Assembly (NCBI GenBank): GCA_964500195.1
Contig: CAZCND010000001.1
Span: forward strand, 1-51,393
Reading direction: 5' to 3'
Source of the DNA: an uncultured Candidatus Saccharibacteria bacterium
Lineage (GTDB): Bacteria > Patescibacteriota > Minisyncoccia > Phycocordibacterales > UBA9973
DNA length: 51,393 bases
Part shown: positions 1-51,393 of the stretch, in pieces
Numbering within the stretch: the stretch's first letter is position 1
Layout: each line of letters opens with the position of its first letter
Notes under the pieces: model-generated
The model's input: only the letters and a program-made list of their open reading frames with translations
Databases searched by the model: none
Told to the model about the DNA's origin: nothing
Position numbers and translations under genes: made by a program

Positions 1-38
1 CGAGCTATCGTACCCAAAAATTATTAGCATAATTTTTG

Positions 39-111
39 TGCACGATACAGGATTCGAACCTGTGACCTTCCCCACGTCAAGGGGACGCTCTACCACCTGA
101 GCTAACCGTGC
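39..111 (-). tRNA. tRNA-Val (anticodon GAC)
   Basis: Reverse complement folds as a cloverleaf: acceptor GCACGGT/ATCGTGC, D-arm GCTCAGGTGGTAGAGC, anticodon loop TTGACGT, T-arm ACAGGTTCGAATCCTGT. No CCA is encoded. Confidence 0.9.
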
Positions 112-154
112 ATATATCCTATTATACATTATCCACCAAAACACATAACCCTTG

Positions 155-241
155 CGGAAGCGGTGAGATTTGAACTCACGATACGGTTTCCCGCATGCCG
201 CTTTTCGAAAGCGGTGCCTTCAACCACTCAGCCACGCTTCC
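155..241 (-). tRNA. tRNA-Ser (anticodon CGA), long variable arm
   Basis: Reverse complement GGAAGCGTGGCTGAGTGGTTGAAGGC...: anticodon stem CCGCT/AGCGG with loop TTCGAAA, long extra arm, T-arm GTGAGTTCAAATCTCAC, acceptor GGAAGCG/CGCTTCC. Confidence 0.9.
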
Positions 242-296
242 ATTATTAAAAACTTTATTTATTATAAAAGCTTTAAACAATATTTTCAACCCTCCA

Positions 297-1805
297 TTAA
301 TCAGTCAACTTGCCACCCTCCATCTCTTCCGGTTTTTTTAACCCAAATAAATCTAAGACAGTAGGTGCTAAATCAGCTAAGGTGCCTTCATGTAAACTAA
401 CATTTTTATCAGTCATTATACAAGGTACAGGGTTTGTTGTGTGAGCTGTGTGTCTCTTCCCTGTTGTTTGATCAACATTAAGTTCAGCATTTCCGTGGTC
501 TGCTGTTATTAAGGCAACTCCTCCTTTTTCTAATAACTTAGAAACCACTCTTTCCAACTGTTTATCCGTTTCTTCTATCGCCTCTATAATAGCAGATACA
601 ACGGCAGTGTGGCCAACCATATCTGGATTAGCAAAGTTTATAAAAATAAAATCTGTCCCTTTTTCTATTTGTTCTATTGCCTTATCTGCCACCTTGTCTG
701 CTGACATTTTAGGTGCTAAATCATAAGTGGCAACATCTTTTCGGCTAGCTAATAATATATCTTCTTCTCCTTCATAAATCGCTTCCTTACCTCCATTTAA
801 AAAATATGTAGCATGGGCAAATTTTTCTGTTTCTGCTATATGGGCTTGGGTCAAACCAGCTTGAGATATTTCTTTAGCTAAAGTTGTTGAAACTTTTATT
901 GGTGGAAAGACTACATCTGTATTGAAATCATTACCATAAGAAGACATAGTTACTAAGCATAAATTATCTTTTTCTCTTCTGGCTAAGATTTTACTTGTTA
1001 ATTGTCTTGCTCTATCTGCTCTAAAGTTTATAAAAAACACTCCATCATTTTGCTTCAATGTTTCTGTCTGTCCATCTTCCTTAGGACAGACAAAAGGCTC
1101 CAATAATTCATCAACCTTGCCCTCCTCGTAAAACTTATTGAGACAATGAGATGCTTTGTCCTCACACAAAGGACCTTGTCCATCAAAAATTGCCATTTCT
1201 GCTCGAGCCAACCTATCCCAATTCCCATCTCTATCCATAGCATAATAACGACCCGAAACAGAAGCTATATGTCCAAGCGCTAATTCATTAATTTTATTTT
1301 CTAATTCTTTTAAATACACACTGCCACTTTGAGGTGGTGTATCTCTTCCATCTAAAAAAGCATGGATGGCTAATTTCTTTATTCCAGCCTCTTTAGCTAT
1401 TTCTATAAAAGACAACAAACTTCCAAAATGACTATGGATTCCACCATCTGATACTAAACCAATAACGTGGAGTGTGGAATCATGTTTTTTAATATGTTCG
1501 AAAAGCTTTAAAAAAGCATCATTTTTTTTATATTCTCCCGAGGTTATAGCTTTTTCAATTCTGACTAAATCTTGATCAAGTGGTCTCCCCGCCCCTATTG
1601 TCATATGCCCAACTTCACTATTGCCCATTTGCCCCTCAGGTAGTCCCACAGCCAACCCTGAAGCATTTAAAAGAGTATGTGGGTATTCTTTCCAAAGACT
1701 ATCAAAAAATGGCTTACTGGCCGAAGCAATTGCGTTGTCTTTTGTTTCCTCTCTATAACCCCAACCATCTAGTATTATTAAAGAAATCTGTCTTTTGTTT
1801 ATCAT
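297..1805 (-). CDS. gpmI: 2,3-bisphosphoglycerate-independent phosphoglycerate mutase
   Basis: 502-aa ORF with LIILDGWGY, GNSEVGHMTIGAGR and TADHGNAE motifs typical of iPGM. Confidence 0.92.
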   Translation of the reverse strand: MINKRQISLIILDGWGYREETKDNAIASASKPFFDSLWKEYPHTLLNASGLAVGLPEGQMGNSEVGHMTIGAGRPLDQDLVRIEKAITSGEYKKNDAFLKLFEHIKKHDSTLHVIGLVSDGGIHSHFGSLLSFIEIAKEAGIKKLAIHAFLDGRDTPPQSGSVYLKELENKINELALGHIASVSGRYYAMDRDGNWDRLARAEMAIFDGQGPLCEDKASHCLNKFYEEGKVDELLEPFVCPKEDGQTETLKQNDGVFFINFRADRARQLTSKILARREKDNLCLVTMSSYGNDFNTDVVFPPIKVSTTLAKEISQAGLTQAHIAETEKFAHATYFLNGGKEAIYEGEEDILLASRKDVATYDLAPKMSADKVADKAIEQIEKGTDFIFINFANPDMVGHTAVVSAIIEAIEETDKQLERVVSKLLEKGGVALITADHGNAELNVDQTTGKRHTAHTTNPVPCIMTDKNVSLHEGTLADLAPTVLDLFGLKKPEEMEGGKLTD

Positions 1806-1808
1806 ATA

Positions 1809-2303
1809 TTAAAATTCAATTTTACTTCCGGTTGGATCATATAATTCCACTTTTTCTATTGTCTCATATTGGGTTAAGGTGTCATTTAAAACAGACAGTA
1901 GGTGTCCTGCTTGGCAACTTGAAAGTCCACCTTGACTAGCCGGAACAACATTAATTTTTGCAATTTTATTTTCCAAAAGAGTAGATACATAATTACCATA
2001 CCAAGCTAATTCACTAGAGAATAAAAGACGAAGGGATTTATCTACAACTTCATCTGTTTTAGGAATTTCAAAATCTATAGGGTGTGTTACCCTACAATCA
2101 CTATTTTCAGCAACCTCTTTATCTTGTAAATAAAGAGTGATAAACATTGAGTCTGCGTTTTTATCTTCTTTTAGATCTTTGACTTCTTGTTTGAGCTCTT
2201 TATTTTGAGTTACATTTTTAGCGTAATAATAAGAAGTGCTTATCATAAAAATGAAGCTAATGGCTATTAAAACTATTGGTATTAAATCATCTTTTTTAAT
2301 CAT
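1809..2303 (-). CDS. membrane-anchored hypothetical protein (GerMN-like C-terminal region, tentative)
   Basis: 164-aa ORF with an N-terminal TM helix (IPIVLIAISFIFMIS). TGTTATAAT lies 7 nt upstream of the ATG, and the gene sits 3 nt upstream of gpmI. Confidence 0.6.
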   Translation of the reverse strand: MIKKDDLIPIVLIAISFIFMISTSYYYAKNVTQNKELKQEVKDLKEDKNADSMFITLYLQDKEVAENSDCRVTHPIDFEIPKTDEVVDKSLRLLFSSELAWYGNYVSTLLENKIAKINVVPASQGGLSSCQAGHLLSVLNDTLTQYETIEKVELYDPTGSKIEF

Positions 2304-2351
2304 CTTTTTAATTATAACATAAACTTAAACTTGTCTAATATAACATTTTAA

Positions 2352-2669
2352 TTATTTTAAAAACCTCTTACTATCCCGATTATTTTTCTTTTCAACAGAG
2401 GCACGAAATGCATCTGTTAAATTTATATTATGAGAATTAGCCAAACAAGCCAAAACAAACAAAAGGTCACCTATTTCCCCTTCTAATCCGTCAGTTTTCT
2501 CTCCATCTTTTTTCTTTTTATAACCATGAAGATGTGCAACTTCTCGGCATATTTCTCCTGTTTCTTCTGTCAACTGGGCACATATCTCAAACGGGGGAAA
2601 ATATTTAACCGAATAATTCGGGTTTGAAACCCAATCATCTACTATTTTTTGTAATTCTTCTAACTCCAT
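2352..2669 (-). CDS. MazG-like nucleotide pyrophosphohydrolase (small single-domain type)
   Basis: 105-aa ORF with the EETGEICREV ... EGEIGDLLFVLACLAN pattern of the MazG/all-alpha NTP-PPase fold. Confidence 0.7.
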   Translation of the reverse strand: MELEELQKIVDDWVSNPNYSVKYFPPFEICAQLTEETGEICREVAHLHGYKKKKDGEKTDGLEGEIGDLLFVLACLANSHNINLTDAFRASVEKKNNRDSKRFLK

Positions 2670-2713
2670 AACACTCTAATAATAACATAAAAATATAATT
2701 ATAAATAATTATA

Positions 2714-2934
2714 TTATTCTTCATGTATTCCAATTTCTTTAAATTCTTTTAAAAGTTTTTCGTTATCTCCAAGATATAATATTGATTTTATTCCTAATTT
2801 TTCAACTACGTCAGTAAATTCTTTTTTTGTCATCTATAAATACAGCTCCACTGGATAATGAATCTGCCTTCTTAAGAGTTAATTGATAAAAAGCGGGGTC
2901 AGGTTTTATAAGAAGAACAAATGGGAAAGATACT
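2714..2934 (-). pseudogene. C-terminal remnant of a HAD-family hydrolase (truncated and frameshifted)
   Basis: Minus-strand translation gives VLLIKPDPAFYQLTLKKADSLSSGAVFIDD (HAD motifs III-IV). The frame breaks in a 7-nt A run (2822-2828), then continues as KKEFTDVVEKLGIKSILYLGDNEKLLKEFKEIGIHEE-stop at 2714. The N-terminal half is missing; znuB occupies that space. Confidence 0.6.
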
Positions 2935-3750
2935 TTAACTGAGTCTTCCTTTTAATGTATTTTTATAAATAATAGTTAAAAGAAAGATTCCAAGCATCAA
3001 CAAGACAATTGTTCCACCAGTAGAGAGATTAAAATAATAAGATATAAATATACCAAATACAACTGAAAAGATAGAAATTATTTCAGAATAAATTATTGTT
3101 TTTCTAAAACTTTTTCTTAATTGAAGAGCAGTTACAACAGGTATAACAATAAGAGCTGTTATAAGAAGAATACCAATTATAGGTATTGCAAGTGAAATAG
3201 TTAGAGCTACCAGCATTATAAAAAGTGTATTTATGAACCGGACTGGAAGTCCACTTACTTTTGCAGATTCTTCATCGAAAGTTATATAAACAAGCTCTTT
3301 GTAAAAAAGAATAATGAGTGCAACAATAATTATGGCGAGAATAAAAATAGTTAAAACATCATTCGATGTTACTGTGACGATACTACCAAAAAGATAATTA
3401 AGTAGATTTGAATTAAAACCTTTTCCTAAGCTAAGTAATACCGTGGCAAGAGCAAGCCCCCCAGAAAGAAAAAGAGCGAGTGCTGATTCTCCGTAAATAT
3501 GTTTTGTATTTCTTAATTTTTCAATACCGAGAGAAGAAAGTGTTGTCACTCCGATTGTAGTTATTATCGGGTTCCAGCCAAAGAGAAACGCCATAGCGAC
3601 CCCAGCAAGTGAAATATGAGAAAGAGTATCAGCTATTAAAGAATAGCGTCTAAGCACAAGGAAAATACCAATAAGCGGAGCAATAAAAGCTACGATTATT
3701 CCTGCTTCAAGACCTCTTAAAATAAAACCATATTGAAAAATTTCAAGCAT
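2935..3750 (-). CDS. znuB: metal (Zn/Mn-type) ABC transporter permease
   Basis: 271-aa polytopic membrane ORF with an ABC-3 family look (LRRYSLIADTLSHISLAGVA). Lies in an operon with an ATPase and a binding protein. Confidence 0.8.
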   Translation of the reverse strand: MLEIFQYGFILRGLEAGIIVAFIAPLIGIFLVLRRYSLIADTLSHISLAGVAMAFLFGWNPIITTIGVTTLSSLGIEKLRNTKHIYGESALALFLSGGLALATVLLSLGKGFNSNLLNYLFGSIVTVTSNDVLTIFILAIIIVALIILFYKELVYITFDEESAKVSGLPVRFINTLFIMLVALTISLAIPIIGILLITALIVIPVVTALQLRKSFRKTIIYSEIISIFSVVFGIFISYYFNLSTGGTIVLLMLGIFLLTIIYKNTLKGRLS

Positions 3751-3753
3751 ATA

Positions 3754-4485
3754 TTATGAATTAATTATTCCATGTGACTTTTTAAATAAATCATCGATTG
3801 ATTCATGAAAAACTAAAGTATTATCTTTCACACAAGCAACGTGCATAGCTTCATGTGCCATACTTTCTATATCGTGAGTGACTATCACTATTGTAAGATT
3901 AAGTTTTTCATTCAAATCGTGAAGTAACTGATAAAATTTTTCTTTAATATCTTTTTCCACTCCGACTGTTGGCTCGTCCAAGAAAAGAATTTCTGGACTC
4001 CCTGCTAGGGCACGAGCTATAAATACACGTTGCTGTTGACCACCAGAAAGATTCCCTATGGGACGATCAACATAAGATAACATATCAACATTTTTCAATG
4101 CCTCTGTTACTTTTTGTTTATCCTCTTCTGTTATCTTGTGAAATAATCCGCGTTTACCATACCTGCCCATAGAAACAACCTCTAAAACTGTCACAGGAAA
4201 ATTATTATCAAAATTAATTACTTTCTGAGGAACATACCCAACCTTTGACCAATCTTTAAAGACAGATATATCTTCTCCAAATAATTTAATTGCTCCAGAT
4301 TTTGGAGGTATAAGTCCTAAGATAATCCTAAGTAGTGTTGTTTTTCCAGATCCATTACTACCCACAATCCCCAAATAATCACTCTTGTGAATTGATAAAT
4401 TTACATCTTTAAGAACCACTTGATCATTATAAGAGAAAGATATATTTGAAACTTCTATAATATTTTTTGTATGATCTACTTGCAT
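3754..4485 (-). CDS. znuC: metal ABC transporter ATP-binding protein
   Basis: Walker A GSNGSGKTT, signature LSGGQQQR, Walker B ILFLDEP. Overlaps the upstream gene by 10 nt. Confidence 0.85.
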   Translation of the reverse strand: MQVDHTKNIIEVSNISFSYNDQVVLKDVNLSIHKSDYLGIVGSNGSGKTTLLRIILGLIPPKSGAIKLFGEDISVFKDWSKVGYVPQKVINFDNNFPVTVLEVVSMGRYGKRGLFHKITEEDKQKVTEALKNVDMLSYVDRPIGNLSGGQQQRVFIARALAGSPEILFLDEPTVGVEKDIKEKFYQLLHDLNEKLNLTIVIVTHDIESMAHEAMHVACVKDNTLVFHESIDDLFKKSHGIINS

Positions 4486-5429
4486 TCTAGTGCTGTCTTT
4501 AAATTAGTAAGATTGTTTCTCATCTCACTGAAATAATCTTTACCTTCTTTAATCTCATCTTCTGTTAATCCTTCAATAGGATTTAGGACCAATGTTTTTG
4601 CTCCTATTTCTTTTGCTATTGTTTCCGATAGTTTTGGAGAAATCAAACTTTCAAAGAAAATATATTTTACATTGTTATCTTTAGCAAATTTTGCAATTTC
4701 TGACATTTCTTTAGATGAAGGTTCTTCTTCTGTTGATAATCCAGCGATAGAAACTTGGTTAAGATCATAAGCGGAAGCTAAATAAGCAAAAGCAGAGTGA
4801 GAGGTTATTATATTTTTACTTCCACAAGTTACTAACCCTTGTTTAAATTCATTATCCAAAGTACTTAATTTATTTTTAAGAGTTTCTGCATTAGATTTAT
4901 AATATGAAGAATTATTTGGGTCTGAAAGAGAAAGGCCAGATTCTATTTTATCAACCATTTGTTTTGCGAGTACAGGAGAAAGCCAGATGTGTGGGTCTAT
5001 ACCATCATGATGGTGACCCTCTTCGGCGAGTTCTTCATGTTCTTCTTCTTCCATTGTCTTTGTCGTTAATCCGTCTCCAGCAACGACAATTTTGGTCTTG
5101 TCTTTATTTAAATTACTTTGAACATTCTCACTCCAACCCTCTAAACCTCCACCGTTTAAAACAAGTAGATTGCTATCTTCAATACTTGCAATATCACGAG
5201 CTGTTGGTTCATATTCATGAGGCTCAGCCCCAGCATGGGTTATATTTGAAACTATGGCTTTATCTCCCGCTATTTGTGAGGTAAAGAAGTATAGAGGATA
5301 GAAGCTTGTCACAACTTTTATTTTATTTAGATTATTTTCCTTTTTTTGACCAAAATTCAATAATGCAATTATGACTATAATTACGAGTAAGACGAAACCC
5401 AAAATCAACAGGACGTTTTTCTTATTCAT
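4476..5429 (-). CDS. znuA: metal ABC transporter substrate-binding protein (ZnuA-like)
   Basis: 317 aa with an N-terminal anchor and a His/Glu-rich loop EEEEHEELAEEGHHHDGIDPHIW, as in ZnuA-type cluster A-I binding proteins. Confidence 0.8.
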   Translation of the reverse strand: MNKKNVLLILGFVLLVIIVIIALLNFGQKKENNLNKIKVVTSFYPLYFFTSQIAGDKAIVSNITHAGAEPHEYEPTARDIASIEDSNLLVLNGGGLEGWSENVQSNLNKDKTKIVVAGDGLTTKTMEEEEHEELAEEGHHHDGIDPHIWLSPVLAKQMVDKIESGLSLSDPNNSSYYKSNAETLKNKLSTLDNEFKQGLVTCGSKNIITSHSAFAYLASAYDLNQVSIAGLSTEEEPSSKEMSEIAKFAKDNNVKYIFFESLISPKLSETIAKEIGAKTLVLNPIEGLTEDEIKEGKDYFSEMRNNLTNLKTALECK

Positions 5430-5550
5430 ATATTTAATAATTTTTAATTAATAAAACATTTTTATAATTGTTAATCGTTTACATTTAGAATTATATACTA
5501 AATAAGTTATAATTGCAAATAGTTAACACTTGATATAATATGTGGTTATT

Positions 5551-5985
5551 ATGATGAGAGATTTTAAAAGTATTCTAAAAGAAAAAGGGTTCAAGGTAAC
5601 AGATACAAGATTAGATATCCTTGGTGTTTTTTCAAATTATTGTAAACCAATAAACGCAAAATATATTTATAAGATGCTCAAAAATAAAGGAATTAATTTA
5701 GTTACTATATACAGAACTCTCCTCTCCTTTGAAAAAGTAGGAATATTAAAGCGAGCCAATTTAAATCAGGAATCAATTTTTTATGAACTTGTGGGAGATC
5801 ATCACCATCATCATATTGTTTGCTTAAAGTGTAAAAAGGTTTCAAATTTTGATGGATGTAAAGAAGATTCAGATTCATTAATATCAAAAGCACTCAAGCA
5901 AAACAAGGATTTTGATTCTATCTCACATCACTCTTTTGATTTATTTGGTATTTGTAAAAAATGTGCAAAAAATAAAAACCGTTAA
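5551..5985 (+). CDS. zur: Fur-family transcriptional regulator (Zur-like)
   Basis: Winged-helix N-terminus, HHHHH run, and CLKC...CKKC zinc site. Divergent from the znu operon. The ORF track starts at GTG 5542, but TGATATAAT at 5531-5539 makes ATG 5551 (or 5554) the more likely start. Confidence 0.8.
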   Translation: MMRDFKSILKEKGFKVTDTRLDILGVFSNYCKPINAKYIYKMLKNKGINLVTIYRTLLSFEKVGILKRANLNQESIFYELVGDHHHHHIVCLKCKKVSNFDGCKEDSDSLISKALKQNKDFDSISHHSFDLFGICKKCAKNKNR

Positions 5986-6000
5986 TACGGTTTTTATTTT
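5975..6000 (+). terminator. intrinsic terminator after zur
   Basis: AAAACCGT / ACGGTTTT hairpin with the TAA stop codon in the loop, followed by a T run. Confidence 0.7.
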
Positions 6001-6066
6001 TAGAACATTTCTAACCCATATATTTTTATAGATAGAGATATAAAAAATATTTTATTTGTTTAAAAT

Positions 6067-6363
6067 TTAATTTGTCACTGGTTCATTACCAACTGGAGCA
6101 CTTGGATTTTCTTGAGTCTCTCCTTGTGAAGGATTAACCATATTCCTGTTGTTTGTATTACTGTTTCTATTAAAACCTCTTGAATCATTATTATTCATCA
6201 TACGACCACTATCTTGCATCATTCCACCTCTTTCTCCTCCTTTAAAATTCTTTGGACTATTTTTACCTCCAAAAGCACAAACACTTAACGAAATAGAAAT
6301 AATCAATAGGATTATTGTTAACCAAAGTAACAAAACACTATGTTTTTGTGAAAATTCTTTCAT
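6067..6363 (-). CDS. small membrane-anchored Asn/Gly-rich protein, unknown function
   Basis: ORF with one TM helix (VLLLWLTIILLIISISLSVCAF) and a low-complexity tail. The start is taken at the internal MKEFSQKH. Confidence 0.5.
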   Translation of the reverse strand: MKEFSQKHSVLLLWLTIILLIISISLSVCAFGGKNSPKNFKGGERGGMMQDSGRMMNNNDSRGFNRNSNTNNRNMVNPSQGETQENPSAPVGNEPVTN

Positions 6364-6524
6364 CTTTATTAATATTTTAATAATAATATTTTGCAAAATG
6401 CAAAAAAAAATGAGAGACGACTTAAATACTCTCCCTTATATATACGACAGAAGTGGTTGTTTTGGTGCTAAAAATAAATACAAGATTTTTGTTTATACAA
6501 AAAATGATTTTTTATTTTTAAGCC

Positions 6525-6615
6525 TTCTCAAGAGCTCGAACTAGCACTCGACTCTGTGATCCTTTGACGAATAGAACCAATTTGATTCCTTGCCCTGCAA
6601 GGCAGATTAGGGCTC
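6525..6615 (-). pseudogene. decayed copy of the tRNA-Glu 3' half plus its downstream tail
   Basis: Minus strand reads TTGGTTCTATTCGTCAAAGGATCACAGAGTCGAGTGCTAGTTCGAGCTCTTGAGAA. This aligns with tRNA-Glu GGGTTCGATTCCCGGTAGGGTCACCA plus its trailer AGTCGTGCTAGCTCGAGAA. Confidence 0.55.
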
Positions 6616-6656
6616 GGTCAGTATGCCACAGTGATCCTTCTCATGCGATTATTGAT

Positions 6657-6932
6657 TTAATCTTTTGTATAAATAAAAATTCTATGATAGCTACTATTTC
6701 TGATTTTATTTCCATTACTATCTTGATCTGTGTGATAAATATCACAATGTTTACCATCCAATATAATATCGCTCAATATTAGATTATAACCTGATTCAGG
6801 GTGTGGTGGTTTATTTTCTACAATAACATCATTAAAATGTGCTAGTCTTCCATAGATGCCAGCTTCTTTAATTTGATTAGACCAAAATTCTGCACCTTTC
6901 CACACTTCATTTTTAAAATTATTTTCATTCAT
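6657..6932 (-). CDS. hypothetical protein (91 aa)
   Basis: ORF only; no motif recognised. Lies between the intact tRNA-Glu and its decayed 3' copy. Confidence 0.45.
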   Translation of the reverse strand: MNENNFKNEVWKGAEFWSNQIKEAGIYGRLAHFNDVIVENKPPHPESGYNLILSDIILDGKHCDIYHTDQDSNGNKIRNSSYHRIFIYTKD

Positions 6933-6996
6933 ATTTATATTATATCGCTAATTTTATGTGTTTAAAAGAATCTATGTTTCTCGAGCTAGCACGACT

Positions 6997-7071
6997 TGGT
7001 GACCCTACCGGGAATCGAACCCGGATTACCGGCTTGAAAAGCCGATGTCCTAACCGTTAGACGATAGGGCC
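6997..7071 (-). tRNA. tRNA-Glu (anticodon TTC), CCA encoded
   Basis: Reverse complement GGCCCTATCGTCTAACGGTTAGGACATCGGCTTTTCAAGCCGGTAATCCGGGTTCGATTCCCGGTAGGGTCACCA, with anticodon loop TTTTCAA. Confidence 0.92.
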
Positions 7072-7120
7072 AATATTTAATTTTCAAAACAAAACATTAT
7101 TTAAACCTAATAACTTTTTG

Positions 7121-7199
7121 GCTTTTCAGAAAAGCCGATGTCCGCTATTTTCTAACTTGGTTAGACGTTTACCCGAACATCAATGGGCGGAATAGGGCC
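7121..7199 (-). pseudogene. decayed tRNA-Glu 5' portion with insertions
   Basis: Minus strand reads GGCCCTAT[24-nt insert]CGTCTAACCAAGTTAG[9 nt]GACATCGGCTTTTCTGAAAAGCC, with no T-arm or acceptor 3' strand. It is preceded by the same 27-nt upstream sequence as the real tRNA (7064-7090 = 7192-7218). Confidence 0.6.
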
Positions 7200-7267
7200 A
7201 ATATTTAATTTTCAAAACGAATAACAACTTAGCTAGTATATCATTTTAAACATAAAAATCAATACTT

Positions 7268-7310
7268 AAAACTTAAATACCACCCAAATAATGGGTGGTA
7301 TTTAAGTTTT
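7268..7310. terminator. 18-bp perfect hairpin, bidirectional terminator
   Basis: AAAACTTAAATACCACCC / GGGTGGTATTTAAGTTTT with a 7-nt loop and A/T runs on both sides. Closes the long minus-strand cluster that begins at gyrA. Confidence 0.75.
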
Positions 7311-7318
7311 AAAAATTT

Positions 7319-7597
7319 TTAGGCGCCAATTGATTTGATTATTAAATTCATTATTCCAAAAACTGAAATCATAATTAACATCCCCAATAATCCCCAAAGC
7401 ATATGATTTTTACTTTCCTTTACTATGTTTTCATCGCTCGGATTCAGAAGATATTTGACTATCCCAAATAAAAACAATACTACTCCCAAGGAAAAAATAA
7501 AAATTATTATAGGATTTATTATAACCTTATTAACAGCATTTAAAAGGGAATCAACCCCTTCCGAAGCTTCAGCTTTTAAGATTAAGTCAAAAAACAT
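7319..7597 (-). CDS. small two-TM membrane protein, VirB2/TrbC-pilin-like architecture (paralogue 1)
   Basis: 92 aa: TM1, then a short charged loop (NPSDENIVKESKNH), then TM2. Same layout as its four neighbours. Confidence 0.6.
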   Translation of the reverse strand: MFFDLILKAEASEGVDSLLNAVNKVIINPIIIFIFSLGVVLFLFGIVKYLLNPSDENIVKESKNHMLWGLLGMLIMISVFGIMNLIIKSIGA

Positions 7598-7604
7598 AAA
7601 TACC

Positions 7605-7955
7605 CTAAGGATTAACAGGTGTTTGAATGTTTATAATGTTCGAATCAACTCTTGACTCAATTCCAAAAGACCTTTGAACTAAAGCAATTATTCCCCAAAA
7701 AGAGACAATAACAAAGACTCCAATTAAAGCACTAACAATACCCTTTTTAGCTTTTTTCTTCTTCTCATCATCGGTAGTGAGAGAATATTGAATAACTGTC
7801 CAAATAAACATGATAACCATAACAGTTATCAAAGTTGGGGCAACCCAAGTCAACCAATCCATTAGTTGTCTTATTATTGTATCTATGTTCCCTTGCGCAG
7901 CTAAAGCAAACACAGGAAACAAATAAGATAACCCTAAAATAGCTATTTTTTTCAT
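7605..7955 (-). CDS. small secreted two-TM membrane protein, VirB2/TrbC-pilin-like architecture (paralogue 2)
   Basis: 116 aa: signal peptide ending ALAAQG, TM1, loop TTDDEKKKKAKKG, TM2. Confidence 0.65.
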   Translation of the reverse strand: MKKIAILGLSYLFPVFALAAQGNIDTIIRQLMDWLTWVAPTLITVMVIMFIWTVIQYSLTTDDEKKKKAKKGIVSALIGVFVIVSFWGIIALVQRSFGIESRVDSNIINIQTPVNP

Positions 7956-8088
7956 TTCTTAAATTAAAATTTTAATAATAATTAATATTGTTAGTTTTTC
8001 TATTACAACAGACCAAGTTGTAAAAAAAGAAATACTAACCCTTATATTATATCAACATATTAAATAAAAACAAAGCATTTTATTAACT

Positions 8089-8529
8089 TTACATTTCTGG
8101 AATTAATTGAGACCTCGAGGTTGTTGAAGTGGTAGAAGAGGTTTGGGTGGTTAAATCAATTGTTGTTGGAAGAGTAGGAGGATTTGGAGCATTATTATTT
8201 AAATCAAGACTATTAATAAATATATTTATAATACCCCAAAAAGAAACCATTATAAACAAAGCTATTAAACCTTTGTACATAAATTCCTTGCCTTTTTCTT
8301 TCTCTTTTTCGTTGTTGGGATTTAAATTAAATTTAATAATACCATAAATAAAACCAGCAACCCCAAGAGTAACGAGCATTGGAATAATTTGTTTAGATAA
8401 AATACAACCAATCCAAGATAACATCCCAGACAGACTGTCCTTGGAAACATTACAATTAACTTCTGCAAAAGTAAACAAGGGGGAAAAGGTTAACAAGAGT
8501 AAAGTTATTTTTTTGATTTTTTTCTTCAT
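8089..8529 (-). CDS. small secreted two-TM membrane protein, VirB2/TrbC-pilin-like architecture (paralogue 3)
   Basis: 146 aa: signal peptide ending FTFAE, TM1, loop NPNNEKEKEKGKE, TM2, then a Thr/Ser-rich tail. Confidence 0.65.
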   Translation of the reverse strand: MKKKIKKITLLLLTFSPLFTFAEVNCNVSKDSLSGMLSWIGCILSKQIIPMLVTLGVAGFIYGIIKFNLNPNNEKEKEKGKEFMYKGLIALFIMVSFWGIINIFINSLDLNNNAPNPPTLPTTIDLTTQTSSTTSTTSRSQLIPEM

Positions 8530-8557
8530 AAAAAATTAATTATTAATAATAAAAAAG

Positions 8558-8977
8558 TTAAATACTATTTTTAATTTCCTTGACTGTACCACCTATTGCC
8601 TCAGCAATGACAAAAGCACCTAATATAATAGCCGCTCCTATCAACACCCCCCCCATAGCTTTTTTTGCTTCTGTTAATTTTTCTTTATTCCCCTTAGCTG
8701 AAATAAACAGAAAACCAGTATAGATGATAGCAAAAGTTATAACCGGTATCCCTAATTTTACAATAAATTCTAACGCTTCTTTTATAAAAGAAGGGATATC
8801 TGTAATTTTATCACCAAGGGGATTTTCTATCCCTGTTTTTATACTAACATTATCTCCATCTGCTACAACATTACCGAAAGAAACACAGAATAAAGAAACA
8901 ATTAATACAAAAACCATACAATAATTTAAAAAGTAAAGGTGTAGACTATTTCTATTTTTTCTTATTTTTTCTAACAT
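8558..8977 (-). CDS. small two-TM membrane protein, VirB2/TrbC-pilin-like architecture (paralogue 4)
   Basis: 139 aa: N-terminal anchor, TM1, loop SAKGNKEKLTEAKKA, Gly/Ala-rich TM2. Confidence 0.65.
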   Translation of the reverse strand: MLEKIRKNRNSLHLYFLNYCMVFVLIVSLFCVSFGNVVADGDNVSIKTGIENPLGDKITDIPSFIKEALEFIVKLGIPVITFAIIYTGFLFISAKGNKEKLTEAKKAMGGVLIGAAIILGAFVIAEAIGGTVKEIKNSI

Positions 8978-8994
8978 ATAAATACAAATTATTA

Positions 8995-9444
8995 TTAAAT
9001 TAAAAACATTGGACCTTTATATCCTAGAACATTTAAAATAGTCTTAACTATTATCCAAGAAGTTAAAACAAGTGCAAAACCTTTTATTAAATTACCCATA
9101 ATTCCCTTGGCTTTTTTCTTGTTATCTGGTTTAGCTGACGAAGATAGATATAAAGAACCAGTAAAGATTAAAATAATAACAAAAAGGGGGGTAGCTAATT
9201 TAAGAATAAAAAAATCAATCAGCTTATTAATCATAGCCATAAGCGCATCTATTCCACAAGGATTATCATAATCCCCCGTTGTTTCATTTATAGTACCCTC
9301 ATTACATATCGGCAATAAACCGTGATATTCACTACCATCACTACGGTGACTAGGATAATAGACAGAGGATGTGGCATGAATACAAATTGGAGCCAGTGTT
9401 AGACTTAAGGAAAAAATAATTGGTATAAAAATATTTTTTTTCAT
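8995..9444 (-). CDS. small secreted two-TM membrane protein, VirB2/TrbC-pilin-like architecture (paralogue 5)
   Basis: 149 aa: signal peptide, Cys-containing ectodomain, TM1, loop SSSAKPDNKKKAKG, TM2. Confidence 0.65.
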   Translation of the reverse strand: MKKNIFIPIIFSLSLTLAPICIHATSSVYYPSHRSDGSEYHGLLPICNEGTINETTGDYDNPCGIDALMAMINKLIDFFILKLATPLFVIILIFTGSLYLSSSAKPDNKKKAKGIMGNLIKGFALVLTSWIIVKTILNVLGYKGPMFLI

Positions 9445-9449
9445 AATAA

Positions 9450-10766
9450 TTAATTAAATAATAATTCTAATTGGTTATTTGCCTTATCTATCGCTTCTGC
9501 TTGAGTTAGATTATTAGAAGAAATATTCTCAATCATATCTCTTATTATGATTTCTGACTTACTTTCGTTGGGATCAAGCCAAGACCTAGAAATAATAGCT
9601 GAATTAAAAAATATTTCTAAATAAGAATTATTTTTAGGAGTTTCAGATAATAAACTTCTTAAAACTGGGGGTAAAGAAGAACTAGTACTAATGATTTTAG
9701 ATTTTTCGTTTAATGCCAAACTACCCACAGTACTTACTGTTGCTTGTAAGTTTTTTGAATTTCTATTTACTACAATAGCATAAATTTCACCATAAGTTCT
9801 CTTGAAGTTAGTATCTTTCATCTGGGGTAACTCTGTTACATTAAAACTTAAATTAGGATTAGTGGACTGTATCTTAAACAATTCACTAGCCCTTCCTATA
9901 TAAAAAGTCAATTTACCACTTGTAAACATCTCTAAAGAATTAGATAAAGCTCTATTCCAAGAGTAGTACGGACTAGACATATTTGAAAAAACTAAATAAA
10001 AGTCTAGAACCGCCTGAATAGGAGAAACTGAATATCCAAGAGGGTTATCTTTCAAAAGAGAAGAATAACTTACCTTTCCATTATTTATTTTTTTACTAAC
10101 TATATTATTACCGTTTTGAATCAATAATGTTGCCAAAATATCCTTGGCATGATTTACATTATTAAAATTTCCAAGAGCAATCATGCTTTGACTAATTATT
10201 CCATTTACATCATTTCTTGTAAGTTTTTTGTTTAGGTCAAATAATTCATCCCAAGTTTTTGGGGGATTTAAAATTGAATTATTAGATAATATATCTTTAT
10301 TATAATAAAGGACTAGAGGATCAGATAAAATAGGAAAAGCAAATACACCCTGTTCGTCAAGGTATATTTCAGCTCCATCTATATAAGATGATTTAAAAGT
10401 TTTTTCAGGATAACTTTCATAAGGTATTTTATAAACGAAAGGTTCATTATCTTTAATCATGTCCGTAGTTATTATATAAGCATCAGGTCCTTGTCCTTTA
10501 GCAAAAGCATCTATTAATTCACCCTGGTAAGTTTCCTTATCCTTTTCAACATAATTAACAAACAAACCTTTATTTTCAGAAGCTATTAAATCTTTCGCTG
10601 TTGATATATAAGAAGAAGGCATTGTCCCCCAAATTACGACATTTCCAGAAACACCAAGATCTTTTTCCTTATCACCACCTATTTTTATCAATCCAGAAAA
10701 TATCAATATTGAAAAAACAAAACCCCCAATAAATATTCCCAATAAAATTGTTTGAAAGTTATTCAT
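9450..10766 (-). CDS. membrane-anchored extracellular solute-binding-protein-like protein
   Basis: 438 aa with an N-terminal TM anchor. Length and alternating pattern resemble family-1 (sugar-type) ABC binding proteins, but no cognate permease or ATPase is adjacent. Confidence 0.5.
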   Translation of the reverse strand: MNNFQTILLGIFIGGFVFSILIFSGLIKIGGDKEKDLGVSGNVVIWGTMPSSYISTAKDLIASENKGLFVNYVEKDKETYQGELIDAFAKGQGPDAYIITTDMIKDNEPFVYKIPYESYPEKTFKSSYIDGAEIYLDEQGVFAFPILSDPLVLYYNKDILSNNSILNPPKTWDELFDLNKKLTRNDVNGIISQSMIALGNFNNVNHAKDILATLLIQNGNNIVSKKINNGKVSYSSLLKDNPLGYSVSPIQAVLDFYLVFSNMSSPYYSWNRALSNSLEMFTSGKLTFYIGRASELFKIQSTNPNLSFNVTELPQMKDTNFKRTYGEIYAIVVNRNSKNLQATVSTVGSLALNEKSKIISTSSSLPPVLRSLLSETPKNNSYLEIFFNSAIISRSWLDPNESKSEIIIRDMIENISSNNLTQAEAIDKANNQLELLFN

Positions 10767-11290
10767 TATATTTTATATATTGCCCCAAAACTAAAAATAT
10801 CTGTTGGTATTTTTTTATCAAACTTAAATCCCCTCTTTTCAAATAATTCACGGGCTGATTCTTCCGTTAAAACTATATCAGATGATGTGCCCATACCATT
10901 AAAATCATTAGCGTGATCTATCAACAAAACCATTCCCGTTCTTTTTAAAATCCTTTTGGCCTCATCTATCATTCCAACCTTATCTTCTGCTTGAAACAAA
11001 ACATTCGCCATTACAACAGCATCCATGCCTTCATCAGCAATCATTGACCCACCACGGACCTCTGCATCTGCCCAAAGGTACTCAACGTTAGAAATATTTA
11101 AATGATTTAATTCTGTTTCTAATTTATTTAATAATTCCTTCTGTATTTCTATTGCATAGACTTTGCCAGTTACCCCAACTTTTTGGCTAAGAACCCTAGT
11201 GTAAAAACCCATTCCTGATCCAAACTCAGCTACTTTCATCCCTTCTTTTAATTCTAACTGGGCAATACTTTGTTCTATATTTGATTGCAT
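10766..11290 (-). CDS. class I SAM-dependent methyltransferase
   Basis: 174 aa with motif I VAEFGSGMGFYT and an acidic loop after beta-2 (AIEIQ). The start of the next gene overlaps its stop. Confidence 0.7.
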   Translation of the reverse strand: MQSNIEQSIAQLELKEGMKVAEFGSGMGFYTRVLSQKVGVTGKVYAIEIQKELLNKLETELNHLNISNVEYLWADAEVRGGSMIADEGMDAVVMANVLFQAEDKVGMIDEAKRILKRTGMVLLIDHANDFNGMGTSSDIVLTEESARELFEKRGFKFDKKIPTDIFSFGAIYKI

Positions 11291-11324
11291 AATTTTATAA
11301 TATAATTATAACAAATTAATAAAA

Positions 11325-13766
11325 TTAGAGAAACGTTATCGAAGCAATATTATCGCCAGCTCTTAACTTCATAATTGTAACCCCTTGAGTCTGTCTTCCA
11401 GAAGTTGGGATAGAATCTAGACTAACTCTAATTACTTGCCCCTTTTGAGAAACCGCTATTATCTCGCTCTCATCTTTAACTATTTTACCAACAATTAAAT
11501 TACCAGTTTTGGCTGTAACCTTAGCTGTTTTAATACCAGATCCTCCTCTTTTTTGGGTTTTATATTCTTTAATATTAGTTTTTTTACCTAAGCCGTTTGC
11601 CCCCAATGTCAAAATAGAAGAATCTTCTCCCTTTAAAATGCGATCCACTCCAACAACAAAATCTCCCTTGGCTAATTTTATAGCTCTTACCCCTCCTGCA
11701 CTTCGTCCCATTTGTCTAACATCACTTTCTTTAAATCTTATTGACTGACCCAAAGAAGTAATAAGCATGATATCATCGCCCTTGTTTGTGGTGAGCACTG
11801 ACTGAAGCTCGTCATCTTTATCTAATTTAATAGCAATCAAACCACTCCTCCTGACATCACTAAAACTAGAAGCTTCTACTTTTTTAGCTACTCCTTTTCT
11901 TGTTACTAAAGTCAAACATTCTGTGTTTTTCTTTGTCTCTTTATCTACAGGCAAAATCGAGGTAACTTTTTCATCATCACCTAAAGATAAGAAATTCATA
12001 ATTGATTTTCCTTTTGTAGCTCTTTTACCTTCAGGTATATCATACATTTTTATTTGATAGGCTTTTCCGTGATTGGTAAAGAATAATAAATCACTATGAG
12101 TATTAGCTGTAACTAGTGTGGTCACAAAATCTTCTTCTTTTGGTTCAATATCAATAACCCCAACTCCTCCTCTTCTTTGAGTTCGGTACTCTGAGGGGTC
12201 AGTCCTTTTAACATAACCCCCCTTAGTAAAGACAAGCACTGATTCTTTTTCTGGAATTAAATCTTCTTCGCTAATAGCCTTAACTCCACCTTTAACAACC
12301 CTCGTTCTTCTTTGATCCCCATATTTTTCTTTAATTAAAGATAATTCATCACTAATAACTTTCATCATCTTTTTTGGGCTAGCTAACAATGATTCTAACT
12401 CTTTAATTAAAGCTTGTTTTTCAGCTAATTCTAATTCTACATTTTTCCTTTCTAATCCAGCTAATTTTTGGAGTTTCATTTCAAGAATAGCAGTAGCCTG
12501 CAAATCAGAAAACTTGAACTCTTTCATTAAGTTAACTTTGGCAACAGCAGTATCCTTAGATGCTCTAATCAAACTAATAACTTTATCAATATGATCAAGA
12601 GCTTTTTTCAAACCAAGCAATATGTGCTCTCTGTCTTTAGCTTTTCTTAAATCAAACTCAGTCCTCCTCCGAACCACAACCTCTCGATGAGTTATAAATT
12701 CAGACAACAAACTCTTGAGAGATAGTGTCTTTGGTACACCGTCAACCAAAGCAACAATGTTAAAGTTAAAAGATTGTTCTAGCTGGGTGTGTTTGTATAT
12801 GTAATTTAAAACCTTCTCTGGGATAACTCCGTTTTTAAGGTCAATAGCAATTCTGATATCTTTTGTGGATTCATCTCGCAACCCTTTAATTTCTGTTATT
12901 TTTTTATCTTGAATCAATTGCGCTATTGATTCTATTAAAGTAGCCTTGTTCACGCGATAAGGAATAGAAGTGATAATTATTTGAAAAACTCCATTTTTCT
13001 GTTCTATAATTTCCGCTTCTCCTCTTGTTACAACCCCACCCCTTCCTGTTGAGTAAGCATGTATTAAATCATTTTGACCATAAACAACTCCTCCCATAGG
13101 AAAATCCGGCCCTTTTATAAATTGCATTAAATCTTCTGTGGAAGCATCTTTATTATCTATTAAATGAATAGTGGCATCTATAACTTCACTTAAATTATGG
13201 GGTGGAATATTCGTCGCCATTCCTACCGCAATTCCCAAAGTTCCATTTAAAAGTAAACTAGGAACAGCCGTAGGTAAAACCTTTGGCTCTTTTCTTGTTT
13301 GATCATAGTTGGGAGAAAAATCTACAGTTTCTTTTTCTAAATCTAAAAGTAAAAGAGAGGAAATTTTTGACATTTTCGCTTCAGTATAACGCATAGCCGC
13401 AGCCCCATCTCCATCAATAGAGCCAAAGTTTCCTTGTCCATGAACTAAAGGATATCGATATGAAAAATCTTGGGCCATATTAACCATGGAATCATAAACT
13501 GCTACATCTCCATGTGGATGATATTTTCCAAGCACATCTCCAACAACAGCAGCACTTTTACGGAATCTCCCTTGGTGAGTTAGACCCATCTCGTTCATAG
13601 CAAACAAAATACGACGATGAACCGGTTTTAAACCATCTCGAACATCAGGCAAGGCTCTATCCGTAATAACAGACATTGCGTAATCAATAAAAGACTCCTT
13701 CATTTCAGAGCTTATTTCAACCGGAATCATTTTATCCTTTTTTATTTCTTCTTCTTTTTTTATCAT
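11325..13766 (-). CDS. gyrA: DNA gyrase subunit A
   Basis: 813 aa with [29 protein letters not shown], active-site region [10 protein letters not shown], and C-terminal repeated beta-pinwheel blades. Confidence 0.95.
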
Positions 13767-13772
13767 AATTTA

Positions 13773-14102
13773 TTAATCTTTTATTGGATTTAATTCTATG
13801 GTCTCCTTATCTAAAGAAACTCCGTCTTTTATATTTTTAAAAGTTTTACCCAAATCACCTAAACTAGCTGACAGATCTGAATATTTTTCTTTCATGCTTT
13901 GCCCAAACATTGAAAATGGTTTAATTGTCTCTTCTACCCCTACAACATTTTTTTTGTCTCCTTCTTTTCTTCCAGTAATACCCACAACCCATATTAAGAC
14001 AACTAAAGACATTGAAACAACCATCGAAACAGCTAACATCATCTTCCTTGTTTCTTCTCTCTTTGAACGCAACCTTCTTATAAAAGATATAATTCTGTCC
14101 AT
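13773..14102 (-). CDS. small membrane protein, unknown function
   Basis: 109 aa with one TM helix (MMLAVSMVVSMSLVVLIWVV). Its stop lies 6 nt before the gyrA ATG. Confidence 0.5.
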   Translation of the reverse strand: MDRIISFIRRLRSKREETRKMMLAVSMVVSMSLVVLIWVVGITGRKEGDKKNVVGVEETIKPFSMFGQSMKEKYSDLSASLGDLGKTFKNIKDGVSLDKETIELNPIKD

Positions 14103-14113
14103 ATCAATTTAAA

Positions 14114-14740
14114 TTAACTTGATAAAACAACGACTTCACCTTCACGACCCAATAAATCTTTTGCTTTTAAGGTTAACTTTTCTACTGGCTTAACATTTTC
14201 CTGCCCCGCTTCTTTCAAAAATAATTTCAAAGATTTTTCATCATAATCCATCGGTATAATAATTTTAGGTTCAATGGACGTAGCTAGCTTGTAGGCTTCT
14301 ACTGGATCTATTAAATCAGATCCACCTATTGGTAAAAACAAAATATCAGGAGTATCTATTTTCTCTAAAATATCAGGCCCCAATTTATCCGGAGATAGCG
14401 TACCTAAAAAACAAATAGAAATATTGTCTATGGTTAAATTGTAAATCGTATTAACAAACTTCTGTCCAGAAAGAACAACATTTGACTGAAATCCATTTAC
14501 TATAATATTCTTAACCTCATAACTTCCTGCTCCATAAATCTCAAAAGGAGCAGTATCACCATGAGAAACCATCTCAAAACCATTGTAGTCTTCGTGGTTT
14601 GTTGTCGATAATGCTATATCTGATCCAAACTTAGATATTTTAGAAGATAATTTAGATTCCTTGCTTACCGGATTAAAAGCCACAGTCAAATCACCCTGAC
14701 CTATTTTGAAAAATTGCTTGCCTAAATATGTTATTATCAT
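14114..14740 (-). CDS. MBL-fold (UPF0173-like) hydrolase-like protein
   Basis: 208 aa starting MIITYLGKQFFKI. The position of the HxHxDH motif reads TTNHEDYNG (degenerate), so activity is uncertain. Confidence 0.5.
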   Translation of the reverse strand: MIITYLGKQFFKIGQGDLTVAFNPVSKESKLSSKISKFGSDIALSTTNHEDYNGFEMVSHGDTAPFEIYGAGSYEVKNIIVNGFQSNVVLSGQKFVNTIYNLTIDNISICFLGTLSPDKLGPDILEKIDTPDILFLPIGGSDLIDPVEAYKLATSIEPKIIIPMDYDEKSLKLFLKEAGQENVKPVEKLTLKAKDLLGREGEVVVLSS

Positions 14741-14796
14741 TTTTCAATTATATCAGATTTCGATAAAAAGATAAAGAAAAAATGGACATTTTGCTC

Positions 14797-14918
14797 TTGA
14801 TTTTATTCTTTTTATATATTATAGTGAGAACATTATAAGCTCGGATTGGAGATTAACCCTTATTGACTTTATAAGTTAAATAAGAAACCCAAACCGCGCC
14901 GCACGAAGCGGTTTTTTT
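14797..14918 (+). promoter_or_regulatory. promoter plus structured leader with a terminator-like hairpin upstream of the rpsA-like gene
   Basis: TTGATT (14797-14802), 17-nt spacer, TATAGT (14820-14825). About 90 nt downstream, AAACCGC/GCGGTTT hairpin (14891-14914) plus a T run ends 6 nt before ATG 14924. Confidence 0.5.
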
Positions 14919-14923
14919 ATTAT

Positions 14924-16051
14924 ATGAGTAAAATAAACGAAGAAAAAGACACAGTTGAAGATAAGATAAAAACAGAAGGAGCTGTAAACAAAAATTTAGA
15001 AAAAGTGGAAATGCCTCCTGTTGTAGAAGCATTAGTAGAAGGTCCAGTTATCTCTATTCAAAAATCTTCTGTCTTCATAGATTTAGCTCCATTTGGAACT
15101 GGAATAATTTATGGAAGGGAGTTTATCAACGCTAAAGAGATTATCAAAAAAATTAATATTGGTGATACTGTTAAAGCTAAAATAGTAGATACAGACAATG
15201 AAGATGGTTATATTGAATTATCTCTAAAAGAGGCTCGCCAAGCATTAATATGGAACGAAGCTGAAAAAGCCATCAAGACTAAAACACCTCTTGAGCTTAC
15301 CGTTAAAGAAGCTAACAAGGGAGGATTAATCTTGGAGTGGCAAGGAATCGCTGGTTTTCTTCCTGCTAGTCAACTAAAAAGCGAACACTACCCAAGAGTT
15401 GAAGATTCTGATAAAGATAAAATATTAAAAGCCTTAAAACTTTTAATCGGGCAAAGAATAAATGTCATTATGATATCAGCATTACCAAAAGAAGGTAAAT
15501 TAATCTTTTCTGAAAAAGACAACAACCCAGAGGAAAGAAAAGAAATCATAGGCAAATACAATGTCGATGATGAATTAGAATGTGAAGTTGCAGGAATAGT
15601 AGATTTCGGAATCTTCCTAAAATTAGAAGATGGATTGGAAGGTCTAGTTCACATATCAGAAATAGACTGGGGGCTAGTTGAAGACCCAAGAGCTATGTTT
15701 AAGGTTGAAGATAAAGTAAAAGCTAAAATAATAGAAATTAAAGAAGGAAAAATTTCCCTATCAATTAAAGCTCTAAAAGAAAATCCTTGGAAAGAATTTG
15801 AGGACACTCTAAAGAAAGGAGATATAGTTTCTGGAGTGGTTATTAAATTCAATAAACATGGAGCTTTGGTTTCTATCAAACAAGGAGTCGCTGGTTTAGT
15901 ACACAATTCTAGTTTTGGATCAGAAGAGAAGCTAAGAAGTACACTAGAGTTAGGTAAAAACTACAACTTCCAAGTCACTCTCTTTGAACCAAGAGACCAA
16001 AGAATGACATTGATATATTTAGACGGAACTAAAAAAGAAGAGAAGGAATAA
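14924..16051 (+). CDS. rpsA: 30S ribosomal protein S1-like (four S1/OB repeats)
   Basis: 375 aa with four repeats of the S1 motif (GDTVKAKIVD, GQRINVIMIS, ECEVAGIVDFGIFLKL..GLVHISE, GDIVSGVVIKFNKHGALVSI). Confidence 0.85.
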   Translation: MSKINEEKDTVEDKIKTEGAVNKNLEKVEMPPVVEALVEGPVISIQKSSVFIDLAPFGTGIIYGREFINAKEIIKKINIGDTVKAKIVDTDNEDGYIELSLKEARQALIWNEAEKAIKTKTPLELTVKEANKGGLILEWQGIAGFLPASQLKSEHYPRVEDSDKDKILKALKLLIGQRINVIMISALPKEGKLIFSEKDNNPEERKEIIGKYNVDDELECEVAGIVDFGIFLKLEDGLEGLVHISEIDWGLVEDPRAMFKVEDKVKAKIIEIKEGKISLSIKALKENPWKEFEDTLKKGDIVSGVVIKFNKHGALVSIKQGVAGLVHNSSFGSEEKLRSTLELGKNYNFQVTLFEPRDQRMTLIYLDGTKKEEKE

Positions 16052-16071
16052 GATAATAAGAAATTAAAAAA

Positions 16072-16101
16072 ACAGAGACTTAACCAAGTCTCTGTTTTTT
16101 T
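16072..16101. terminator. bidirectional intrinsic terminator between rpsA and pth
   Basis: ACAGAGACT / AGTCTCTGT hairpin with an A run before it and a T run after it. Confidence 0.75.
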
Positions 16102-16684
16102 AATTAAAGATAGACATGGCTTTGTCTTTTCCTTCTCTTGATATTAATTCAAGAACTTCTGCTATTTGTTCTGACATTTTTTTTAGTTGCTTGAGCTCTT
16201 CTTCTTTAAAATTACCAAGCAAAAATTTAAGAACAGCCTCTTCTCCCTTTGGTTTCTTCGTTTTTCCACCAGCAGTCTTTCCAGAAATTCCTACTCTTAT
16301 CCTCAGAAATTCTTGAGATTTAACTTTTTTAATAATGGAGTTAAGCCCATTGTGACCTCCAGAACTTTTATTAAAAGAAATTTTATAAGATCCAAAAGGT
16401 AAATCTATATCGTCATAAACAACAACCAATTTAGGTAATTTCTTTTTATCATCAACAAAGAAAGAAACGGCATTACCAGAATTATTCATAAAAGTATTAG
16501 GGATAATAAAATCAAACTTTTCTCCCTCGATTTCCCCTTTTGCTTTTTCTAGTTTATATTTAGATTCATTTTTCCAATCTGAAAAATTATTTTTTCGAGC
16601 AATTTCCTGCAAAATTATCCGACCAGTATTGTGACGGCTCTTAATATATTCTTCTCCAGGATTTCCCAATCCAACTATTATCAT
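16100..16684 (-). CDS. pth: peptidyl-tRNA hydrolase
   Basis: MIIVGLGNPGEEYIKSRHNTGR start. TGGTATAAT lies 7 nt upstream of ATG 16684. The longer ORF up to 16891 would overlap lepB and adds only a non-homologous extension. Confidence 0.88.
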   Translation of the reverse strand: MIIVGLGNPGEEYIKSRHNTGRIILQEIARKNNFSDWKNESKYKLEKAKGEIEGEKFDFIIPNTFMNNSGNAVSFFVDDKKKLPKLVVVYDDIDLPFGSYKISFNKSSGGHNGLNSIIKKVKSQEFLRIRVGISGKTAGGKTKKPKGEEAVLKFLLGNFKEEELKQLKKMSEQIAEVLELISREGKDKAMSIFN

Positions 16685-16781
16685 AGATTTTATTATACCA
16701 CACAAAATTTTCTCCAAAAAACAATAAAACACGGCTCTGCCTATTTTGTCAATATTAATATTGTGATAGAATATTGATTGT

Positions 16782-17357
16782 ATGAAAAATGAAATTGATT
16801 TAAAAAATAAAAAGAAAGCAGATGGAGTTTGGGATCTTATTAAATTTGTTATTTTGGCTATTATCATTGTTATGCCAATAAGGATGTTCATTGCTCAACC
16901 TTTTGTAGTTAGTGGAGAATCCATGTTCCCTACTTTTAAAGATAAAGAATATCTAATAATTGATGAAATTTCTTACCTCACCGGAGAACCAAGACGAGGA
17001 GATGTGATAGTCTTTCGCTATCCCAACGACACTAAAAGATTTTTTATAAAAAGAGTTATTGGATTACCAAACGAAACTATTGTTATAGACAATGGAAAAA
17101 TAAAAATAATTAATGATCTTAACCCAGAAGGTTTTTTACTAGAAGAGCCATATATAAATGAGGTATTTGATACTACTTCAGCATACCAAACTGGTGAAAA
17201 AGAATTTTTTGTCTTAGGAGATAATAGAAATAAAAGTTCAGACTCTAGGTTTTGGGGAATCTTACCCAGAAAACTAATTGTGGGTAGAGCCTATTTAAGA
17301 TTATTACCAATTAAAAATATTTCCTATTTACCAGGAAGTATAGAAAGTGAAAAATAA
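16782..17357 (+). CDS. lepB: signal peptidase I
   Basis: SGESMFPT (catalytic Ser), GDVIVFRYP, KRVIGLPNE (Lys), GDNRNKSSDSRFWG. Confidence 0.9.
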   Translation: MKNEIDLKNKKKADGVWDLIKFVILAIIIVMPIRMFIAQPFVVSGESMFPTFKDKEYLIIDEISYLTGEPRRGDVIVFRYPNDTKRFFIKRVIGLPNETIVIDNGKIKIINDLNPEGFLLEEPYINEVFDTTSAYQTGEKEFFVLGDNRNKSSDSRFWGILPRKLIVGRAYLRLLPIKNISYLPGSIESEK

Positions 17358-17358
17358 A

Positions 17359-18645
17359 ATGGATAAAAAGAAAACAAACAAAGGCCCCTATTTCTCAGTC
17401 AAAGGAATGAGAGATATTCAAGATGATTTATTTTATCAATTTCAAGGTTTTTTTGAAAAAGCCCAAGAGGTTGCTATGTACTATGGTTTTAAACCACTAG
17501 AAACCCCTATTGTCGAAGATAAAGATGTTTTTTCTTCTATTGGAGAAGGAACAGATATCGTCGATAAAGAAATGTACACACTAAAGACAAAAGGTGGTGA
17601 CCAGTTAGCCTTAAGACCAGAACACACAGCAGGAACAATGAGAAGTTATATCGAACTTGGTATGCAATCACTCCCTCAGCCACAAATGTTTTATAATTTT
17701 GGACCAATCTTTAGACACGACGCACCTCAAAAAGGACGCTATCGACAATTTTATCAATTTGATATGGATATTCTTGGAAGTGAAAAAAGTATTTTGGATG
17801 CATTGGTTATAAAAACCGCCATGACTATTTTGAACGAAGCAGGAGCTAAGGACATATCTGTTGAAATTAATTCAATTGGAGACAAAGAATGTCGTAGTGC
17901 TTACATCAAAGAACTCTCTTCTTTTTATCGTAAAAACATAAATCAATTATCCACAATAGACAGGGAAAGATTAAAAACTAACCCTCTTAGAATTCTTGAT
18001 TCAAAAGAAGAAAAAACGATTGAATTAAATCAAAGCGCTCCAGATACTCTCTCTCATCTTTGCCCAGCTTGTAAAAAACACTTTAAAGAAGTTTTAGAAT
18101 ATTTGGAAGAATCAGGTATTCCTTACAACATTAATAAATGTTTAGTTAGAGGCTTGTCATATTACACCAGAACTGTTTTTGAAATAGTTGAGGAAGACAA
18201 AGAAACAGGACGAAAAATTGCAATAACTGGTGGTGGTAGATATGACTACCTAGGTAAACAATTAGGTAGCAAAAAAGATATCCCCGCTGTTGGTATTTCT
18301 TTTGGAGTTGATAGAATAGTTGAAGCCCCTTGGTTTGCTAATCTAGCCCCAAGAATAATGAAAAAACCAAAAATATATTTCATTCAATTAGGCTTTGACG
18401 CCAAGCTTAAATCTTTAAACATTATAGAAATATTAAGAAAAGGAAAAGTTCCAATAGCTCAATCAATATCTAAAGATAATTTGAGCGCGCAACTTGCAAC
18501 AGCTGAGAAATTAGGTATGCCTTATGCTATTATCTTCGGACAAAAAGAAGCTTTAGAAAATTCTGTAATATTCCGAAACATGAGCAACCGATCACAAGAA
18601 ATAGTAAAAATTGACAAGCTTCTAGACTACATAAAGTCTCTTTAA
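17359..18645 (+). CDS. hisS: histidine--tRNA ligase
   Basis: VKGMRD, LRPEHTAGTMRSY, FRHDAPQKGRYRQFYQFD, GGGRYD. ATG 17359 lies 1 nt after the lepB stop; an alternative GTG start is at 17347. Confidence 0.9.
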   Translation: MDKKKTNKGPYFSVKGMRDIQDDLFYQFQGFFEKAQEVAMYYGFKPLETPIVEDKDVFSSIGEGTDIVDKEMYTLKTKGGDQLALRPEHTAGTMRSYIELGMQSLPQPQMFYNFGPIFRHDAPQKGRYRQFYQFDMDILGSEKSILDALVIKTAMTILNEAGAKDISVEINSIGDKECRSAYIKELSSFYRKNINQLSTIDRERLKTNPLRILDSKEEKTIELNQSAPDTLSHLCPACKKHFKEVLEYLEESGIPYNINKCLVRGLSYYTRTVFEIVEEDKETGRKIAITGGGRYDYLGKQLGSKKDIPAVGISFGVDRIVEAPWFANLAPRIMKKPKIYFIQLGFDAKLKSLNIIEILRKGKVPIAQSISKDNLSAQLATAEKLGMPYAIIFGQKEALENSVIFRNMSNRSQEIVKIDKLLDYIKSL

Positions 18646-18653
18646 TAAAACGT

Positions 18654-19514
18654 ATGAATAAAATAAAGTTCGCTTTTTTTGGAACACCAGATGTTGCAAG
18701 CCAAACATTAGAAACTCTTAAAGTAAATGGCTATTTACCTTCTTTGATTATAACCACCCCCGATAAAAAAGCAGGTAGAGATTTAAAAATTACCCCATCT
18801 AAGGTTTCTATTTGGGCAGAAGAAAATAAAATTCCGTGTCTTAAGCCAGAAAAATTAGATAAAGATTTTCTTGAAAAACTTTTTTCTCTGACAAAAGAAA
18901 AAGGAATTGATATTTATATTGTAGTAGCCTATGGAAAAATCCTTCCGGAAGATTTAATAAAATATCCTAAGTTCAAATCTATTAATATACACTACTCTAT
19001 TTTGCCTAAATACCGTGGGGCTTCCCCACTTGAATCAGCTCTTTTGGCAGGAGAAACAGAAACAGGAGTAACCATTCAAGAAATGGAGTATAAATTAGAC
19101 TGTGGTCCAATATTAGGACTAAAAAAGGTAAGCATTGGGATAGAAACAACCAAATTAGAATTAAAAAATAAATTAATAGAAGAAGGATCTAATTTATTAC
19201 TTGAAATACTTTCCAAAATAGAAGGAGGACAGATCAATAAAATTAATCAAAACGAAAACGAGGCTACTTTTTGTAAAAAAATCAAGAAAGAAGATGGACT
19301 CATATACCCAGACGAGAATGATTTAGTAAACTGGGATAAATATAGAGCTTTCGTTGGTTGGCCAGGTGTTTATTTCTTTACCACAAAAAAAGATAAAAAC
19401 GTTAGAGTAAAAATAACAAAAGCCTCATTTAAAGACAATAAATTTATTATTGAAAAAGTTATTCCCGAAAACAAAAAGGAGATAAATTATTCTGATTTTT
19501 TAAAACAAAATTAA
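18654..19514 (+). CDS. fmt: methionyl-tRNA formyltransferase
   Basis: FFGTPDVA N-terminus and HYSILPKYRGASPLESALLAGETETGVTIQ core motif. Confidence 0.88.
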   Translation: MNKIKFAFFGTPDVASQTLETLKVNGYLPSLIITTPDKKAGRDLKITPSKVSIWAEENKIPCLKPEKLDKDFLEKLFSLTKEKGIDIYIVVAYGKILPEDLIKYPKFKSINIHYSILPKYRGASPLESALLAGETETGVTIQEMEYKLDCGPILGLKKVSIGIETTKLELKNKLIEEGSNLLLEILSKIEGGQINKINQNENEATFCKKIKKEDGLIYPDENDLVNWDKYRAFVGWPGVYFFTTKKDKNVRVKITKASFKDNKFIIEKVIPENKKEINYSDFLKQN

Positions 19515-19515
19515 A

Positions 19516-19902
19516 TTATTTAGATGTCTCAGGGTCTCGATGAGATAAACCCCTAATCATTTTCTTTATAGATTTAGCACCTCTTCGTATTAAGGTTCTC
19601 TCTCTATTTCTTCTATAATCAATTCTTCGAAAAAGTGATTCCTTAGCGTCGTCGATAGCCCCATATAAATTATCTTTTTCTGAAGAGACATAAAACTTTT
19701 TGCCAGATATTTCCGCATTAAACTCAGCCCTAAAATAATCCCCACTTTTGTGGTGTTTAGTAGTTTTTCCTACTTCTACATAAACAGACAAATTATTTTC
19801 TTCACTCAAAAGAGATTTCTCTATTGCCTCTAATCGACTATTTATATAGTCTTTTATAGCATCTGTTAATTCAATATTAGTTGCTTTGATGTTTATGTTC
19901 AT
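19516..19902 (-). CDS. hpf: ribosome hibernation promoting factor (RaiA/HPF family, short form)
   Basis: MNINIKATNIELTDAIKDYINSRL start and 128-aa length are typical of HPF/YfiA. Confidence 0.8.
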   Translation of the reverse strand: MNINIKATNIELTDAIKDYINSRLEAIEKSLLSEENNLSVYVEVGKTTKHHKSGDYFRAEFNAEISGKKFYVSSEKDNLYGAIDDAKESLFRRIDYRRNRERTLIRRGAKSIKKMIRGLSHRDPETSK

Positions 19903-19950
19903 ATTGTTTAAAAGGATTAATTATTAATACCTTTATTATAGCAAAGTTTT

Positions 19951-20172
19951 TTATAAATCAACTCTTAATAACTTACTAGGACTTTGATGCCCTTTAATTA
20001 TATGGACTTTTTTAACGGACAAATTATACAAACCTGCTATTATCTCTAAGATTCGATGATTAGCTTCATTTCTCTCTGCTTTTTCTTTAACTGAAATTAA
20101 AAAAGTTTCTTCATCTTTCTTTGTGATCTTTTCTTTTTTTGAACCCACTTTTACTCTAACTTTTAGAAACAT
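19951..20172 (-). CDS. DUF167 (YggU-like) family protein
   Basis: 73 aa with VRVKVGSKKEKI...ERNEANHRILEIIAGLYNLSVKKVHIIKGHQSPSKLLRV, matching the YggU pattern. Confidence 0.65.
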   Translation of the reverse strand: MFLKVRVKVGSKKEKITKKDEETFLISVKEKAERNEANHRILEIIAGLYNLSVKKVHIIKGHQSPSKLLRVDL

Positions 20173-20176
20173 ATTA

Positions 20177-21694
20177 TTAAATTATTTGAAAAATTTTTAA
20201 TCCAACTAATATCAAAATGATAAGACAAAGTAAACATGGCAAAAAAGCATTTTTAACTACATAAACTTCTTTATTCTTCACTCCAATAACTGCTTCTGCT
20301 GTTATGATATCAGCAAGACCTATAATTCCACCCAAACCCGCTCCGACTATTAAAAAAGATAAAATAATCTCAGCGTTCAGTCCTGAAGCTAAAGAGGCTC
20401 CATTAAACAAGGCACCAAACATCACGTTTGAAGTAGTAACACTCCCAGTTAGAAAAGATCCAAACGCTCCAAAAAGTGGTGCAAACACAGGAAGAATATT
20501 ACCTTCTAAGAATTTTGAAATTAATGAAATCACAGAAGGTAACCCTGAGGAGTTATAACCGGTACTTATCATAATTTGAACAACAGCTAAAATTGTAGCT
20601 ATCCCTATAAAAGGAATAACGGAACCCCGAAAAGCAACTTTGGAAAAATTAAATAATTTTTTCTTTTCGCTTTTCCAAAAAAAAGAAACCAAAAGAGTAA
20701 CCAATACGAAAACAAATCCTGGATTAAATAGATTAAAATTAGTTTCAAAACCTAAATTAAGAGGAATGGCAACCTTACCTATTAAAACCTTTGCTAGTAT
20801 TAAAAAGGTAACTAAAATTAAATAAGGCAAGAAAGATCTAAAAGCTGACATTTTTACTTCTGTTTCTTTTTCTGAAACATCTTCTTTGACAAGAGATAAA
20901 TTATTTTTTGGTGTTAATATTTTTAACTTAACAAAGACAGTCGCAAAAATTATTCCAATCATAGAACCTAAAATAGTTGGAAATTCTTGGCCCAAATATT
21001 TAGCTCCAATATAAGAAGGGATTAAAAATAAAAAGCCAGACAATAAAGCAAACGGTACGGCCTCTAAAAACTCTTTTTTTCTATTTGGCCTACCTTTTGT
21101 TATAAACCAAAGCATAAAGACAGGTATCAAAATACCAACAAAATTAAAAATTGAAGCGATAACAGGAACATTAGCTACAGAGAGCCCAGCAAAACCAACC
21201 TTAATTGGTGTTCCAGCGGCCCCAAAAATACCTGCCACACTATTACCCAAGAGCCCAACAACTAAAGCTTTCATTGGAGTAAGACCGATACCTATAAGTA
21301 GTGGTATGGCTATCGCGGCAGGAGTCCCAAATCCAGCTGTTCCTTCTAAAAAAGCTTCAAAAAACCAAGCGATAATTATAACCTGAACTCGATAGTCAGA
21401 TGAAATACTAGATAAATAGTATGAAATATTCTTGATTATCTTTAAATCTTTTAATAATTCTAAAAAGAAAATAGCTCCAAAAATTATAATAAAAATATCA
21501 AGAGCCAGTAGTATCCCCTTGGAATAAGAAATGTATAAAGCCAAGGGTTGTATTTGCCAATAAAAAATCGCCAAAACAGTATAAAGACCAAGAGTCACAC
21601 TAGAAGCCAACAATAAAGTTGATTTTTTTCTAAAAAGCAAAAAAATAAAAACCAAAAAAGGTAAAATAGACAAAACTAAAGGTAAATAATCCAT
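20177..21694 (-). CDS. lctP: L-lactate/glycolate permease family (LctP) transporter
   Basis: Polytopic protein with FFEAFLEGTAGFGTPAAIAIPLLIGIGL, matching the LctP signature FLEGAAGFGAPVAI. Start taken at MDYLPLV (TGGTATTAT 6 nt upstream); the ORF track extends to 21787. Confidence 0.75.
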   Translation of the reverse strand: MDYLPLVLSILPFLVFIFLLFRKKSTLLLASSVTLGLYTVLAIFYWQIQPLALYISYSKGILLALDIFIIIFGAIFFLELLKDLKIIKNISYYLSSISSDYRVQVIIIAWFFEAFLEGTAGFGTPAAIAIPLLIGIGLTPMKALVVGLLGNSVAGIFGAAGTPIKVGFAGLSVANVPVIASIFNFVGILIPVFMLWFITKGRPNRKKEFLEAVPFALLSGFLFLIPSYIGAKYLGQEFPTILGSMIGIIFATVFVKLKILTPKNNLSLVKEDVSEKETEVKMSAFRSFLPYLILVTFLILAKVLIGKVAIPLNLGFETNFNLFNPGFVFVLVTLLVSFFWKSEKKKLFNFSKVAFRGSVIPFIGIATILAVVQIMISTGYNSSGLPSVISLISKFLEGNILPVFAPLFGAFGSFLTGSVTTSNVMFGALFNGASLASGLNAEIILSFLIVGAGLGGIIGLADIITAEAVIGVKNKEVYVVKNAFLPCLLCLIILILVGLKIFQII

Positions 21695-21767
21695 AAAATT
21701 ATAATACCACATAGATATTAGATTAAACAGTGTTTTCCGCTCTTTTTTATGATATGATTTGACATGT

Positions 21768-22844
21768 ATGAGAATAGAAGATGACATAAAATTAGATTAT
21801 GGGGATGTCTTACTTCGTCCAAAGAGAAGTACTTTAACTTCAAGAAAAGATGTAGATATAACTCGTCAGTTTAGTTTCTATCATTCTAATAAGACCTGGC
21901 AAGGTATCCCAATTATTGCTTCTAACATGGCGACTTGTGGAACTTTTAAAATGGCAAAGATTTTATCTAAACATAAAATGATTACTGCTTTTCACAAGTA
22001 TTACTCTGTGAAAGATTACCAAGAATTTTTTAAGGATTTTGATGATTCTGACTATATAATTTACACTCTTGGTATCAGACAAGAAGATATTGATAAGCTA
22101 AAAGAGATGATTAACCTTGGCTTAATTGATAAATTCTCTTTTATTTGTATTGATGTGCCTAATGGATATTTAGAAAGATTTTCAGAAACTATCAAACTCG
22201 TTAGGGGGCTTTGTCCAAACCACATTATTATTGCTGGTAATGTTGTCACGAATGAAATGGCTGAACAAATAATTCTCTCTGGTGCTGATATCGTTAAAAT
22301 AGGGATAGGTCCTGGTTCTGTTTGTACGACAAGAAGAATGGCTGGGGTAGGCTACCCACAACTTTCAGCTGTAATTGAATGTGCCGATGCAGCTCATGGA
22401 CTAACAAACGGCAAGGGTGGGTATGGACTTGTTATTGCTGATGGAGGTCAACAATATCCTTCTTGTTTTGCTAAAGCTTTTTGTGCAGGAGCTGATTTCA
22501 ATATGGCTGGTTCTCTTTTCTCTGGCTTCGATGAAAGTGATGGAAAATTAGTTGAAAAAGAAGGTAAAAAATATAAAGAATATTTTGGTTCTTCTTCAAA
22601 CAAAGCTTTGCTTGAATTTTACGGACAAAAATCAGACTATCGCGCTAAAGAAGGTCGTTATGTTTTGATGCCACATAAAGGTCCAATAGAAAACTTTATC
22701 CAAGATTTATTTGGGTCTTTGCGTAGTGCTGGAACTTATATTGGCGCAAGAAAATTAAAGGAGTTTCCCAAAAAAGCTACTTTTATAAGGGTCAACCATC
22801 AACTTACTGATTATTTAGAAAAATACGATCAAGAAATACAATAA
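21768..22844 (+). CDS. guaC: GMP reductase
   Basis: MRIEDDIKLDYGDVLLRPKRS N-terminus as in GuaC, GIGPGSVCTTR active-site loop, no CBS insert. The ORF-track start 21759 is a TTG. Confidence 0.85.
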   Translation: MRIEDDIKLDYGDVLLRPKRSTLTSRKDVDITRQFSFYHSNKTWQGIPIIASNMATCGTFKMAKILSKHKMITAFHKYYSVKDYQEFFKDFDDSDYIIYTLGIRQEDIDKLKEMINLGLIDKFSFICIDVPNGYLERFSETIKLVRGLCPNHIIIAGNVVTNEMAEQIILSGADIVKIGIGPGSVCTTRRMAGVGYPQLSAVIECADAAHGLTNGKGGYGLVIADGGQQYPSCFAKAFCAGADFNMAGSLFSGFDESDGKLVEKEGKKYKEYFGSSSNKALLEFYGQKSDYRAKEGRYVLMPHKGPIENFIQDLFGSLRSAGTYIGARKLKEFPKKATFIRVNHQLTDYLEKYDQEIQ

Positions 22845-22871
22845 AAAAACTCTCCGCGAGGAGAGTTTTTT
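22844..22871. terminator. intrinsic terminator (bidirectional)
   Basis: AACTCTCC GCGA GGAGAGTT hairpin flanked by A and T runs. Confidence 0.75.
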
Positions 22872-22872
22872 A

Positions 22873-23451
22873 TTATTTCTTCTTTAACCAATCTATCATC
22901 TTTCTCATCGTTCCAGGTCCGACAACTCCATCATCCTTTAAACCAAAATCTTTCTGAATTTTTTTGATAGCAGAAAGAGTGGTTGATCCAAAATCGTTAT
23001 CTACCCTATTGTTAGTCCCGTTATATACATTTACAAACTTTTGAATTGTTCCAACTGCTGTACCTTGTGAACCATTTTTTAATGTGATATTACCATTAAC
23101 TAGTTTCTGTAATTCATCTATCAGGGTTTGATATTTGTATGTTGTGGTTTTGCTTGGGGTCGGAGTAGTTGTTGTCTTTACTGGAATTTCTTCTTCTACC
23201 ACTTCTGGTTCTTCTTTGTTGTTAGCCACTTCCAATTCTAATGTGTTTTTTTCTTCTTCTAACAAAGAAAGTTCTTTTTTTAGCTCTGTATTCTCTTTCT
23301 TCAATTCTTCATTTTCTTTTACCATCTGCTCTTGTTTTTCTTTATTAACGTGATAGCTACCTGACTCAATAGTTGAAAAAGCCCAATAACCAGCAAAACC
23401 CAAAGCTCCTAAAACTATTATTGAAAAAAGTACAAACTTAAAATTCTCCAT
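22873..23451 (-). CDS. membrane-anchored coiled-coil protein with C-terminal peptidoglycan-binding domain
   Basis: N-terminal TM, KE-rich coiled coil, and C-terminal LKNGSQGTAVGTIQKF...DFGSTTLSAIKKIQKDFGLKDDGVVGPGT (PG_binding_1 pattern). Confidence 0.7.
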   Translation of the reverse strand: MENFKFVLFSIIVLGALGFAGYWAFSTIESGSYHVNKEKQEQMVKENEELKKENTELKKELSLLEEEKNTLELEVANNKEEPEVVEEEIPVKTTTTPTPSKTTTYKYQTLIDELQKLVNGNITLKNGSQGTAVGTIQKFVNVYNGTNNRVDNDFGSTTLSAIKKIQKDFGLKDDGVVGPGTMRKMIDWLKKK

Positions 23452-23458
23452 AAATATT

Positions 23459-24142
23459 TTATTTAATTAAAAATCTAAGAGTTGAAACAACTCTAACCTT
23501 TTTATATTCTGGTGATCCGGGGTCTTTCTGGGTAATACTAAAGACTCCTTGGTTCCCACGAGAGATCTTAGAAACGAGCGACCCTGTCTCACTAGCTATT
23601 TGATCTGCAGTATTTTTAGCATTTTCTATAGATTCTGCTAACATCTCAGGTTTTATACTGTTTATATCTGAAAATTCAAACTCTATGTAGTTACTTCCCA
23701 TTGTTATACCCTTCTTGATTAAAGGAAGAGTGTCTTGGGAAGTAGATCTAACCAAATCAACCTTATTAGAATAAACAGATAGATCTATGTGTGAATTATA
23801 CAAGAACCGAGCTTCTTTATAAGTATCTTGATATATATTTATTGGGGCCACATTAATTTCAGATTCTTCGAAACCTTTTTCTAATAAGAAATCTTTTATC
23901 ATCTTAAGGTTGTTTTCTATTTGGGAATATAAATCATCAGCACTATTAGAATTAGCAGAAAAACCAATAGTCCAAATAGCCACATCAGCTTTAACAATTC
24001 TTTCTGCTGAACCCTTAACTTCTACATAAGATCCTTGCCGTGAAAAATTACCAGCCGCAAAAAAGAAAGCAACTGAAAACAAAACAACACCAACTGCTAT
24101 AATAATAAAACTCACATTTTTTAATTTAGATGTTTTTTCCAT
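23459..24142 (-). CDS. SIMPL/DUF541 domain protein
   Basis: 227 aa with an N-terminal anchor; the pattern VKGSAERIVKADVAIWTIGF and overall layout are typical of SIMPL. TGATATAAT lies 8 nt upstream of the ATG. Confidence 0.65.
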   Translation of the reverse strand: MEKTSKLKNVSFIIIAVGVVLFSVAFFFAAGNFSRQGSYVEVKGSAERIVKADVAIWTIGFSANSNSADDLYSQIENNLKMIKDFLLEKGFEESEINVAPINIYQDTYKEARFLYNSHIDLSVYSNKVDLVRSTSQDTLPLIKKGITMGSNYIEFEFSDINSIKPEMLAESIENAKNTADQIASETGSLVSKISRGNQGVFSITQKDPGSPEYKKVRVVSTLRFLIK

Positions 24143-24171
24143 ATACTAAAATTATATCACAGACAGATAAT

Positions 24172-24203
24172 AAAAGGAAAGCCCCAATTGGGGCTTTCCT
24201 TTT
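24172..24203 (-). terminator. intrinsic terminator after the small basic ORF
   Basis: GGAAAGCCCC AATT GGGGCTTTCC hairpin plus a T run in minus orientation, immediately after stop 24202-24204. Confidence 0.75.
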
Positions 24204-24324
24204 ATTTCTTATTTTTAGTGTTCTTTTTTACTAGCATTTCTCTTTTTATAGCTAATCTTTTAGCTGTTTTAGGAGAGTGTTTAGATTTTACATGTGGATG
24301 TAATGACGTTGCTCTTTTGGCCAT
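24202..24324 (-). CDS. 40-aa highly basic protein (not in the ORF track)
   Basis: ATG..TAA ORF encoding MAKRATSLHPHVKSKHSPKTAKRLAIKREMLVKKNTKNKK, followed directly by a strong terminator. Composition is ribosomal-protein-like, but no family was recognised. Confidence 0.45.
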   Translation of the reverse strand: MAKRATSLHPHVKSKHSPKTAKRLAIKREMLVKKNTKNKK

Positions 24325-24440
24325 AATATATTTTATGATTCTAGTCTTAACCAGAAATAATTAAATTAATAAAACTATTTTTAGTATAATCTTTTTAATT
24401 AAAATAAGCTACTATTTATTAAAAGAATTGTGTGTAAAAA

Positions 24441-24502
24441 CAAAAAACCACCCGAGGGCGGATTTTTGCCAACTGAAGCTATCTTGCGATAACGACTGCT
24501 GT
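24441..24502 (-). ncRNA. candidate ~60-nt small RNA
   Basis: Minus strand: TTGTTT, 16-nt spacer, TGTTATAAT (-10 at 24509-24514). Then hairpin GUUAUC-GCAA-GAUAGC (24478-24493, GNRA loop), then CCGCCC-UCG-GGUGG plus a U run (24441-24461). Confidence 0.35.
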
Positions 24503-24600
24503 CCAATTATTATAACAAGAAAAGAAAAAGAAACAAGCCAAATCTGTGGATAACTCAAACACCCTTTTGGCCTTATTTTATGGTATTATTTTATCCATAT

Positions 24601-25224
24601 ATGGACTTATTATTACTTTCACTGAAAGGTTTATTGATCGGATTATTTGTAGCTTTTCCTTGCGGACCCGTAGGTTTAATCTATATTAAGAGAGCAACAA
24701 CAGATGGGTTTTTGGCTGGTTTTGTCTCTGGTCTTGGTTTAGCCTTTGCACATCTTCTCTACGCGGTAGCTTTAGTTTTTGGTTATCTCGAAATATTAAC
24801 AATTTTCAATAATAATAAAAAAATTCTAATAATCATAAGTTCAATTTTTCTAATTGCCATAGGTTACATTATTTTTCGTACTAAGCAAAAAAAATTCTTC
24901 CGTTCAGAAATAAATAACTCTAAAACCCTTGTGGGTTTTTTCTTGTCAGCTTTTATAATAACCTTGGCCAATCCAATAGTTATTGTCCAATTCTCATTTT
25001 TCTTTTCTTTATTTAAAATCTTCTCTATTTCTAATTTAAAGGATTATCTTTTTTTAATCAACGGAATAGTAATTGGGTCTCTCTCGTGGCCAATCTTAAC
25101 TTCTTTAATTTTACCAAAGATTGGGCACAGACTTCCACCCACAAAATTGAACAATTTTCAAAAAATTATTGGACTTCTAATTATATTTAGTGGTTGTGCT
25201 TTTGCCCTAAGAGCTCTTATTTAA
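24601..25224 (+). CDS. LysE/RhtB-family amino-acid exporter
   Basis: About 6 TM helices and an N-terminal LLIGLFVAFPCGPVGLIYI motif typical of LysE-type translocators. An alternative start is at 24580. Confidence 0.7.
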   Translation: MDLLLLSLKGLLIGLFVAFPCGPVGLIYIKRATTDGFLAGFVSGLGLAFAHLLYAVALVFGYLEILTIFNNNKKILIIISSIFLIAIGYIIFRTKQKKFFRSEINNSKTLVGFFLSAFIITLANPIVIVQFSFFFSLFKIFSISNLKDYLFLINGIVIGSLSWPILTSLILPKIGHRLPPTKLNNFQKIIGLLIIFSGCAFALRALI

Positions 25225-25228
25225 GAAA

Positions 25229-26473
25229 CTATCCAAACATAAGCCATTCTGGTTTAAAAACAAGCAAAATACCAATTATAACCATCAACAATCCTCCAAT
25301 AAAACTTGAATATCTAGCATATTTATTTGTTATTCCTGTCATTTTTAGGGTAAACATTGCGATAAAAAAGACAATAAGATCATCTATCATAAAGAAAAAG
25401 ATATACAACAAAATATATAAATAGTAAGCAAATTTAGGCAAACTATTCATAGCTAATACTTGAGTAAAAACAGCTGGCAAACCAGCAGAACAAACGAGTT
25501 CAACCAAATTAACTGCAAAAGCTAAAATAATTATTCCCCCCAAAGCCAACCACAAATTATTTTGTTTTGCTATATTTTTTAATTTATCAAAAATTTTTTG
25601 TTTCTTCTCCCCTTCTGTCACCTCACATGTTCCAGCTTTATTTTTGAAAAACTTTTTAAGACTATATCCTCCACCAAACAAAGCAAGTCCTGCTATCAGC
25701 AACCTAACCCAAATGATAATTCCAAGGAATAATATTAAGTTTAACCAAGCAGCCATAAAAATAAAATAAACAGAAGCTGAAGCCACAATAAAAGCAGTTC
25801 CCAATGTCCACATCCTTTTCTTGTCTTTCATTCCTAAAAGTAGGCTTATTAAAAATATAAGCACCCACATAGCACAAGGATTAAATCCATCAAGTACACC
25901 CATTAAAACAGCTAAAATAGGTAAAGAGACTTTATATATATCTTTCTTCCCCAAAAACGGTAATTTAATCATCTTTTCATCGTTACCTTCGGGGTTAATA
26001 CCACTTCCGATCTCTCCTTCATCTTTTATGTCTTCTTTCGATGATCCTCCAATCTTTACGTCAGCCTTCCCTCTTGTTCCTAAAATACGCCCAGTCTCAT
26101 TTGGATAATCTTGTTCCAAACATTCATTTATTCTTTTTTCTATTTGGACTGGAGTTGAAAGTTCATCAAACCCAATAAACGTTTTATCCCCTATTATTAA
26201 AAACGGAATTGCCCCTCCCTCCGCTTTTAAAAAAGTAGCCATCTCCTGCAAAAGTAATGCATTCTCTCGATTAAAATAAACCTCATAAGTTATTAGGTTT
26301 AAATCAGGATATTTGTTTTTTATACTGTCAAAAAATTCAATTTCTTTTGCACAATGTGGGCACCCAGTACCATGAAACAGATAAGCATCCACCTCACTAG
26401 AAGCTTCTGAAACAAAAAACACACCCCCAAAAAAAAGAAAGGCAAAAGTTATAACCGCAAAAAATCTTTTCAT
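25229..26473 (-). CDS. thioredoxin-fold (CPHC) domain fused to a DsbD/CcdA-like membrane thiol-disulfide transporter
   Basis: Signal peptide, GTGCPHCAKEIEFF redox motif, then a polytopic domain with DGFNPCAMWVL and LVCSAGLP Cys-containing helices. Confidence 0.65.
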   Translation of the reverse strand: MKRFFAVITFAFLFFGGVFFVSEASSEVDAYLFHGTGCPHCAKEIEFFDSIKNKYPDLNLITYEVYFNRENALLLQEMATFLKAEGGAIPFLIIGDKTFIGFDELSTPVQIEKRINECLEQDYPNETGRILGTRGKADVKIGGSSKEDIKDEGEIGSGINPEGNDEKMIKLPFLGKKDIYKVSLPILAVLMGVLDGFNPCAMWVLIFLISLLLGMKDKKRMWTLGTAFIVASASVYFIFMAAWLNLILFLGIIIWVRLLIAGLALFGGGYSLKKFFKNKAGTCEVTEGEKKQKIFDKLKNIAKQNNLWLALGGIIILAFAVNLVELVCSAGLPAVFTQVLAMNSLPKFAYYLYILLYIFFFMIDDLIVFFIAMFTLKMTGITNKYARYSSFIGGLLMVIIGILLVFKPEWLMFG

Positions 26474-26570
26474 AATTTCAAAATTAAAATAATTAAATTT
26501 CTAAATACTTATTTTTAAACCACTATATTGTAACCTATTTTTGAATTTTTTGTAATTAGGAATAGGTTCA

Positions 26571-26615
26571 AAAACACAAATGACTTATTTTTACAAATAA
26601 GTCATTTGTGTTTTT
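26571..26615. terminator. long perfect hairpin (about 20-bp stem), bidirectional terminator
   Basis: AAAACACAAATGACTTATTT TTAC AAATAAGTCATTTGTGTTTT. The 3' arm overlaps the stop of the DUF5320-like ORF. Confidence 0.7.
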
Positions 26616-26823
26616 ACTTTACAATTTCATCATCACTTTTTATTTTTTCCTCTTTCTTTTCTTCATTTTCTGATTTAGCTAAAAATGCTCTCCTTGTAAA
26701 GAATCTTCTTAAACCGATTCTATTCTTTTGTCCTCTGAAAAGATTAGAATTGCCACAATTACCCATTCCTCTCCCTGTCATTGGACCTTCTTCTCTTGGT
26801 CCCATTCCATTTAAATTGGCCAT
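26614..26823 (-). CDS. DUF5320-like small protein
   Basis: 69 aa; N-terminal GMGPREEGPMTGRGMGNCG matches the Gly/Met/Pro-rich DUF5320 pattern. Confidence 0.55.
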   Translation of the reverse strand: MANLNGMGPREEGPMTGRGMGNCGNSNLFRGQKNRIGLRRFFTRRAFLAKSENEEKKEEKIKSDDEIVK

Positions 26824-27065
26824 AATATTTATACAAAATTTTAGAAATAATTATTTCGACCTATTGTTCTTTATATTATGAATATATACCCATTATAAAA
26901 GAAAGTCAAGACCCTCATTAAAAAATAAGGCACAAAAGAGGCAGTCCTCATTACCTTTTAATTACATGGTTTTTATTTTAAACAAAATTCACAAAGAAAA
27001 ATTTTCTTGTATAAATATTAATAATTGCGATGGGTTTTTAATTTTTTTAAGTTTTTCTAACATCT

Positions 27066-27689
27066 TCAGATTGTAATCCCTAAAATATTTGATAATTCTA
27101 ATTTTAAAGATTCATTATCCTTATACAAAACTGGAACATATCCAATACTATATGCCCCTTTCAAAGATCTATAAGAATCATCTATAAACACAACTTCACT
27201 CGCTTTAACCTTTAATTTATCAAACAATATTTGGAAAATTTCTGGCTGAGGTTTTTGAAAACCAACTTCTGCGGAAATTATTATTTCATCAAATATATCT
27301 ATAATTCCATCTTCTTTTAATTTATTTCTTAATTCTGTTGAGTTATTACTAAGCAATGCTGTTTTGTATCCCTTTTCTCTCAAATCTTTTATAAATTCTA
27401 TTAATTCATTATTTAAATGATATTTTCCCTTATTAGACTTCAATAAATCTGAAGCGTGGTTTATTGCCTCTTCTCCTTCGTTAAATTTTGAAACTATCAT
27501 CTTAAAAACATCTTCAGATCTTACATTTTCTGTATTAAACAAATGGTTTACCTTAAAATACTCTCTTTCCCATTCTTCTTTAGTTATATTCAAATACTCA
27601 CAAATATCGGCAAACAGATCGTTATCATTTATCTTTATCACTCCTCCATAATCAAATACAATCACTTTAATACCTTCTCTCTTTTCCAT
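27066..27689 (-). CDS. HAD-superfamily hydrolase (subfamily IA-like)
   Basis: Motif I VIVFDYGGVI, motif II LLSNNS, motif III KPQPEIF, motif IV FIDDS. TGTTATAAT lies 7 nt upstream of the ATG. Confidence 0.8.
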   Translation of the reverse strand: MEKREGIKVIVFDYGGVIKINDNDLFADICEYLNITKEEWEREYFKVNHLFNTENVRSEDVFKMIVSKFNEGEEAINHASDLLKSNKGKYHLNNELIEFIKDLREKGYKTALLSNNSTELRNKLKEDGIIDIFDEIIISAEVGFQKPQPEIFQILFDKLKVKASEVVFIDDSYRSLKGAYSIGYVPVLYKDNESLKLELSNILGITI

Positions 27690-27865
27690 TTTTTTTATTA
27701 TAACATAAACATAAATTGTTTTTAATCTTTAATAGCTTCGATGTAAAGAAATGAGTACGAGATGTGTACCTCGGTAATACTTTAGCTGTTTTCTCATAAA
27801 ACTGCCAAAGTGTGTCATGATCCATAGTAAACTGTATTGGTGAAAAAAAATTTAAAAAATAAAGT

Positions 27866-28264
27866 CTAATTATTTTTTTTATACTCTTTTATTAATTCTA
27901 CATCTTTAAAATCCTTTTCCCCTCCAGATGCCATTTTAAATTTAAGGAGTTCTTCTATGTTCATAAAAGGAATACCGTCTATTAAAAAAGCTGTCTTAAT
28001 CGCTTCTTCTGTTGTTGTCTTATATTTATCCCAATTTAATTCACTATTAATCTCAAATGCATCCTTTTTTAAAAAAATCTTTCCATAATTTTCAAATTCT
28101 TCCCATTCTCCTGTTTTTCTTAATTTCTGGTGTAATTCTTTGGTAACTGATAAATCTATATCATTAGCTCTTCTAATTCCAAGAATATCCATTACCCCAC
28201 TACCAATAACAACATACTGGCCTTTTGGTAAATTTAATTCTTTAATTTTTTGGATTATGTTCAT
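27866..28264 (-). CDS. minimal nucleotidyltransferase (Pol-beta superfamily)
   Basis: 132 aa with GSGVMDILGIRRANDIDLSV (GS-x9-13-DxD) and a C-terminal ASGGEKDFKDVELI helix. Confidence 0.6.
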   Translation of the reverse strand: MNIIQKIKELNLPKGQYVVIGSGVMDILGIRRANDIDLSVTKELHQKLRKTGEWEEFENYGKIFLKKDAFEINSELNWDKYKTTTEEAIKTAFLIDGIPFMNIEELLKFKMASGGEKDFKDVELIKEYKKNN

Positions 28265-28269
28265 TAACT

Positions 28270-28545
28270 CTAGTTATAGAATTCTTTTACTTTTTCAATA
28301 AAAGACTCTAAATCATCAATATGAATTTTCATGTCTGAATAATCCCCCGAATTACCATTATACCTCAATCCTTCCCCAAAATTTACACCCTCACTACCAT
28401 CAAGCAAACTAGCTATATTTTTTACTTATCTACCACCAAATTCGCTACGAGAAATTTCCCCTAATCTCAAAAATCCTTCACTATCAACTTTTGATAAATA
28501 TTGTTCTTTAATTGTAGGTTGTTTAATAAATTTTTCTTGATTCAT
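28270..28545 (-). pseudogene. 91-codon ORF interrupted by an in-frame TAA, immediately upstream of the nucleotidyltransferase
   Basis: Encodes MNQEKFIKQPTIKEQYLSKVDSEGFLRLGEISRSEFGGR-TAA(28426-28428)-VKNIASLLDGSEGVNFGEGLRYNGNSGDYSDMKIHIDDLESFIEKVKEFYN in the same frame throughout. Ends 5 nt before the next ATG. Confidence 0.45.
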
Positions 28546-28689
28546 AATTAAATTATACTATAAGTTTGAACTTTTACAAAGGTAAGTCTTGTCCAACGCA
28601 GAATTACACCCAAATGGAAATCGATTCTAACGCAAAAGAAGCCCAAAAGGGCTTCCAAATGCGACGAATCAATGTATCATATTCAATAT

Positions 28690-28833
28690 ATGACAATGAA
28701 TACATACGATGATCATTTAGTAAGTGTCGCACAAATTAAAAAGTTTTCAAAACTTCATAATTGTGCAAAATTTAAAAGTAATAGTAGTAAGGTCGAAACA
28801 TATGGTTGGATAGAAAATAGTTTAGAAATGTAA
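28690..28833 (+). pseudogene. 47-aa stub resembling the N-terminus of a DDE transposase/integrase (tentative)
   Basis: MTMNTYDDHLVSVAQIKKFSKLHNCAKFKSNSSKVETYGWIENSLEM-stop. Flanked by similar hairpins GAAGCCCAAAAGGGCTTC (28638-28655) and GGAAGCCCAACAGGCTTCC (28860-28878). Confidence 0.25.
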
Positions 28834-29071
28834 AAGTAACTTTTTGAGTTAAAATACAAAGGAAGCCCAACAGGCTTCCTTGCTAATAATTTAGTAACAA
28901 AATAAAATCCAATATGTTATATTTTAAATAATAAAGTTCATCGACATATTGAAATCTAAATTGTCGCAAGTCGTGGTAAACAAAAGCGGGCTCTTTCTGG
29001 AGAAGAAGGAAAGAGAATATTTAGAGATAAAAAAAGAACTAACCGTCAACAATGGTCTGACGGTTCACGAG

Positions 29072-29098
29072 GGGTCACGTGTGGCCCTTCTTTTTTTT
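29072..29098. terminator. GC-rich hairpin plus T run
   Basis: GGGTC ACGTGT GGCCC followed by T8, preceded by a second hairpin AACCGTCA/TGACGGTT (29041-29065). Confidence 0.45.
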
Positions 29099-29144
29099 CT
29101 TAAATTTATTATTTCTCTTTTAGAAGATTCACAACGTGCACAAT

Positions 29145-29660
29145 TTAATCCAAGGTTAAAACTTCTTCTAGTTTGTATTCTATTATTTTTGCTGAGTATT
29201 CCGCATCGGATGGTCTGTCAAACAAGAAATATCCTTTAAATAATTTATCACCTAACAAAAGAGAAAACCAATATTCATCATCTGGCCACATTTGATAAAA
29301 AGGTATTTCATTAAAAGAAAACCAGTGTGGTTTCATTTCTTCTGTTTCTGTGGGTTCTCCAGTAAAATCTATTAATTTAAAAACATGAACCTCTAATACT
29401 TTCTCATCATTTTGGAACTTAAACTCAAGTACTCCCATCTTTTTAATACCCCATCTTTTATTCCAGATTCTTCGGTAGTTTCTCTCATCGCTCCTTCTTC
29501 AATTGTTTCTTTACCTTCAATTTTTCCTCCAAATCCATTCCACCTACCAACTCCAAAACTCCTCTTTTTCATACCAAGTAGGACTTTTTATCTTTTTCTT
29601 AGCGTTATTAATAGTGGCTGACCTTAATATTTCAATTTGGGGGACCGGTCATCCATTTAT
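29145..29660 (-). pseudogene. MTH1/NUDT1-like NUDIX hydrolase, frameshifted
   Basis: The C-terminal 97 aa are intact (MWPDDEYWFSLLL..KGYF). Upstream, another frame encodes [40 protein letters not shown] (complete Nudix box). The frames are separated by 1-nt indels in A5 runs at 29440-29444 and 29585-29589. Confidence 0.7.
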
Positions 29661-29680
29661 TTAAATTAAAGTTACAATAA

Positions 29681-30214
29681 TTATGCAAACAAGAAACCTT
29701 CCACACCATATGAGGTGACCCCAATTAAAAATGATGCAATCATTATTCCAATGATGATTGAAATAAGAATCTTATCAATAATTGTCTTTTTCTTACTTAC
29801 AAGAGAAAAAAATACAAATGAGATCAGCAACAGGAAAAAGGGTGGCTCATAAAAGATAGGTATAAAAGATAATGTATCTCTTATGGATAAATATTTTAAA
29901 GATTCTCTAATAAGATAAAAAAGGTCTATTAAAGAAAAGGCCAGTGGAATTAATAAAAAATAATTATTATCACCTAGTGAAGCCAAAACTTTATCCTTAA
30001 AACTTGGTTTTTTTAGAAAAGTTATTAATATAGCTACAAAAAGTAAAGAAAAGAAACTTATTAAGAAAAGGACTGATTCTTTATAAAGAGATTCAACATA
30101 AGAATCACCACCAAACAAATGCATGATAATTAAAGACAAAGGGATAAATCCCAAAATCACAAATATAATTTTTCTCCAATTAATTTTATTTTTTATTTTT
30201 AAATTTTCTTCCAT
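29681..30214 (-). CDS. polytopic membrane protein, unknown function
   Basis: 177-aa ORF with about 5 hydrophobic helices. Confidence 0.5.
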   Translation of the reverse strand: MEENLKIKNKINWRKIIFVILGFIPLSLIIMHLFGGDSYVESLYKESVLFLISFFSLLFVAILITFLKKPSFKDKVLASLGDNNYFLLIPLAFSLIDLFYLIRESLKYLSIRDTLSFIPIFYEPPFFLLLISFVFFSLVSKKKTIIDKILISIIIGIMIASFLIGVTSYGVEGFLFA

Positions 30215-30232
30215 CTTTTTTGTTTACTTAAT

Positions 30233-31051
30233 CTATTTATTTAAACAAGATGTTATAATATTTAGATTTTTCCAACCACAAATACCAGATTCTAGTTTTT
30301 CACAACGAACCTCTTCTTTCTTGTAACAACTGAAATTTGGCAATGCCGAACAACTAAAATCATTCTTAATCTCAAAATCTTTATCAACACAATCAACAAA
30401 ACCATCACAACTATCCATTTTTACCTTACAATCTTTGGATACCCAAAAACTTAGTTTAAATCCTATGTTGGATTGAAAATTATTTCTTAATGACCACTCA
30501 ATCATATTAGTACCGTCGGCAAAAACAGCTTCTTCGTATGCAGAAGTATTATCAACCCCAGCTTCTTCTAGTATTCTTAATTCTTCCAAACTCAGACAAT
30601 CTATACAATCCGACCCTAAAGATGTGGAATCATTATATTCACCCCCTGCATCTGAATAATCTATTTCTCCAACTTCTATTTCTTTGGTCTCGCTTGATTC
30701 CTCTTCAGTAATAACCTTAAGATAATCTTCATCAATTAGATCTGCATTTTCATTTCCTGAAAAAATATTATTAATATTAGATATTTTTTGAGGGTTATTT
30801 AAGAAGTAAACAAGTGACCCCCCCAACAGAACAACGAATAAAGAAACAACAATTAAAACAATCCCGACTTTTTTATTTTTCTTTTTTCCTATACCATCAA
30901 TGTTTTGAGCCGGTTGTTCAATTACTTTAAATCCTTGTTCTACCTCTTGTAATGTCCAATTACTAGATAAAAATTGATTTGTAATAATTTCTTTAGTTAA
31001 ACCTTTCTCTAATTGTTGTTTAATAAAATCTACTAATTCTTGATTTTTCAT
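30233..31051 (-). CDS. membrane-anchored Cys-rich protein, unknown function
   Basis: 272 aa: small N-terminal helical domain, one TM helix (VGIVLIVVSLFVVLLGGSLVYF), acidic linker, C-terminal domain with about 12 Cys. Confidence 0.55.
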   Translation of the reverse strand: MKNQELVDFIKQQLEKGLTKEIITNQFLSSNWTLQEVEQGFKVIEQPAQNIDGIGKKKNKKVGIVLIVVSLFVVLLGGSLVYFLNNPQKISNINNIFSGNENADLIDEDYLKVITEEESSETKEIEVGEIDYSDAGGEYNDSTSLGSDCIDCLSLEELRILEEAGVDNTSAYEEAVFADGTNMIEWSLRNNFQSNIGFKLSFWVSKDCKVKMDSCDGFVDCVDKDFEIKNDFSCSALPNFSCYKKEEVRCEKLESGICGWKNLNIITSCLNK

Positions 31052-31101
31052 ATTTTAATCATACCACTGTCTCATAGTGAAAGCGACATTCCAGAGACAC
31101 A

Positions 31102-31133
31102 GGTCGGTCGCTTTCACCAAATTTATCTGCTCC
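31102..31133. repeat. 32-nt direct repeat, copy 1 (distal att-like junction)
   Basis: GGTCGGTCGCTTTCACCAAATTTATCTGCTCC, identical to 40425-40456. Weaker similarity extends about 25 nt further left. An 11-bp hairpin GTGAAAGCGAC/GTCGCTTTCAC (31077-31117) overlaps it. Confidence 0.85.
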
Positions 31134-31187
31134 AAACTTGGGATGATGTTCGAGATGTTATAAAACAAGGAGATTAAAATAAGATAA

Positions 31188-31538
31188 TTATTCTATATTA
31201 GATCGCCAAGCTTTGACTAAATTAAAAATATTATTAATTAATTCGTCGGGTAAATTACTATTACCTATATTTTGTAATATTTCTTCTAGTGATTCAATAG
31301 CATAATTGTTGTAATCTTCATCAGGAATTTGATGATAAAGTTCTGCTATTTTTATTTCTGTTTTAATATTTATTATTTCTGATTCCTCTGGCTTTTTAGA
31401 AGCTTCAATATCAGCTTCACTGTGAAGTTTATCAACATATTTCAATAGTAACTCATTATTCTCAACATTATTTTTTTTAAAAAATTCAATAATATCTTTT
31501 TCGTTTATATTTTTTATAGGGTTAATCTGTTCATTCAT
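31188..31538 (-). CDS. acidic hypothetical protein (116 aa)
   Basis: ORF with TATAAT 6 nt upstream of the ATG; no motif recognised. Confidence 0.5.
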   Translation of the reverse strand: MNEQINPIKNINEKDIIEFFKKNNVENNELLLKYVDKLHSEADIEASKKPEESEIINIKTEIKIAELYHQIPDEDYNNYAIESLEEILQNIGNSNLPDELINNIFNLVKAWRSNIE

Positions 31539-31555
31539 CTTTTAATTATATAATA

Positions 31556-31668
31556 GGTTCGAATTTATACAAAGATAGCAAAAATAACCCTTACAAATTA
31601 AGGCTCAAAATTTTGCTCCGAACTTGCCTCACTAATATGCTACGGCCAATGGGGAGAATGTCCGAGAA
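31556..31668. repeat. junction repeat, copy with 25-nt insert
   Basis: GGTTCGAATTTATACAAAGATAGCAAAAATAACCCTT..AAAATTTTGCTCC | GAACTTG[25-nt insert]GGGAGAATGTCCGAGAAAG. Same arms as 32293-32379. Confidence 0.8.
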
Positions 31669-31695
31669 AGTATGTTGGATAAATGAAAAATAATT

Positions 31696-31929
31696 CTAAT
31701 TTTTAAACCATTCTTTTTGATCTATACCAGATTGCAAAATAATACCTTTTAAAGTTCTAGGTTTAATAGATTTATTTCCATGGAAAGGCACACAAACATT
31801 TCTTAAAATTCCCTTCTGATACCCAACGTAGTAAAAATGACTTGCGTTTGTATAATTAAGCTTAAATCCATTTCCCTTTAAAAAAGATTCTATATCTTTA
31901 AATGTCCAATTAAAAAATCTTTTTGGCAT
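31696..31929 (-). CDS. hicA: HicA-like mRNA interferase toxin
   Basis: 77 aa; FLKGNGFKLNYTNASHFYY...VPFHGNKSIKPRTLKGIILQSGI matches the HicA pattern (GSH..., PxH, ...gtl..Il.q.gi). Confidence 0.65.
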   Translation of the reverse strand: MPKRFFNWTFKDIESFLKGNGFKLNYTNASHFYYVGYQKGILRNVCVPFHGNKSIKPRTLKGIILQSGIDQKEWFKN

Positions 31930-31937
31930 TATTGTTA

Positions 31938-32243
31938 TTACACAGTTGAAAATCCATACATATTTATTAAATATGGAGATTTAATTGGTTTAAGAGAGTT
32001 AATATTTGACCAAAGCTTTTCATATTCTTGATCAGATTGTTGATTTAATGACTGGAAACGTGAACCCTTTATTTTCTTTGCTGATTCAATATATCCATTT
32101 ACTGCTTGAAGTAAATTAAAAAAAGCAAGTTTAGGATCATCACTTGACTCAACAATATTAAATTCAAGAGCCACAGCATACCATGTGTCACCATCTTTAA
32201 AAACTATATATCTAAAGGTTCCCTTTGTTGGTGTATTCATCAT
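31938..32243 (-). CDS. hicB: HicB-like antitoxin
   Basis: 101 aa; the N-terminal FRYIVFKDGDTWYAVALEFNIVESSDD looks like the HicB/UPF0150 fold. Lies 8 nt upstream of hicA, with TGATATAGT 6 nt before the ATG. Confidence 0.55.
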   Translation of the reverse strand: MMNTPTKGTFRYIVFKDGDTWYAVALEFNIVESSDDPKLAFFNLLQAVNGYIESAKKIKGSRFQSLNQQSDQEYEKLWSNINSLKPIKSPYLINMYGFSTV

Positions 32244-32292
32244 TTTATTACTATATCATAATAAGATAAAAAATAAAATACTATGATTCAAT

Positions 32293-32379
32293 GGTTCGAA
32301 CTTCGTAAAAGGTAGCAAAAATAATCCTTATAAATAAGGGTTAAAATTTTGCTCCGAACTTGGGAGAATGTCCGAGATG
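32293..32379. repeat. junction repeat, compact copy
   Basis: GGTTCGAACTTCGTAAAAGGTAGCAAAAATAATCCTTATAAATAAGGGTTAAAATTTTGCTCC | GAACTTGGGAGAATGTCCGAGATG. Nested hairpin AGCAAAA/TTTTGCT plus ATCCTT/AAGGGT. Confidence 0.8.
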
Positions 32380-32419
32380 TTATTTTGTAAAATAATAGAT
32401 AAATGATATTATTTAAATT

Positions 32420-32893
32420 ATGAAAACCAATATTTATATAGATGGAAATAATTTATATCGCTCTGCTAAGGAACTTGGTTTTGAAATAGATTATAAAAAG
32501 TTTCGTGTCTGGTTATCTCAAAAATATAATACAAAGAACATTTTTCTATTTATAGGATATCTGGAGAATAGAAAGGAATTTTATAATTATCTTAAAAATT
32601 GTGGTTTTGAATTAATCTTTAAAGAAGCAGTTTTACACGAAGGAAACATTAAGGGAAATTGTGATGCCGAACTTGTATTAAAATCTGTTGATGATTATCA
32701 TTTGAAAAATTTTGATAAATTTATACTTATTTCCAATGATGGAGATTTTGGTTGTCTTGTAGAATTTTTAATAAATAAAAATAGACTAGAGATTATACTC
32801 TCTCCAGATAAAAATAAGTGCTCTATTTTACTTAGAAATAAAACAAATAAAATCTTATACTTAAATGAGATTTATAAAAAATTCTCTAAATAA
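32420..32893 (+). CDS. NYN/LabA-like (PIN-related) domain protein
   Basis: 157 aa with NIYIDGNNLY, CDAELVLKSVDD and ILISNDGDFGCLVEFL acidic motifs of NYN nucleases. Confidence 0.7.
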   Translation: MKTNIYIDGNNLYRSAKELGFEIDYKKFRVWLSQKYNTKNIFLFIGYLENRKEFYNYLKNCGFELIFKEAVLHEGNIKGNCDAELVLKSVDDYHLKNFDKFILISNDGDFGCLVEFLINKNRLEIILSPDKNKCSILLRNKTNKILYLNEIYKKFSK

Positions 32894-33005
32894 AACACCT
32901 AAAAAGAAAAAGCTCCCGGTATGGGCGCACCCATACAAGGATCTCTTTCATAATGATATTAGTATTATAGCAAGCAGGTTGTTAAAGTCAATAGGTTTCG
33001 ATTTG

Positions 33006-33070
33006 GGTTCGAACTTCTACAAAAGGTAGCAAAAATAACCCTTGATAAATAAGGTTTAAAATTTTGCTCC
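33006..33070. repeat. junction repeat, left arm plus core only
   Basis: GGTTCGAACTTCTACAAAAGGTAGCAAAAATAACCCTTGATAAATAAGGTTTAAAATTTTGCTCC, followed by a different right side. That side contains a GCAGGTCGGTCACTTTGAG piece (33145-33163) related to the 32-nt repeat. Confidence 0.75.
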
Positions 33071-33190
33071 CTCGGTCGGTTCAGAAACTTGACCTCTCAA
33101 ATGTTGTAAGGACCTTTGAGCTACTTTTGAAGTGGGATTTGGATGCAGGTCGGTCACTTTGAGTGGATAGAGTGGACACTATAAAAAGAA

Positions 33191-33607
33191 CTAAATAATC
33201 TTATGTTTTTTAAAAGCATTACATCTTTTGCATGCAATTCTTAGATTAGATATATCATTTGATCCAAAACTTTGGGCTGGAACCTTCTTACCATTTTGGG
33301 GTTTCATTTTTCTTAACTTTTTGTTTAATTCATTAGTAGAAAGTGGAATATAATGATCAACATCAAAAACCTTCTCTTTACTGCAATCTTTATGAATATT
33401 TAACTGGCATTTCTTTCCATATTTAGAAACCAGTTTTTTGAAAATATCATTTCTAATTTTATTAAACTCTTCTCTTTTTATCTTAGGATCTCTAAAATCA
33501 AACATCTTACGATATTTTTTCTCAAATATAAGAGCATCACCTTTTGCTAATTTATTTAAAAAAAAATTATAATCTTCTTTGTATTCAAAGATATCCATGA
33601 GCTTCAT
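33191..33607 (-). CDS. HNH endonuclease
   Basis: 138 aa with DVDHYIPLS ... NLRIACKRCNAFKKHK (HNH/His-Me finger). Confidence 0.7.
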   Translation of the reverse strand: MKLMDIFEYKEDYNFFLNKLAKGDALIFEKKYRKMFDFRDPKIKREEFNKIRNDIFKKLVSKYGKKCQLNIHKDCSKEKVFDVDHYIPLSTNELNKKLRKMKPQNGKKVPAQSFGSNDISNLRIACKRCNAFKKHKII

Positions 33608-33663
33608 TTTATAATAATCTCACTATAAAATCTATTAAAAATAATGATTTAGTAGAACAACTA

Positions 33664-33924
33664 ATGCAATTGGTAGATAAGATAGATATTGATGAATTTG
33701 AAGCAAGAGAGAAGATTCAAGAAGAGATAAATAAATACAAGCAGTTTAGCTATGCAGTTCTAGGAAGAGAGACAGAGTTTGATAAAAAAACGATTGAGGC
33801 AGATATGAGGAATTATATAAAGCATGTACTTAAAACGGGTACCAAGGATCAAAAAAGGGAGATTCTGGGGTGTTTAAAGAGTGAGGTGGTGGTGTTAGAT
33901 AAGAAGATTTTACTTAAAAATTAA
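33664..33924 (+). CDS. small hypothetical protein (possible recombinase C-terminal remnant, very tentative)
   Basis: 86-aa ORF. The tail KDQKREILGCLKSEVVVLDKKILL is reminiscent of the extreme C-terminus of large serine recombinases, but no catalytic domain is present. Confidence 0.3.
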   Translation: MQLVDKIDIDEFEAREKIQEEINKYKQFSYAVLGRETEFDKKTIEADMRNYIKHVLKTGTKDQKREILGCLKSEVVVLDKKILLKN

Positions 33925-34625
33925 AATATCACTTGAGTAATTATTCCAAAATCATTTTCTAAAATTTCCTTAATCTTAACCTTATTTTCATTTGGTTTTA
34001 TCTGACAATCTGCAGAAAGACACTCTAAATCTTTCTCATTTAATTTATTAGGAATGATTAGATTAATTTCTAAATCATCCTTTGTGATTTTTATTCCTGG
34101 TTCTATATTTATAAAATACTCATTAAAAATTCTTCCGAGTTCATTATGTGTAAGCTCTTGAATTTCAGAAGCCATTTGATCATATTCTTCTATTTTTTTA
34201 TTAAATTCTTCTTCTAAAATTAAAATTCCACTGGCATGACCAAAACTATTATTCCTATACCTTATAATCTTTTTACACTTTTTTACAATTGGATCACATG
34301 CTTTTAATATATTCAGTAATTCAAAAATAGAACTTTCTGGAAATTCTGATAAGCTCCATATTGTTTTTGATTCTCTATGTAATTTTCTTTTATCTTCAGG
34401 AGATTGTATTAAAACATCATTAAATCTATCTGGCATCCATATTTTAGTTTTAAATATAGTTTGATATATAAAACTCATAAATAGTAAATGATACGCAAAA
34501 AGAGCTAAATGATATGAATTATTATTTTGAGCATAAGTAAATTGTTCTATTAATCCATAAACATAATTTCTCTCTTCTTCACTATCATATTTTATAGAAA
34601 GATAAGAAAAAATAGATGAATTCAT
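33921..34625 (-). CDS. HEPN-like (Rx5H) protein, last gene of the R-M operon
   Basis: 234 aa, predicted mostly helical, with RYRNNSFGHASG matching the HEPN R-N-x-x-x-(x)-H motif. Starts 6 nt after the upstream gene. Confidence 0.5.
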   Translation of the reverse strand: MNSSIFSYLSIKYDSEEERNYVYGLIEQFTYAQNNNSYHLALFAYHLLFMSFIYQTIFKTKIWMPDRFNDVLIQSPEDKRKLHRESKTIWSLSEFPESSIFELLNILKACDPIVKKCKKIIRYRNNSFGHASGILILEEEFNKKIEEYDQMASEIQELTHNELGRIFNEYFINIEPGIKITKDDLEINLIIPNKLNEKDLECLSADCQIKPNENKVKIKEILENDFGIITQVIF

Positions 34626-34631
34626 AAATAA

Positions 34632-35240
34632 TTAAATACGATCAACATTCCCACACTTAGGACAAGTTACTGTTTTACTTCCAAGAGCTGTGAGTAAACT
34701 AATACTTGTGTAATCATTATTTTTTACGAAAAATCCATAACCGCATTTGCTACATTTATGATAGCTATCTAAATATAATCCTCCAACCAAAGAATTGTCA
34801 CACACATCTAAACCAACATGATTAGGAGACACGGTTAGCGGACCGATTGTTTTATTAAGTGATATCTTTTCTTCTTCTAATCTAGATATAGCTTTTTCAA
34901 TTTCCTTTTTTTGTTCAGTTGAACTTTTTTCCAAATCTTTTCTATAAACATCAATCAAGTTATTAATTTTTACTTCTACTTCATTGGCTTGTTTCTCTCT
35001 CTTTTCTATAATAGTCTTCTGGCTAGCAAGAAATTCTTCAAAATTTTTCTTATATTGATCTCTATCAGATTCTAATTTTTCTTTATAATCTTTATTTTGT
35101 CTATAAACTATAATAGTGGCAAAAATCGCTAATACTGTGAAGAGAACAGCTAATGTTCCAACCATTAACCCATATGGATTTGTCCAAAGACTTAATTGCT
35201 GGTTTGTTTTTTCTAATATTTGTATATATTGTTCTTCCAT
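34632..35240 (-). CDS. membrane-anchored coiled-coil protein with C-terminal zinc ribbon, unknown function
   Basis: 202 aa: TM helix GLMVGTLAVLFTVLAIFATIIVY, about 85 aa of K/E-rich heptad-like region, and a C-terminus with CSKC...27 aa...CPKC. Confidence 0.6.
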   Translation of the reverse strand: MEEQYIQILEKTNQQLSLWTNPYGLMVGTLAVLFTVLAIFATIIVYRQNKDYKEKLESDRDQYKKNFEEFLASQKTIIEKREKQANEVEVKINNLIDVYRKDLEKSSTEQKKEIEKAISRLEEEKISLNKTIGPLTVSPNHVGLDVCDNSLVGGLYLDSYHKCSKCGYGFFVKNNDYTSISLLTALGSKTVTCPKCGNVDRI

Positions 35241-35246
35241 ATAATT

Positions 35247-37781
35247 TTATTCCTCCCAAAGCTTACTTATAACTTCCTTGGTTTTTTGTTCATAAATTTC
35301 AATCAGTTTTTTAGATGATTCAACTAATTCTATTTCTTTTTCTATTTTTTCTACAATTTGTTTTTGAATTTCAAGAGGAGGAACAGGAATTTTAATTTTA
35401 TTCAATATTCCTATAGGTAATTGAGGTTGAGCACTACCTGATATAAAATTATTGACTTGTTCATTAAATTTTATAGAGTTGAGGAATAATAATAAAAATC
35501 TTGGTAAAATTTTTTCTAAATTACTTCTCAAAAGTACCATACCAGAATTAATTCTAATATTATCAAAAGATATATCTTCAGAATAATAAGCTGTATTTCC
35601 TATCGTCCCACGTGTAGTTAAAACAACATCATATTTATCGAGTTTTCCCTTTCTAAGAATTTTATCTTTTTCTTTTGTTATAAAATCACAATTTGAAAAA
35701 TTAAAAGTGCCCCTCCTAACATTACTAGTATTTAAAAATAGACAATATCCTTCACTTTTAAAATCTTCCTTTTTAGGATAGTTAACCCCTCTATCACCAT
35801 CTATTATTTGAAACACTTTAGAATCTCCAAGAAACACTTCTTTGTAATTTAGATCAATATCAATTTTAGGTTTCCAATTTTCAGAAATTTGCCTTGCTCC
35901 ATCTATAATTTTTTGATACCCATCTAATTCAGCAACAATTTGCTCTTGAATTTCAAGAGAAGGAAGAGGAAAAGAAAGTCTTCTTAAGTCACTGTTTGAT
36001 AAATGTAATATATTTGCACCTTTAACATATTTTGATAATTCTACTTTTAAAGGAGGGTTACTTATAAGTAATGCTAAGTAGTCTGATAATATATGCTTGT
36101 TTTTTGTTCTAATTACATTTATATCTCCGCCAATTATTACATTATTCTCATTTAATGATCTTGCAACTGCTATCCCCATTGCATCTGCAGTTGTAGTCGC
36201 TGGAACTAAAACATCACCCTTTAATGATTTAATCTTTCCATTAAAATTTGTTGTGCTAAAGATATTTTTTATAATTGGATTATATAATGTATATATTTCA
36301 CCATAATGAATACATTTATTTTCTCCATTCTCTATTAAATCACTTTTTGATAACCCTTGGCCTTTTAGTAATTCAATTTTTTTGTCTTTTTCCAGCTCTT
36401 CAATTTTAACCATTGGCCATTTTGTATTTGAATAATCTTTCACTTCTCTATATCTATCACCAGAAAGATTAAAATCTTCACTTTCTAAAATCTTTTTTCT
36501 CTCTACATATAAAGCAATTTTACTTTCTAATTTTTTACCAGATTTCCATTTTTTAAATATTTCTATTGCTTCTGGAATATCGTTTTTATCTATTGGCCTC
36601 CTTTGTGCACCTAAATTAAATCCATCATTTTCAATCTTAAGAAATAGTATTTCTTTTTTGTTCTTAGCAATCTCATTATCAAATATTAAAATACTCGTTT
36701 TTACTCCTGCATAAGGATTAAACACTCCACTAGGAAGACTGATAACGGCACAAAGGCCATCTTTTACTAGATTTTCTCGAAGTTTCTTGTGTGCTGTAGC
36801 AGATTGAAAAATAATACCTTCTGGGACAATTATACCAGCTCTACCTTTTGGCCTTAAATGATTCATTATATAATCCACAAAGAGAACCTCACTTCTATTT
36901 GATTGAACACTAAATTTACTATGAGTTTTCACTCCACCCTTAGGACTCATAAAAGGAGGATTGGCTAACATCACATCAAACTTCTCATTCCACTTTTCCT
37001 CCATAGTAAGAGTGTCATAATTGTAAATCTTTGGATCTTTAAACTGGTGGAGATACATATTTACCTGTGCAATACGAACCATTCCAGGATCTATGTCATA
37101 TCCCTCAAAATTCTCTATGAGTTTCTTTCTCTGATCTGGAGTAAGAGGCTTTTCATTGTTTTTTTTTCCATCTTTATCTTTTCCATTATGTTGTTCTAAT
37201 ATATGTTTATAAGCACTAATAAGGAATCCACCAGTACCACAAGCAGGATCAAGAACCTTGTCATCCTTTGTCGGATCAACAATCTCAACCATAAAATCAA
37301 TAATATGTCTTGGTGTCCTAAACTGTCCTGCATCTCCTTGACTCCCCATTATAGAAAGAAGGTATTCATAAGCATTTCCAAGTTCTTCAGGGTGAGAATA
37401 GTCAAAATAATTTATTTCTTTCAAGAAAAGCCCTAGAACTTCTGGGGCTCTATATGGAAGAAAAGCTGATTTAAAAATATTTCTAAATAGTGAAGGAAGT
37501 TGTTTTGCTTGAGAGAATTTAATTAGTGCTTCAGAATATAAATTCATTCTTTCTTGATTACCAATACGAGAATCCATAAGTTTAGTCCAAGAATATTTTT
37601 CTAAATCGCCAACAAAGAAAGAGGGCTTACCTCCAACCTTAATGGCTGATTGGTCCATATCATCCATAAACTTATAAATCAAAGCATTTGTTATTTGTTC
37701 TATTTGAGAAGTAGGATTTGGAACAACTCCAACAAGCACTTGGCGAGCACTATCTATATGTCTTTTTGTATCTATGTTCAT
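35247..37781 (-). CDS. hsdM: type I restriction-modification methyltransferase fused to specificity subunit (HsdM-HsdS)
   Basis: N-terminal ~450 aa carry FRTPRHI, DPACGTGGFL (motif I) and ANPPF (motif IV). C-terminal ~390 aa form two TRD-like halves, each ending in an HsdS conserved helix (LPSLEIQEQIVAELDGYQKII; VPPLEIQKQIVEKIEKEIELV). Confidence 0.8.
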   Translation of the reverse strand: MNIDTKRHIDSARQVLVGVVPNPTSQIEQITNALIYKFMDDMDQSAIKVGGKPSFFVGDLEKYSWTKLMDSRIGNQERMNLYSEALIKFSQAKQLPSLFRNIFKSAFLPYRAPEVLGLFLKEINYFDYSHPEELGNAYEYLLSIMGSQGDAGQFRTPRHIIDFMVEIVDPTKDDKVLDPACGTGGFLISAYKHILEQHNGKDKDGKKNNEKPLTPDQRKKLIENFEGYDIDPGMVRIAQVNMYLHQFKDPKIYNYDTLTMEEKWNEKFDVMLANPPFMSPKGGVKTHSKFSVQSNRSEVLFVDYIMNHLRPKGRAGIIVPEGIIFQSATAHKKLRENLVKDGLCAVISLPSGVFNPYAGVKTSILIFDNEIAKNKKEILFLKIENDGFNLGAQRRPIDKNDIPEAIEIFKKWKSGKKLESKIALYVERKKILESEDFNLSGDRYREVKDYSNTKWPMVKIEELEKDKKIELLKGQGLSKSDLIENGENKCIHYGEIYTLYNPIIKNIFSTTNFNGKIKSLKGDVLVPATTTADAMGIAVARSLNENNVIIGGDINVIRTKNKHILSDYLALLISNPPLKVELSKYVKGANILHLSNSDLRRLSFPLPSLEIQEQIVAELDGYQKIIDGARQISENWKPKIDIDLNYKEVFLGDSKVFQIIDGDRGVNYPKKEDFKSEGYCLFLNTSNVRRGTFNFSNCDFITKEKDKILRKGKLDKYDVVLTTRGTIGNTAYYSEDISFDNIRINSGMVLLRSNLEKILPRFLLLFLNSIKFNEQVNNFISGSAQPQLPIGILNKIKIPVPPLEIQKQIVEKIEKEIELVESSKKLIEIYEQKTKEVISKLWEE

Positions 37782-37789
37782 AAATTATT

Positions 37790-40366
37790 TTAATTCATAT
37801 AAGTATTAAGTGATACATAATCCCTTACATAACTTGGAACAACCTCTCTAAAACCATTTAATCTTTGATACTCCTCGAAATCAAAAGCTGGGCAATTATA
37901 AAATCTCGCTAATTCATTACTCTTTATTATATCGCGAACTTCTTCATCTACAATATATGCTTTGAAAAAGCTTTTAACTGAAGCGTAATGTTCCTGATCT
38001 ACTGGATTTATTTCGGTGAATTTACTCCATTCTGATTCAAGTAAATCATCTTTCATTTCAAAACTATCTTTTTGACCAAAAGCTACTTGTAGAAATTCTC
38101 TTACACTTACATTTCTATCAAGAGAAAAAGCTTTTTTGATTTTATCTAAATTTAAGAAATGGCTTGGCTTATTAAATATATGAGTTTTTGTATATTCTTC
38201 AGCTCCTATTTCATCTCCATTATTCCAAAGGTTAGACAATACTTCATTTGATAACACATCCTCTTGAACAGCTCTTTTGAATCCTTCTCTATCTATTCTC
38301 ATACCACTTTCTCCAATAACTGATTCATTTATTGTTTTTATGTTATCATTTGTAGCAAGATCAATATTACCTTCCCACTTATCTATACCAGTAGGTCCAT
38401 CTCCACCAATACCTGTATCTATAGGTGGTTCTATTTCTGTTGTTCCTCCAGGTCTAGGTAATCTTATTTTTTCATCATAAGGAAATTCATTCTCGAAATA
38501 TTCACAGGTAGCAAAATAGTCGAAGAATTTAAACTTTTCTTTATTTTTAGATACAATATCATTATTTTCGTAATCTCTATATTCAAAAGTATATTTACGA
38601 GTTCCTCTACCTTTTATCTGAACAAAGTCAGAAGGACTAAATACAGGTCTCATAAGAGCTATGTTTAAAAGATCCTGACAATCGTAACCAGTAGTCATCA
38701 TTCCAACAGTTACAGCCACACGAGTTTTACTTGAATCATATCCCTCTGGTTTCTTAACCTTTCCACCAAGTTTATTATTAAAATCTGAAAAGTTGATAGT
38801 CATTTGCTGAGCATCCTTAACCTGAGAAGTTACTTGCATAGCAAAATCTGATTCATAATATAAGTCAGGCCACTTTTCCATAGCCAACTTATTTAAAATA
38901 TTTGTTATTTTTGCAGCATGATTTTGAGATACACAAAAAACAATAGATTTACCAAAAAGTTTTACTCCTAAACTATCAGCAACAGGATCAAGAAATCCAT
39001 TATCAAGAAATGCCTTACACATAACCACATTAGTTTCTTCATTAAAAAGTTTCTTTTCATATTGTTTTTCTGTAAAGATTTCTTCAGAGATATCTCCATT
39101 TTCAATATCTTTCTTTTTTATAGATAGCCCTTGATCAGAAAGTAATTGAGTGGTTATTTCTGTTCGAGCATCTATAACAACAGGATTAATAAGAAATCCA
39201 TCTTTCACACCAGAGAGAAGATCATATCTAAATGTAGGTTCTCCTGAATCACAGCCAAAAGTTTTATATGTATCTAATAACTGTCTTTTTTCAAACTCTC
39301 TTTGTGTGTCTAATCCTTTGTCATCAAAACCTCTCAAATAATCTTTAGGTGTCGCAGTTAATCCAAGTTTATAACCTACAAAATACTCAAACACAGCACG
39401 AGAATTTCCACCAATAGAACGATGTGCTTCGTCTGAAATAACTAATTCAAAATCTGTAGGAGAAAATTCCTTTTTATATCTATCACCAGCTTGAAATGTT
39501 TGTATTGTAGAAACAACAATGTGGGCATTAGTCCAAGAATCTCGAGCATCCTTATATATCACACAGTTATAATCTTTTCCTAAATAATTTTTAAATGCTT
39601 TATATGCTTGATCTTCGAGTTCTAATCTATCGACTAAAAATAAAATTCTGCGAGCATTACCAGATTTCAAAAACAATCGAATAACTCCAGCTGAAATCAA
39701 TGTCTTACCCGTACCTGTGGCCATTTCAAAAAGAAATCTATTTTTATTTTCTTTTGCACTATTTTGAAGAGCCTTAATTGCTTGAACCTGATATGGTCGC
39801 ATTTGTTTAAGATTATTTTCTTTAAGAAATTTATTGCGAGTACTCTCATCTAAAAACATTGGATCACTGGAGTAATTGGGCATCTGTGATTCAATAATGT
39901 AATTCTCATCAATAGAAGTGTTAGCGAGCTCTAATGGGTTTGGAATATAAGTCTCATATTGGGTTATAGATTCTTGGGTAGGAAACCTAGAAATAGTATC
40001 AGGGTTTCCATGTTTTGTGTCCCAGAAATAATGAATATTCCCATTTGAAAGAATAATAAAGCGAGCTCCAACATTACGAGCATATACTTTTGCTTGTTCT
40101 TTAGCCGAAAGTGGATTAATGGATTCTCTTTTAGCCTCAACAACCACAAGTGAACGACCATTTTTATCTAATAAAAGAAAGTCAATAAACCCTTGTCCTT
40201 GATTTTCAAAATCATCTCCAAGTTCTTTATATCTAACACCTGGCTCAAGTTTTATATTTGCTTTACCTTTTTCAGAATCTTCAAATCTCCACCCTGATTC
40301 TTCAAGAAGTTTATTAATTTTTATTCTTGCAGAAGCTTCTTTATTGGAATTCATATATAAAGTCAT
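37790..40366 (-). CDS. hsdR: type I restriction enzyme R subunit
   Basis: 858 aa: N-terminal PD-(D/E)xK-type nuclease region FIDFLLLD..VVVEAKRE, SF2 motif I EMATGTGKT, motif II VISDEAHRS, and a long C-terminal helical domain. Confidence 0.85.
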   Translation of the reverse strand: MTLYMNSNKEASARIKINKLLEESGWRFEDSEKGKANIKLEPGVRYKELGDDFENQGQGFIDFLLLDKNGRSLVVVEAKRESINPLSAKEQAKVYARNVGARFIILSNGNIHYFWDTKHGNPDTISRFPTQESITQYETYIPNPLELANTSIDENYIIESQMPNYSSDPMFLDESTRNKFLKENNLKQMRPYQVQAIKALQNSAKENKNRFLFEMATGTGKTLISAGVIRLFLKSGNARRILFLVDRLELEDQAYKAFKNYLGKDYNCVIYKDARDSWTNAHIVVSTIQTFQAGDRYKKEFSPTDFELVISDEAHRSIGGNSRAVFEYFVGYKLGLTATPKDYLRGFDDKGLDTQREFEKRQLLDTYKTFGCDSGEPTFRYDLLSGVKDGFLINPVVIDARTEITTQLLSDQGLSIKKKDIENGDISEEIFTEKQYEKKLFNEETNVVMCKAFLDNGFLDPVADSLGVKLFGKSIVFCVSQNHAAKITNILNKLAMEKWPDLYYESDFAMQVTSQVKDAQQMTINFSDFNNKLGGKVKKPEGYDSSKTRVAVTVGMMTTGYDCQDLLNIALMRPVFSPSDFVQIKGRGTRKYTFEYRDYENNDIVSKNKEKFKFFDYFATCEYFENEFPYDEKIRLPRPGGTTEIEPPIDTGIGGDGPTGIDKWEGNIDLATNDNIKTINESVIGESGMRIDREGFKRAVQEDVLSNEVLSNLWNNGDEIGAEEYTKTHIFNKPSHFLNLDKIKKAFSLDRNVSVREFLQVAFGQKDSFEMKDDLLESEWSKFTEINPVDQEHYASVKSFFKAYIVDEEVRDIIKSNELARFYNCPAFDFEEYQRLNGFREVVPSYVRDYVSLNTYMN

Positions 40367-40424
40367 TTTCCCACATTTTTACCTTTTTTACAATTATATA
40401 GCAAAAGAGACCTTCCCAGACGTG

Positions 40425-40456
40425 GGTCGGTCGCTTTCACCAAATTTATCTGCTCC
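40425..40456. repeat. 32-nt direct repeat, copy 2 (tRNA-proximal att-like junction)
   Basis: Identical to 31102-31133. Positions 40453-40456 are the last 4 nt of tRNA-Asn. Confidence 0.85.
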
Positions 40457-40524
40457 CCGGGTAGGGATCGAACCTACGACCTTAGAGTTAACAGCTCTCT
40501 GCTCTACCGCTGAGCTACCGGGGA
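40453..40524 (-). tRNA. tRNA-Asn (anticodon GTT)
   Basis: Reverse complement TCCCCGGTAGCTCAGCGGTAGAGCAGAGAGCTGTTAACTCTAAGGTCGTAGGTTCGATCCCTACCCGGGGAG, with anticodon loop CTGTTAA. No CCA is encoded. Confidence 0.9.
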
Positions 40525-40574
40525 ATGTTGTTTTGTTTATTAAAACAGCAAGAATATCATACCAAAAATATTCC

Positions 40575-40615
40575 AAAAAAGCAAAACCCTAAATCTTTGA
40601 GGTTTTGCTTTTTTT
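40575..40615. terminator. bidirectional intrinsic terminator
   Basis: GCAAAACC / GGTTTTGC hairpin flanked by A6 and T7 runs, after the stop of the 183-aa gene. Confidence 0.7.
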
Positions 40616-40621
40616 CTGGGA

Positions 40622-41173
40622 TTAAGCGGTTTTTTCTTTTTTAAATTGACGCATTATAACTCGATAGACAACAACTATTCCTAAAATCAAAATTATAGTC
40701 AAAAACCACTGCCAGAAAGTATTTGGTAAAAATCCATAGCTAGAATTTTTTACATTATTATTTTGATTGTTGTAAGCACCATAAGCTGAGGCGGTCATAT
40801 AATTAAGATAAGCATTATTGGTTCCATTATAATTATAAGCTTGATATTCAGACAAATGATTGTTGGTTGTATTTCCATTATTAGTCAAATAACCGGTTGT
40901 AGTTTTTACAACTGGGACATTAGACCCACCAGTGTAGTAATAATAGTTATTGATAACAGTGGTTCCCTCTTCTGTCTTTTTTGTTTCTTTCTTTACTGGT
41001 TCTGATGAATAACCAGCATATTGATAATATTGGTAAGATGGATTATTGGAAGAAAAAGAAGAGGAAGAGTAAGAGTAAGGATTATTTGTGGCAGCCATAG
41101 CGTTTCCAGCAACAAACATCAAAAAAAATACAGTTCCAGCAACTATTAAGTTTTTTAAATTTAAATTAAACAT
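40622..41173 (-). CDS. secreted low-complexity (S/N/Y/T-rich) protein with a sortase-signal-like C-terminus
   Basis: Signal peptide ending AMA, then a repetitive polar region. C-terminus is LPNTF, then hydrophobic helix WQWFLTIILILGIVVVY, then basic tail RVIMRQFKKEKTA. TGATATAAT lies 6 nt before the ATG. Confidence 0.6.
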   Translation of the reverse strand: MFNLNLKNLIVAGTVFFLMFVAGNAMAATNNPYSYSSSSFSSNNPSYQYYQYAGYSSEPVKKETKKTEEGTTVINNYYYYTGGSNVPVVKTTTGYLTNNGNTTNNHLSEYQAYNYNGTNNAYLNYMTASAYGAYNNQNNNVKNSSYGFLPNTFWQWFLTIILILGIVVVYRVIMRQFKKEKTA

Positions 41174-41336
41174 TCTTGTATTATATCACACATAAAACTA
41201 TTTTGTCAAGCCCAAACATACGGGTAAATTTTAAAAATGAATTTTTTACTATAAATGAATATCAATTCCAAAAACCTTTATTTTATAATGGTTATTATAT
41301 AAAAAATTAGACAAAGTTTTTAAAACGTGTCAGTAT

Positions 41337-41966
41337 TCACAAGGCCAGACCTTGGTTTAAAAAGGATTTGCGGTGAATTTTAGTAATACCATATTTTTTG
41401 ATGGCTTCATAATGTGCCCGTGTGCCATAACCTACATTTTTTTCAAAACCATAATTTTTATATACCCTTCCATAATCTTCCATGATTTTATCTCTCGAAA
41501 CTTTGGCCACTATAGACGCCAAAGATATTATTGAAATTAATTCATCCCCTTTTATTAAAGTTTCTTGATTCAAATATTTTTCTTCTGCCCTAAGTCCCCC
41601 ATCGAGATAAACTAAGACATGATTTATATCTTTATCTTTTGTTATTTTTTCTAAAGAATTATTTAGAGCTTTCTTAATAGATGAAACGATGCCAAACTTA
41701 TCAATCATCTCATTCGAAACCAAACTAACAGCAAAATCACAAACACCATCATCTTTTCTTTTTTTTAAATAATCAAACCATTTTTGTCTCTGTTTTTTTG
41801 TTAACTTTTTTGAGTCTCTAATTGGAAGTCCAGTTTCTTCTTTAAACTCTGCAATTAAATTTTCGCTCTCTTTGGCTAAAAACAAAAAAGCTGAAACAGC
41901 CACTGGCCCAGCTATTGGACCTCGGCCAACTTCATCTATTCCAACTATGTATTTAATATTTTTCAT
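41337..41966 (-). CDS. rnhB: ribonuclease HII
   Basis: VGIDEVGRGPIAGPVAV, RDSKKL and ASIVAK motifs. Confidence 0.88.
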   Translation of the reverse strand: MKNIKYIVGIDEVGRGPIAGPVAVSAFLFLAKESENLIAEFKEETGLPIRDSKKLTKKQRQKWFDYLKKRKDDGVCDFAVSLVSNEMIDKFGIVSSIKKALNNSLEKITKDKDINHVLVYLDGGLRAEEKYLNQETLIKGDELISIISLASIVAKVSRDKIMEDYGRVYKNYGFEKNVGYGTRAHYEAIKKYGITKIHRKSFLNQGLAL

Positions 41967-42060
41967 CTCACATATTATATATTTTTTATCTGAAATTGGA
42001 TAATAAAAAGATGGTTTAGTCTATATAGAGCAAACTTTACTTATTTGTTATACTTAAAAA

Positions 42061-45000
42061 ATGGAGACCGAACTAAACTCTAATTTCATACATCTACACA
42101 CCCACTCCCACTATTCCCTTTTAGATGGTCTGTCAAAAATTCCTGACATGGTCAAAATAGCTAAGGGAAATAAGATGAATGCAATCGCCCTAACCGACCA
42201 CGGAAACATGTACGGGGCGATTGAATTTTATAAAGAATGCAACAAGGCGGGGATCAAGCCGATCATAGGTATTGAGGCATATATAGCAGAAAGAAAGAGA
42301 ACCGATAAAGAGCCTGGTGTTGATAACAAGAGGTACCATCTAACATTACTTGCTAAAAACAAACAAGGTTATAAAAATTTAATGAAATTAGTTTCTTTAG
42401 CCAACCTCGAAGGGTACTACTACAAACCTCGAATGGATAAAGAGATATTGCAAAAATATCACGAAGGGATAATCTGCCTATCCGGTTGTATGGGTAGCGA
42501 ACTATCACGAGCAGTACTCGCTGACAACCAAGAAAAAGCTCGAGATCTAATTCTCGAACATCAAGATATTTTTGGTAAAGAAAATTATTTTCTGGAAGTT
42601 CACTCTCATCCTAAAATTGAAGGTGATAAAAAAATCAGAGATGGTATTTTAGCTTTGGGCAAAAAATTTAATATACCTGTAGTGGCTGGACAAGATTCCC
42701 ATTATTTATGCCAAGAAGACCACAACGCTCACAATACTCTCCTCGCTGTAAACACAAGTAGCTCTGATTCTAAAGAAGGAACAAGATTGGAATTTTCAGA
42801 TGATGATTTTTCTTTAATTAATGAAGAGAAAGCTTTGGAATATTTTAGAGATTGCCCCGAAGTTGTGAAAAATACAAAAATGATAGCAGATTTATGTGAG
42901 GTATATGATCTAGAATTAGGCAAAGCATATTTCCCAGACTTCCCAATTGAAGAAGGAAAAACTTCAGATGAAATGCTAAGAGAAAAAACAGAACAAGGAT
43001 TTATATTTAGAGGACTAGAAAAAACTCCTGTATATATGGACCGACTAGATTATGAGCTTGGTATTATTAAACAAAAAGGTTACCCTACATATTTCCTGGT
43101 TGTTGGTGATCTTCTTCGCTTTTCTCGAGAAAACGGTATTTATACAAATGTTAGAGGATCTGTCGCTGGTTCTTTGACCACATACCTACTCGGTATTACT
43201 AATGTTGATCCTATCACTTACAAACTTCCTTTTGAAAGATTCCTAAACCCAGAAAGACCATCATTGCCAGATATTGATATGGACTACGCTGATAACAGAC
43301 GAGATGAAGTTATTGCTTATGCTAAACAAAAATATGGCGAAAATAAAGTTGCACAAATAGGAACATTTGGAACAATGATGGCAAAAGGCTCGGTCAAAGA
43401 TGTTGCTCGTGCTCTTGGCTATCCATATGCTATCGGAGATAAAATATCTTCAATGATTCCACTTGGTTCTCAAGGGTCTCCAATGACAATTAAAAAAGCC
43501 ATGGGGCTAGTTCCAGAATTTAAAGAATCTTATGAAAAAGAACCAGACACTAAAAGGATAGTAGACCTTGCTTTAAAATTAGAAGGTTGTGTCAGGCACA
43601 TTTCTGTTCATGCAGCAGGAGTGGTTATTTCTCCTAAACCACTAGAAGAATTTACTCCAATTCAATACGATCCTAAGGGCGGTAATATTATTACTCAGTA
43701 TGATATGTATAGTATTGAAGACGCCGGTCTCCCAAAATTTGATTTCTTGGGAATTAGAAACTTGGCTATTTTAGCCTTGGCTGTAAAGTTAGTTAAAAAA
43801 ATTCAAGGCAAAGATATTGATATCATAAAAATTCCGCTTGATGATAAAAAAACATTTTCTCTCCTATCAAAAGGAGAAACCATCGGACTTTTTCAACTAA
43901 ATGGAACCGGAATGACTCATTACTTAAAAGAACTTAAGGTTTCAACCATCCATGATATCAATGTTATGGTCGCCCTTTATCGTCCTGGTCCCATGGAAAA
44001 TATTAATGAATATATCGCCAGAAAACATGGTAAAAAACCAGTTACCTACATGCACCCAAAAATGGAAAACTTTTTAGATACAACTTTTGGGGTGTTAGTT
44101 TATCAAGACGATCTCTTGATGACTGCTATTGAAGTAGCTGGATATACTTGGGGTGAAGTGGATAAATTTAGAAAAGCAGTTGGTAAAAAAATACCAGAAG
44201 AGATGGCCAAGCAACATATTAAATTCGTCGATGGATGTCAATCTTTTGGAGGTTTAACAAAAAAACAAGCAGAAGATATTTGGAAATTATTTGAACCATT
44301 CCAAGGATATGGATTTAATAAAGCTCACGCTGCTAGTTATGGTTTCGTTGCCTACCAAACAGCTTACATGAAAGCTAACTTCCCCGTTGAATATATGACT
44401 GCCATCTTAACTTCAGAATCTGGAGATGTAGAAAAAATTGCTGAAATAGTCAGAGAATGTACCCGAATGGGTATAGAAGTTTTACCTCCTAACATCAATG
44501 AAAGTTTTGGAGATTTCACAATAATTGATGGAAAAGATGGGAACAAAGATATTCGCTTTGGGCTATATACGATTAAAAACCTAGGTAAGGATATCGCTGA
44601 TGCAATAATAAGCGAGAGAAAAGCTCGAGGTAAATTTAAAACACTAGCAGATTTTTTTGAAAGAGTAAATCATAAAAATTTAAATAAAAAATCTGTAGAA
44701 GCTTTAGCTAAAGCGGGAGCAATGGATGAGTTCGCTGAAAGAAACATCATTATTGGCAACATAGAAACGCTTCTTTCTTTTAATAAAGAAATTAAAGTTT
44801 CAGTTAATCAAGATTCTCTGTTTGGAGAAATTGGAGGAGTCTCAGTCAGCCTTTCTCTTTTACCGCAAGATCCAATTAGTAAAAGAGAAAAGCTGGCTTG
44901 GGAAAAGGAATTACTTGGTTTATACGTTTCTGGACATCCACTTGATGAGCTCAAAGACAAAATCGAAAAACATGGTATTTTGATTAAAGACATAAAAAGA

Positions 45001-45258
45001 AATTGTAAAACGAACCAAGTGATCACCGTCGCTGCGGTGATTGATGAAATCAAAACTTTCACCACTAAAAATAACAGTGTCATGTCGTTTATTAAATTAT
45101 CTGATACTTCAGGAAATATAGAGGCTGTGGCTTTCAGTAAGATTTATGAGACATATAGAGATATTCTTGTGGCAAACAATGTTATTGCCGCAAAATGCAA
45201 AATAACCGAAAGGAATGGAGAAAAAAGTTTGAGTATTGAAGCAGTTAAGTCAATATAA
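42061..45258 (+). CDS. dnaE: DNA polymerase III alpha subunit
   Basis: 1065 aa with PHP domain HLHTHSHYSLLDG, polymerase core PDIDMDY, and a C-terminal OB fold. TGTTATACT lies 6 nt before the ATG. Confidence 0.95.
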   Translation: METELNSNFIHLHTHSHYSLLDGLSKIPDMVKIAKGNKMNAIALTDHGNMYGAIEFYKECNKAGIKPIIGIEAYIAERKRTDKEPGVDNKRYHLTLLAKNKQGYKNLMKLVSLANLEGYYYKPRMDKEILQKYHEGIICLSGCMGSELSRAVLADNQEKARDLILEHQDIFGKENYFLEVHSHPKIEGDKKIRDGILALGKKFNIPVVAGQDSHYLCQEDHNAHNTLLAVNTSSSDSKEGTRLEFSDDDFSLINEEKALEYFRDCPEVVKNTKMIADLCEVYDLELGKAYFPDFPIEEGKTSDEMLREKTEQGFIFRGLEKTPVYMDRLDYELGIIKQKGYPTYFLVVGDLLRFSRENGIYTNVRGSVAGSLTTYLLGITNVDPITYKLPFERFLNPERPSLPDIDMDYADNRRDEVIAYAKQKYGENKVAQIGTFGTMMAKGSVKDVARALGYPYAIGDKISSMIPLGSQGSPMTIKKAMGLVPEFKESYEKEPDTKRIVDLALKLEGCVRHISVHAAGVVISPKPLEEFTPIQYDPKGGNIITQYDMYSIEDAGLPKFDFLGIRNLAILALAVKLVKKIQGKDIDIIKIPLDDKKTFSLLSKGETIGLFQLNGTGMTHYLKELKVSTIHDINVMVALYRPGPMENINEYIARKHGKKPVTYMHPKMENFLDTTFGVLVYQDDLLMTAIEVAGYTWGEVDKFRKAVGKKIPEEMAKQHIKFVDGCQSFGGLTKKQAEDIWKLFEPFQGYGFNKAHAASYGFVAYQTAYMKANFPVEYMTAILTSESGDVEKIAEIVRECTRMGIEVLPPNINESFGDFTIIDGKDGNKDIRFGLYTIKNLGKDIADAIISERKARGKFKTLADFFERVNHKNLNKKSVEALAKAGAMDEFAERNIIIGNIETLLSFNKEIKVSVNQDSLFGEIGGVSVSLSLLPQDPISKREKLAWEKELLGLYVSGHPLDELKDKIEKHGILIKDIKRNCKTNQVITVAAVIDEIKTFTTKNNSVMSFIKLSDTSGNIEAVAFSKIYETYRDILVANNVIAAKCKITERNGEKSLSIEAVKSI

Positions 45259-45263
45259 AAAAT

Positions 45264-45289
45264 AAAAACACCCCCTTTGGGGTGTTTTT
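45264..45289. terminator. intrinsic terminator after dnaE
   Basis: ACACCCC CTTT GGGGTGT hairpin plus a T run. Confidence 0.75.
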
Positions 45290-45291
45290 AT

Positions 45292-45879
45292 TTAACTATT
45301 AAATTTTTCATCTAATGGACTAATATTGTCCATTATTTTTATTACTTGTTTTGAATATCCGGGAACAATTGAATCTGGATTGTATTTCTTTAGAATTTGC
45401 TCAGTAGTCATATCCTTCTTATAAGCGGTAGCATTTTCATTGTTTCCACTTAAAGTTTTAGATATATACTCAATCGACTCTTCTACTGAATCAAATCCTT
45501 TTTTACAAGAATGCCAACCAAAACTATTATTGGGAGCTTTTGCGTTTTTACAAGCAAATTTTCCTCCTGTTGATTCCCTCATAGCAATAGCTGGTAAAAG
45601 CCTCCAGTCTATGCCATTTTGCTCAGCCTCTTCTACAAATTTTATTCCATAACCAGAAAGAGGAGCACCTTTTGAAGCATAATATTTATCAATTGCTTCA
45701 GCTTTTAATTTACGAGATTCATCTTCTTGTGTTGTTATCACAGAACTTTCACTCGATATTAGATTGGCATCTACAGTCTTGTCTTCTAGCGCTACTTGAT
45801 TGGTGAGCGGAGAAGCCATTGCGATCATTGGAATTAAAATAAACGACTGCAATACCTTAAATATCTTTTGTGTATGCAT
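45292..45879 (-). CDS. secreted lytic-transglycosylase-like (SLT-type) protein
   Basis: Signal peptide from MHTQKIFKVLQSFILIPMIAMASP, and an AIAMRESTGG (E-S) motif reminiscent of the SLT catalytic region. The ORF-track start 45909 is a non-ATG extension. Confidence 0.5.
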   Translation of the reverse strand: MHTQKIFKVLQSFILIPMIAMASPLTNQVALEDKTVDANLISSESSVITTQEDESRKLKAEAIDKYYASKGAPLSGYGIKFVEEAEQNGIDWRLLPAIAMRESTGGKFACKNAKAPNNSFGWHSCKKGFDSVEESIEYISKTLSGNNENATAYKKDMTTEQILKKYNPDSIVPGYSKQVIKIMDNISPLDEKFNS

Positions 45880-46247
45880 AATGAGCGGTTTCGATCCGCC
45901 AAACGCCACCTTGAGATGGTTTAGTTTTAATCTAAAATAGATTAAAACTAAAAGACCCTACTATCATCATATAAATACAATAATAAATAGGACTTCAATA
46001 GGATAACATAATCAAGCAGATAAGTCAAGATTAAAAAGGTGTTTTTCGGGGAAGGTTTTAACAAAAAGTCCTTATTTTATAAGAGTTTTTTATTGTTTAG
46101 CATTTGACAAATAGGCTAATTCTAATGTCTAATAATGGCTTTAAATAAAGGTTTTTGTCTCTTTTTGACAAAAATTATTATCGTTGTTAAAAAAACATTG
46201 CAAAATAAGTATTTTTTAATAAAAAAATAAAATATTCTTAAAATAAA

Positions 46248-48740
46248 CTAATTGTTTTTTCCACAGCAATGCTTGTATTTTTTACCAGAACCGCAAGGAC
46301 AAGAATCATTTCGCCCAGTCTTTTTTTCTGTATTTCTAATAGTTCCTAATGTACTTCCCCCCTCTGATGAGCTTAGTATTAATTCGGGCCTAGATGAAAC
46401 TAAATCTTGTTCATCACTTTTTTCTCTTTCCCGACTCTCTACATTAATAGTATTAATCAAAGAGCAAACTTTTTCTTTAAAGTTTATTTCCATCTCTCTA
46501 AAGAGTCTAAGTCCTTCTCTTTTATATTCTACTAGTGGCTCTCTTTGTCCATAAGCTCTTAGGTTTACAGAATTCCTAGTATTTTCCATCGTCTCTAGGT
46601 GATCTACCCAAAGAAGATCTGTTGTATACAAAGCAATTCTTTTAATAGTTTCAAAAAACATATTATCTCCTAGGGCAAACCTCTTTTGTTTTACAACTTC
46701 TTTCATTTCTGGCTTGTCTTCTATGACCTGCTCGATGAATTTTTCTAGCTCGTCATAATTTCCACTCAACATTATTTTTCGTCTGTCATAAACTATTGCT
46801 CTCTGGTGACTTAAAACATTATCGTATTCCAAAGTATGTTTCCTAGAATCAAAATGAAATCCTTCAATCTTTGCTTGAGCTCCCTCAAGAGCATTAGATA
46901 TAAATCTATTTTCAATAGGCTCATCTTCAGGAACTCCCATCTTACCCATCATGCTCTTTAGCCGATCAGATCCGAAAACCCTCATCAAATCATCTTCCAT
47001 GGAAACATAAAATTGAGTAGCCCCTGGATCTCCTTGACGACCAGTTCTTCCTCGCAACTGATTATCAATACGTCTTGCTTCATGTCTTTCGGTCCCCATA
47101 ACAAAAAGCCCCCCTAGTTCTTTTACTTGTTCGTATTTTTCTTTATCAAAAGGAACACCTCCTAGTTTAATATCAACTCCACGACCGGCCATATTTGTCG
47201 CTACTGTTACTGCACCAAGTCTTCCAGCGTTAGCAATAATCTCTCCCTCTCGCTCATGGTTTTTAGCATTAAGAACCGTATGAGGAACACCTGCTTGAGT
47301 TAAATATGCAGACAAAAGTTCGTTTTTCTCAATAGAAACTGTTCCGAGCAACACAGGCTGTCCTTTTTCATTAAGCTCTTTAACCTTTCTTGCCACAGAA
47401 GTAAACTTACCTTTTTCTGTTTGATAAATTAAATCTGTATAATCTCGCCTATTAATAGGACGATTAGTTGGAATAACAACTACATCAAGACCATAAACCT
47501 TTAGAAATTCTTCTTTAGAAGTTTCGGCTGTACCAGTCATGCCTGATAATTTTTTGTAAAACTTGAAATAATTTTGATATGTAATAGAAGCTACAGCCCT
47601 TGTTTCTTTTTCTATTTTAACTCCTTCTTTAGCCTCAATAGCTTGGTGTAAACCGTCACTCCATCTTCTACCTGGTTGCATTCTCCCTGTAAAAGGATCA
47701 ACAATAATAACCTCTCCATCTTTAACTACGTACTCTTTATCTTTTTCATAAAGCGAACGAGCCTTAACAGCTGTCTCTAAGTGATGAACATATTTAATCC
47801 CCTTTTCAGTATATATATCAGAAATACCCAAAAGAGATTCGGCTAAAGTAATACCATGATCGGTCAAAGAAATAGCTTTTAGTTTTTCATCTACGGTATA
47901 ATCCTCCTCCGGTTTCAATTGTTTGGCAATTTTAGCAAAAGTATAATACAAATCCTCACTCTCTTCTGCAGGAGATGAGATTATAAGAGGAGTCCTTGAT
48001 TCATCAATTAAAATAGAATCCACCTCATCTACAATTACATAAAAATGTTCTCTCTGAACGATATCATCTATGTTTCTAGCTAAATTATCTCTCAAATAAT
48101 CAAAACCAAACTCATTATTTGTCCCATAAACAATATCACACTGGTAGGCTTCTTTTCTTGAACAAGGTTTAAGATATTCATACTGGACACGGAATCCTCC
48201 TATTTCCTTATCATCTTCTGCTTGCTCTCTTGTGACATGGCTGGGATCATAAACAAATGAAGCAACTTGAGAATTGATAACTCCAATACTTAGTCCCAAG
48301 GCATGATAAACCATTCCCATATTTACGGCGTCTCGTCTCGCAAGATAATCGTTGACTGTAACAATATGCACTCCCTTATCAAGAAGAGCATTTAAATAGG
48401 CAGGCATAGTAGCAACTAGAGTTTTCCCTTCTCCCGTTCTCATTTCCGCTACATTTCCTTTGTGCAAGGCGATTGCTCCAACTAGCTGAACATCATAGTG
48501 TCGCTCACCTCTGGTTCTAACAGAAGCTTCCCTAACTAAAGCAAAAGCTTCAGGTAAAATATTATCAATATCTTCCCCCTCACTTAATCTTTTTTTAAAT
48601 TCTTCGGTTTTTAATTTAAAATCAGTATCCGCTATTTTTTTCGTTTCTTCTTCTAGGCTGTTTATTTTTTCTACTAAAGGCTTCCATTTTTTTATCAACC
48701 TTTCGCTTTCTGTTCCTATAATTTTATCTACAATATTCAT
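46248..48740 (-). CDS. secA: preprotein translocase ATPase SecA
   Basis: 830 aa with MRTGEGKT (Walker A), DEVDSILIDE, TNMAGRGVDI, and a C-terminal zinc finger CPCGSGKKYKHCCG. Confidence 0.95.
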   Translation of the reverse strand: MNIVDKIIGTESERLIKKWKPLVEKINSLEEETKKIADTDFKLKTEEFKKRLSEGEDIDNILPEAFALVREASVRTRGERHYDVQLVGAIALHKGNVAEMRTGEGKTLVATMPAYLNALLDKGVHIVTVNDYLARRDAVNMGMVYHALGLSIGVINSQVASFVYDPSHVTREQAEDDKEIGGFRVQYEYLKPCSRKEAYQCDIVYGTNNEFGFDYLRDNLARNIDDIVQREHFYVIVDEVDSILIDESRTPLIISSPAEESEDLYYTFAKIAKQLKPEEDYTVDEKLKAISLTDHGITLAESLLGISDIYTEKGIKYVHHLETAVKARSLYEKDKEYVVKDGEVIIVDPFTGRMQPGRRWSDGLHQAIEAKEGVKIEKETRAVASITYQNYFKFYKKLSGMTGTAETSKEEFLKVYGLDVVVIPTNRPINRRDYTDLIYQTEKGKFTSVARKVKELNEKGQPVLLGTVSIEKNELLSAYLTQAGVPHTVLNAKNHEREGEIIANAGRLGAVTVATNMAGRGVDIKLGGVPFDKEKYEQVKELGGLFVMGTERHEARRIDNQLRGRTGRQGDPGATQFYVSMEDDLMRVFGSDRLKSMMGKMGVPEDEPIENRFISNALEGAQAKIEGFHFDSRKHTLEYDNVLSHQRAIVYDRRKIMLSGNYDELEKFIEQVIEDKPEMKEVVKQKRFALGDNMFFETIKRIALYTTDLLWVDHLETMENTRNSVNLRAYGQREPLVEYKREGLRLFREMEINFKEKVCSLINTINVESREREKSDEQDLVSSRPELILSSSEGGSTLGTIRNTEKKTGRNDSCPCGSGKKYKHCCGKNN

Positions 48741-48825
48741 GATATCTTTCTTGTTTAATTCTTAAATAAACCTATATTACAAGCTGTTTTTATAACATAG
48801 GAATTCAACTACCCTATTGTAACAC

Positions 48826-48862
48826 AAAAAGAAAACCTCTGATAGAGAGAGGTTTTCTTTTT
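48826..48862 (-). terminator. intrinsic terminator after the Lys/Ala-repeat gene
   Basis: GAAAACCTCT / AGAGGTTTTC hairpin with flanking A/T runs. Confidence 0.7.
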
Positions 48863-48875
48863 ATTCCTAAGAGTA

Positions 48876-49019
48876 TTACTTCTTAGCTTTTTTAGCAGGC
48901 TTCTTAGCAACTTTTTTGACAGCCTTCTTTGCTGGCTTCTTAGCTACTTTTTTGACAGCCTTTTTTGCTACTTTCTTGACAGCCTTTTTAGCTGGCTTCT
49001 TAGCTTTTTTTGCTACCAT
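48876..49019 (-). CDS. histone H1-like Lys/Ala-repeat basic protein
   Basis: 47 aa, MVAKKAKKPAKKAVKKVAKKAVKKVAKKPAKKAVKKVAKKPAKKAKK, encoded by tandem DNA repeats. The ORF track extends to 49061. Confidence 0.6.
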   Translation of the reverse strand: MVAKKAKKPAKKAVKKVAKKAVKKVAKKPAKKAVKKVAKKPAKKAKK

Positions 49020-49275
49020 ATTTTTAAAAAAATTATTTTTTAAAGTTGTGTGTGATTTCACGACCTCATAAAAAATTTTTATGAAAAACGATCACACTCA
49101 CATTTATATTATCTTACACATTTGAAATAATCACAACTTTTTTTAACAAAAAAATGTGGATAACTTTTTTATTTTTGAAAATTTATTTTTGAAAAAATTT
49201 TTTTAGAAAATAAAATGAAAAAATTTTTATTTTAATTTTAAATTGCTGAGAAAAAAATGATTCTTATTATAAAAA

Positions 49276-49300
49276 GAAAGACACCAAATTGGTGTCTTTC
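49276..49300 (-). terminator. terminator after rnpB
   Basis: GAAAGACACC AAAT? loop GGTGTCTTTC hairpin, followed by a T run in minus orientation. Confidence 0.7.
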
Positions 49301-49633
49301 TTACTTGTATTAATAAGCCGAATTCTGTTTCAAATGAAAAAATATTTTTAAAAAAAATTATTCTCTCATTTAATGGTAGATATTTATCTAGGCCCTCAAT
49401 TACTTTCGGGCTCAAGCGATTCTCTCCAACAAAAAGTTGAAGCACGATCTTGCACACGCGTAAGTATTTTGCCGTTTCACCCGAACTTAATCGGTTCGTC
49501 ACTGTTCGCAACTCTTTGATTACTCAAGATGGGTATTACCCACTACGTTCTCTTGATACAAGTATCAAGAAGTGTGTTCGGACTTTCCTCATTCCAACAA
49601 ATGTTAAAACGCATCTACCTAAACACAAGTAAA
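49300..49633 (-). ncRNA. rnpB: RNase P RNA (bacterial type)
   Basis: Minus strand contains GAGGAAAGTCCGAAC (CR-I, 49570s) and ACAGAATTCGGCTTATT (CR-V, ~49312-49330). P1 pairs TACTTGTGTT (49622-49631) with AATACAAGTA (49302-49311). Promoter TTGTCA-17-TATATT lies just upstream. Confidence 0.85.
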
Positions 49634-49636
49634 GAA

Positions 49637-49687
49637 AATATACCAAATATTTTAGATATTGACAACACCCCAACAATTTGATATACT
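49637..49687. promoter_or_regulatory. back-to-back promoters with overlapping -35 hexamers
   Basis: Plus strand: TTGACA (49659-49664), 17 nt, TATACT (49682-49687). Minus strand: TTGTCA (49665-49660), 17 nt, TATATT (49642-49637), driving rnpB. Confidence 0.6.
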
Positions 49688-49693
49688 TCTTTC

Positions 49694-49786
49694 AGTGAGT
49701 TAATTACTCCGACTGTCAGTTACAAATTATAGTTCTGACACAATTGCGAACACAAGCCCCGACTTCGGTCGGGTTTTGTGTTTTTT
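49694..49786 (+). ncRNA. candidate ~90-nt small RNA divergent from rnpB
   Basis: Near-consensus promoter, internal hairpin TGTCAG/CTGACA (49714-49740 region), and a strong terminator CCCGAC-UUCG-GUCGGG extended by CACAA/TTGTG plus T6 (49751-49786). No ORF. Confidence 0.45.
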
Positions 49787-49800
49787 GGGGGAAAATAAAA

Positions 49801-49826
49801 GAGTCTTCGCAAAAATGCGAAGACTC
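49801..49826 (-). terminator. terminator after the 217-aa gene
   Basis: GAGTCTTCGCA AAAA TGCGAAGACTC hairpin, followed by a T-rich run in minus orientation. Confidence 0.7.
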
Positions 49827-49849
49827 AAGTATTTAGGAAGAACAAGTCC

Positions 49850-50503
49850 TCAAGACTTCCTGGCGACCGACAAACCGAGACGGTTACTACGGTCACCATC
49901 CCAGATGTCATTGATGACCGATCTATGATTATCAGAGAAGCAAATGAAGACATGACGATCTTCATTAACAACACTTGAAGTTCTAACATAAACTCCGCCA
50001 AACAGACAAACACCCCTTACTGCTTTGTAGGTTGTGATCGCCCAGAATAATTCAGAAACGTTTGGCACAAATTCAATGTTTGAAACAAACATATTACTCT
50101 CATCCCAGCTTTTACCAGTTGACCCAGGAACGGTATCCTTGCGAATCATGTACCATTTTGTTTCGACCATGTAGTGAGTATCCCATACATCTTCCCTGAG
50201 ATGAAAAAAGGGGTCATCTAAATGACGAATTTCAAGAAGAGACATGGGACAATTGGGACCTGCAACAAGCATACAGTTGTTGTCACGGCACAATTCCAGA
50301 ATTTTTCGTACTGGAACTGTTTCGATAAAATGTACAAGCTGTTCATTTGTGTAAATAATACTCCTCCGAAACTTCATAATTTTCTCTGGAGAAATAAAAT
50401 CTCTACCAAGGATTCTACTAGCTTGTCTATATTCCTTCCTTTTTTCAAAAAAAGAATAAAACAAGTTATAGATGTTAATAAAAAAAATTCTCATATTCCT
50501 CAT
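49850..50503 (-). CDS. hypothetical protein (217 aa), compositionally atypical
   Basis: Long ORF with its own TTGACA promoter (~50535-50560) and terminator; no motif recognised. Noticeably more G+C-rich than its neighbours. Confidence 0.55.
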   Translation of the reverse strand: MRNMRIFFINIYNLFYSFFEKRKEYRQASRILGRDFISPEKIMKFRRSIIYTNEQLVHFIETVPVRKILELCRDNNCMLVAGPNCPMSLLEIRHLDDPFFHLREDVWDTHYMVETKWYMIRKDTVPGSTGKSWDESNMFVSNIEFVPNVSELFWAITTYKAVRGVCLFGGVYVRTSSVVNEDRHVFICFSDNHRSVINDIWDGDRSNRLGLSVARKS

Positions 50504-50603
50504 GATATTTATTTTAAAGTTTTCTTTATTAAATCATATATAATATTTTTTGTCAACTAGAAAAATTATCACTAAATTGATAAGATAAAATTAGGTAGCC
50601 GTT

Positions 50604-50716
50604 GTGTGTTTAAGCCAGCGGCTGCACTCACATCGCAATTGTATGTTGGAGTTTAGCACCCGCTGGCTCAAGCACACAAAACAAAAAATCTCACCTTGGT
50701 GAGATTTTTTGTTTTT
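50604..50716. other. long imperfect hairpin (~75 nt) followed by a bidirectional terminator
   Basis: GTGTGTTTAAGCCAGCGG (50604-50621) pairs with CCGCTGGCTCAAGCACAC (50660-50677), and the inner stem continues (ACTCACA/TGTTGGAGT). Then ATCTCAC CTTG GTGAGAT with A and T runs (50682-50716). Confidence 0.5.
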
Positions 50717-50894
50717 CTTTTTTGAATAGGTTTTTAAGTATTCTTTCTTTTGTTCCGTCCATGGGTCTTTGCCTCATGTCATCATGTTTTTATGTCTATA
50801 TCATGAACAGACAATTATGTGCTCAATTGAGGCACATAATATCGCCTTTTACCCCTCACTACTTTAATAAAAAAGTGGTAAGGGATTTTTTCAA

Positions 50895-51393
50895 ATTGAA
50901 TTATTCCACGAACAGCTTCCGCTACCCGTGCCTTGTTACGACTTATTCCCTGTCACCGAGCTTACTGTAGGCCCTCCTTCTGGAGAGACTTCGAGCACTC
51001 CCGGCTCCCTTGAATTGACGGGCGGTGAGTACAAGACTTGAGAACGTATTCACCGCGGTATATCTGACCCGCGATTACTAGTAATTCCAACTTCATGGGG
51101 TCGAGTTGCAGCCCCCAATCCGAACTGGCGCAATTTTTCTTAGGATTAGCTCAGAGTTACCTCGTCGCAGCCCGTTGTAATTGCGATTGTATTATGTGTG
51201 TAGCCCAAGGTATCAAGGGACATGCTGACCTGGCGTCATCCTCCCCTTCCTCCCAGCCCTCTGGATTCTAATTCACTATGAGATTCATAATAAATTAAAG
51301 GATAATAATATTTTGTAAAAACAAAACTTAAAATCCAGAGGGCTGGGCAGTCTCGTGTGACACTTATAACACACGATGAGGGTTGCGTTCGTT
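50895..51393 (-). rRNA. rrs: 16S rRNA gene, 3' ~500 nt (continues past the window end)
   Basis: Reverse complement contains AACGAACGCAACCCTC (E. coli ~1100), GAATACGTTCTCAAGTCTTGTACTCACCGCCCGTCAA (~1380-1405), AAGTCGTAACAAGGCA (~1495), and helix 45 ACGGGTAGC-GGAA-GCTGTTCGT. The exact 3' end is uncertain. Confidence 0.92.
51259..51340 (-). other. 82-nt AT-rich insertion in the 16S helix-40 loop
   Basis: The conserved helix arms CCCAGCC (51252-51258) and GGCTGGG (51341-51347) normally enclose a short loop. Here they enclose 82 nt that start and end with the complementary CTCTGGATT / AATCCAGAG. Confidence 0.8.

Follow-up and report, generated by a model that had tools for sequence, protein, structure and literature searches.

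A putative tRNA-Asn-anchored integration hotspot with a decayed serine-recombinase island and an array of mini-cassettes in an uncultured Candidatus Saccharibacteria bacterium

Introduction

How did the genes that lie between tRNA-Asn and a HAD hydrolase gene in an uncultured Candidatus Saccharibacteria bacterium come together, and what are the structured repeats by which they are separated? The window analysed here (GCA_964500195.1 CAZCND010000001.1:1-51393) is a stretch of 51,393 nucleotides, in which an initial annotation had recognized a cassette-style accessory region between these two genes. Comparison with relatives supports this description: the gene content of strains changes at the junction repeats. 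We consider it fairly probable (about 0.6) that the region is a tRNA-Asn-anchored integration hotspot composed of a decayed serine-recombinase island with a type I restriction-modification (R-M) system and an array of recombinase-less mini-cassettes. The best reading is that this hotspot works like an integron or an SCC array and is a member of neither; in the literature we found no description of such an integration hotspot in CPR/Patescibacteria.

Genes and junction sites

The features of the region are compiled in Table 1. The gene calls of the initial annotation (116-aa orphan, hicB-hicA, NYN, HNH and type I R-M) were right, the HicB-like ORF being without a Pfam match. The 116-aa orphan has no family match in Pfam, NCBIfam or PADLOC, and exactly the same protein is also encoded in JGI 3300035208, JGI 3300037067 and Logan SRR8925806. 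The NYN cassette has its own terminator, and the hicB-like/hicA cassette is identical in the loci L002 and L004. The older part of the region holds genes for proteins of 272 and 177 aa, a frameshifted NUDIX gene (29145–29572), a decayed ORF and a gene for a 132-aa protein. Generally, what the arrays carry are genes for small accessory enzymes and for toxins (NUDIX, VOC, CYTH, HD, kinases, NADAR, NYN, HicAB), as cassette arrays do; the NYN gene is found outside any array, too.

Table 1. Features between tRNA-Asn and the HAD hydrolase gene, in the order from the tRNA downstream (positions in the window)
Feature	Position	Strand	Basis
tRNA-Asn(GTT), intact	40452/3-40524	minus	ARAGORN; Rfam 66.3 bits
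Palindromic Y2 site (copy A), immediately behind the tRNA	40398-40450	minus	model match E 2e-20
Island cargo block: HsdR, HsdM-S fusion, two unknowns, HNH	33191-40366	minus	Pfam, PADLOC
HsdR	37790-40366	minus	Pfam, PADLOC
HsdM-S fusion	35247-37781	minus	Pfam, PADLOC
202-aa protein, no assigned role	34632-35240	minus	
234-aa protein, no assigned role	33921-34625	minus	
Large serine recombinase relic, C-terminal ~100 codons only, catalytic domain missing	33622-33924	+	tblastn
HNH	33191-33607	minus	Pfam
Distal island end: Y2-like left half CCACTCAAAGTGACCGACC (33148-33165), then arm Z	33071-33186	minus	kept in L002, L039, L053
J3: GGAGCA, Y1 hairpin, 3' box GTAGAAGTTCGAACC	33003-33070	minus	nhmmer E 2e-19
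Cassette 1, span; NYN nuclease gene	32380-33002; 32420-32893	+, inverted	Pfam
J2, full site: 5' arm ATCTCGGACATTCTCCCAAGTTC, GGAGCA, Y1 hairpin, 3' box	32288-32378	minus	nhmmer, arm model
Cassette 2, toxin-antitoxin pair: hicB-like; hicA	31938-32243; 31696-31929	minus	Pfam HicA_toxin
J1, full site, with 25-nt insertion in 5' arm (31627-31651)	31551-31667	minus	nhmmer, arm model
Cassette 3: 116-aa orphan gene	31188-31538	minus	
J0: 5' arm, GGAGCA, Y2 palindrome copy B	31074-31155	minus	arm E 6e-8; Y2 E 2e-19
Older, decayed variable part	27733-31051	minus	Pfam; 3'-box model
Degenerate site with 3' box, inside older part	28558-28582	minus	3'-box model E 0.004
HAD hydrolase, border of variable region	27066-27689		

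The junction sites are composites of approximately 95–115 nt with a 5' arm ending in GGAGCA, a palindromic hairpin (Y1, Y2 or others) and the 3' box; the consensus in tRNA direction is TTCGAAC-ATCATCCCAAGTTC-GGAGCA, variable hairpin, CCTTTGTAGAAGTTCGAACC. The GGAGCA core, which is common to all junctions, corresponds to the last nucleotides of tRNA-Asn (GGAG) plus CA. Three structured junctions with a shared left arm had been noticed in the sequence, and J1, J2 and J3 do form one family (nhmmer E 1e-18 to 1e-19). The "right arm" that had been seen after TGCTCC (GGAGCA on the opposite strand) was recovered at 31128–31155 (E 6e-8), at 32350–32378 (E 2e-7) and, split by the 25-nt insertion, at 31614–31667; the different right side of the third junction was borne out, and the partial left arm further downstream coincides with the degenerate site in Table 1. 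For a weak right-arm copy proposed at 27733–27768, the arm model gave no match at E<10, and the proposal goes back to a single shared 8-mer.

The stems of the variable hairpins keep pairing via compensatory variants (CCAT/ATGG, CCTT/AAGG and CCCT/AGGG; in Y2 C-G to T-A); RNAalifold found no consensus structure. Y2 is an imperfect palindrome of approximately 45 bp, which in copy A consists of the left half GATAAATTTGGTGAAAGCGACC, a spacer and the right half GGTCTCTTTTGC and which in copy B within J0 has perfect 11-bp arms (GTGAAAGCGAC/GTCGCTTTCAC). J0 is followed by an extended −10 sequence (TGGTATGAT) and then by the gene for the 272-aa protein.

The tRNA-Asn end and the restriction-modification island

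The region had first attracted attention by a perfect 32-nt direct repeat, which is indeed present: GGTCGGTCGCTTTCACCAAATTTATCTGCTCC occurs in exactly two copies (31102–31133 and 40425–40456), and in 100 shuffles no such repeat was obtained. With tRNA-Asn placed as in Table 1, the second copy overlaps the last 4 nt (GGAG) of the tRNA, as had been proposed. Beyond the 32 nt the homology of the two copies extends to approximately 58 nt with 84–88% identity, and a third, partial copy, AAAGTGACCGACC, is found at 33148–33160 in the Y2-like left half at the distal island end.

From this geometry a single tRNA-targeted island of 9.3 kb had been proposed, of which the 32-mers would be attL and attR and which would have brought in the R-M system and the small genes in one event. 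The geometry fits, as does the drop from perfect identity over 32 nt to the lower identity beyond, and an X-arm plus Y2 site, the attP that would be needed, exists in L006. However, in L002 and L039 the inner part, from Z through J3 to J0, is present with its junctions unchanged, and upstream of Z they lack the R-M/HNH block and have Peptidase_S51/HIT instead, from which it follows that the 9.3 kb are not one unit. Also, the recombinase island of L053 ends at the Z structure rather than at an X-arm/Y2 junction, and Y2, which had been taken for a unique "chromosomal left arm," is a member of a multi-copy family: it is a second hairpin class of the junction sites, found after cassette arms also in L006, an unrelated MAG that has three copies, and in part in L014. 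We therefore regard a single 9.3-kb island as unlikely. The R-M block appears more likely to be a unit of approximately 7.3 kb (33148–40437) bracketed by AAAG[C/T]GACCGACC, as judged from the resumption of homology to relatives at 33186 and from the intact island of L053, which ends with a matching structure. The hybrid sites flanking the island have just 8–13 bp in common.

The earlier statement that no integrase is visible has to be revised, since the recombinase relic listed in Table 1 matches residues 361–460 of a 460-aa recombinase of L053 with 70% identity (tblastn E 2e-40). This L053 protein contains Resolvase (76.9 bits), Recombinase (39.3 bits) and Zn_ribbon_recom (33.5 bits) domains, all above the Pfam cut-offs, and the order in this relative is tRNA-Asn, GGAGCA, Y2, a 12-kb island with the intact recombinase gene and a Z-type arm. 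In the window only the 3' relic of the gene is left and the island is therefore probably immobile now. No recombinase was found in the 8–20-kb slices around the arrays of L006, L011, L014 and L052, so that what connects the serine recombinase with the mini-cassettes is their co-location in one lineage.

Arm Z is possibly a decayed tRNA-Asn copy ending in GGAGCA. The similarity to the tRNA is weak for the Z arm of the window (p ~0.06) and somewhat better for the alleles of L002 and L039 (p 0.01–0.02); neither ARAGORN nor Rfam called a tRNA in arm Z. Beyond GGAGCA, the common 5' arm has no significant tRNA likeness.

Distribution of the sites and gene content of strains

An exact-pattern scan of 185,579 species genomes matched 10 stretches. 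Seven of these belong to the family, each genome having one locus; the label is that of a Patescibacteria-type MAG in six cases and Cytophagales in one. Further members were found via metagenomes and protein look-ups. Besides the window, the family is present in at least 12 contigs, almost all of which are Patescibacteria by label or by inference. In L008 and L022, GGAGCA plus Y1 are joined directly to an intact tRNA-Asn, and in L012 the tRNA-Asn is followed by 170 nt, a decayed but clearly recognizable tRNA 3' piece (..cgtagaggaagattccctacccggGGAGCA) and then Y1; altogether the site is fused to or adjoins the tRNA-Asn 3' end in four lineages. In the window, L008, L012, L022, L041–L044 and L053 variation starts after GGAGC, the tRNA-Asn being intact, and the contigs of 79%-identical relatives with identical tRNA end or diverge right after GGAGC. 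The array of L052, located between murJ and lepA, has no tRNA-Asn nearby, which means that anchoring at the tRNA is common without being the rule everywhere.

Strains that are nearly identical differ in the genes that lie between corresponding junctions. For example, the slot between J3 and J2 is occupied by the NYN gene in the window vs. a gene for a 205-aa protein in L002, the flanks being 98–100% identical. The 5' arm and hairpin of J2 differ between the two, 100% identity restarting at GAAGTTCGAACC, and in a three-way alignment all three genomes part immediately after GTTCGAACC in J3. Window and L002 diverge again right after the J0 palindrome, and between J0 and the HAD hydrolase gene L002 and L003 have other genes (165 aa, 175 aa, 149 aa, CYTH). 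In L039 the NYN cassette is the last of a one-cassette array. One cassette with its 5' arm is followed by Y2 in L006 and by Y1 in L032. Similarity breakpoints have three locations, namely the position after GGAGCA, the apex of Y2 and the 3' box, so that no single crossover point is defined. Such breakpoints necessarily lie on the borders of conserved repeats.

The same mosaics could alternatively stem from homologous recombination between repeat copies, and the repeats might then be non-autonomous MITE/REP-like elements, between which gene content changes without a dedicated recombinase. That the repeat measures approximately 100 nt, has inverted termini and contains a hairpin would be in keeping with this, most arrays have no adjoining recombinase, and breakpoints at several positions in the repeat are what homologous recombination would give. 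But the copies are not scattered and instead form clusters of uniform orientation: all 44 sites in seven loci (window 6, L002 4, L006 7, L011 7, L014 9, L052 6, L019 5) have the same orientation within their own locus (chance ~2^-37), with a spacing of 0.4–1.7 kb and single small genes in between, approximately nine in 10 of the ORFs between sites also being co-oriented. In addition to the restriction to one locus per genome in the species-wide scan and the fusion to the tRNA-Asn 3' end in several lineages, there are no copies in the other ~45 kb of the window, no target-site duplications were seen, and the polymorphism is in the genes between the copies and not in the presence or absence of the repeat. 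On the stretches of sequence covered, MITE/REP-like repeats are consequently an improbable explanation.

Relation to integrons and to expression signals

Clusters of attC sites without an integrase are referred to as CALIN (Cury 2016; Neron 2022, PMC9024848). As in the arrays described here, integron cassettes are co-oriented single genes each followed by an imperfect palindromic site of 60–140 nt, with conserved ends (AAC...GTT) and a variable centre, and the content varies between strains and includes toxin-antitoxin genes and small enzymes. The region could accordingly be a classical integron remnant, the junctions being attC sites and the tyrosine integrase having its gene at another place in the genome; for a CALIN, an integrase nearby would not be required. 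The terminal 7-mers, which are inverted and of which one ends in AAC and the other starts with GTT, the spacers of approximately 5 nt, the variable central hairpin and the length of 95–115 nt are attC-like, a site follows each co-oriented ORF, and the cargo is typical of integron cassettes.

Nevertheless, we judge an integron origin to be very unlikely, and the attI x attC label given initially should be dropped. No tyrosine recombinase was found in the window or any locus scanned: there was no Phage_integrase-type match among the plausible-gene ORFs of at least 50 aa at 27–41 kb and most larger window ORFs elsewhere, nor among the largest ORFs of L006, L008, L011 and L014 and 10 ORFs of L053. 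The sole recombinase seen in the system is a serine recombinase. The boxes TTCGAAC/GTTCGAA have two mismatches each to the consensus RYYYAAC/GTTRRRY, of 15 sites 12 have AAC and 10 have GTT, and although 5–7 of 7 pairs are possible between the terminal boxes, there is no covariation within sites (5.8 pairs with the own site vs. 5.77 across sites). The most conserved element is the internal AAGTTCGGAGCA, to which nothing in attC corresponds, and the conserved internal GGAGCA is shared with the tRNA end. Many cassettes carry promoter-like boxes, and the array begins at a tRNA gene rather than at attI/intI.

That the junctions are expression punctuation only, a terminator plus promoter and perhaps a tRNA-like processing signal travelling with acquired genes without a role in recombination, is suggested by the T-run after the hairpin, the extended −10 (TGnTAnAAT) that many sites have 0–25 nt past the 3' box, the ending of Y2 copy A in a TATAAT box upstream of hsdR and a sub-threshold resemblance to a 3'UTR stability hairpin, but it is highly improbable, since it leaves unexplained the strict clustering, the tRNA-Asn linkage, the cassette replacement at the sites and the fact that in distant CPR classes, with their varying hairpins, the 28-nt 5' arm and the 3' box are 80–95% conserved, and no Rfam family matches the junction. 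A role in expression is compatible with an integration hotspot and may be an added function rather than a rival one.

Comparison with other integrative systems

Composite SCCmec/psiSCC arrays consist of elements of 10–60 kb, which are moved by the large serine recombinases CcrAB/CcrC and have rlmH as target. They resemble the region in that elements integrate at the 3' terminus of a conserved housekeeping gene and leave it intact, in that units accumulate in tandem, with a short core, of which the target gene's end is part, repeated at each junction, and in that many units have no recombinase and would need one in trans. The large serine recombinase, element-encoded in L053, is a likeness at the class level. 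The differences are the target (a tRNA gene instead of rlmH), the units, which are mostly single genes of 0.4–1.7 kb, the junctions, which are structured sites of approximately 100 nt with a variable palindrome, and the host, a CPR bacterium.

The tycheposons of Prochlorococcus are reportedly tRNA-targeted tandem islands in a streamlined genome with a tyrosine-type recombinase. Common to both are a streamlined genome with a hotspot that immediately follows a tRNA gene, stacked elements with cargo-only satellites and tRNA-end-like repeats between units, and, as with tRNA-targeted tandem islands, metagenome assemblies break at the site. In contrast to tycheposons, the repeats here share with the tRNA only GGAGCA with statistical support, the units are far smaller, and the recombinase seen is of the serine rather than the tyrosine type.

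Prophages and integrative elements with a large serine recombinase (phiC31, Bxb1 and TP901-1 type) usually have no arrays of ~100-nt repeats and are usually not at tRNA ends, in which they differ from the region. The ~45-bp imperfect palindrome Y2 does, however, match their att sites in size and symmetry, and, as with theirs, the hybrid sites at either end of the island have little sequence in common (8–13 bp).

Proposed course of events

The integration hotspot would consist of two layers. The first (33148–40450) would be a decayed integrative island with the type I R-M system, which entered the palindromic Y2 just downstream of the tRNA. The second (~31074–33070, with older debris to 27.7 kb) would be the array of recombinase-less mini-cassettes, each with one gene or gene pair, for which an extended −10 promoter is often included. 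Cassettes that are circular or mobilised in another way may be inserted, lost and exchanged by site-specific recombination catalysed in trans, for which the one candidate seen is a serine recombinase like that of the neighbouring type of island; we infer the site-specific nature of this recombination, the responsible enzyme and the place of strand crossing. New units would enter at the GGAGCA/hairpin site behind the tRNA or a tRNA-like pseudo-copy, and older units would thereby be pushed downstream.

Structure of the Junction Sites

Read on the minus strand, along which the tRNA and most genes run, every junction of the region has the order 5′ arm, GGAGCA, hairpin, and 3′ box. In the consensus built from about 30 copies, the 5′ arm and core are (a)TTCGAAC ATCATCCC AAGTTC GGAGCA; a variable palindromic hairpin is next, and the 3′ box is CCTTTGTAGAA GTTCGAAC C, after which TGnTAnAAT and a start codon often come. 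The commonest hairpin class, Y1 (AAAATTTTAAGCCAT..ATGGTTATTTTTGCT), maintains its inner stem pairing across the variants CCAT/ATGG, CCTT/AAGG, and CCCT/AGGG. The second class, Y2 (GATAAATTTGGTGAAAGCGACC, 16-nt spacer, GGTCGCTTTTAC), shows C-G to T-A covariation among its copies and is found in the window, in the close relatives L002 and L003, and in two other loci, L006 (three copies) and L014 (partial). Because of the latter two, the "chromosomal left arm" of the initial annotation is a family member rather than a unique flank.

Features of the cassette region and of loci compared with it
Feature	Locus	Position	Strand	Remark
Junctions J0; J1; J2; J3	window	31074-31155; 31551-31667; 32288-32378; 33003-33070	minus	
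Perfect 32-mer	window	31102-31133; 40425-40456		
Right arm	window	31128-31155; 32350-32378; 31614-31667		third copy divided by 25-nt insertion
Insertion in J1 5′ arm	window	31627-31651	minus	CATTGGCCGTAGCATATTAGTGAGG
Partial arm	window	28558-28582		weakly significant
Proposed weak arm	window	27733-27768		not significant
tRNA-Asn(GTT)	window	40452/3-40524	minus	ARAGORN and Rfam
Z arm (distal island end)	window	33071-33146		
Brackets of R-M block	window	40425-40437; 33148-33160		AAAGCGACCGACC; AAAGTGACCGACC
Putative decayed island	window	33148-40450		
HNH gene	window	33191-33607		
Recombinase relic	window	33622-33924		
Sigma-70-like promoter	window	32964-32991		TTGACT, 16 nt, TGcTATAAT
NUDIX hydrolase gene	window	29145-29572		overlapping ORFs, 97 aa and 59 aa
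Stretch without ORF	window	28600-29100		~500 nt
Gene upstream of tRNA-Asn	window; L008	40622-41173; 1766-2560		
12-nt periodic repeat	window	48875-49042	minus	
Inverted tRNA-Asn copy	L012	6940-7000		GTAGGGATCGAA..
Diverged array	L019	4329-7916		
TTGAC(T/A).. motif	L002; L006; L014; L052	2455-2510; 3730-3790; past site at 7631; 11440-11500		

That the three junctions other than J0 form one repeat family was confirmed (nhmmer E about 1e-18 to 1e-19), as were the right arms and, with weak significance, the partial arm; the weak arm further out had to be dropped. The insertion that splits the 5′ arm of J1 is the same in L002, L003, and L004. The perfect 32-mer has exactly two copies in the window (0 of 100 shuffles), and the upper one, given the position of tRNA-Asn(GTT), covers the final four bases of the tRNA, GGAG, together with CA. 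This pair had been proposed as the att sites of a ~9.3-kb island. Both copies are now read as "GGAGCA plus Y2 left half," one after the tRNA and the other after the last mini-cassette.

The junctions probably double as terminator and promoter modules. Searching Rfam (gathering thresholds and E ≤ 10) returned only tRNAs and 16S, with no family for the junction sites; a sub-threshold likeness to the plastid psbA 3′UTR hairpin (E 0.12) was taken as chance. For 13 full sites RNAalifold found no consensus structure, owing to a MAFFT register that takes no account of structure; a test of the terminal boxes for pairing covariation found none. Just beyond the 3′ box of J3 lies a strong sigma-70-like promoter; its direction is that of the array and, relative to the inverted NYN gene, antisense. 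The motif TTGAC(T/A)..AAATGTAAT(G/A)TGAAAGAAAAA(T/C)A..TATAAACCC, of promoter/leader type, stands upstream of different cassette genes in four genomes and may be a common cis-regulatory element.

Occurrence of the Site Family

The window has a G+C content of 31.6%, and the proteins closest to its RNase HII are named Paceibacterota, Minisyncoccia, or Nomurabacteria; the organism therefore belongs to the Patescibacteria (CPR). Far from the array, the 12-nt periodic repeat within a minus-strand coding region encodes a Lys/Ala-rich low-complexity tail of the AKKxAKK type.

When one genome of each species was scanned for the exact pattern, ten stretches came up; seven of them are real family members, with one locus per genome. 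They carry the labels Saccharibacteria (a MAG), Nomurabacteria, Paceibacterota (two), Patescibacteria, and "Cytophagales," the bin behind the last label being likely a mis-binned CPR contig. More members came from metagenomes and look-ups (L002-L004, L017, L022, L032, L039, L052). The seven multi-copy loci hold 44 sites, which share one orientation per locus and are spaced 0.4–1.7 kb apart, and about nine in ten of the ORFs between sites have the same direction. The cargo is small: NUDIX, VOC, CYTH, HD, nucleotide kinases, NADAR, serine hydrolase, peptidases, NYN, and HicAB. A generic REP or MITE family would be scattered through ordinary intergenic sequence; the clustered, co-oriented, one-locus pattern, with no site copies elsewhere in the 51-kb window, argues against such a dispersed repeat.

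A diverged array is present in L019, with five co-oriented copies whose 5′ arm, AAAACAGGTTCTAACATCGTCCCGCCAGGGGAGC(A/T), is closer than the common arm to the stretch of tRNA-Asn from T-arm to 3′ end (p about 0.02). Viral contigs scanned with the Y1 and 5′-arm patterns gave no match. For the VOC-family cassette protein of L011 the exact sequence is not on record, and its homologues in L045 and L047 lie outside arrays; likewise, the NYN cluster members L049-L051 have the NYN gene without sites.

Linkage to tRNA-Asn

L008 and L022 each have an intact tRNA-Asn that continues directly into GGAGCA and Y1. In L012, the intact tRNA-Asn is followed by about 170 nt, which include an inverted fragment of the tRNA, then by a clearly decayed direct fragment of the tRNA 3′ end, and then by Y1. 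The inverted fragment, a copy of T-arm and acceptor, suggests repeated rearrangement at tRNA-Asn. Relatives whose RNase HII is 79% identical have the same tRNA-Asn, and their contigs stop or diverge just past GGAGC. The Z arm contains three blocks collinear with tRNA-Asn, with weak statistics (p 0.01–0.06). For the common 5′ arm, an origin as a decayed tRNA-Asn 3′ end was not upheld, significance being limited to GGAGCA. The array of L052 has no tRNA-Asn nearby, and the anchor is therefore frequent and not obligatory. A scan with the tRNA-Asn 3′ end as the pattern picked up 31 unrelated phage tRNA genes, none of them accompanied by sites or recombinase homologues.

Upstream of tRNA-Asn, in the window as in L008, lies a gene for a low-complexity protein rich in Asn, Tyr, and Thr, whose C-terminal membrane segment (GFLP..WQW..ILIL) is conserved; the gene is orthologous in a Nomurabacteria MAG. 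By this orthology the upstream side of tRNA-Asn is syntenic, and the downstream side is variable.

Cassette Replacement between Strains

It had been expected that gene content changes at the junctions, and alignment of the window with L002 and L039 bore this out. The JGI contig L002 is 98–100% identical to the window across hicBA, the gene for the 116-aa orphan, and three junctions; in the interval J3–J2, however, a gene for 205 aa stands where the window has NYN, and beyond J0 the contig has four different genes before the HAD hydrolase common to both. The three-way alignment shows all of them alike from position 33186 onward as far as GTTCGAACC, directly beyond which they all diverge. The sole cassette of L039 is NYN, with a 5′ arm and GGAGCA that abut unrelated sequence.

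One cassette with its 5′ arm leads to Y2 in L006 and to Y1 in L032, homology stopping at GGAGC, whereas in the NUDIX cassette common to L006 and L014 the likeness extends to the middle of Y2. Exchange points therefore fall at both hairpin edges and at the apex, breakpoints that do not fix the crossover because similarity must end at the edges of a conserved repeat under any mechanism.

In the older section of the variable region, a NUDIX hydrolase gene is split into two ORFs and thus is a frameshifted pseudogene. In the stretch without ORF beside it are several G+C-rich hairpins (e.g., GGAAGCCCTTTTGGGCTTCC, GGAAGCCCAACAGGCTTCC), which look like terminators; the matches to Rfam in this stretch are few and weak enough to be chance.

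A Putative Decayed Serine-Recombinase Island

The initial annotation had seen no integrase. This holds for tyrosine recombinases, none being found among the scanned ORFs of the window or of the compared loci, but the window does contain a serine recombinase relic. Its intact homologue is in L053, a contig from the same metagenome as L003, retrieved from viral contigs with the Y2 left half. L053 has an identical tRNA-Asn, GGAGCA, and Y2, followed by a 12-kb island with genes for two DNA methylases, HepT-like, ParB-like, and other proteins, and a large serine recombinase of 460 aa, whose Resolvase, Recombinase, and Zn_ribbon_recom domains all exceed the Pfam cut-offs. The far end has GACTCAAAGTGACC..GCATCCAAAT and a Z-type arm, from which GGAGCA leads to a Y2-like left half. 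In tblastn, residues 361-460 of this recombinase match the window with 70% identity (E 2e-40), which identifies an apparent 86-aa orphan ORF there as the 3′ relic of the same gene; the catalytic part (the N-terminal 360 codons) is missing, with the HNH gene in its place.

If the outer and inner halves at the brackets of the R-M block are recombined, the element site becomes a nearly symmetric palindrome of ~45 bp; the putative island attP would be CCACTCAAAGTGACCGACC|CACGTCTGGGAAGGTC. Palindromes of this kind are the form expected of serine-recombinase att sites. From the brackets, the palindromic site, and the relic, the block is read as a putative decayed serine-recombinase island. Its 202-aa and 234-aa proteins have no informative family match, and L054, the nearest relative of the recombinase in IMG/VR (46% identity), has neither sites nor tRNA within its slice.

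At the inner end, L053 has Z-GGAGCA-Y2-like, whereas the window has Z-GGAGCA-Y1...5′ arm-GGAGCA-Y2. The former resembles an empty site and the latter an occupied one; the Y2-like copy of L053 is diverged (19/24) and located at the contig end. Mini-cassettes would be moved in trans by site-specific recombination at the GGAGCA/hairpin sites, possibly by a large serine recombinase of the L053 type.

Relation to Known Cassette Systems and Implications

By analogy, the array system would function like integrons and CALINs, and like SCC and psiSCC arrays. The arrays do not qualify as integrons, because IntI was not found among the scanned ORFs, the boxes are off-consensus, and covariation is absent. 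Our literature searches found no attC-like or tRNA-Asn cassette arrays described in CPR. Of the cassette-array principle two forms are known: integrons, which use the tyrosine recombinase IntI, and SCC, which uses Ccr.

A further reading, with a probability of roughly 0.3, is that Patescibacteria may have an undescribed cassette-capture system, integron-like in its working and differently built. Single-gene cassettes without a recombinase, each bringing a promoter and a palindromic site that resembles a terminator, would form a stack behind GGAGCA at the end of tRNA-Asn or of tRNA-Asn pseudo-copies; a large serine recombinase acting in trans would work on the palindromic hairpins, and CPR classes would have the cassettes in common.

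The genomes of CPR/Patescibacteria are tiny, few mobile elements are recognised in them, and gene exchange among these bacteria is poorly understood. The site family has tRNA-Asn as its frequent anchor and, in one lineage, a link to a large serine recombinase. The sites account for breaks of MAG assemblies at tRNA-Asn, and the GGAGCA arm plus GTAGAAGTTCGAACC is a sequence handle for mining the flexible gene pool of CPR. A conserved site family between co-oriented single-gene cassettes in several CPR lineages would suggest that these organisms gain and lose genes by a dedicated route, and the cassette-array principle would be widened by a form in which a serine recombinase and a new type of site come together at a tRNA gene.

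Follow-up and report, generated by a model that had tools for sequence, protein, structure and literature searches.

A putatively mobile type I restriction-modification operon that ends in a probable HEPN ribonuclease gene and contains a candidate slot for defence genes

Introduction

HEPN domains are repeatedly associated with restriction-modification (R-M) systems: PrrC of EcoprrI and at least 16 R-M-linked clades have been described (PMC3710099). In the type IC locus EcoprrI, the gene for the HEPN-type RNase PrrC is located inside the hsd operon, and its product, according to the proposed model, stays latent until restriction has been disabled (PMC3710099, PMC12707154); further precedents are the "RM guardian" systems (PMC12707154). 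Small HEPN proteins with the Rx4-6H motif, namely the AbiU2, AbiJ, ApeA, EC042_2821, DUF4145, and Ymh clades, also occur in conserved neighborhoods with R-M genes and are predicted to provide multi-pronged defence; the RiboL-PSP HEPN proteins were described as fused to L-PSP or encoded in operons with ParB, not as R-M-linked (PMC3710099). An engineered M-S fusion of EcoKI ("Type IMS"), combined with HsdR, restricts phage lambda approximately 1000-fold (PMC3510504). The superinfection-exclusion and abortive-infection proteins SieB, Sie2009-type, and Imm are small, span the membrane once, and have genes that lie amid other defence genes. Variable genes inside hsd loci are exemplified by the rlo genes of Campylobacter. 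The immigration control region and hotspot 37 of E. coli are known defence hotspots (PMC12707154).

The operon analyzed here, found in a window of 51,393 nucleotides (the whole analyzed stretch of DNA) from an uncultured, small-genome Candidatus Saccharibacteria bacterium, resembles each of these systems. It has a probable HEPN gene within a type I hsd operon, the M and S subunits in one polypeptide with two target-recognition domains (TRDs) and a separate HsdR, a small single-pass membrane protein, and a fixed site linked to type I R-M at which defence genes appear to swap. With moderate confidence, we interpret it as a mobile type I R-M system with a PrrC-like HEPN "guard" and a slot for defence cargo, rather than as a four-gene system with a dedicated pair of small proteins.

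Operon structure and the restriction-modification genes

The operon consists of the following genes:

37790..40366, minus strand: hsdR, restriction subunit of the type I system, containing a nuclease domain at the N-terminus and an SF2 motor (858 aa)
35247..37781, minus strand: hsdM-hsdS fusion, N6-adenine methyltransferase and two target-recognition domains in a single polypeptide (844 aa)
34632..35240, minus strand: candidate cargo gene, predicted membrane-anchored protein of 202 aa (alignment and AF2 model)
33921..34625, minus strand: terminal gene, probable divergent HEPN-domain protein of 234 aa, predicted metal-independent RNase (motif, wider family, and model)

The ORF listing of the window confirms the gene positions and the gaps of 8, 6, and 6 nt given by the first-pass annotation. 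The terminator scan of positions 33000-41500 yielded two weak sites compared to 3.1 expected from shuffles, one of them a 5-bp stem within hsdMS (37634-37620, minus strand); thus there is no convincing internal terminator, as had been claimed. The locus is, as described, a compact type I R-M operon that carries two additional genes, both probably co-transcribed with it.

HsdR matches the Pfam domains ResIII (2.5e-41) and HSDR_N_2 (1.7e-8), the PADLOC model REase_I (2.3e-58), and, under the family cut-off, the NCBIfam EcoAI/FtnUII family (1.6e-64). The fusion protein matches N6_Mtase (3.2e-57) and two copies of Methylase_S (7.1e-27) in Pfam, and MTase_I (3.9e-104) and Specificity_I (1.5e-39) in PADLOC. 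Judging by these domains, HsdR together with the HsdM-HsdS fusion makes up a type I R-M system of the "IMS"-like kind. In 11 related operons, HsdR is 68-76% identical to that of the window; across loci, the fusion keeps 72-80% identity in its M part and only 27-61% in its S part. Unlike the engineered EcoKI protein, the window fusion is natural, its 68-80% identity extends across several candidate phyla, and its partners are an EcoAI-like HsdR and an obligately associated HEPN protein.

The terminal, probable HEPN gene

The comparison covers two small, phylogenetically non-independent sets of loci, 17 with the HEPN family and 63 with the 202-aa family, which come from pattern scans and were annotated by a crude table-11 ORF caller. 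In all 17 HEPN loci, the HEPN gene is the last gene of an hsdR-hsdMS operon, in the order hsdR (~850 aa), hsdMS (~660-850 aa), 0-2 further genes, and HEPN; the gaps range from -13 to +55 nt, and only one exceeds 21 nt. Thus the coupling of the 234-aa gene to R-M, suggested for the window, holds in 17 of 17 loci, including four that have the same layout with a HEPN protein only 23-30% identical to that of the window.

The motif RYRNNSFGH, noticed earlier, indeed occupies residues 122-130 of the 234-aa protein, and its R124, N125, G129, and H130, along with E97 and K118, are invariant in 54 homologs. The wider family comprises 337 representatives; among 113 of its members, the arginine is invariant and the asparagine, histidine, and E97 are each at least 90% conserved, and the pattern R-(polar)-x3-5-H is kept in 270 of 289 HEPN-family proteins. 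The window protein has no significant match in Pfam, PADLOC, NCBIfam, or PHROGs, and its subfamily consensus matches no Pfam HEPN model. In the structural comparison suggested by the first-pass annotation, Foldseek found no HEPN structure in PDB or BFVD for the confident AF2 model (pLDDT 92.6, best E 1.5). Pfam HEPN_RiboL-PSP is reached from the wider family via transitive profile matches. This model (PF18735) is matched by 27 of the 113 members, whereas four match HEPN_MAE_28990 and one HEPN_Swt1; the wider-family consensus matches PF18735 at 1.7e-5 with 25.2 bits, under the Pfam gathering score of 28.4. In the AF2 model, E97 begins helix 97-106, R124 and N125 close helix 111-127, and H130 lies in the next loop, the same helix-end and loop layout as in known HEPN domains (PMC3710099). 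A helical extension (approximately residues 160-234) forms the C-terminus, and three relatives are fused to TIR.

The earlier view of the 234-aa protein as HEPN-like is thus upheld by the invariant R-N-x3-G-H, the PF18735 matches in the wider family, and the expected placement of the motif in the helices; based on sequence and model, the protein is probably a divergent, RNA-cutting HEPN. That this R-M lineage instead uses it as a helical subunit or regulator without catalytic activity, the R...H motif having another role, seems decidedly improbable. Non-catalytic HEPN-like domains such as MtlR do exist (PMC3710099), and the failure of both the Foldseek search and the direct Pfam search of the window protein would fit one; however, the arginine, the following asparagine, the histidine, and the upstream glutamate are invariant or nearly so in a family whose identity falls to ~20%, the pattern expected of catalytic residues.

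The 234-aa protein belongs to another HEPN clade than PrrC, with RiboL-PSP as its nearest Pfam model. PrrC carries an N-terminal ABC-ATPase regulatory domain, whereas the 234-aa protein has only the helical C-terminal extension and no ATPase, and the PrrC gene lies between hsd genes, whereas the HEPN gene here is always last. Unlike the other R-M-linked clades, this family is absent from Pfam, NCBIfam, PADLOC, and PHROGs, and it is tied to one lineage of hsdR with fused hsdM-hsdS.

The HEPN gene diversifies fast against conserved HsdR and HsdM: identity to the window proteins across loci is 23-60% for HEPN, 68-76% for HsdR, and 72-80% for HsdM, and the Mantel correlation is 0.03 for HEPN versus R, compared to 0.72 for R versus M. 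The absence of co-variation could mean that HEPN and HsdR/M do not form a physical complex. We propose that the conserved core consists of three genes, hsdR, the fused hsdM-hsdS, and the terminal HEPN gene, and that, by analogy with PrrC of EcoprrI, the HEPN protein would be a latent RNase that either the R-M complex or its own C-terminal domain keeps inactive. A phage disabling restriction would then release the HEPN protein, which would shut down translation and so form a second defensive line.

Alternatively, the HEPN protein could be an addiction toxin that stabilizes a mobile R-M system by post-segregational killing. HEPN domains are common among the toxins of toxin-antitoxin pairs (PMC3710099), recombinases or integrases adjoin the mobile module, and the island also contains HicAB. 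We regard this explanation as improbable, given that no cognate antitoxin gene (MNT or other) was found and that L009, L103, and L104 have no gene between hsdMS and HEPN. Moreover, R-M systems themselves already confer addiction, and the fast divergence of HEPN compared to the conserved R-M core, together with the TIR fusions, better suits an arms race with phages.

A candidate slot for defence genes between hsdMS and the HEPN gene

The position between hsdMS and the HEPN gene is variable. It is empty in three complete operons (the same L009, L103, and L104), and otherwise is occupied by CBASS (cyclase, 1.4e-78, and NucC, 3.7e-75), AbiJ (1.5e-22), Shedu SduA (1.1e-62), a Ymh HEPN, DUF3800 (twice), or DUF2806 (twice), and by the 202-aa protein in the window and its two close relatives, L091 and L093. 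The HEPN gene is kept whether the preceding gene is CBASS, AbiJ, Shedu, DUF3800, DUF2806, or none. The 3' end of hsdMS is conserved, and its final codons (KLWEE*, TGGGAGGAATAA) contain an SD-like GGAGG, which would serve whichever gene comes next; the slot would be translationally coupled.

The best reading of these data is that the slot holds interchangeable defence cargo and that the two small genes of the window are separate add-ons to restriction, not a pair. Recombination between related operons may have placed different self-contained defence genes into the slot. Among the compared operons, no conserved site was found at the cargo-HEPN junction, the slot showed no ends of mobile elements, and no mechanism of cargo exchange emerged. 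Unlike the hotspots mentioned above, this one is a single site inside an operon, bounded on both sides by conserved genes to within a few nucleotides and supplied by the SD at the hsdMS stop.

The 202-aa membrane zinc-ribbon protein

The 202-aa protein contains a short, highly conserved N-terminal motif (YIxILEKTNQQLSLWxNPYG), followed by one transmembrane (TM) helix, a coiled coil of ~85 aa, and a C-terminal Cys4 zinc ribbon. The TM helix and coiled coil of the first-pass annotation are corroborated by a hydrophobic stretch that follows NPYG, with a family mean KD of 2.74, and by the AF2 model (pLDDT 77), in which one continuous helix spans residues 22-105 and another 108-131. The two CxxC pairs of the proposed zinc ribbon are also present, with C163, C166, C193, and C196 each at least 90% conserved, though spaced as CxxC-26-CxxC and not 27, a trivial correction. 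The K+R count is 1.0 N-terminal and 4.6 C-terminal to the TM helix, and the N-terminal motif is predicted to lie outside the cell and the coiled coil in the cytoplasm, where the zinc ribbon would also be located.

No significant match to the protein exists in Pfam, PADLOC, NCBIfam, or PHROGs, consistent with the initial remark that this architecture fits no named defence family; in the PADLOC analysis of the locus, HsdR and the M-S fusion were recognized, and both small proteins had no significant match. The family consensus weakly matches SieB (E 0.0038), and no significant sequence or fold similarity to superinfection-exclusion or abortive-infection membrane proteins was found. SieB, Sie2009-type, and Imm proteins, in contrast, have neither the N-terminal motif nor the cytoplasmic Cys4 zinc ribbon.

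The only recurrent neighbor of the family, at jackhmmer sensitivity, is a DNA methyltransferase, found within three genes in 12 of 30 loci with adequate flanks (4.6% expected, binomial 4e-9). The 202-aa genes are found at the tail of R-M operons belonging to types I, II, III, and IIG: the type II neighbors are M-MutH, M-PD-(D/E)xK-like, and D12-AlwI, and type III Mod-Res and split type I genes are also found nearby. The upstream neighbor is co-directional in 41 of 47 cases, with a median gap of 13 nt. Other neighbors are Druantia DruE, SpbK-like, and Hhe-like genes. No member of the family turned up on viral contigs of IMG/VR. Three distant members follow gyrA.

This distribution bears on whether the 202-aa protein is an R-M accessory that tethers the enzymes or incoming DNA at the site of entry through the membrane, or alleviates restriction after a mobile R-M system has reached a new host. 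The direct 3' position after R-M genes of all four types, mostly co-directional and with short gaps, would fit such a role, as would the location between hsdM and hsdS in L062 and L087 and a match of the zinc ribbon to a Lar-like restriction-alleviation PHROG (E 0.011). However, this match is non-significant, the partner enzymes are mutually unrelated, making a specific contact unlikely, and 18 of the 30 adequately flanked loci have no methyltransferase within three genes; the protein is also encoded beside the Druantia DruE, SpbK-like, and Hhe-like genes, and the slot is otherwise filled by autonomous systems. We therefore consider an accessory role possible but unlikely.

According to the cargo interpretation that we prefer, the 202-aa family would travel alone, at the tail of all types of R-M operons and in other defence islands. 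The protein itself could be, with lower confidence, an autonomous membrane-level defence that excludes incoming DNA or causes abortive infection, complementing restriction rather than signaling to the HEPN protein.

The first-pass annotation suggested that the two small proteins act as a 202-aa sensor and a 234-aa HEPN effector, a two-gene backup of restriction. The genes are adjacent in the window (gap of 6 nt) and in L091 and L093 (2-8 nt), and precedents for joining such domains could be seen in Plim_2023, in which a HEPN domain is joined to a zinc ribbon that has two TM segments (PMC3710099), and in the Cys-rich C-terminal tails of two wider-family HEPN proteins. Adjacency, however, is limited to these three loci. 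None of 10 HEPN loci from genomes contains a 202-aa homolog and none of 80 metagenome loci with the 202-aa protein contains this HEPN gene, that is, zero co-occurrence in 90 loci; this HEPN is absent from ~60 of 63 non-redundant 202-aa loci, 14 of 17 HEPN operons have other cargo or none, and no protein matches both profiles. Furthermore, the 202-aa proteins of the paired loci are the three most similar ones (72-100%), consistent with a single acquisition of the gene. The gene-neighborhood data thus do not support the pair, which we consider very improbable: homologs of the two genes show no conserved adjacency to each other, although both adjoin defence genes.

Recombinase remnant and the tRNA-Asn gene

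The surroundings of the operon contain probable traces of an integrated element:

33664..33924, plus strand: large serine recombinase, C-terminal remnant of 86 aa (homology to the L003 protein)
40452..40524, minus strand: tRNA-Asn(GTT), directly upstream of hsdR (ARAGORN; Rfam tRNA, 66.3 bits)
40418..40456: 39-nt direct repeat, left copy, abutting the 3' end of tRNA-Asn (92% identical to the right copy)
31095..31133: 39-nt direct repeat, right copy (repeat search, sequences inspected)

The remnant is convergent with the HEPN gene, their 3' ends overlapping by 4 nt, and is 43% identical (E 2e-19) to residues 359-439 of a 440-aa protein of L003 with the Resolvase, Recombinase, and Zn_ribbon_recom domains. 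In L003 and L007, an intact recombinase gene is likewise convergent with the HEPN gene and overlaps it, recombinases are found nearby in L004, L005, and L105, and a tyrosine integrase and TrwB adjoin the HEPN gene in L109. The tRNA-Asn gene is a probable integration landmark of the island, and the R-M module is best read as part of a decayed integrated element beside it; the module may have been brought in by an element encoding a large serine recombinase before becoming fixed at this place. The 39-nt repeats enclose 9.3 kb that include the R-M operon, the recombinase remnant, and HNH, NYN, and HicBA genes (Pfam: HNH, 5.2e-6; NYN, 9.9e-17; HicA, 5.3e-11).

Operon structure and the restriction-modification core

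The four genes of the operon are encoded on the minus strand exactly where the first-pass annotation had placed them, with intergenic gaps of 8, 6, and 6 nt:

40366-37790, minus strand: hsdR ORF, 858 aa, with HSDR_N_2 and ResIII domains, EcoAI-like
37781-35247, minus strand: fused hsdM-hsdS ORF (hsdMS), 844 aa, with an N6_Mtase domain and two Methylase_S stretches
35240-34632, minus strand: ORF of the 202-aa protein
34625-33921, minus strand: ORF of the 234-aa protein (the HEPN gene)

The reported absence of an internal terminator was borne out by a terminator scan, which gave 2 sites compared to 3.1 from shuffled sequence, the sole minus-strand candidate being a weak 5-bp stem within hsdMS. 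Domain matches identify a type I restriction-modification (R-M) system, that is, an HsdR nuclease with an SF2 translocase, a gamma-class N6-adenine HsdM, and two TRDs; the NPPF motif is seen in the N6_Mtase translation of the fusion. A separate HsdS subunit, as in the classical M2S1 organization, is absent from the window and from 11 related operons, where M and S form one ORF. Such a fusion corresponds to the 'Type IMS' form, which works when engineered from EcoKI (PMC3510504); the window system has the same M-S fusion, whereas the EcoKI version is an engineered one. Phase-variable shuffling of hsdS by the adjacent recombinase was rejected, since the window contains no second hsdS copy. The only internal repeat at hsdS is the usual duplication between its two halves (family D2 of the window repeat search).

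The HEPN gene is a constant and hypervariable member of the operon

The loci examined for the HEPN gene were all ten genome loci that have a close homolog, two metagenome contigs, and four loci with distant relatives (HEPN 23-30% identical), the latter selected solely for having long contigs. The genome loci belong to MAGs of Paceibacterota, Moraniibacteriota, Gracilibacteria, Saccharibacteria, and Kaiserbacteria, and also to MAGs labeled Gammaproteobacteria and Draconibacterium. The gene order hsdR, fused hsdMS, zero to two variable genes, and HEPN was found in 17 of 17 loci, in agreement with the proposed coupling of the HEPN gene to R-M, and the gaps in these operons range from -13 to +55 nt, all but one being at most 21 nt.

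HsdR and the HsdM part are 68-80% identical to those of the window in every locus, while identity falls to 23% for the HEPN protein and to 27% for the TRD part of the fusion. The divergence of HEPN is not correlated with that of HsdR/M (Mantel r 0.03, compared to 0.72 for R versus M), and co-evolution of HEPN with HsdR/M as a sign of a complex was accordingly rejected. Thus the HEPN gene is obligatory in the studied R-M lineage and yet hypervariable, which suggests that this component takes part in an arms race.

Contigs of MAGs labeled Gammaproteobacteria (locus L004) and Draconibacterium (L005) and of several candidate-phyla MAGs share R-M/HEPN modules that are near-identical, a distribution that reflects either horizontal transfer between phyla or binning errors. 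A decayed module, in which only fragments of hsdMS (142 aa) and then of the HEPN gene (98 aa) are left, was observed in a Kaiserbacteria chromosome (L010, OY969413.1, positions 9569-10297).

The 234-aa protein as a probable divergent HEPN protein

The 234-aa protein had been proposed to be HEPN-like based on the motif RYRNNSFGH, which occupies residues 122-130. Residues E97, K118, R124, N125, G129, and H130 are invariant in 54 close homologs (43-70% identity), and so is the R124-x5-H130 spacing, in accordance with the Rx4-6H form. A profile search of 1.84 billion representatives yielded 337 relatives, most of which are 220-290 aa long; the 151 that match at E <= 1e-10 link the window protein strongly to this wider family. 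In a 113-member alignment of the family R124 is invariant, and conservation reaches at least 90% at N125, H130, E97, and H46. The consensus LVxxRNxxAHANG contains the canonical HEPN motif RNxxAH, relative to which the window's subfamily has one extra residue. The R...H motif is kept in 270 of 289 proteins of the family. The polar residue following the arginine (N125) and the upstream acidic residue (E97) are also as expected of HEPN proteins, the Ex3[KR] form being only approximate, as the wider-family consensus has E-x4-R.

Among the 113 aligned relatives, 27 match HEPN_RiboL-PSP (PF18735) at E <= 0.01 (best 4.4e-6), four match HEPN_MAE_28990, one matches HEPN_Swt1, and three carry TIR domains. 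The wider-family consensus matches PF18735 with E 1.7e-5 and 25.2 bits, under the gathering score of 28.4; neither the window protein itself nor the subfamily consensus matches any Pfam HEPN model. With no match for the window protein and no L-PSP or ParB gene in the 17 operons, PF18735 RiboL-PSP-HEPN is best treated as the nearest relative of the 234-aa protein, not its family.

The AlphaFold2 (AF2) model is all helical (pLDDT 92.6). In it, E97 starts helix 97-106, R124 and N125 end helix 111-127, and H130 is placed in the loop 128-137, followed by helix 138-158; this predicted placement fits the HEPN definition of PMC3710099. Foldseek searches with the model gave a best E of 1.5 against PDB, with Csm6 at rank 49 (TM 0.27), and a best E of 1.8 against BFVD; neither a solved nor a viral HEPN structure was matched at E <= 0.001. 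Since small helical bundles are difficult for Foldseek, these results weaken the HEPN assignment and do not exclude it. The sole match in a profile search of PDB sequences for fold assignment, to interferon-gamma, was dismissed as spurious. Taken together, the invariant motif, the transitive PF18735 matches, and the helix layout support the HEPN-like nature of the 234-aa protein, which probably is a divergent HEPN protein, judging from conservation and the predicted structure.

Several wider relatives have additional parts. Two (P0151 and P0215, of 113) end in Cys-rich, zinc-ribbon-like C-terminal tails, and some have uncharacterized extensions that bring them to a far greater length (784 aa in P0128 and 552 aa in P0340).

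A cargo slot inside the operon

The site that follows hsdMS and precedes the HEPN gene, hereinafter the slot, differs in its gene content (cargo) from locus to locus.

Table. Contents of the slot in the window and in the compared loci from other genomes and metagenomes (L numbers)
L009, L103, L104: empty
L001: CBASS cyclase (1.4e-78) and NucC effector (3.7e-75)
L002: AbiJ (1.5e-22)
L008: Shedu SduA (1.1e-62)
L003: Ymh-type HEPN and a 67-aa protein (gene at 9304-9507)
L005, L007: DUF3800
L105 (5147-5998), L106: DUF2806
L004 (9436-9978): 180-aa protein without defense annotation
L006 (2007-2558): 183-aa protein without defense annotation
Window, L091, L093: 202-aa protein

By their position, the slot genes without defense annotation, encoding the 180-, 183-, and 67-aa proteins and DUF2806, are candidate new defense genes. 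More generally, the slot could be used as a discovery tool, with any gene between hsdMS and HEPN considered a defense candidate, for instance, the 180- and 183-aa proteins of L004 and L006, DUF2806, and DUF3800.

The conserved end of hsdMS, KLWEE* (cttTGGGAGGAATAA), carries a Shine-Dalgarno-like GGAGG 6-8 nt before the start codon of the next gene. The last hsdMS codons (window 35247-35262, TGGGAGGAATAA or close variants) are conserved in L002, L091, L103, and other loci. The hsdMS 3' end thus looks like a built-in expression signal for the slot cargo. A search for a recombination site at the slot borders showed conservation in the coding 3' end of hsdMS alone and none at the cargo-HEPN junction. 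The cargo may be exchanged by homologous recombination between related operons.

The 202-aa protein and its family

The layout ascribed to the 202-aa protein in the first-pass annotation, a transmembrane (TM) segment, a coiled coil, and paired CxxC motifs, holds, as the protein has a single TM segment and a helical stretch of some 85 residues; the spacing of 27 does not, the actual arrangement being CxxC-26-CxxC. Across the family, cysteines C163, C166, C193, and C196 show conservation of at least 90%. These two conserved knuckles correspond to a zinc ribbon, and the AF2 model places short strands around both pairs with low confidence; Pfam zinc-ribbon models match at E 0.02-0.7 only. Matches to C2H2 zinc fingers in PDB were rejected as repeat artefacts, given the 28-residue CxxC spacing and no HxxxH.

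Neither the 202-aa nor the 234-aa protein has a significant match in Pfam, PADLOC, NCBIfam, or PHROGs, where only coiled-coil and zinc-ribbon noise was seen, and the 202-aa architecture indeed falls outside the named defense families. Its best match in PADLOC 2.0, LeoBC (8e-5), covers the TM segment and coiled coil only, which is typical low-complexity noise; the Lar-like restriction alleviation family phrog_6422 matches residues 161-198 only (E 0.011), and Foldseek found no PDB match at E <= 0.001.

The family was sampled in 80 metagenome loci, 59 of them non-redundant (63 with loci fetched later). Its best-conserved part is the N-terminal YIxILEKTNQQLSLWxNPYG, located directly before the TM helix; C-terminal to this helix are a basic region, then the coiled coil, and finally CxxCG[FY]GF...TCPKCG. 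The K+R counts are 1.0 on the N side of the TM helix and 4.6 on the C side, and 8 of 50 members have an additional N-terminal hydrophobic segment. From this asymmetry and the extra segment, an extracellular location is predicted for the conserved motif and a cytoplasmic one for the zinc ribbon.

The upstream neighbors of the family are co-directional in 41 of 47 cases (median gap 13 nt). Clustering of neighbors by jackhmmer showed that the only recurrent ones are DNA methyltransferases, and a hidden conserved partner beyond these was therefore rejected. A methyltransferase is found within three genes in 12 of 30 loci having at least 2.5 kb of flank, compared to 4.6% expected from 2 methyltransferases in 254 genes of the same contigs (binomial probability 4e-9, the loci being not fully independent).

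Table. Genomic contexts of 202-aa homologs
N6_N4 methyltransferase, MutH-type nuclease, then the homolog
N6_N4 methyltransferase, PD-(D/E)xK-like protein, then the homolog
D12 methyltransferase, RE_AlwI, 227-aa protein, then the homolog
Type III Mod-Res operons
Classical split type I systems, with the homolog placed between hsdM and hsdS: L062, about 9523-10419; L087, about 5748-6701
Adjoining a type IIG enzyme; Druantia DruE (7.6e-182); an SpbK-like TIR protein; an Hhe/PDC-S37-like helicase-nuclease

Loci L062 and L087 show, independently of the window, that members of the family can reside inside hsd operons. Three distant family members follow gyrA. Overall, members of the 202-aa family reside in defense islands, strongly favor R-M operon tails, and have no fixed protein partner.

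This leaves little room for the sensor/effector pair of the 202-aa and HEPN proteins proposed in the first-pass annotation. The HEPN family is absent from 80 of 80 metagenome loci of the 202-aa family, the 202-aa family is absent from 10 of 10 HEPN genome loci, and no fusion protein matches both profiles. With no co-occurrence in either direction in these loci and no fusions, the pairing is not supported, and the HEPN gene is to be counted with the R-M operon rather than with the 202-aa gene.

Strong enrichment at R-M operon tails, whatever the R-M type, makes the 202-aa family a good candidate for either a new single-gene defense or an R-M accessory. We consider a role as an accessory in restriction unlikely and favor an autonomous function at the membrane level, because the slot is shared with self-contained systems and the R-M partners of the family are unrelated. 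The autonomous protein might exclude incoming DNA, or it might cause abortive infection via TM and coiled-coil oligomerization, and its zinc ribbon might be a cytoplasmic sensor or a nucleic-acid binder.

Proposed function and novelty

The nearest functional analogy is offered by EcoprrI, in which the HEPN RNase PrrC is silenced by the type I enzyme and is freed when phage T4 Stp inhibits restriction (PMC3710099, PMC12707154), and the same guard logic was predicted for at least 16 R-M-linked HEPN clades in a HEPN survey (PMC3710099). The 234-aa protein is similar to PrrC in that its gene is embedded in a type I R-M operon (17/17 loci here). However, PrrC and RloC have an N-terminal ABC-type ATPase, whereas the 234-aa protein is all helical with no ATPase match. 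Lacking an ATPase domain, it falls outside the PrrC family, and only the operon logic is similar. By analogy, we suggest that the 234-aa protein could be a guard, namely a dimeric, metal-independent RNase that anti-restriction proteins would trigger. Its silencing would be due either to the conserved HsdR/HsdM-S complex or to the helical domain at its own C-terminus.

A far more speculative reading, which we regard as quite improbable, would see the hsdMS-HEPN junction as a site dedicated to plugging in further systems, within a modular immune operon found widely among candidate-phyla bacteria. The HEPN protein, constant and fast-evolving, would be a shared last-resort RNase executioner guarding both the restriction enzyme and the plugged-in system (CBASS, Shedu, AbiJ, and others), and the 202-aa protein would be the founder of a new membrane-anchored R-M-associated defense class, detecting or obstructing phage DNA entry by its outward motif and acting in the cytoplasm via the zinc ribbon.

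HEPN genes in R-M operons and defense hotspots are both already known, and therefore the advance would be incremental unless the shared-executioner or the membrane-sensing model is true. A literature search found no publication describing the HEPN family studied, the slot, or the 202-aa family. Three elements appear to be undescribed in the searched libraries and literature: a hypervariable HEPN family that lacks annotation and is tied to a natural lineage of HsdR + HsdM-S; a cargo slot confined to one position inside the operon; and an uncharacterized membrane zinc-ribbon family enriched at the R-M operon tail. The first of them, with its obligatory linkage, offers a compact model for 'guardian' RNases without the PrrC ATPase domain. 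Patescibacteria (candidate phyla) have tiny genomes and few recognized defense systems besides R-M, so that the layering of their immunity is poorly known.

The operon within a putative integrated island

The region downstream of the HEPN gene contains the following genes:

33664-33924, convergent with the HEPN gene: 86-aa ORF, what is left of the C-terminal part of a large serine recombinase of 440 aa (43% identity, E 2e-19)
33191-33607, minus strand: HNH endonuclease
32420-32893, plus strand: NYN/LabA-like nuclease
31938-32243, minus strand: HicB-like gene
31696-31929, minus strand: HicA toxin

In L003 and L007 an intact serine recombinase gene likewise overlaps the 3' end of the HEPN gene, and in L004, L005, and L105 one is located nearby. 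In L109 the genes after HEPN encode a tyrosine integrase and a coupling protein similar to TrwB. A tRNA-Asn gene lies just upstream of hsdR in the window. Two copies of a 39-nt direct repeat (92% identity) were found:

40418-40456: first copy, abutting the tRNA-Asn 3' end
31095-31133: second copy

They bracket 9.3 kb with the R-M operon, the recombinase remnant, and the HNH, NYN, and HicBA genes, and this segment looks like an integrated island. A phage origin of the HEPN and 202-aa families was rejected, since neither was found on IMG/VR contigs by pattern scans.

The genes at 31696-33607 form a small nuclease/toxin cluster adjoining the R-M operon, and a cluster of NYN, GIY-YIG, and DUF2726 genes was observed 3' of the 202-aa homolog in L101. 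The small toxin-like genes of the island are separated by an intergenic element of about 90 nt with an internal hairpin (GGTTCGAA...GGTAGCAAAAATAACCCTTATAAATAAGGG...TTTTGCTCCGAACTTGGGAGAATGTCCGAGATGTTAT), present in three copies:

31556-31675: first copy
32293-32383: second copy
33006-33075: third copy

The element matches no Rfam family and may be a cassette-boundary mark, or else a terminator or promoter module. Finally, the 3' part of a 16S rRNA gene is located on the minus strand at 50894-51393, running off the end of the window.

Follow-up and report, generated by a model that had tools for sequence, protein, structure and literature searches.

Pairing between the Shine-Dalgarno (SD) sequence and the anti-SD sequence is the textbook mode of start codon selection in bacteria. 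Leaderless mRNAs abound in Mycobacterium, Deinococcus, and Streptomyces and, among the archaea, in haloarchaea and Sulfolobales. In these organisms, as in the 51,393-nucleotide stretch of DNA analyzed here (the window), a -10 box (or TATA box) is located at a fixed short distance from the AUG, so that transcription would begin at the start codon, and the genes concerned have no SD; however, in the leaderless-rich bacteria the anti-SD remains functional and leadered genes rely on SD motifs, whereas the SD route is wholly gone in the window. Mammalian mitochondria also resemble the window, in that their small-subunit rRNA ends soon past helix 45 without an anti-SD and their mRNAs are leaderless or nearly so, but they are organelles of independent origin, in which polycistronic transcripts are processed and dedicated mRNA-specific factors are at work.

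Among bacteria, the anti-SD is missing in Chryseobacterium, Elizabethkingia, Riemerella, Blattabacterium, some Mycoplasma, Carsonella, and Hodgkinia (Lim 2012; Amin 2018, PMC6107228). Like the window, these bacteria have no CCUCC, no SD before their genes, and no compensating variant SD; they belong to unrelated lineages, however, and the tail of Hodgkinia varies freely, whereas the tail described here is conserved across a large clade and start-proximal promoters are frequent. In Bacteroidetes, mRNAs have no SD, and low structure together with A-rich upstream positions tunes initiation (Baez et al. 2019, PMC6847099). Their mRNAs are leadered, and they keep a sequestered anti-SD, which the 16S rRNA of the window does not have. 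The closest precedent is the report by Tsurumaki et al. 2022 (RNA 28:1041; PMC9297842) that CCUCCU is missing at the 16S 3' end in a subgroup of Parcubacteria; it was found in just 48% of Parcubacteria, and there is overlap between the lineages that lack it and those devoid of ribosomal protein uL1. The window has the same lineage and the same missing motif; that this lineage lost the anti-SD is already published. That study is confined to whether the motif is present or absent and does not deal with a replacement tail, its conservation, a hairpin, or the promoter-to-ATG geometry, and the word "leaderless" does not occur in its text. In the literature searched, the coverage of which was incomplete, no description of a leaderless layout or of a conserved hairpin-bearing tail was found for CPR, Patescibacteria, or Parcubacteria. 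Era, which binds GAUCACCUCC, has been lost in most CPR (PMC10582724).

The 3' end of the 16S rRNA

The Rfam covariance model RF00177 matched the minus strand of the window with 312.5 bits (E = 1e-95) over model positions 1091 to 1533, the last model position included, and the match spans the 3' minor domain with helix 44 and helix 45 and the GGAA loop of the latter (Table 1). The fold of helix 45 is the minimum-free-energy structure, it is paired in 100% of 98 relatives, and one of its pairs covaries. An earlier inspection of the DNA alone (the sequence-only reading) had recognized this helix with its GGAA loop but placed it one base off (its 9-bp version occupies positions 50929 to 50908). 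Directly 3' of helix 45, the window has GGAAUAAUUCAAUU, whereas the consensus at this place is GGAUCACCUCCUU. The single-stranded tail of about 13 nt past helix 45 contains no CCUCC, nor does any occur over 345 nt downstream of the helix on the 16S-sense strand. The claim that the 16S tail has no CCUCC is therefore borne out, both by an alignment that runs to the final model position and ends in a noncanonical tail and by the clean downstream stretch. The missing anti-SD in this 16S rRNA gene of a Parcubacteria (CPR) genome is real; the analysis covers a single 51-kb window of that genome with one partial rRNA gene, and a second rRNA operon may lie outside it.

Table 1. Positions of the rRNA elements, promoters, and adjoining start codons in the window
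Feature	Position	Strand	Basis
16S rRNA gene, 3' part	50894..51393	-	Rfam RF00177; 5' part outside window end
Helix 45, CACGGGUAGC-GGAA-GCUGUUCGUG, 10 bp	50907..50930	-	Rfam alignment
16S 3' tail GAAUAAUUCAAUUUGAAA, in place of GAUCACCUCCUUA, without CCUCC	50889..50906	-	Rfam alignment and relatives
Palindrome/hairpin UUCA-AUU-UGAA in tail	50890..50900	-	Compensatory variants in relatives
16S trailer segment GACGGAACAAAAGAAAGAAUACUU, complementary to 5' leader of syntenic relative L141 (processing stem)	50736..50759	-	Side-by-side sequences
Bidirectional intrinsic terminator, end of 16S transcript	50683..50710	.	Sequence and fold
TGTTATAAT, 7 nt, ATG, FtsL-like gene	2301..2319	-	Sequence
TGTTATTAT, 9 nt, ATG, MazG-domain gene	2667..2687	-	Sequence, Pfam
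CGATATAAT, 6 nt, ATG	6930..6947	-	Sequence
TGATATAAT, 6 nt, ATG, metallo-beta-lactamase fold	14738..14755	-	Pfam profile position 2 at residue 3
TGGTATAAT, 7 nt, ATG, pth	16682..16700	-	Pfam profile position 1 at residue 2
TGATAGAAT, 9 nt, ATG, signal peptidase I	16764..16784	+	Sequence, Pfam
TGGTATTAT, 6 nt, ATG, lactate permease (lctP)	21692..21709	-	Pfam profile position 4 at residue 7
TGATATGAT, 9 nt, ATG, IMPDH/GMP-reductase family gene	21750..21770	+	Sequence, Pfam
TGATATAAT, 8 nt, ATG, SIMPL/DUF541	24140..24159	-	Sequence, Pfam
TGTTATAAT, 7 nt, ATG, HAD hydrolase	27687..27705	-	Pfam profile position 1 at residue 7
TGGTATGAT, 6 nt, ATG	31049..31066	-	Sequence
TATAAT, 6 nt, ATG	31536..31553	-	Sequence
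TGATATAGT, 6 nt, ATG (gene at 32243, no Pfam match)	32241..32258	-	Sequence
TGATATTAT, 7 nt, ATG, NYN domain	32404..32422	+	Pfam profile position 1 at residue 2
TTGACA, 18 nt, TGATATAAT, 6 nt, ATG (gene at 41173)	41171..41211	-	Sequence
TATAAT, 7 nt, ATG, rnhB	41964..41982	-	Sequence, Pfam
TGTTATACT, 6 nt, ATG, dnaE	42046..42063	+	Sequence, Pfam
RNase P RNA (49298-49631) with promoter TTGTCA-17-TGGTATATT	49298..49668	-	Rfam and sequence

Distribution of the anti-SD loss among relatives

The nearest 16S 3' regions come from records of Paceibacterota, Paceibacteria, Taylor-, Nomura-, Ryan-, and Jorgensenbacteria, and Minisyncoccia, where lineage names are those of the record titles and affiliation is by similarity of the 16S 3' region. 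By this measure, the host of the window is a Parcubacteria/Paceibacteria (CPR) bacterium and shares with the published anti-SD-less subgroup both the affiliation and the missing CCUCCU at the 16S 3' end. A genome scan for helix 45 with a GC-GGAA-GC loop closure, in which each species was represented by a single genome, yielded 120 loci from many phyla. The loop closure had to be rejected as a lineage-specific mark, as it also matches Thermoleophilia, Chloroflexi, and others, and all of these outgroup loci have the canonical tail. All genome loci with the helix-45 variant of the window, namely those of Taylor-, Nomura-, Ryan-, and Jorgensenbacteria, Paceibacteria/Paceibacterota, Minisyncoccia, and Parcubacteria, are without CCUCC; GGAUCACCUCCUU is kept at every other scanned locus, including those of the CPR groups Magasanik-, Falkow-, Moran-, and Uhrbacteria and Saccharibacteria. 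When metagenomes were scanned with the clade-specific helix 45, 120 further loci were obtained. In the two scans together, CCUCC is missing in 145 of the 147 clade sequences with the same helix 45, the other two having a canonical tail. Synteny with the window is seen in two independent metagenome contigs, L141 and L151, whose flanking genes are 82% and whose 16S is 92% identical; their tail matches that of the window base for base over 49 nt. Since CCUCC is likewise missing in 145 of the 147 relatives that share this helix 45, the loss of the anti-SD is, as judged from these sequences, common to the whole clade and not an assembly artefact.

A conserved tail in place of the anti-SD

For the comparison of tails, the sole criterion for choosing relatives was similarity over the final 200 nt of the 16S body. 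The tail sequence in these relatives is GAWUAAUUCAA(n)UUGAAA, directly after which conservation ends (..UUUGAAA); the A/U-rich consensus of the clade is GGAWUAAUUCAAnUUGAAA. The tail is kept over 18 nt even in relatives whose flanking spacer can no longer be aligned. Since the block is conserved and the relatives diverge past it, the tail is probably the region of the mature 3' end, which we place with moderate confidence near positions 50889 to 50887, i.e., 5 to 7 nt past the canonical position.

The palindrome within the tail varies among relatives in a compensatory manner (UCCA/UGGA, CUCA/UGAG, GUCA/UGAC, UCCU/AGGA, CCAA/UUGG, and UUCCA/UGGAA). In 76% of 139 distinct tails, this region contains a stem of at least 4 bp, compared to 43 ± 4% of shuffles; when the offset is fixed, 20 of 76 variant 5' arms are matched by their own complement, compared to 7.4 ± 2.3 with permuted downstream segments. 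In an alignment of 98 distinct sequences, which was fitted to the structure and leans towards the hairpin, 94.6% of the cells pair, and double-sided changes occur at all four pairs (27 cells versus 3.3 ± 1.6 in shuffles). Thermodynamic support for the hairpin was sought and not obtained, the 4-bp A/U-rich stem in isolation being unfolded at 0 kcal/mol. Some members of the clade have no tail hairpin, and the tails of other subgroups differ (GGAUCAAUUAAAC..., GGAUCAUUUUUUUAAAAA). Overall, the tail appears, again with moderate confidence, to be under selection as RNA, and a role in the protection or processing of the 3' end is plausible.

Two readings would deprive the tail of this meaning. One regards it as an element without a function of its own, a neutrally drifting remnant whose palindrome is due to chance or serves as a precursor-processing signal that is absent from the mature rRNA. 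The instability of the isolated hairpin, the different tails of some subgroups, and the free variation of the anti-SD-less tail of Hodgkinia (PMC6107228) would fit such a remnant, but we consider it rather unlikely in view of the 18 nt kept beside an unalignable spacer and of a palindrome preserved by compensatory changes. The other reading attributes the tail to an artefact: with one partial rRNA gene in the window and a metagenome assembly as its source, the 16S 3' end might be misassembled, chimeric, or part of a decaying pseudogene, and the real ribosome might carry a normal anti-SD. Against this stand the identical tails of L141 and L151, the 145 of 147 sequences without CCUCC from many samples and named lineages, the normal score of the rest of the 16S (1339 bits for a full-length relative), and the lack of SD motifs in the mRNAs, which an artefact in the rRNA gene leaves unexplained; the artefact is close to refuted.

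SD motifs and their possible substitutes

In the window, 52 gene starts were curated. GGAGG occurs within positions -20 to -1 of one of them and GGA of three; G and C are almost absent at positions -12 to -1, with G nearly absent at -11 to -7, and the coding strand of the window shows no depletion of GGAGG. The statement of the sequence-only reading that no inspected start is preceded by GGAGG thus holds as a near-complete lack. There is no enrichment of purine-rich SD motifs at about -12 to -6 in the window, and no hybridization trough upstream of its starts with either the canonical anti-SD or the actual tail. When the window and 50 kb of E. coli K-12 were passed through the same crude pipeline, in which the start is the first ATG of long open reading frames, SD-like 4-mers were found at 2% versus 42% of the starts, the mean duplex energy with the canonical anti-SD was -2.3 versus -5.5 kcal/mol, and a -10-like box preceded the ATG by 5 to 9 nt in 40% versus 3%. 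At the crude starts of anti-SD-bearing CPR loci (n = 91, little power), SD-like motifs reach 17.6% versus a background of 8.5%; when anti-SD-less CPR loci were compared with anti-SD-bearing ones for SD use in two designs, both based on crude open reading frame starts and underpowered, the difference was weak and nonsignificant, although this procedure does work on E. coli. As regards the Kozak-like A enrichment of Bacteroidetes-type initiation, the curated starts of the window show A in 54% at -3 and in 65% at -5 and T in 60% at -1 (n = 52; background of about 40% A), a composition that is mixed with the promoter signal described below.

An alternative SD complementary to the new tail was rejected, as it lacks a positional trough and shuffled tails bind no worse. 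With no anti-SD, no SD, and no tail-complementary motif, SD-independent translation initiation in this genome, as proposed by the sequence-only reading, is well supported, also by the clade-wide loss.

Start-proximal -10 boxes

A -10-like hexamer lies 5 to 9 nt upstream of 22 of the 52 annotated starts, compared to 80 of 1419 other ATGs (5.6%; Fisher 1.7e-13), and the distance from TATAAT-like hexamers to the ATG shows a peak at 6 to 7 nt (mode 6). The window contains 82 strict TGn-extended -10 motifs (TGnTAnnnT), 14 of which are situated 5 to 9 nt from an annotated start (binomial 8e-22). The ten -10 boxes listed in the sequence-only reading are all present, with exactly the sequence and spacing given there, and among its gene labels pth, lctP, rnhB, and dnaE were confirmed, while hicB (32243) was not, this gene having no Pfam hit. 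A TG extension is present in 14 of the 22 start-proximal boxes, and -35 elements are not enriched there, four of the 22 having at least 4/6 matches, which equals the background. Full consensus promoters were therefore rejected as a general description, and the boxes are best read as extended -10 promoters. The gene at 41173 has a complete sigma-70-type promoter adjoining its start codon. The RNase P RNA starts about 5 to 6 nt past its -10 box, and its promoter serves as an internal calibration of the motif as a promoter with this -10-to-start distance.

The box is found at 19 of 33 unit-heading genes (58%) and at 3 of 19 operon-internal genes (Fisher 0.004); being present at the heads of units and mostly absent inside operons, it has the distribution of a promoter, not of a ribosome-binding signal. 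All 19 unit-heading genes with a box have an ATG start and no SD. In ten genes, the start of the Pfam profile coincides with the box-adjacent ATG within a few residues (pth, lactate permease, HAD hydrolase, RNase HII, and DnaE as well as the genes for the metallo-beta-lactamase-fold, NYN, GMP-reductase/IMPDH family, Fur, and signal peptidase proteins), and these domain boundaries confirm the predicted start codons next to the boxes. In a genome of 31% GC, chance probably accounts for a few of the 22 boxes (AATAAT and TAAAAT inside operons). The arrangement is also found in relatives. In L151, rnhB has an 8-nt indel plus a new ATG 5 nt past the -10 box, which preserves the distance but not the sequence; dnaE in L151 retains both its box and the 6-nt spacing, with a single A-to-G change in the spacer. 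At 144 clade loci, a -10 box lies at 5 to 9 nt in 19% of 288 starts (peak at 6) versus 2% of internal ATGs, and at anti-SD-bearing CPR loci in 6.6% of 91 starts, all of these starts in relatives having been called crudely. Overall, the leaderless-type geometry of the promoters is genuine and has strong statistical support, and the transcripts are putatively leaderless, as read from promoter spacing.

The A/U-rich sequences in front of the genes might instead act in translation, either by pairing with the new tail or as a signal of another kind. A new SD:anti-SD pair, in which an A/U-rich mRNA motif (e.g., AAUUGAAUUAUU) is complementary to the tail, could claim the gene with start 1805, which has AATTGAATT 7 nt upstream, and the AATTA or TTATT words of many upstream regions. 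Such a pair is very improbable: the hybridization profile has no trough at -15 to -5, the real tail, with a mean of -1.67 kcal/mol, performs no better than 200 shuffled tails (-2.00 ± 0.34), the central tail is self-complementary and covaries as a hairpin, and the other anti-SD-less bacteria surveyed have no matching variant SD either (PMC6107228). An A/U-rich translational signal on longer leadered mRNAs, addressed by S1 or by the ribosome platform and not a promoter at all, would agree with the frequency of A/U-rich hexamers at 31% GC, the missing -35 enrichment, and the non-SD A/U-rich ribosome-binding motifs known in Bacteroidetes (PMC6847099). We regard it as improbable, though less so than a new SD pair, since such a signal would be needed equally at operon-internal starts, where the box is mostly missing, and the TG extension recognized by sigma-70 is present on 14 of 22 boxes. 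Moreover, the motif also precedes the noncoding RNase P RNA at an equal distance, a full TTGACA-18-TGATATAAT is located upstream of the gene at 41173, and the sharp spacing peak at 6 to 7 nt is the -10-to-start distance of bacterial promoters.

Genes without a start-proximal promoter

Nineteen genes of the window are operon-internal and start -10 to 28 nt (median, 6) from the preceding stop codon on the same strand, with the very short or overlapping stop-start distances expected for termination-reinitiation; lying inside operons, they cannot be leaderless. A further 14 genes have no start-proximal -10 box. At least one of them, the secA-like gene at 48740, has a leader of about 68 nt that is conserved, as is the TGTTACAAT located about 75 nt upstream of the gene. 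The leaderless type thus appears to make up about one third of the genes and 58% of the first cistrons, and the remaining genes must initiate internally without an SD. The sequence-only reading had called initiation largely leaderless. The geometry behind this term is real at 19 of 52 genes (58% of the unit-heading ones), but because of the 19 operon-internal genes and the 14 without a start-proximal box it is too strong for this genome, in which initiation appears leaderless for first genes and probably proceeds by reinitiation for the others.

Proposed mode of initiation

Taken together, it is likely that the lineage swapped its anti-SD for a different, conserved A/U-rich tail and that its translation initiation is SD-independent, with leaderless first cistrons and reinitiation otherwise. 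With the anti-SD replaced in the 16S rRNA, start sites on mRNAs cannot be selected by SD:anti-SD pairing. In first cistrons, RNA polymerase would start at, or within 0 to 3 nt of, the A of the ATG, and the resulting leaderless mRNAs would be bound directly via their 5'-terminal AUG and the initiator tRNA. Downstream cistrons would be reached by termination-reinitiation or by ribosomes sliding across very short A/U-rich spacers, and the minority of leadered mRNAs would rely on unstructured A/U-rich leaders. The new tail would be a functional RNA that ends in a small covarying hairpin, probably 5 to 7 nt past the canonical 3' end, and the loss of Era in most CPR would have lifted a second constraint on it. 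These steps follow what is established about leaderless initiation and translational coupling. More tentatively, we propose that in Paceibacteria the anti-SD may have been replaced by a new conserved 16S 3'-terminal element of 18 to 20 nt with a covarying mini-hairpin, together with leaderless first cistrons and reinitiation genome-wide.

An environmentally abundant clade without the rRNA half of the SD pairing is a natural experiment on how starts are found without SD. For practical purposes, gene callers with an SD model will misplace starts in these genomes, the 16S 3' ends of the clade will be misannotated, and leaderless promoters must be taken into account when Parcubacteria genes are expressed heterologously or genetic tools are built for newly cultured members. 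If present in the mature rRNA, the replacement tail would be an undescribed structural feature of CPR ribosomes. Should both the tail replacement and the leaderless switch be true, this would be a free-standing bacterial clade with mitochondria-like start site selection and a remodeled platform region of the ribosome.

Surroundings of the 16S rRNA gene

Scans of the window for tRNAs and with Rfam revealed no tRNA or 23S rRNA 3' of the 16S. The 345 nt 3' of the 16S hold two hairpins, the segment complementary to the 5' leader, and then the terminator. The leader-trailer processing stem was considered as a locator of the mature 16S 3' end and rejected; it is located about 140 nt downstream and therefore does not fix this end. 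The Rfam scan of positions 48700 to 50950, which comprise two small promoter- and terminator-bounded units, gave nothing credible beyond the RNase P RNA.

Two promoter-terminator units near the 16S rRNA and RNase P RNA genes

Two short plus-strand units combine a promoter with a terminator, and neither contains an ORF or matches an Rfam family. In one, the promoter TTGTCA...TGATAAGAT precedes a near-perfect rod-like hairpin of ~78 nt and a terminator; its predicted fold has a free energy of -57 kcal/mol and a z-score of -8.2. This unit is conserved in L141, an independent metagenome contig syntenic with the window, and may represent a small RNA. Its shape resembles that of SRP RNA, but the SRP-RNA model was not matched. 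The other unit spans ~100 nt and ends in a strong terminator. TTGACA-17-TGATATACT, the consensus promoter that drives it, and the RNase P RNA promoter are divergently oriented; the unit has a fold z-score of -3.5 and is conserved in both L141 and a second syntenic contig, L151.

The RNase P RNA scored 94.5 bits against its Rfam model, slightly below the gathering score of 100, and possesses its own promoter (TTGTCA-17-TGGTATATT). It lies near the 16S gene, a neighborhood also found in the relative L098. The 217-residue ORF has no match in Pfam; since it is missing from L141 and L151, which are otherwise syntenic here, it has been inserted into the interval separating the 16S gene from the RNase P region.

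Features of the window (positions on the forward strand)
Feature	Position	Strand	Remarks
58-nt direct repeat, three copies	31556-31613, 32293-32350, 33007-33064		
Second repeat, 34 nt	at 31128 and 32350		
secA-like gene, promoter and leader	48740-48824	-	
RNase P RNA, reduced, including promoter	49298-49668	-	RF00010 match
~100-nt unit with consensus promoter	49655-49797	+	promoter, terminator
ORF, 217 aa	49850-50503	-	
Rod-like hairpin unit	50578-50712	+	promoter, hairpin, terminator
16S 1392-1406 region, GUACUCACCGCCCGU	51027-51043	-	
A/U-rich insertion, 86 nt, loop of 16S helix 40	~51250-51335	-	

16S rRNA body and trailer

An extended stem with perfect pairing (CCCAGCCCUCUGGAUU / AAUCCAGAGGGCUGGG) carries the helix 40 insertion, and the relative L227 carries a different insert of ~125 nt at the same site. 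The 1392-1406 region is universally conserved, with A1396 present in almost all bacteria; the 16S rRNA of the window has U at this position, a substitution that alters the target of primer 1392R close to the decoding center. Within 50560-50893, the trailer extends for ~200 nt, passing two hairpins before a bidirectional terminator. No tRNA or 23S genes follow the 16S gene, the rRNA genes being unlinked. In the trailer, 50736-50759 shows complementarity to the 5' leader observed in L141 (1004-1027).

Start-codon context and a leadered mRNA

T was preferred at position -1 of the start codons (31 of the 52 curated starts in the window), with frequencies of 44% among starts sampled across the clade and 59% among those sampled from CPR loci that bear the anti-SD. 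GGAGG occurs 43 times on the coding-rich minus strand versus 10 times on the other, a fourfold difference; SD-like words are therefore not avoided inside genes. The secA-like gene exemplifies a leadered mRNA despite the genome lacking an anti-SD: a conserved promoter (TGTTACAAT) lies ~75 nt upstream, and the conserved leader carries the purine-rich GAAAGAUA immediately 5' of the AUG.

Repeats and small-gene cassettes

The 58-nt repeat copies, spaced 714 to 737 nt apart, each contain a small hairpin and a T-run and lie upstream of a small-gene cassette. The arrangement, including the second repeat, resembles an array of small genes organized in the manner of cassettes.
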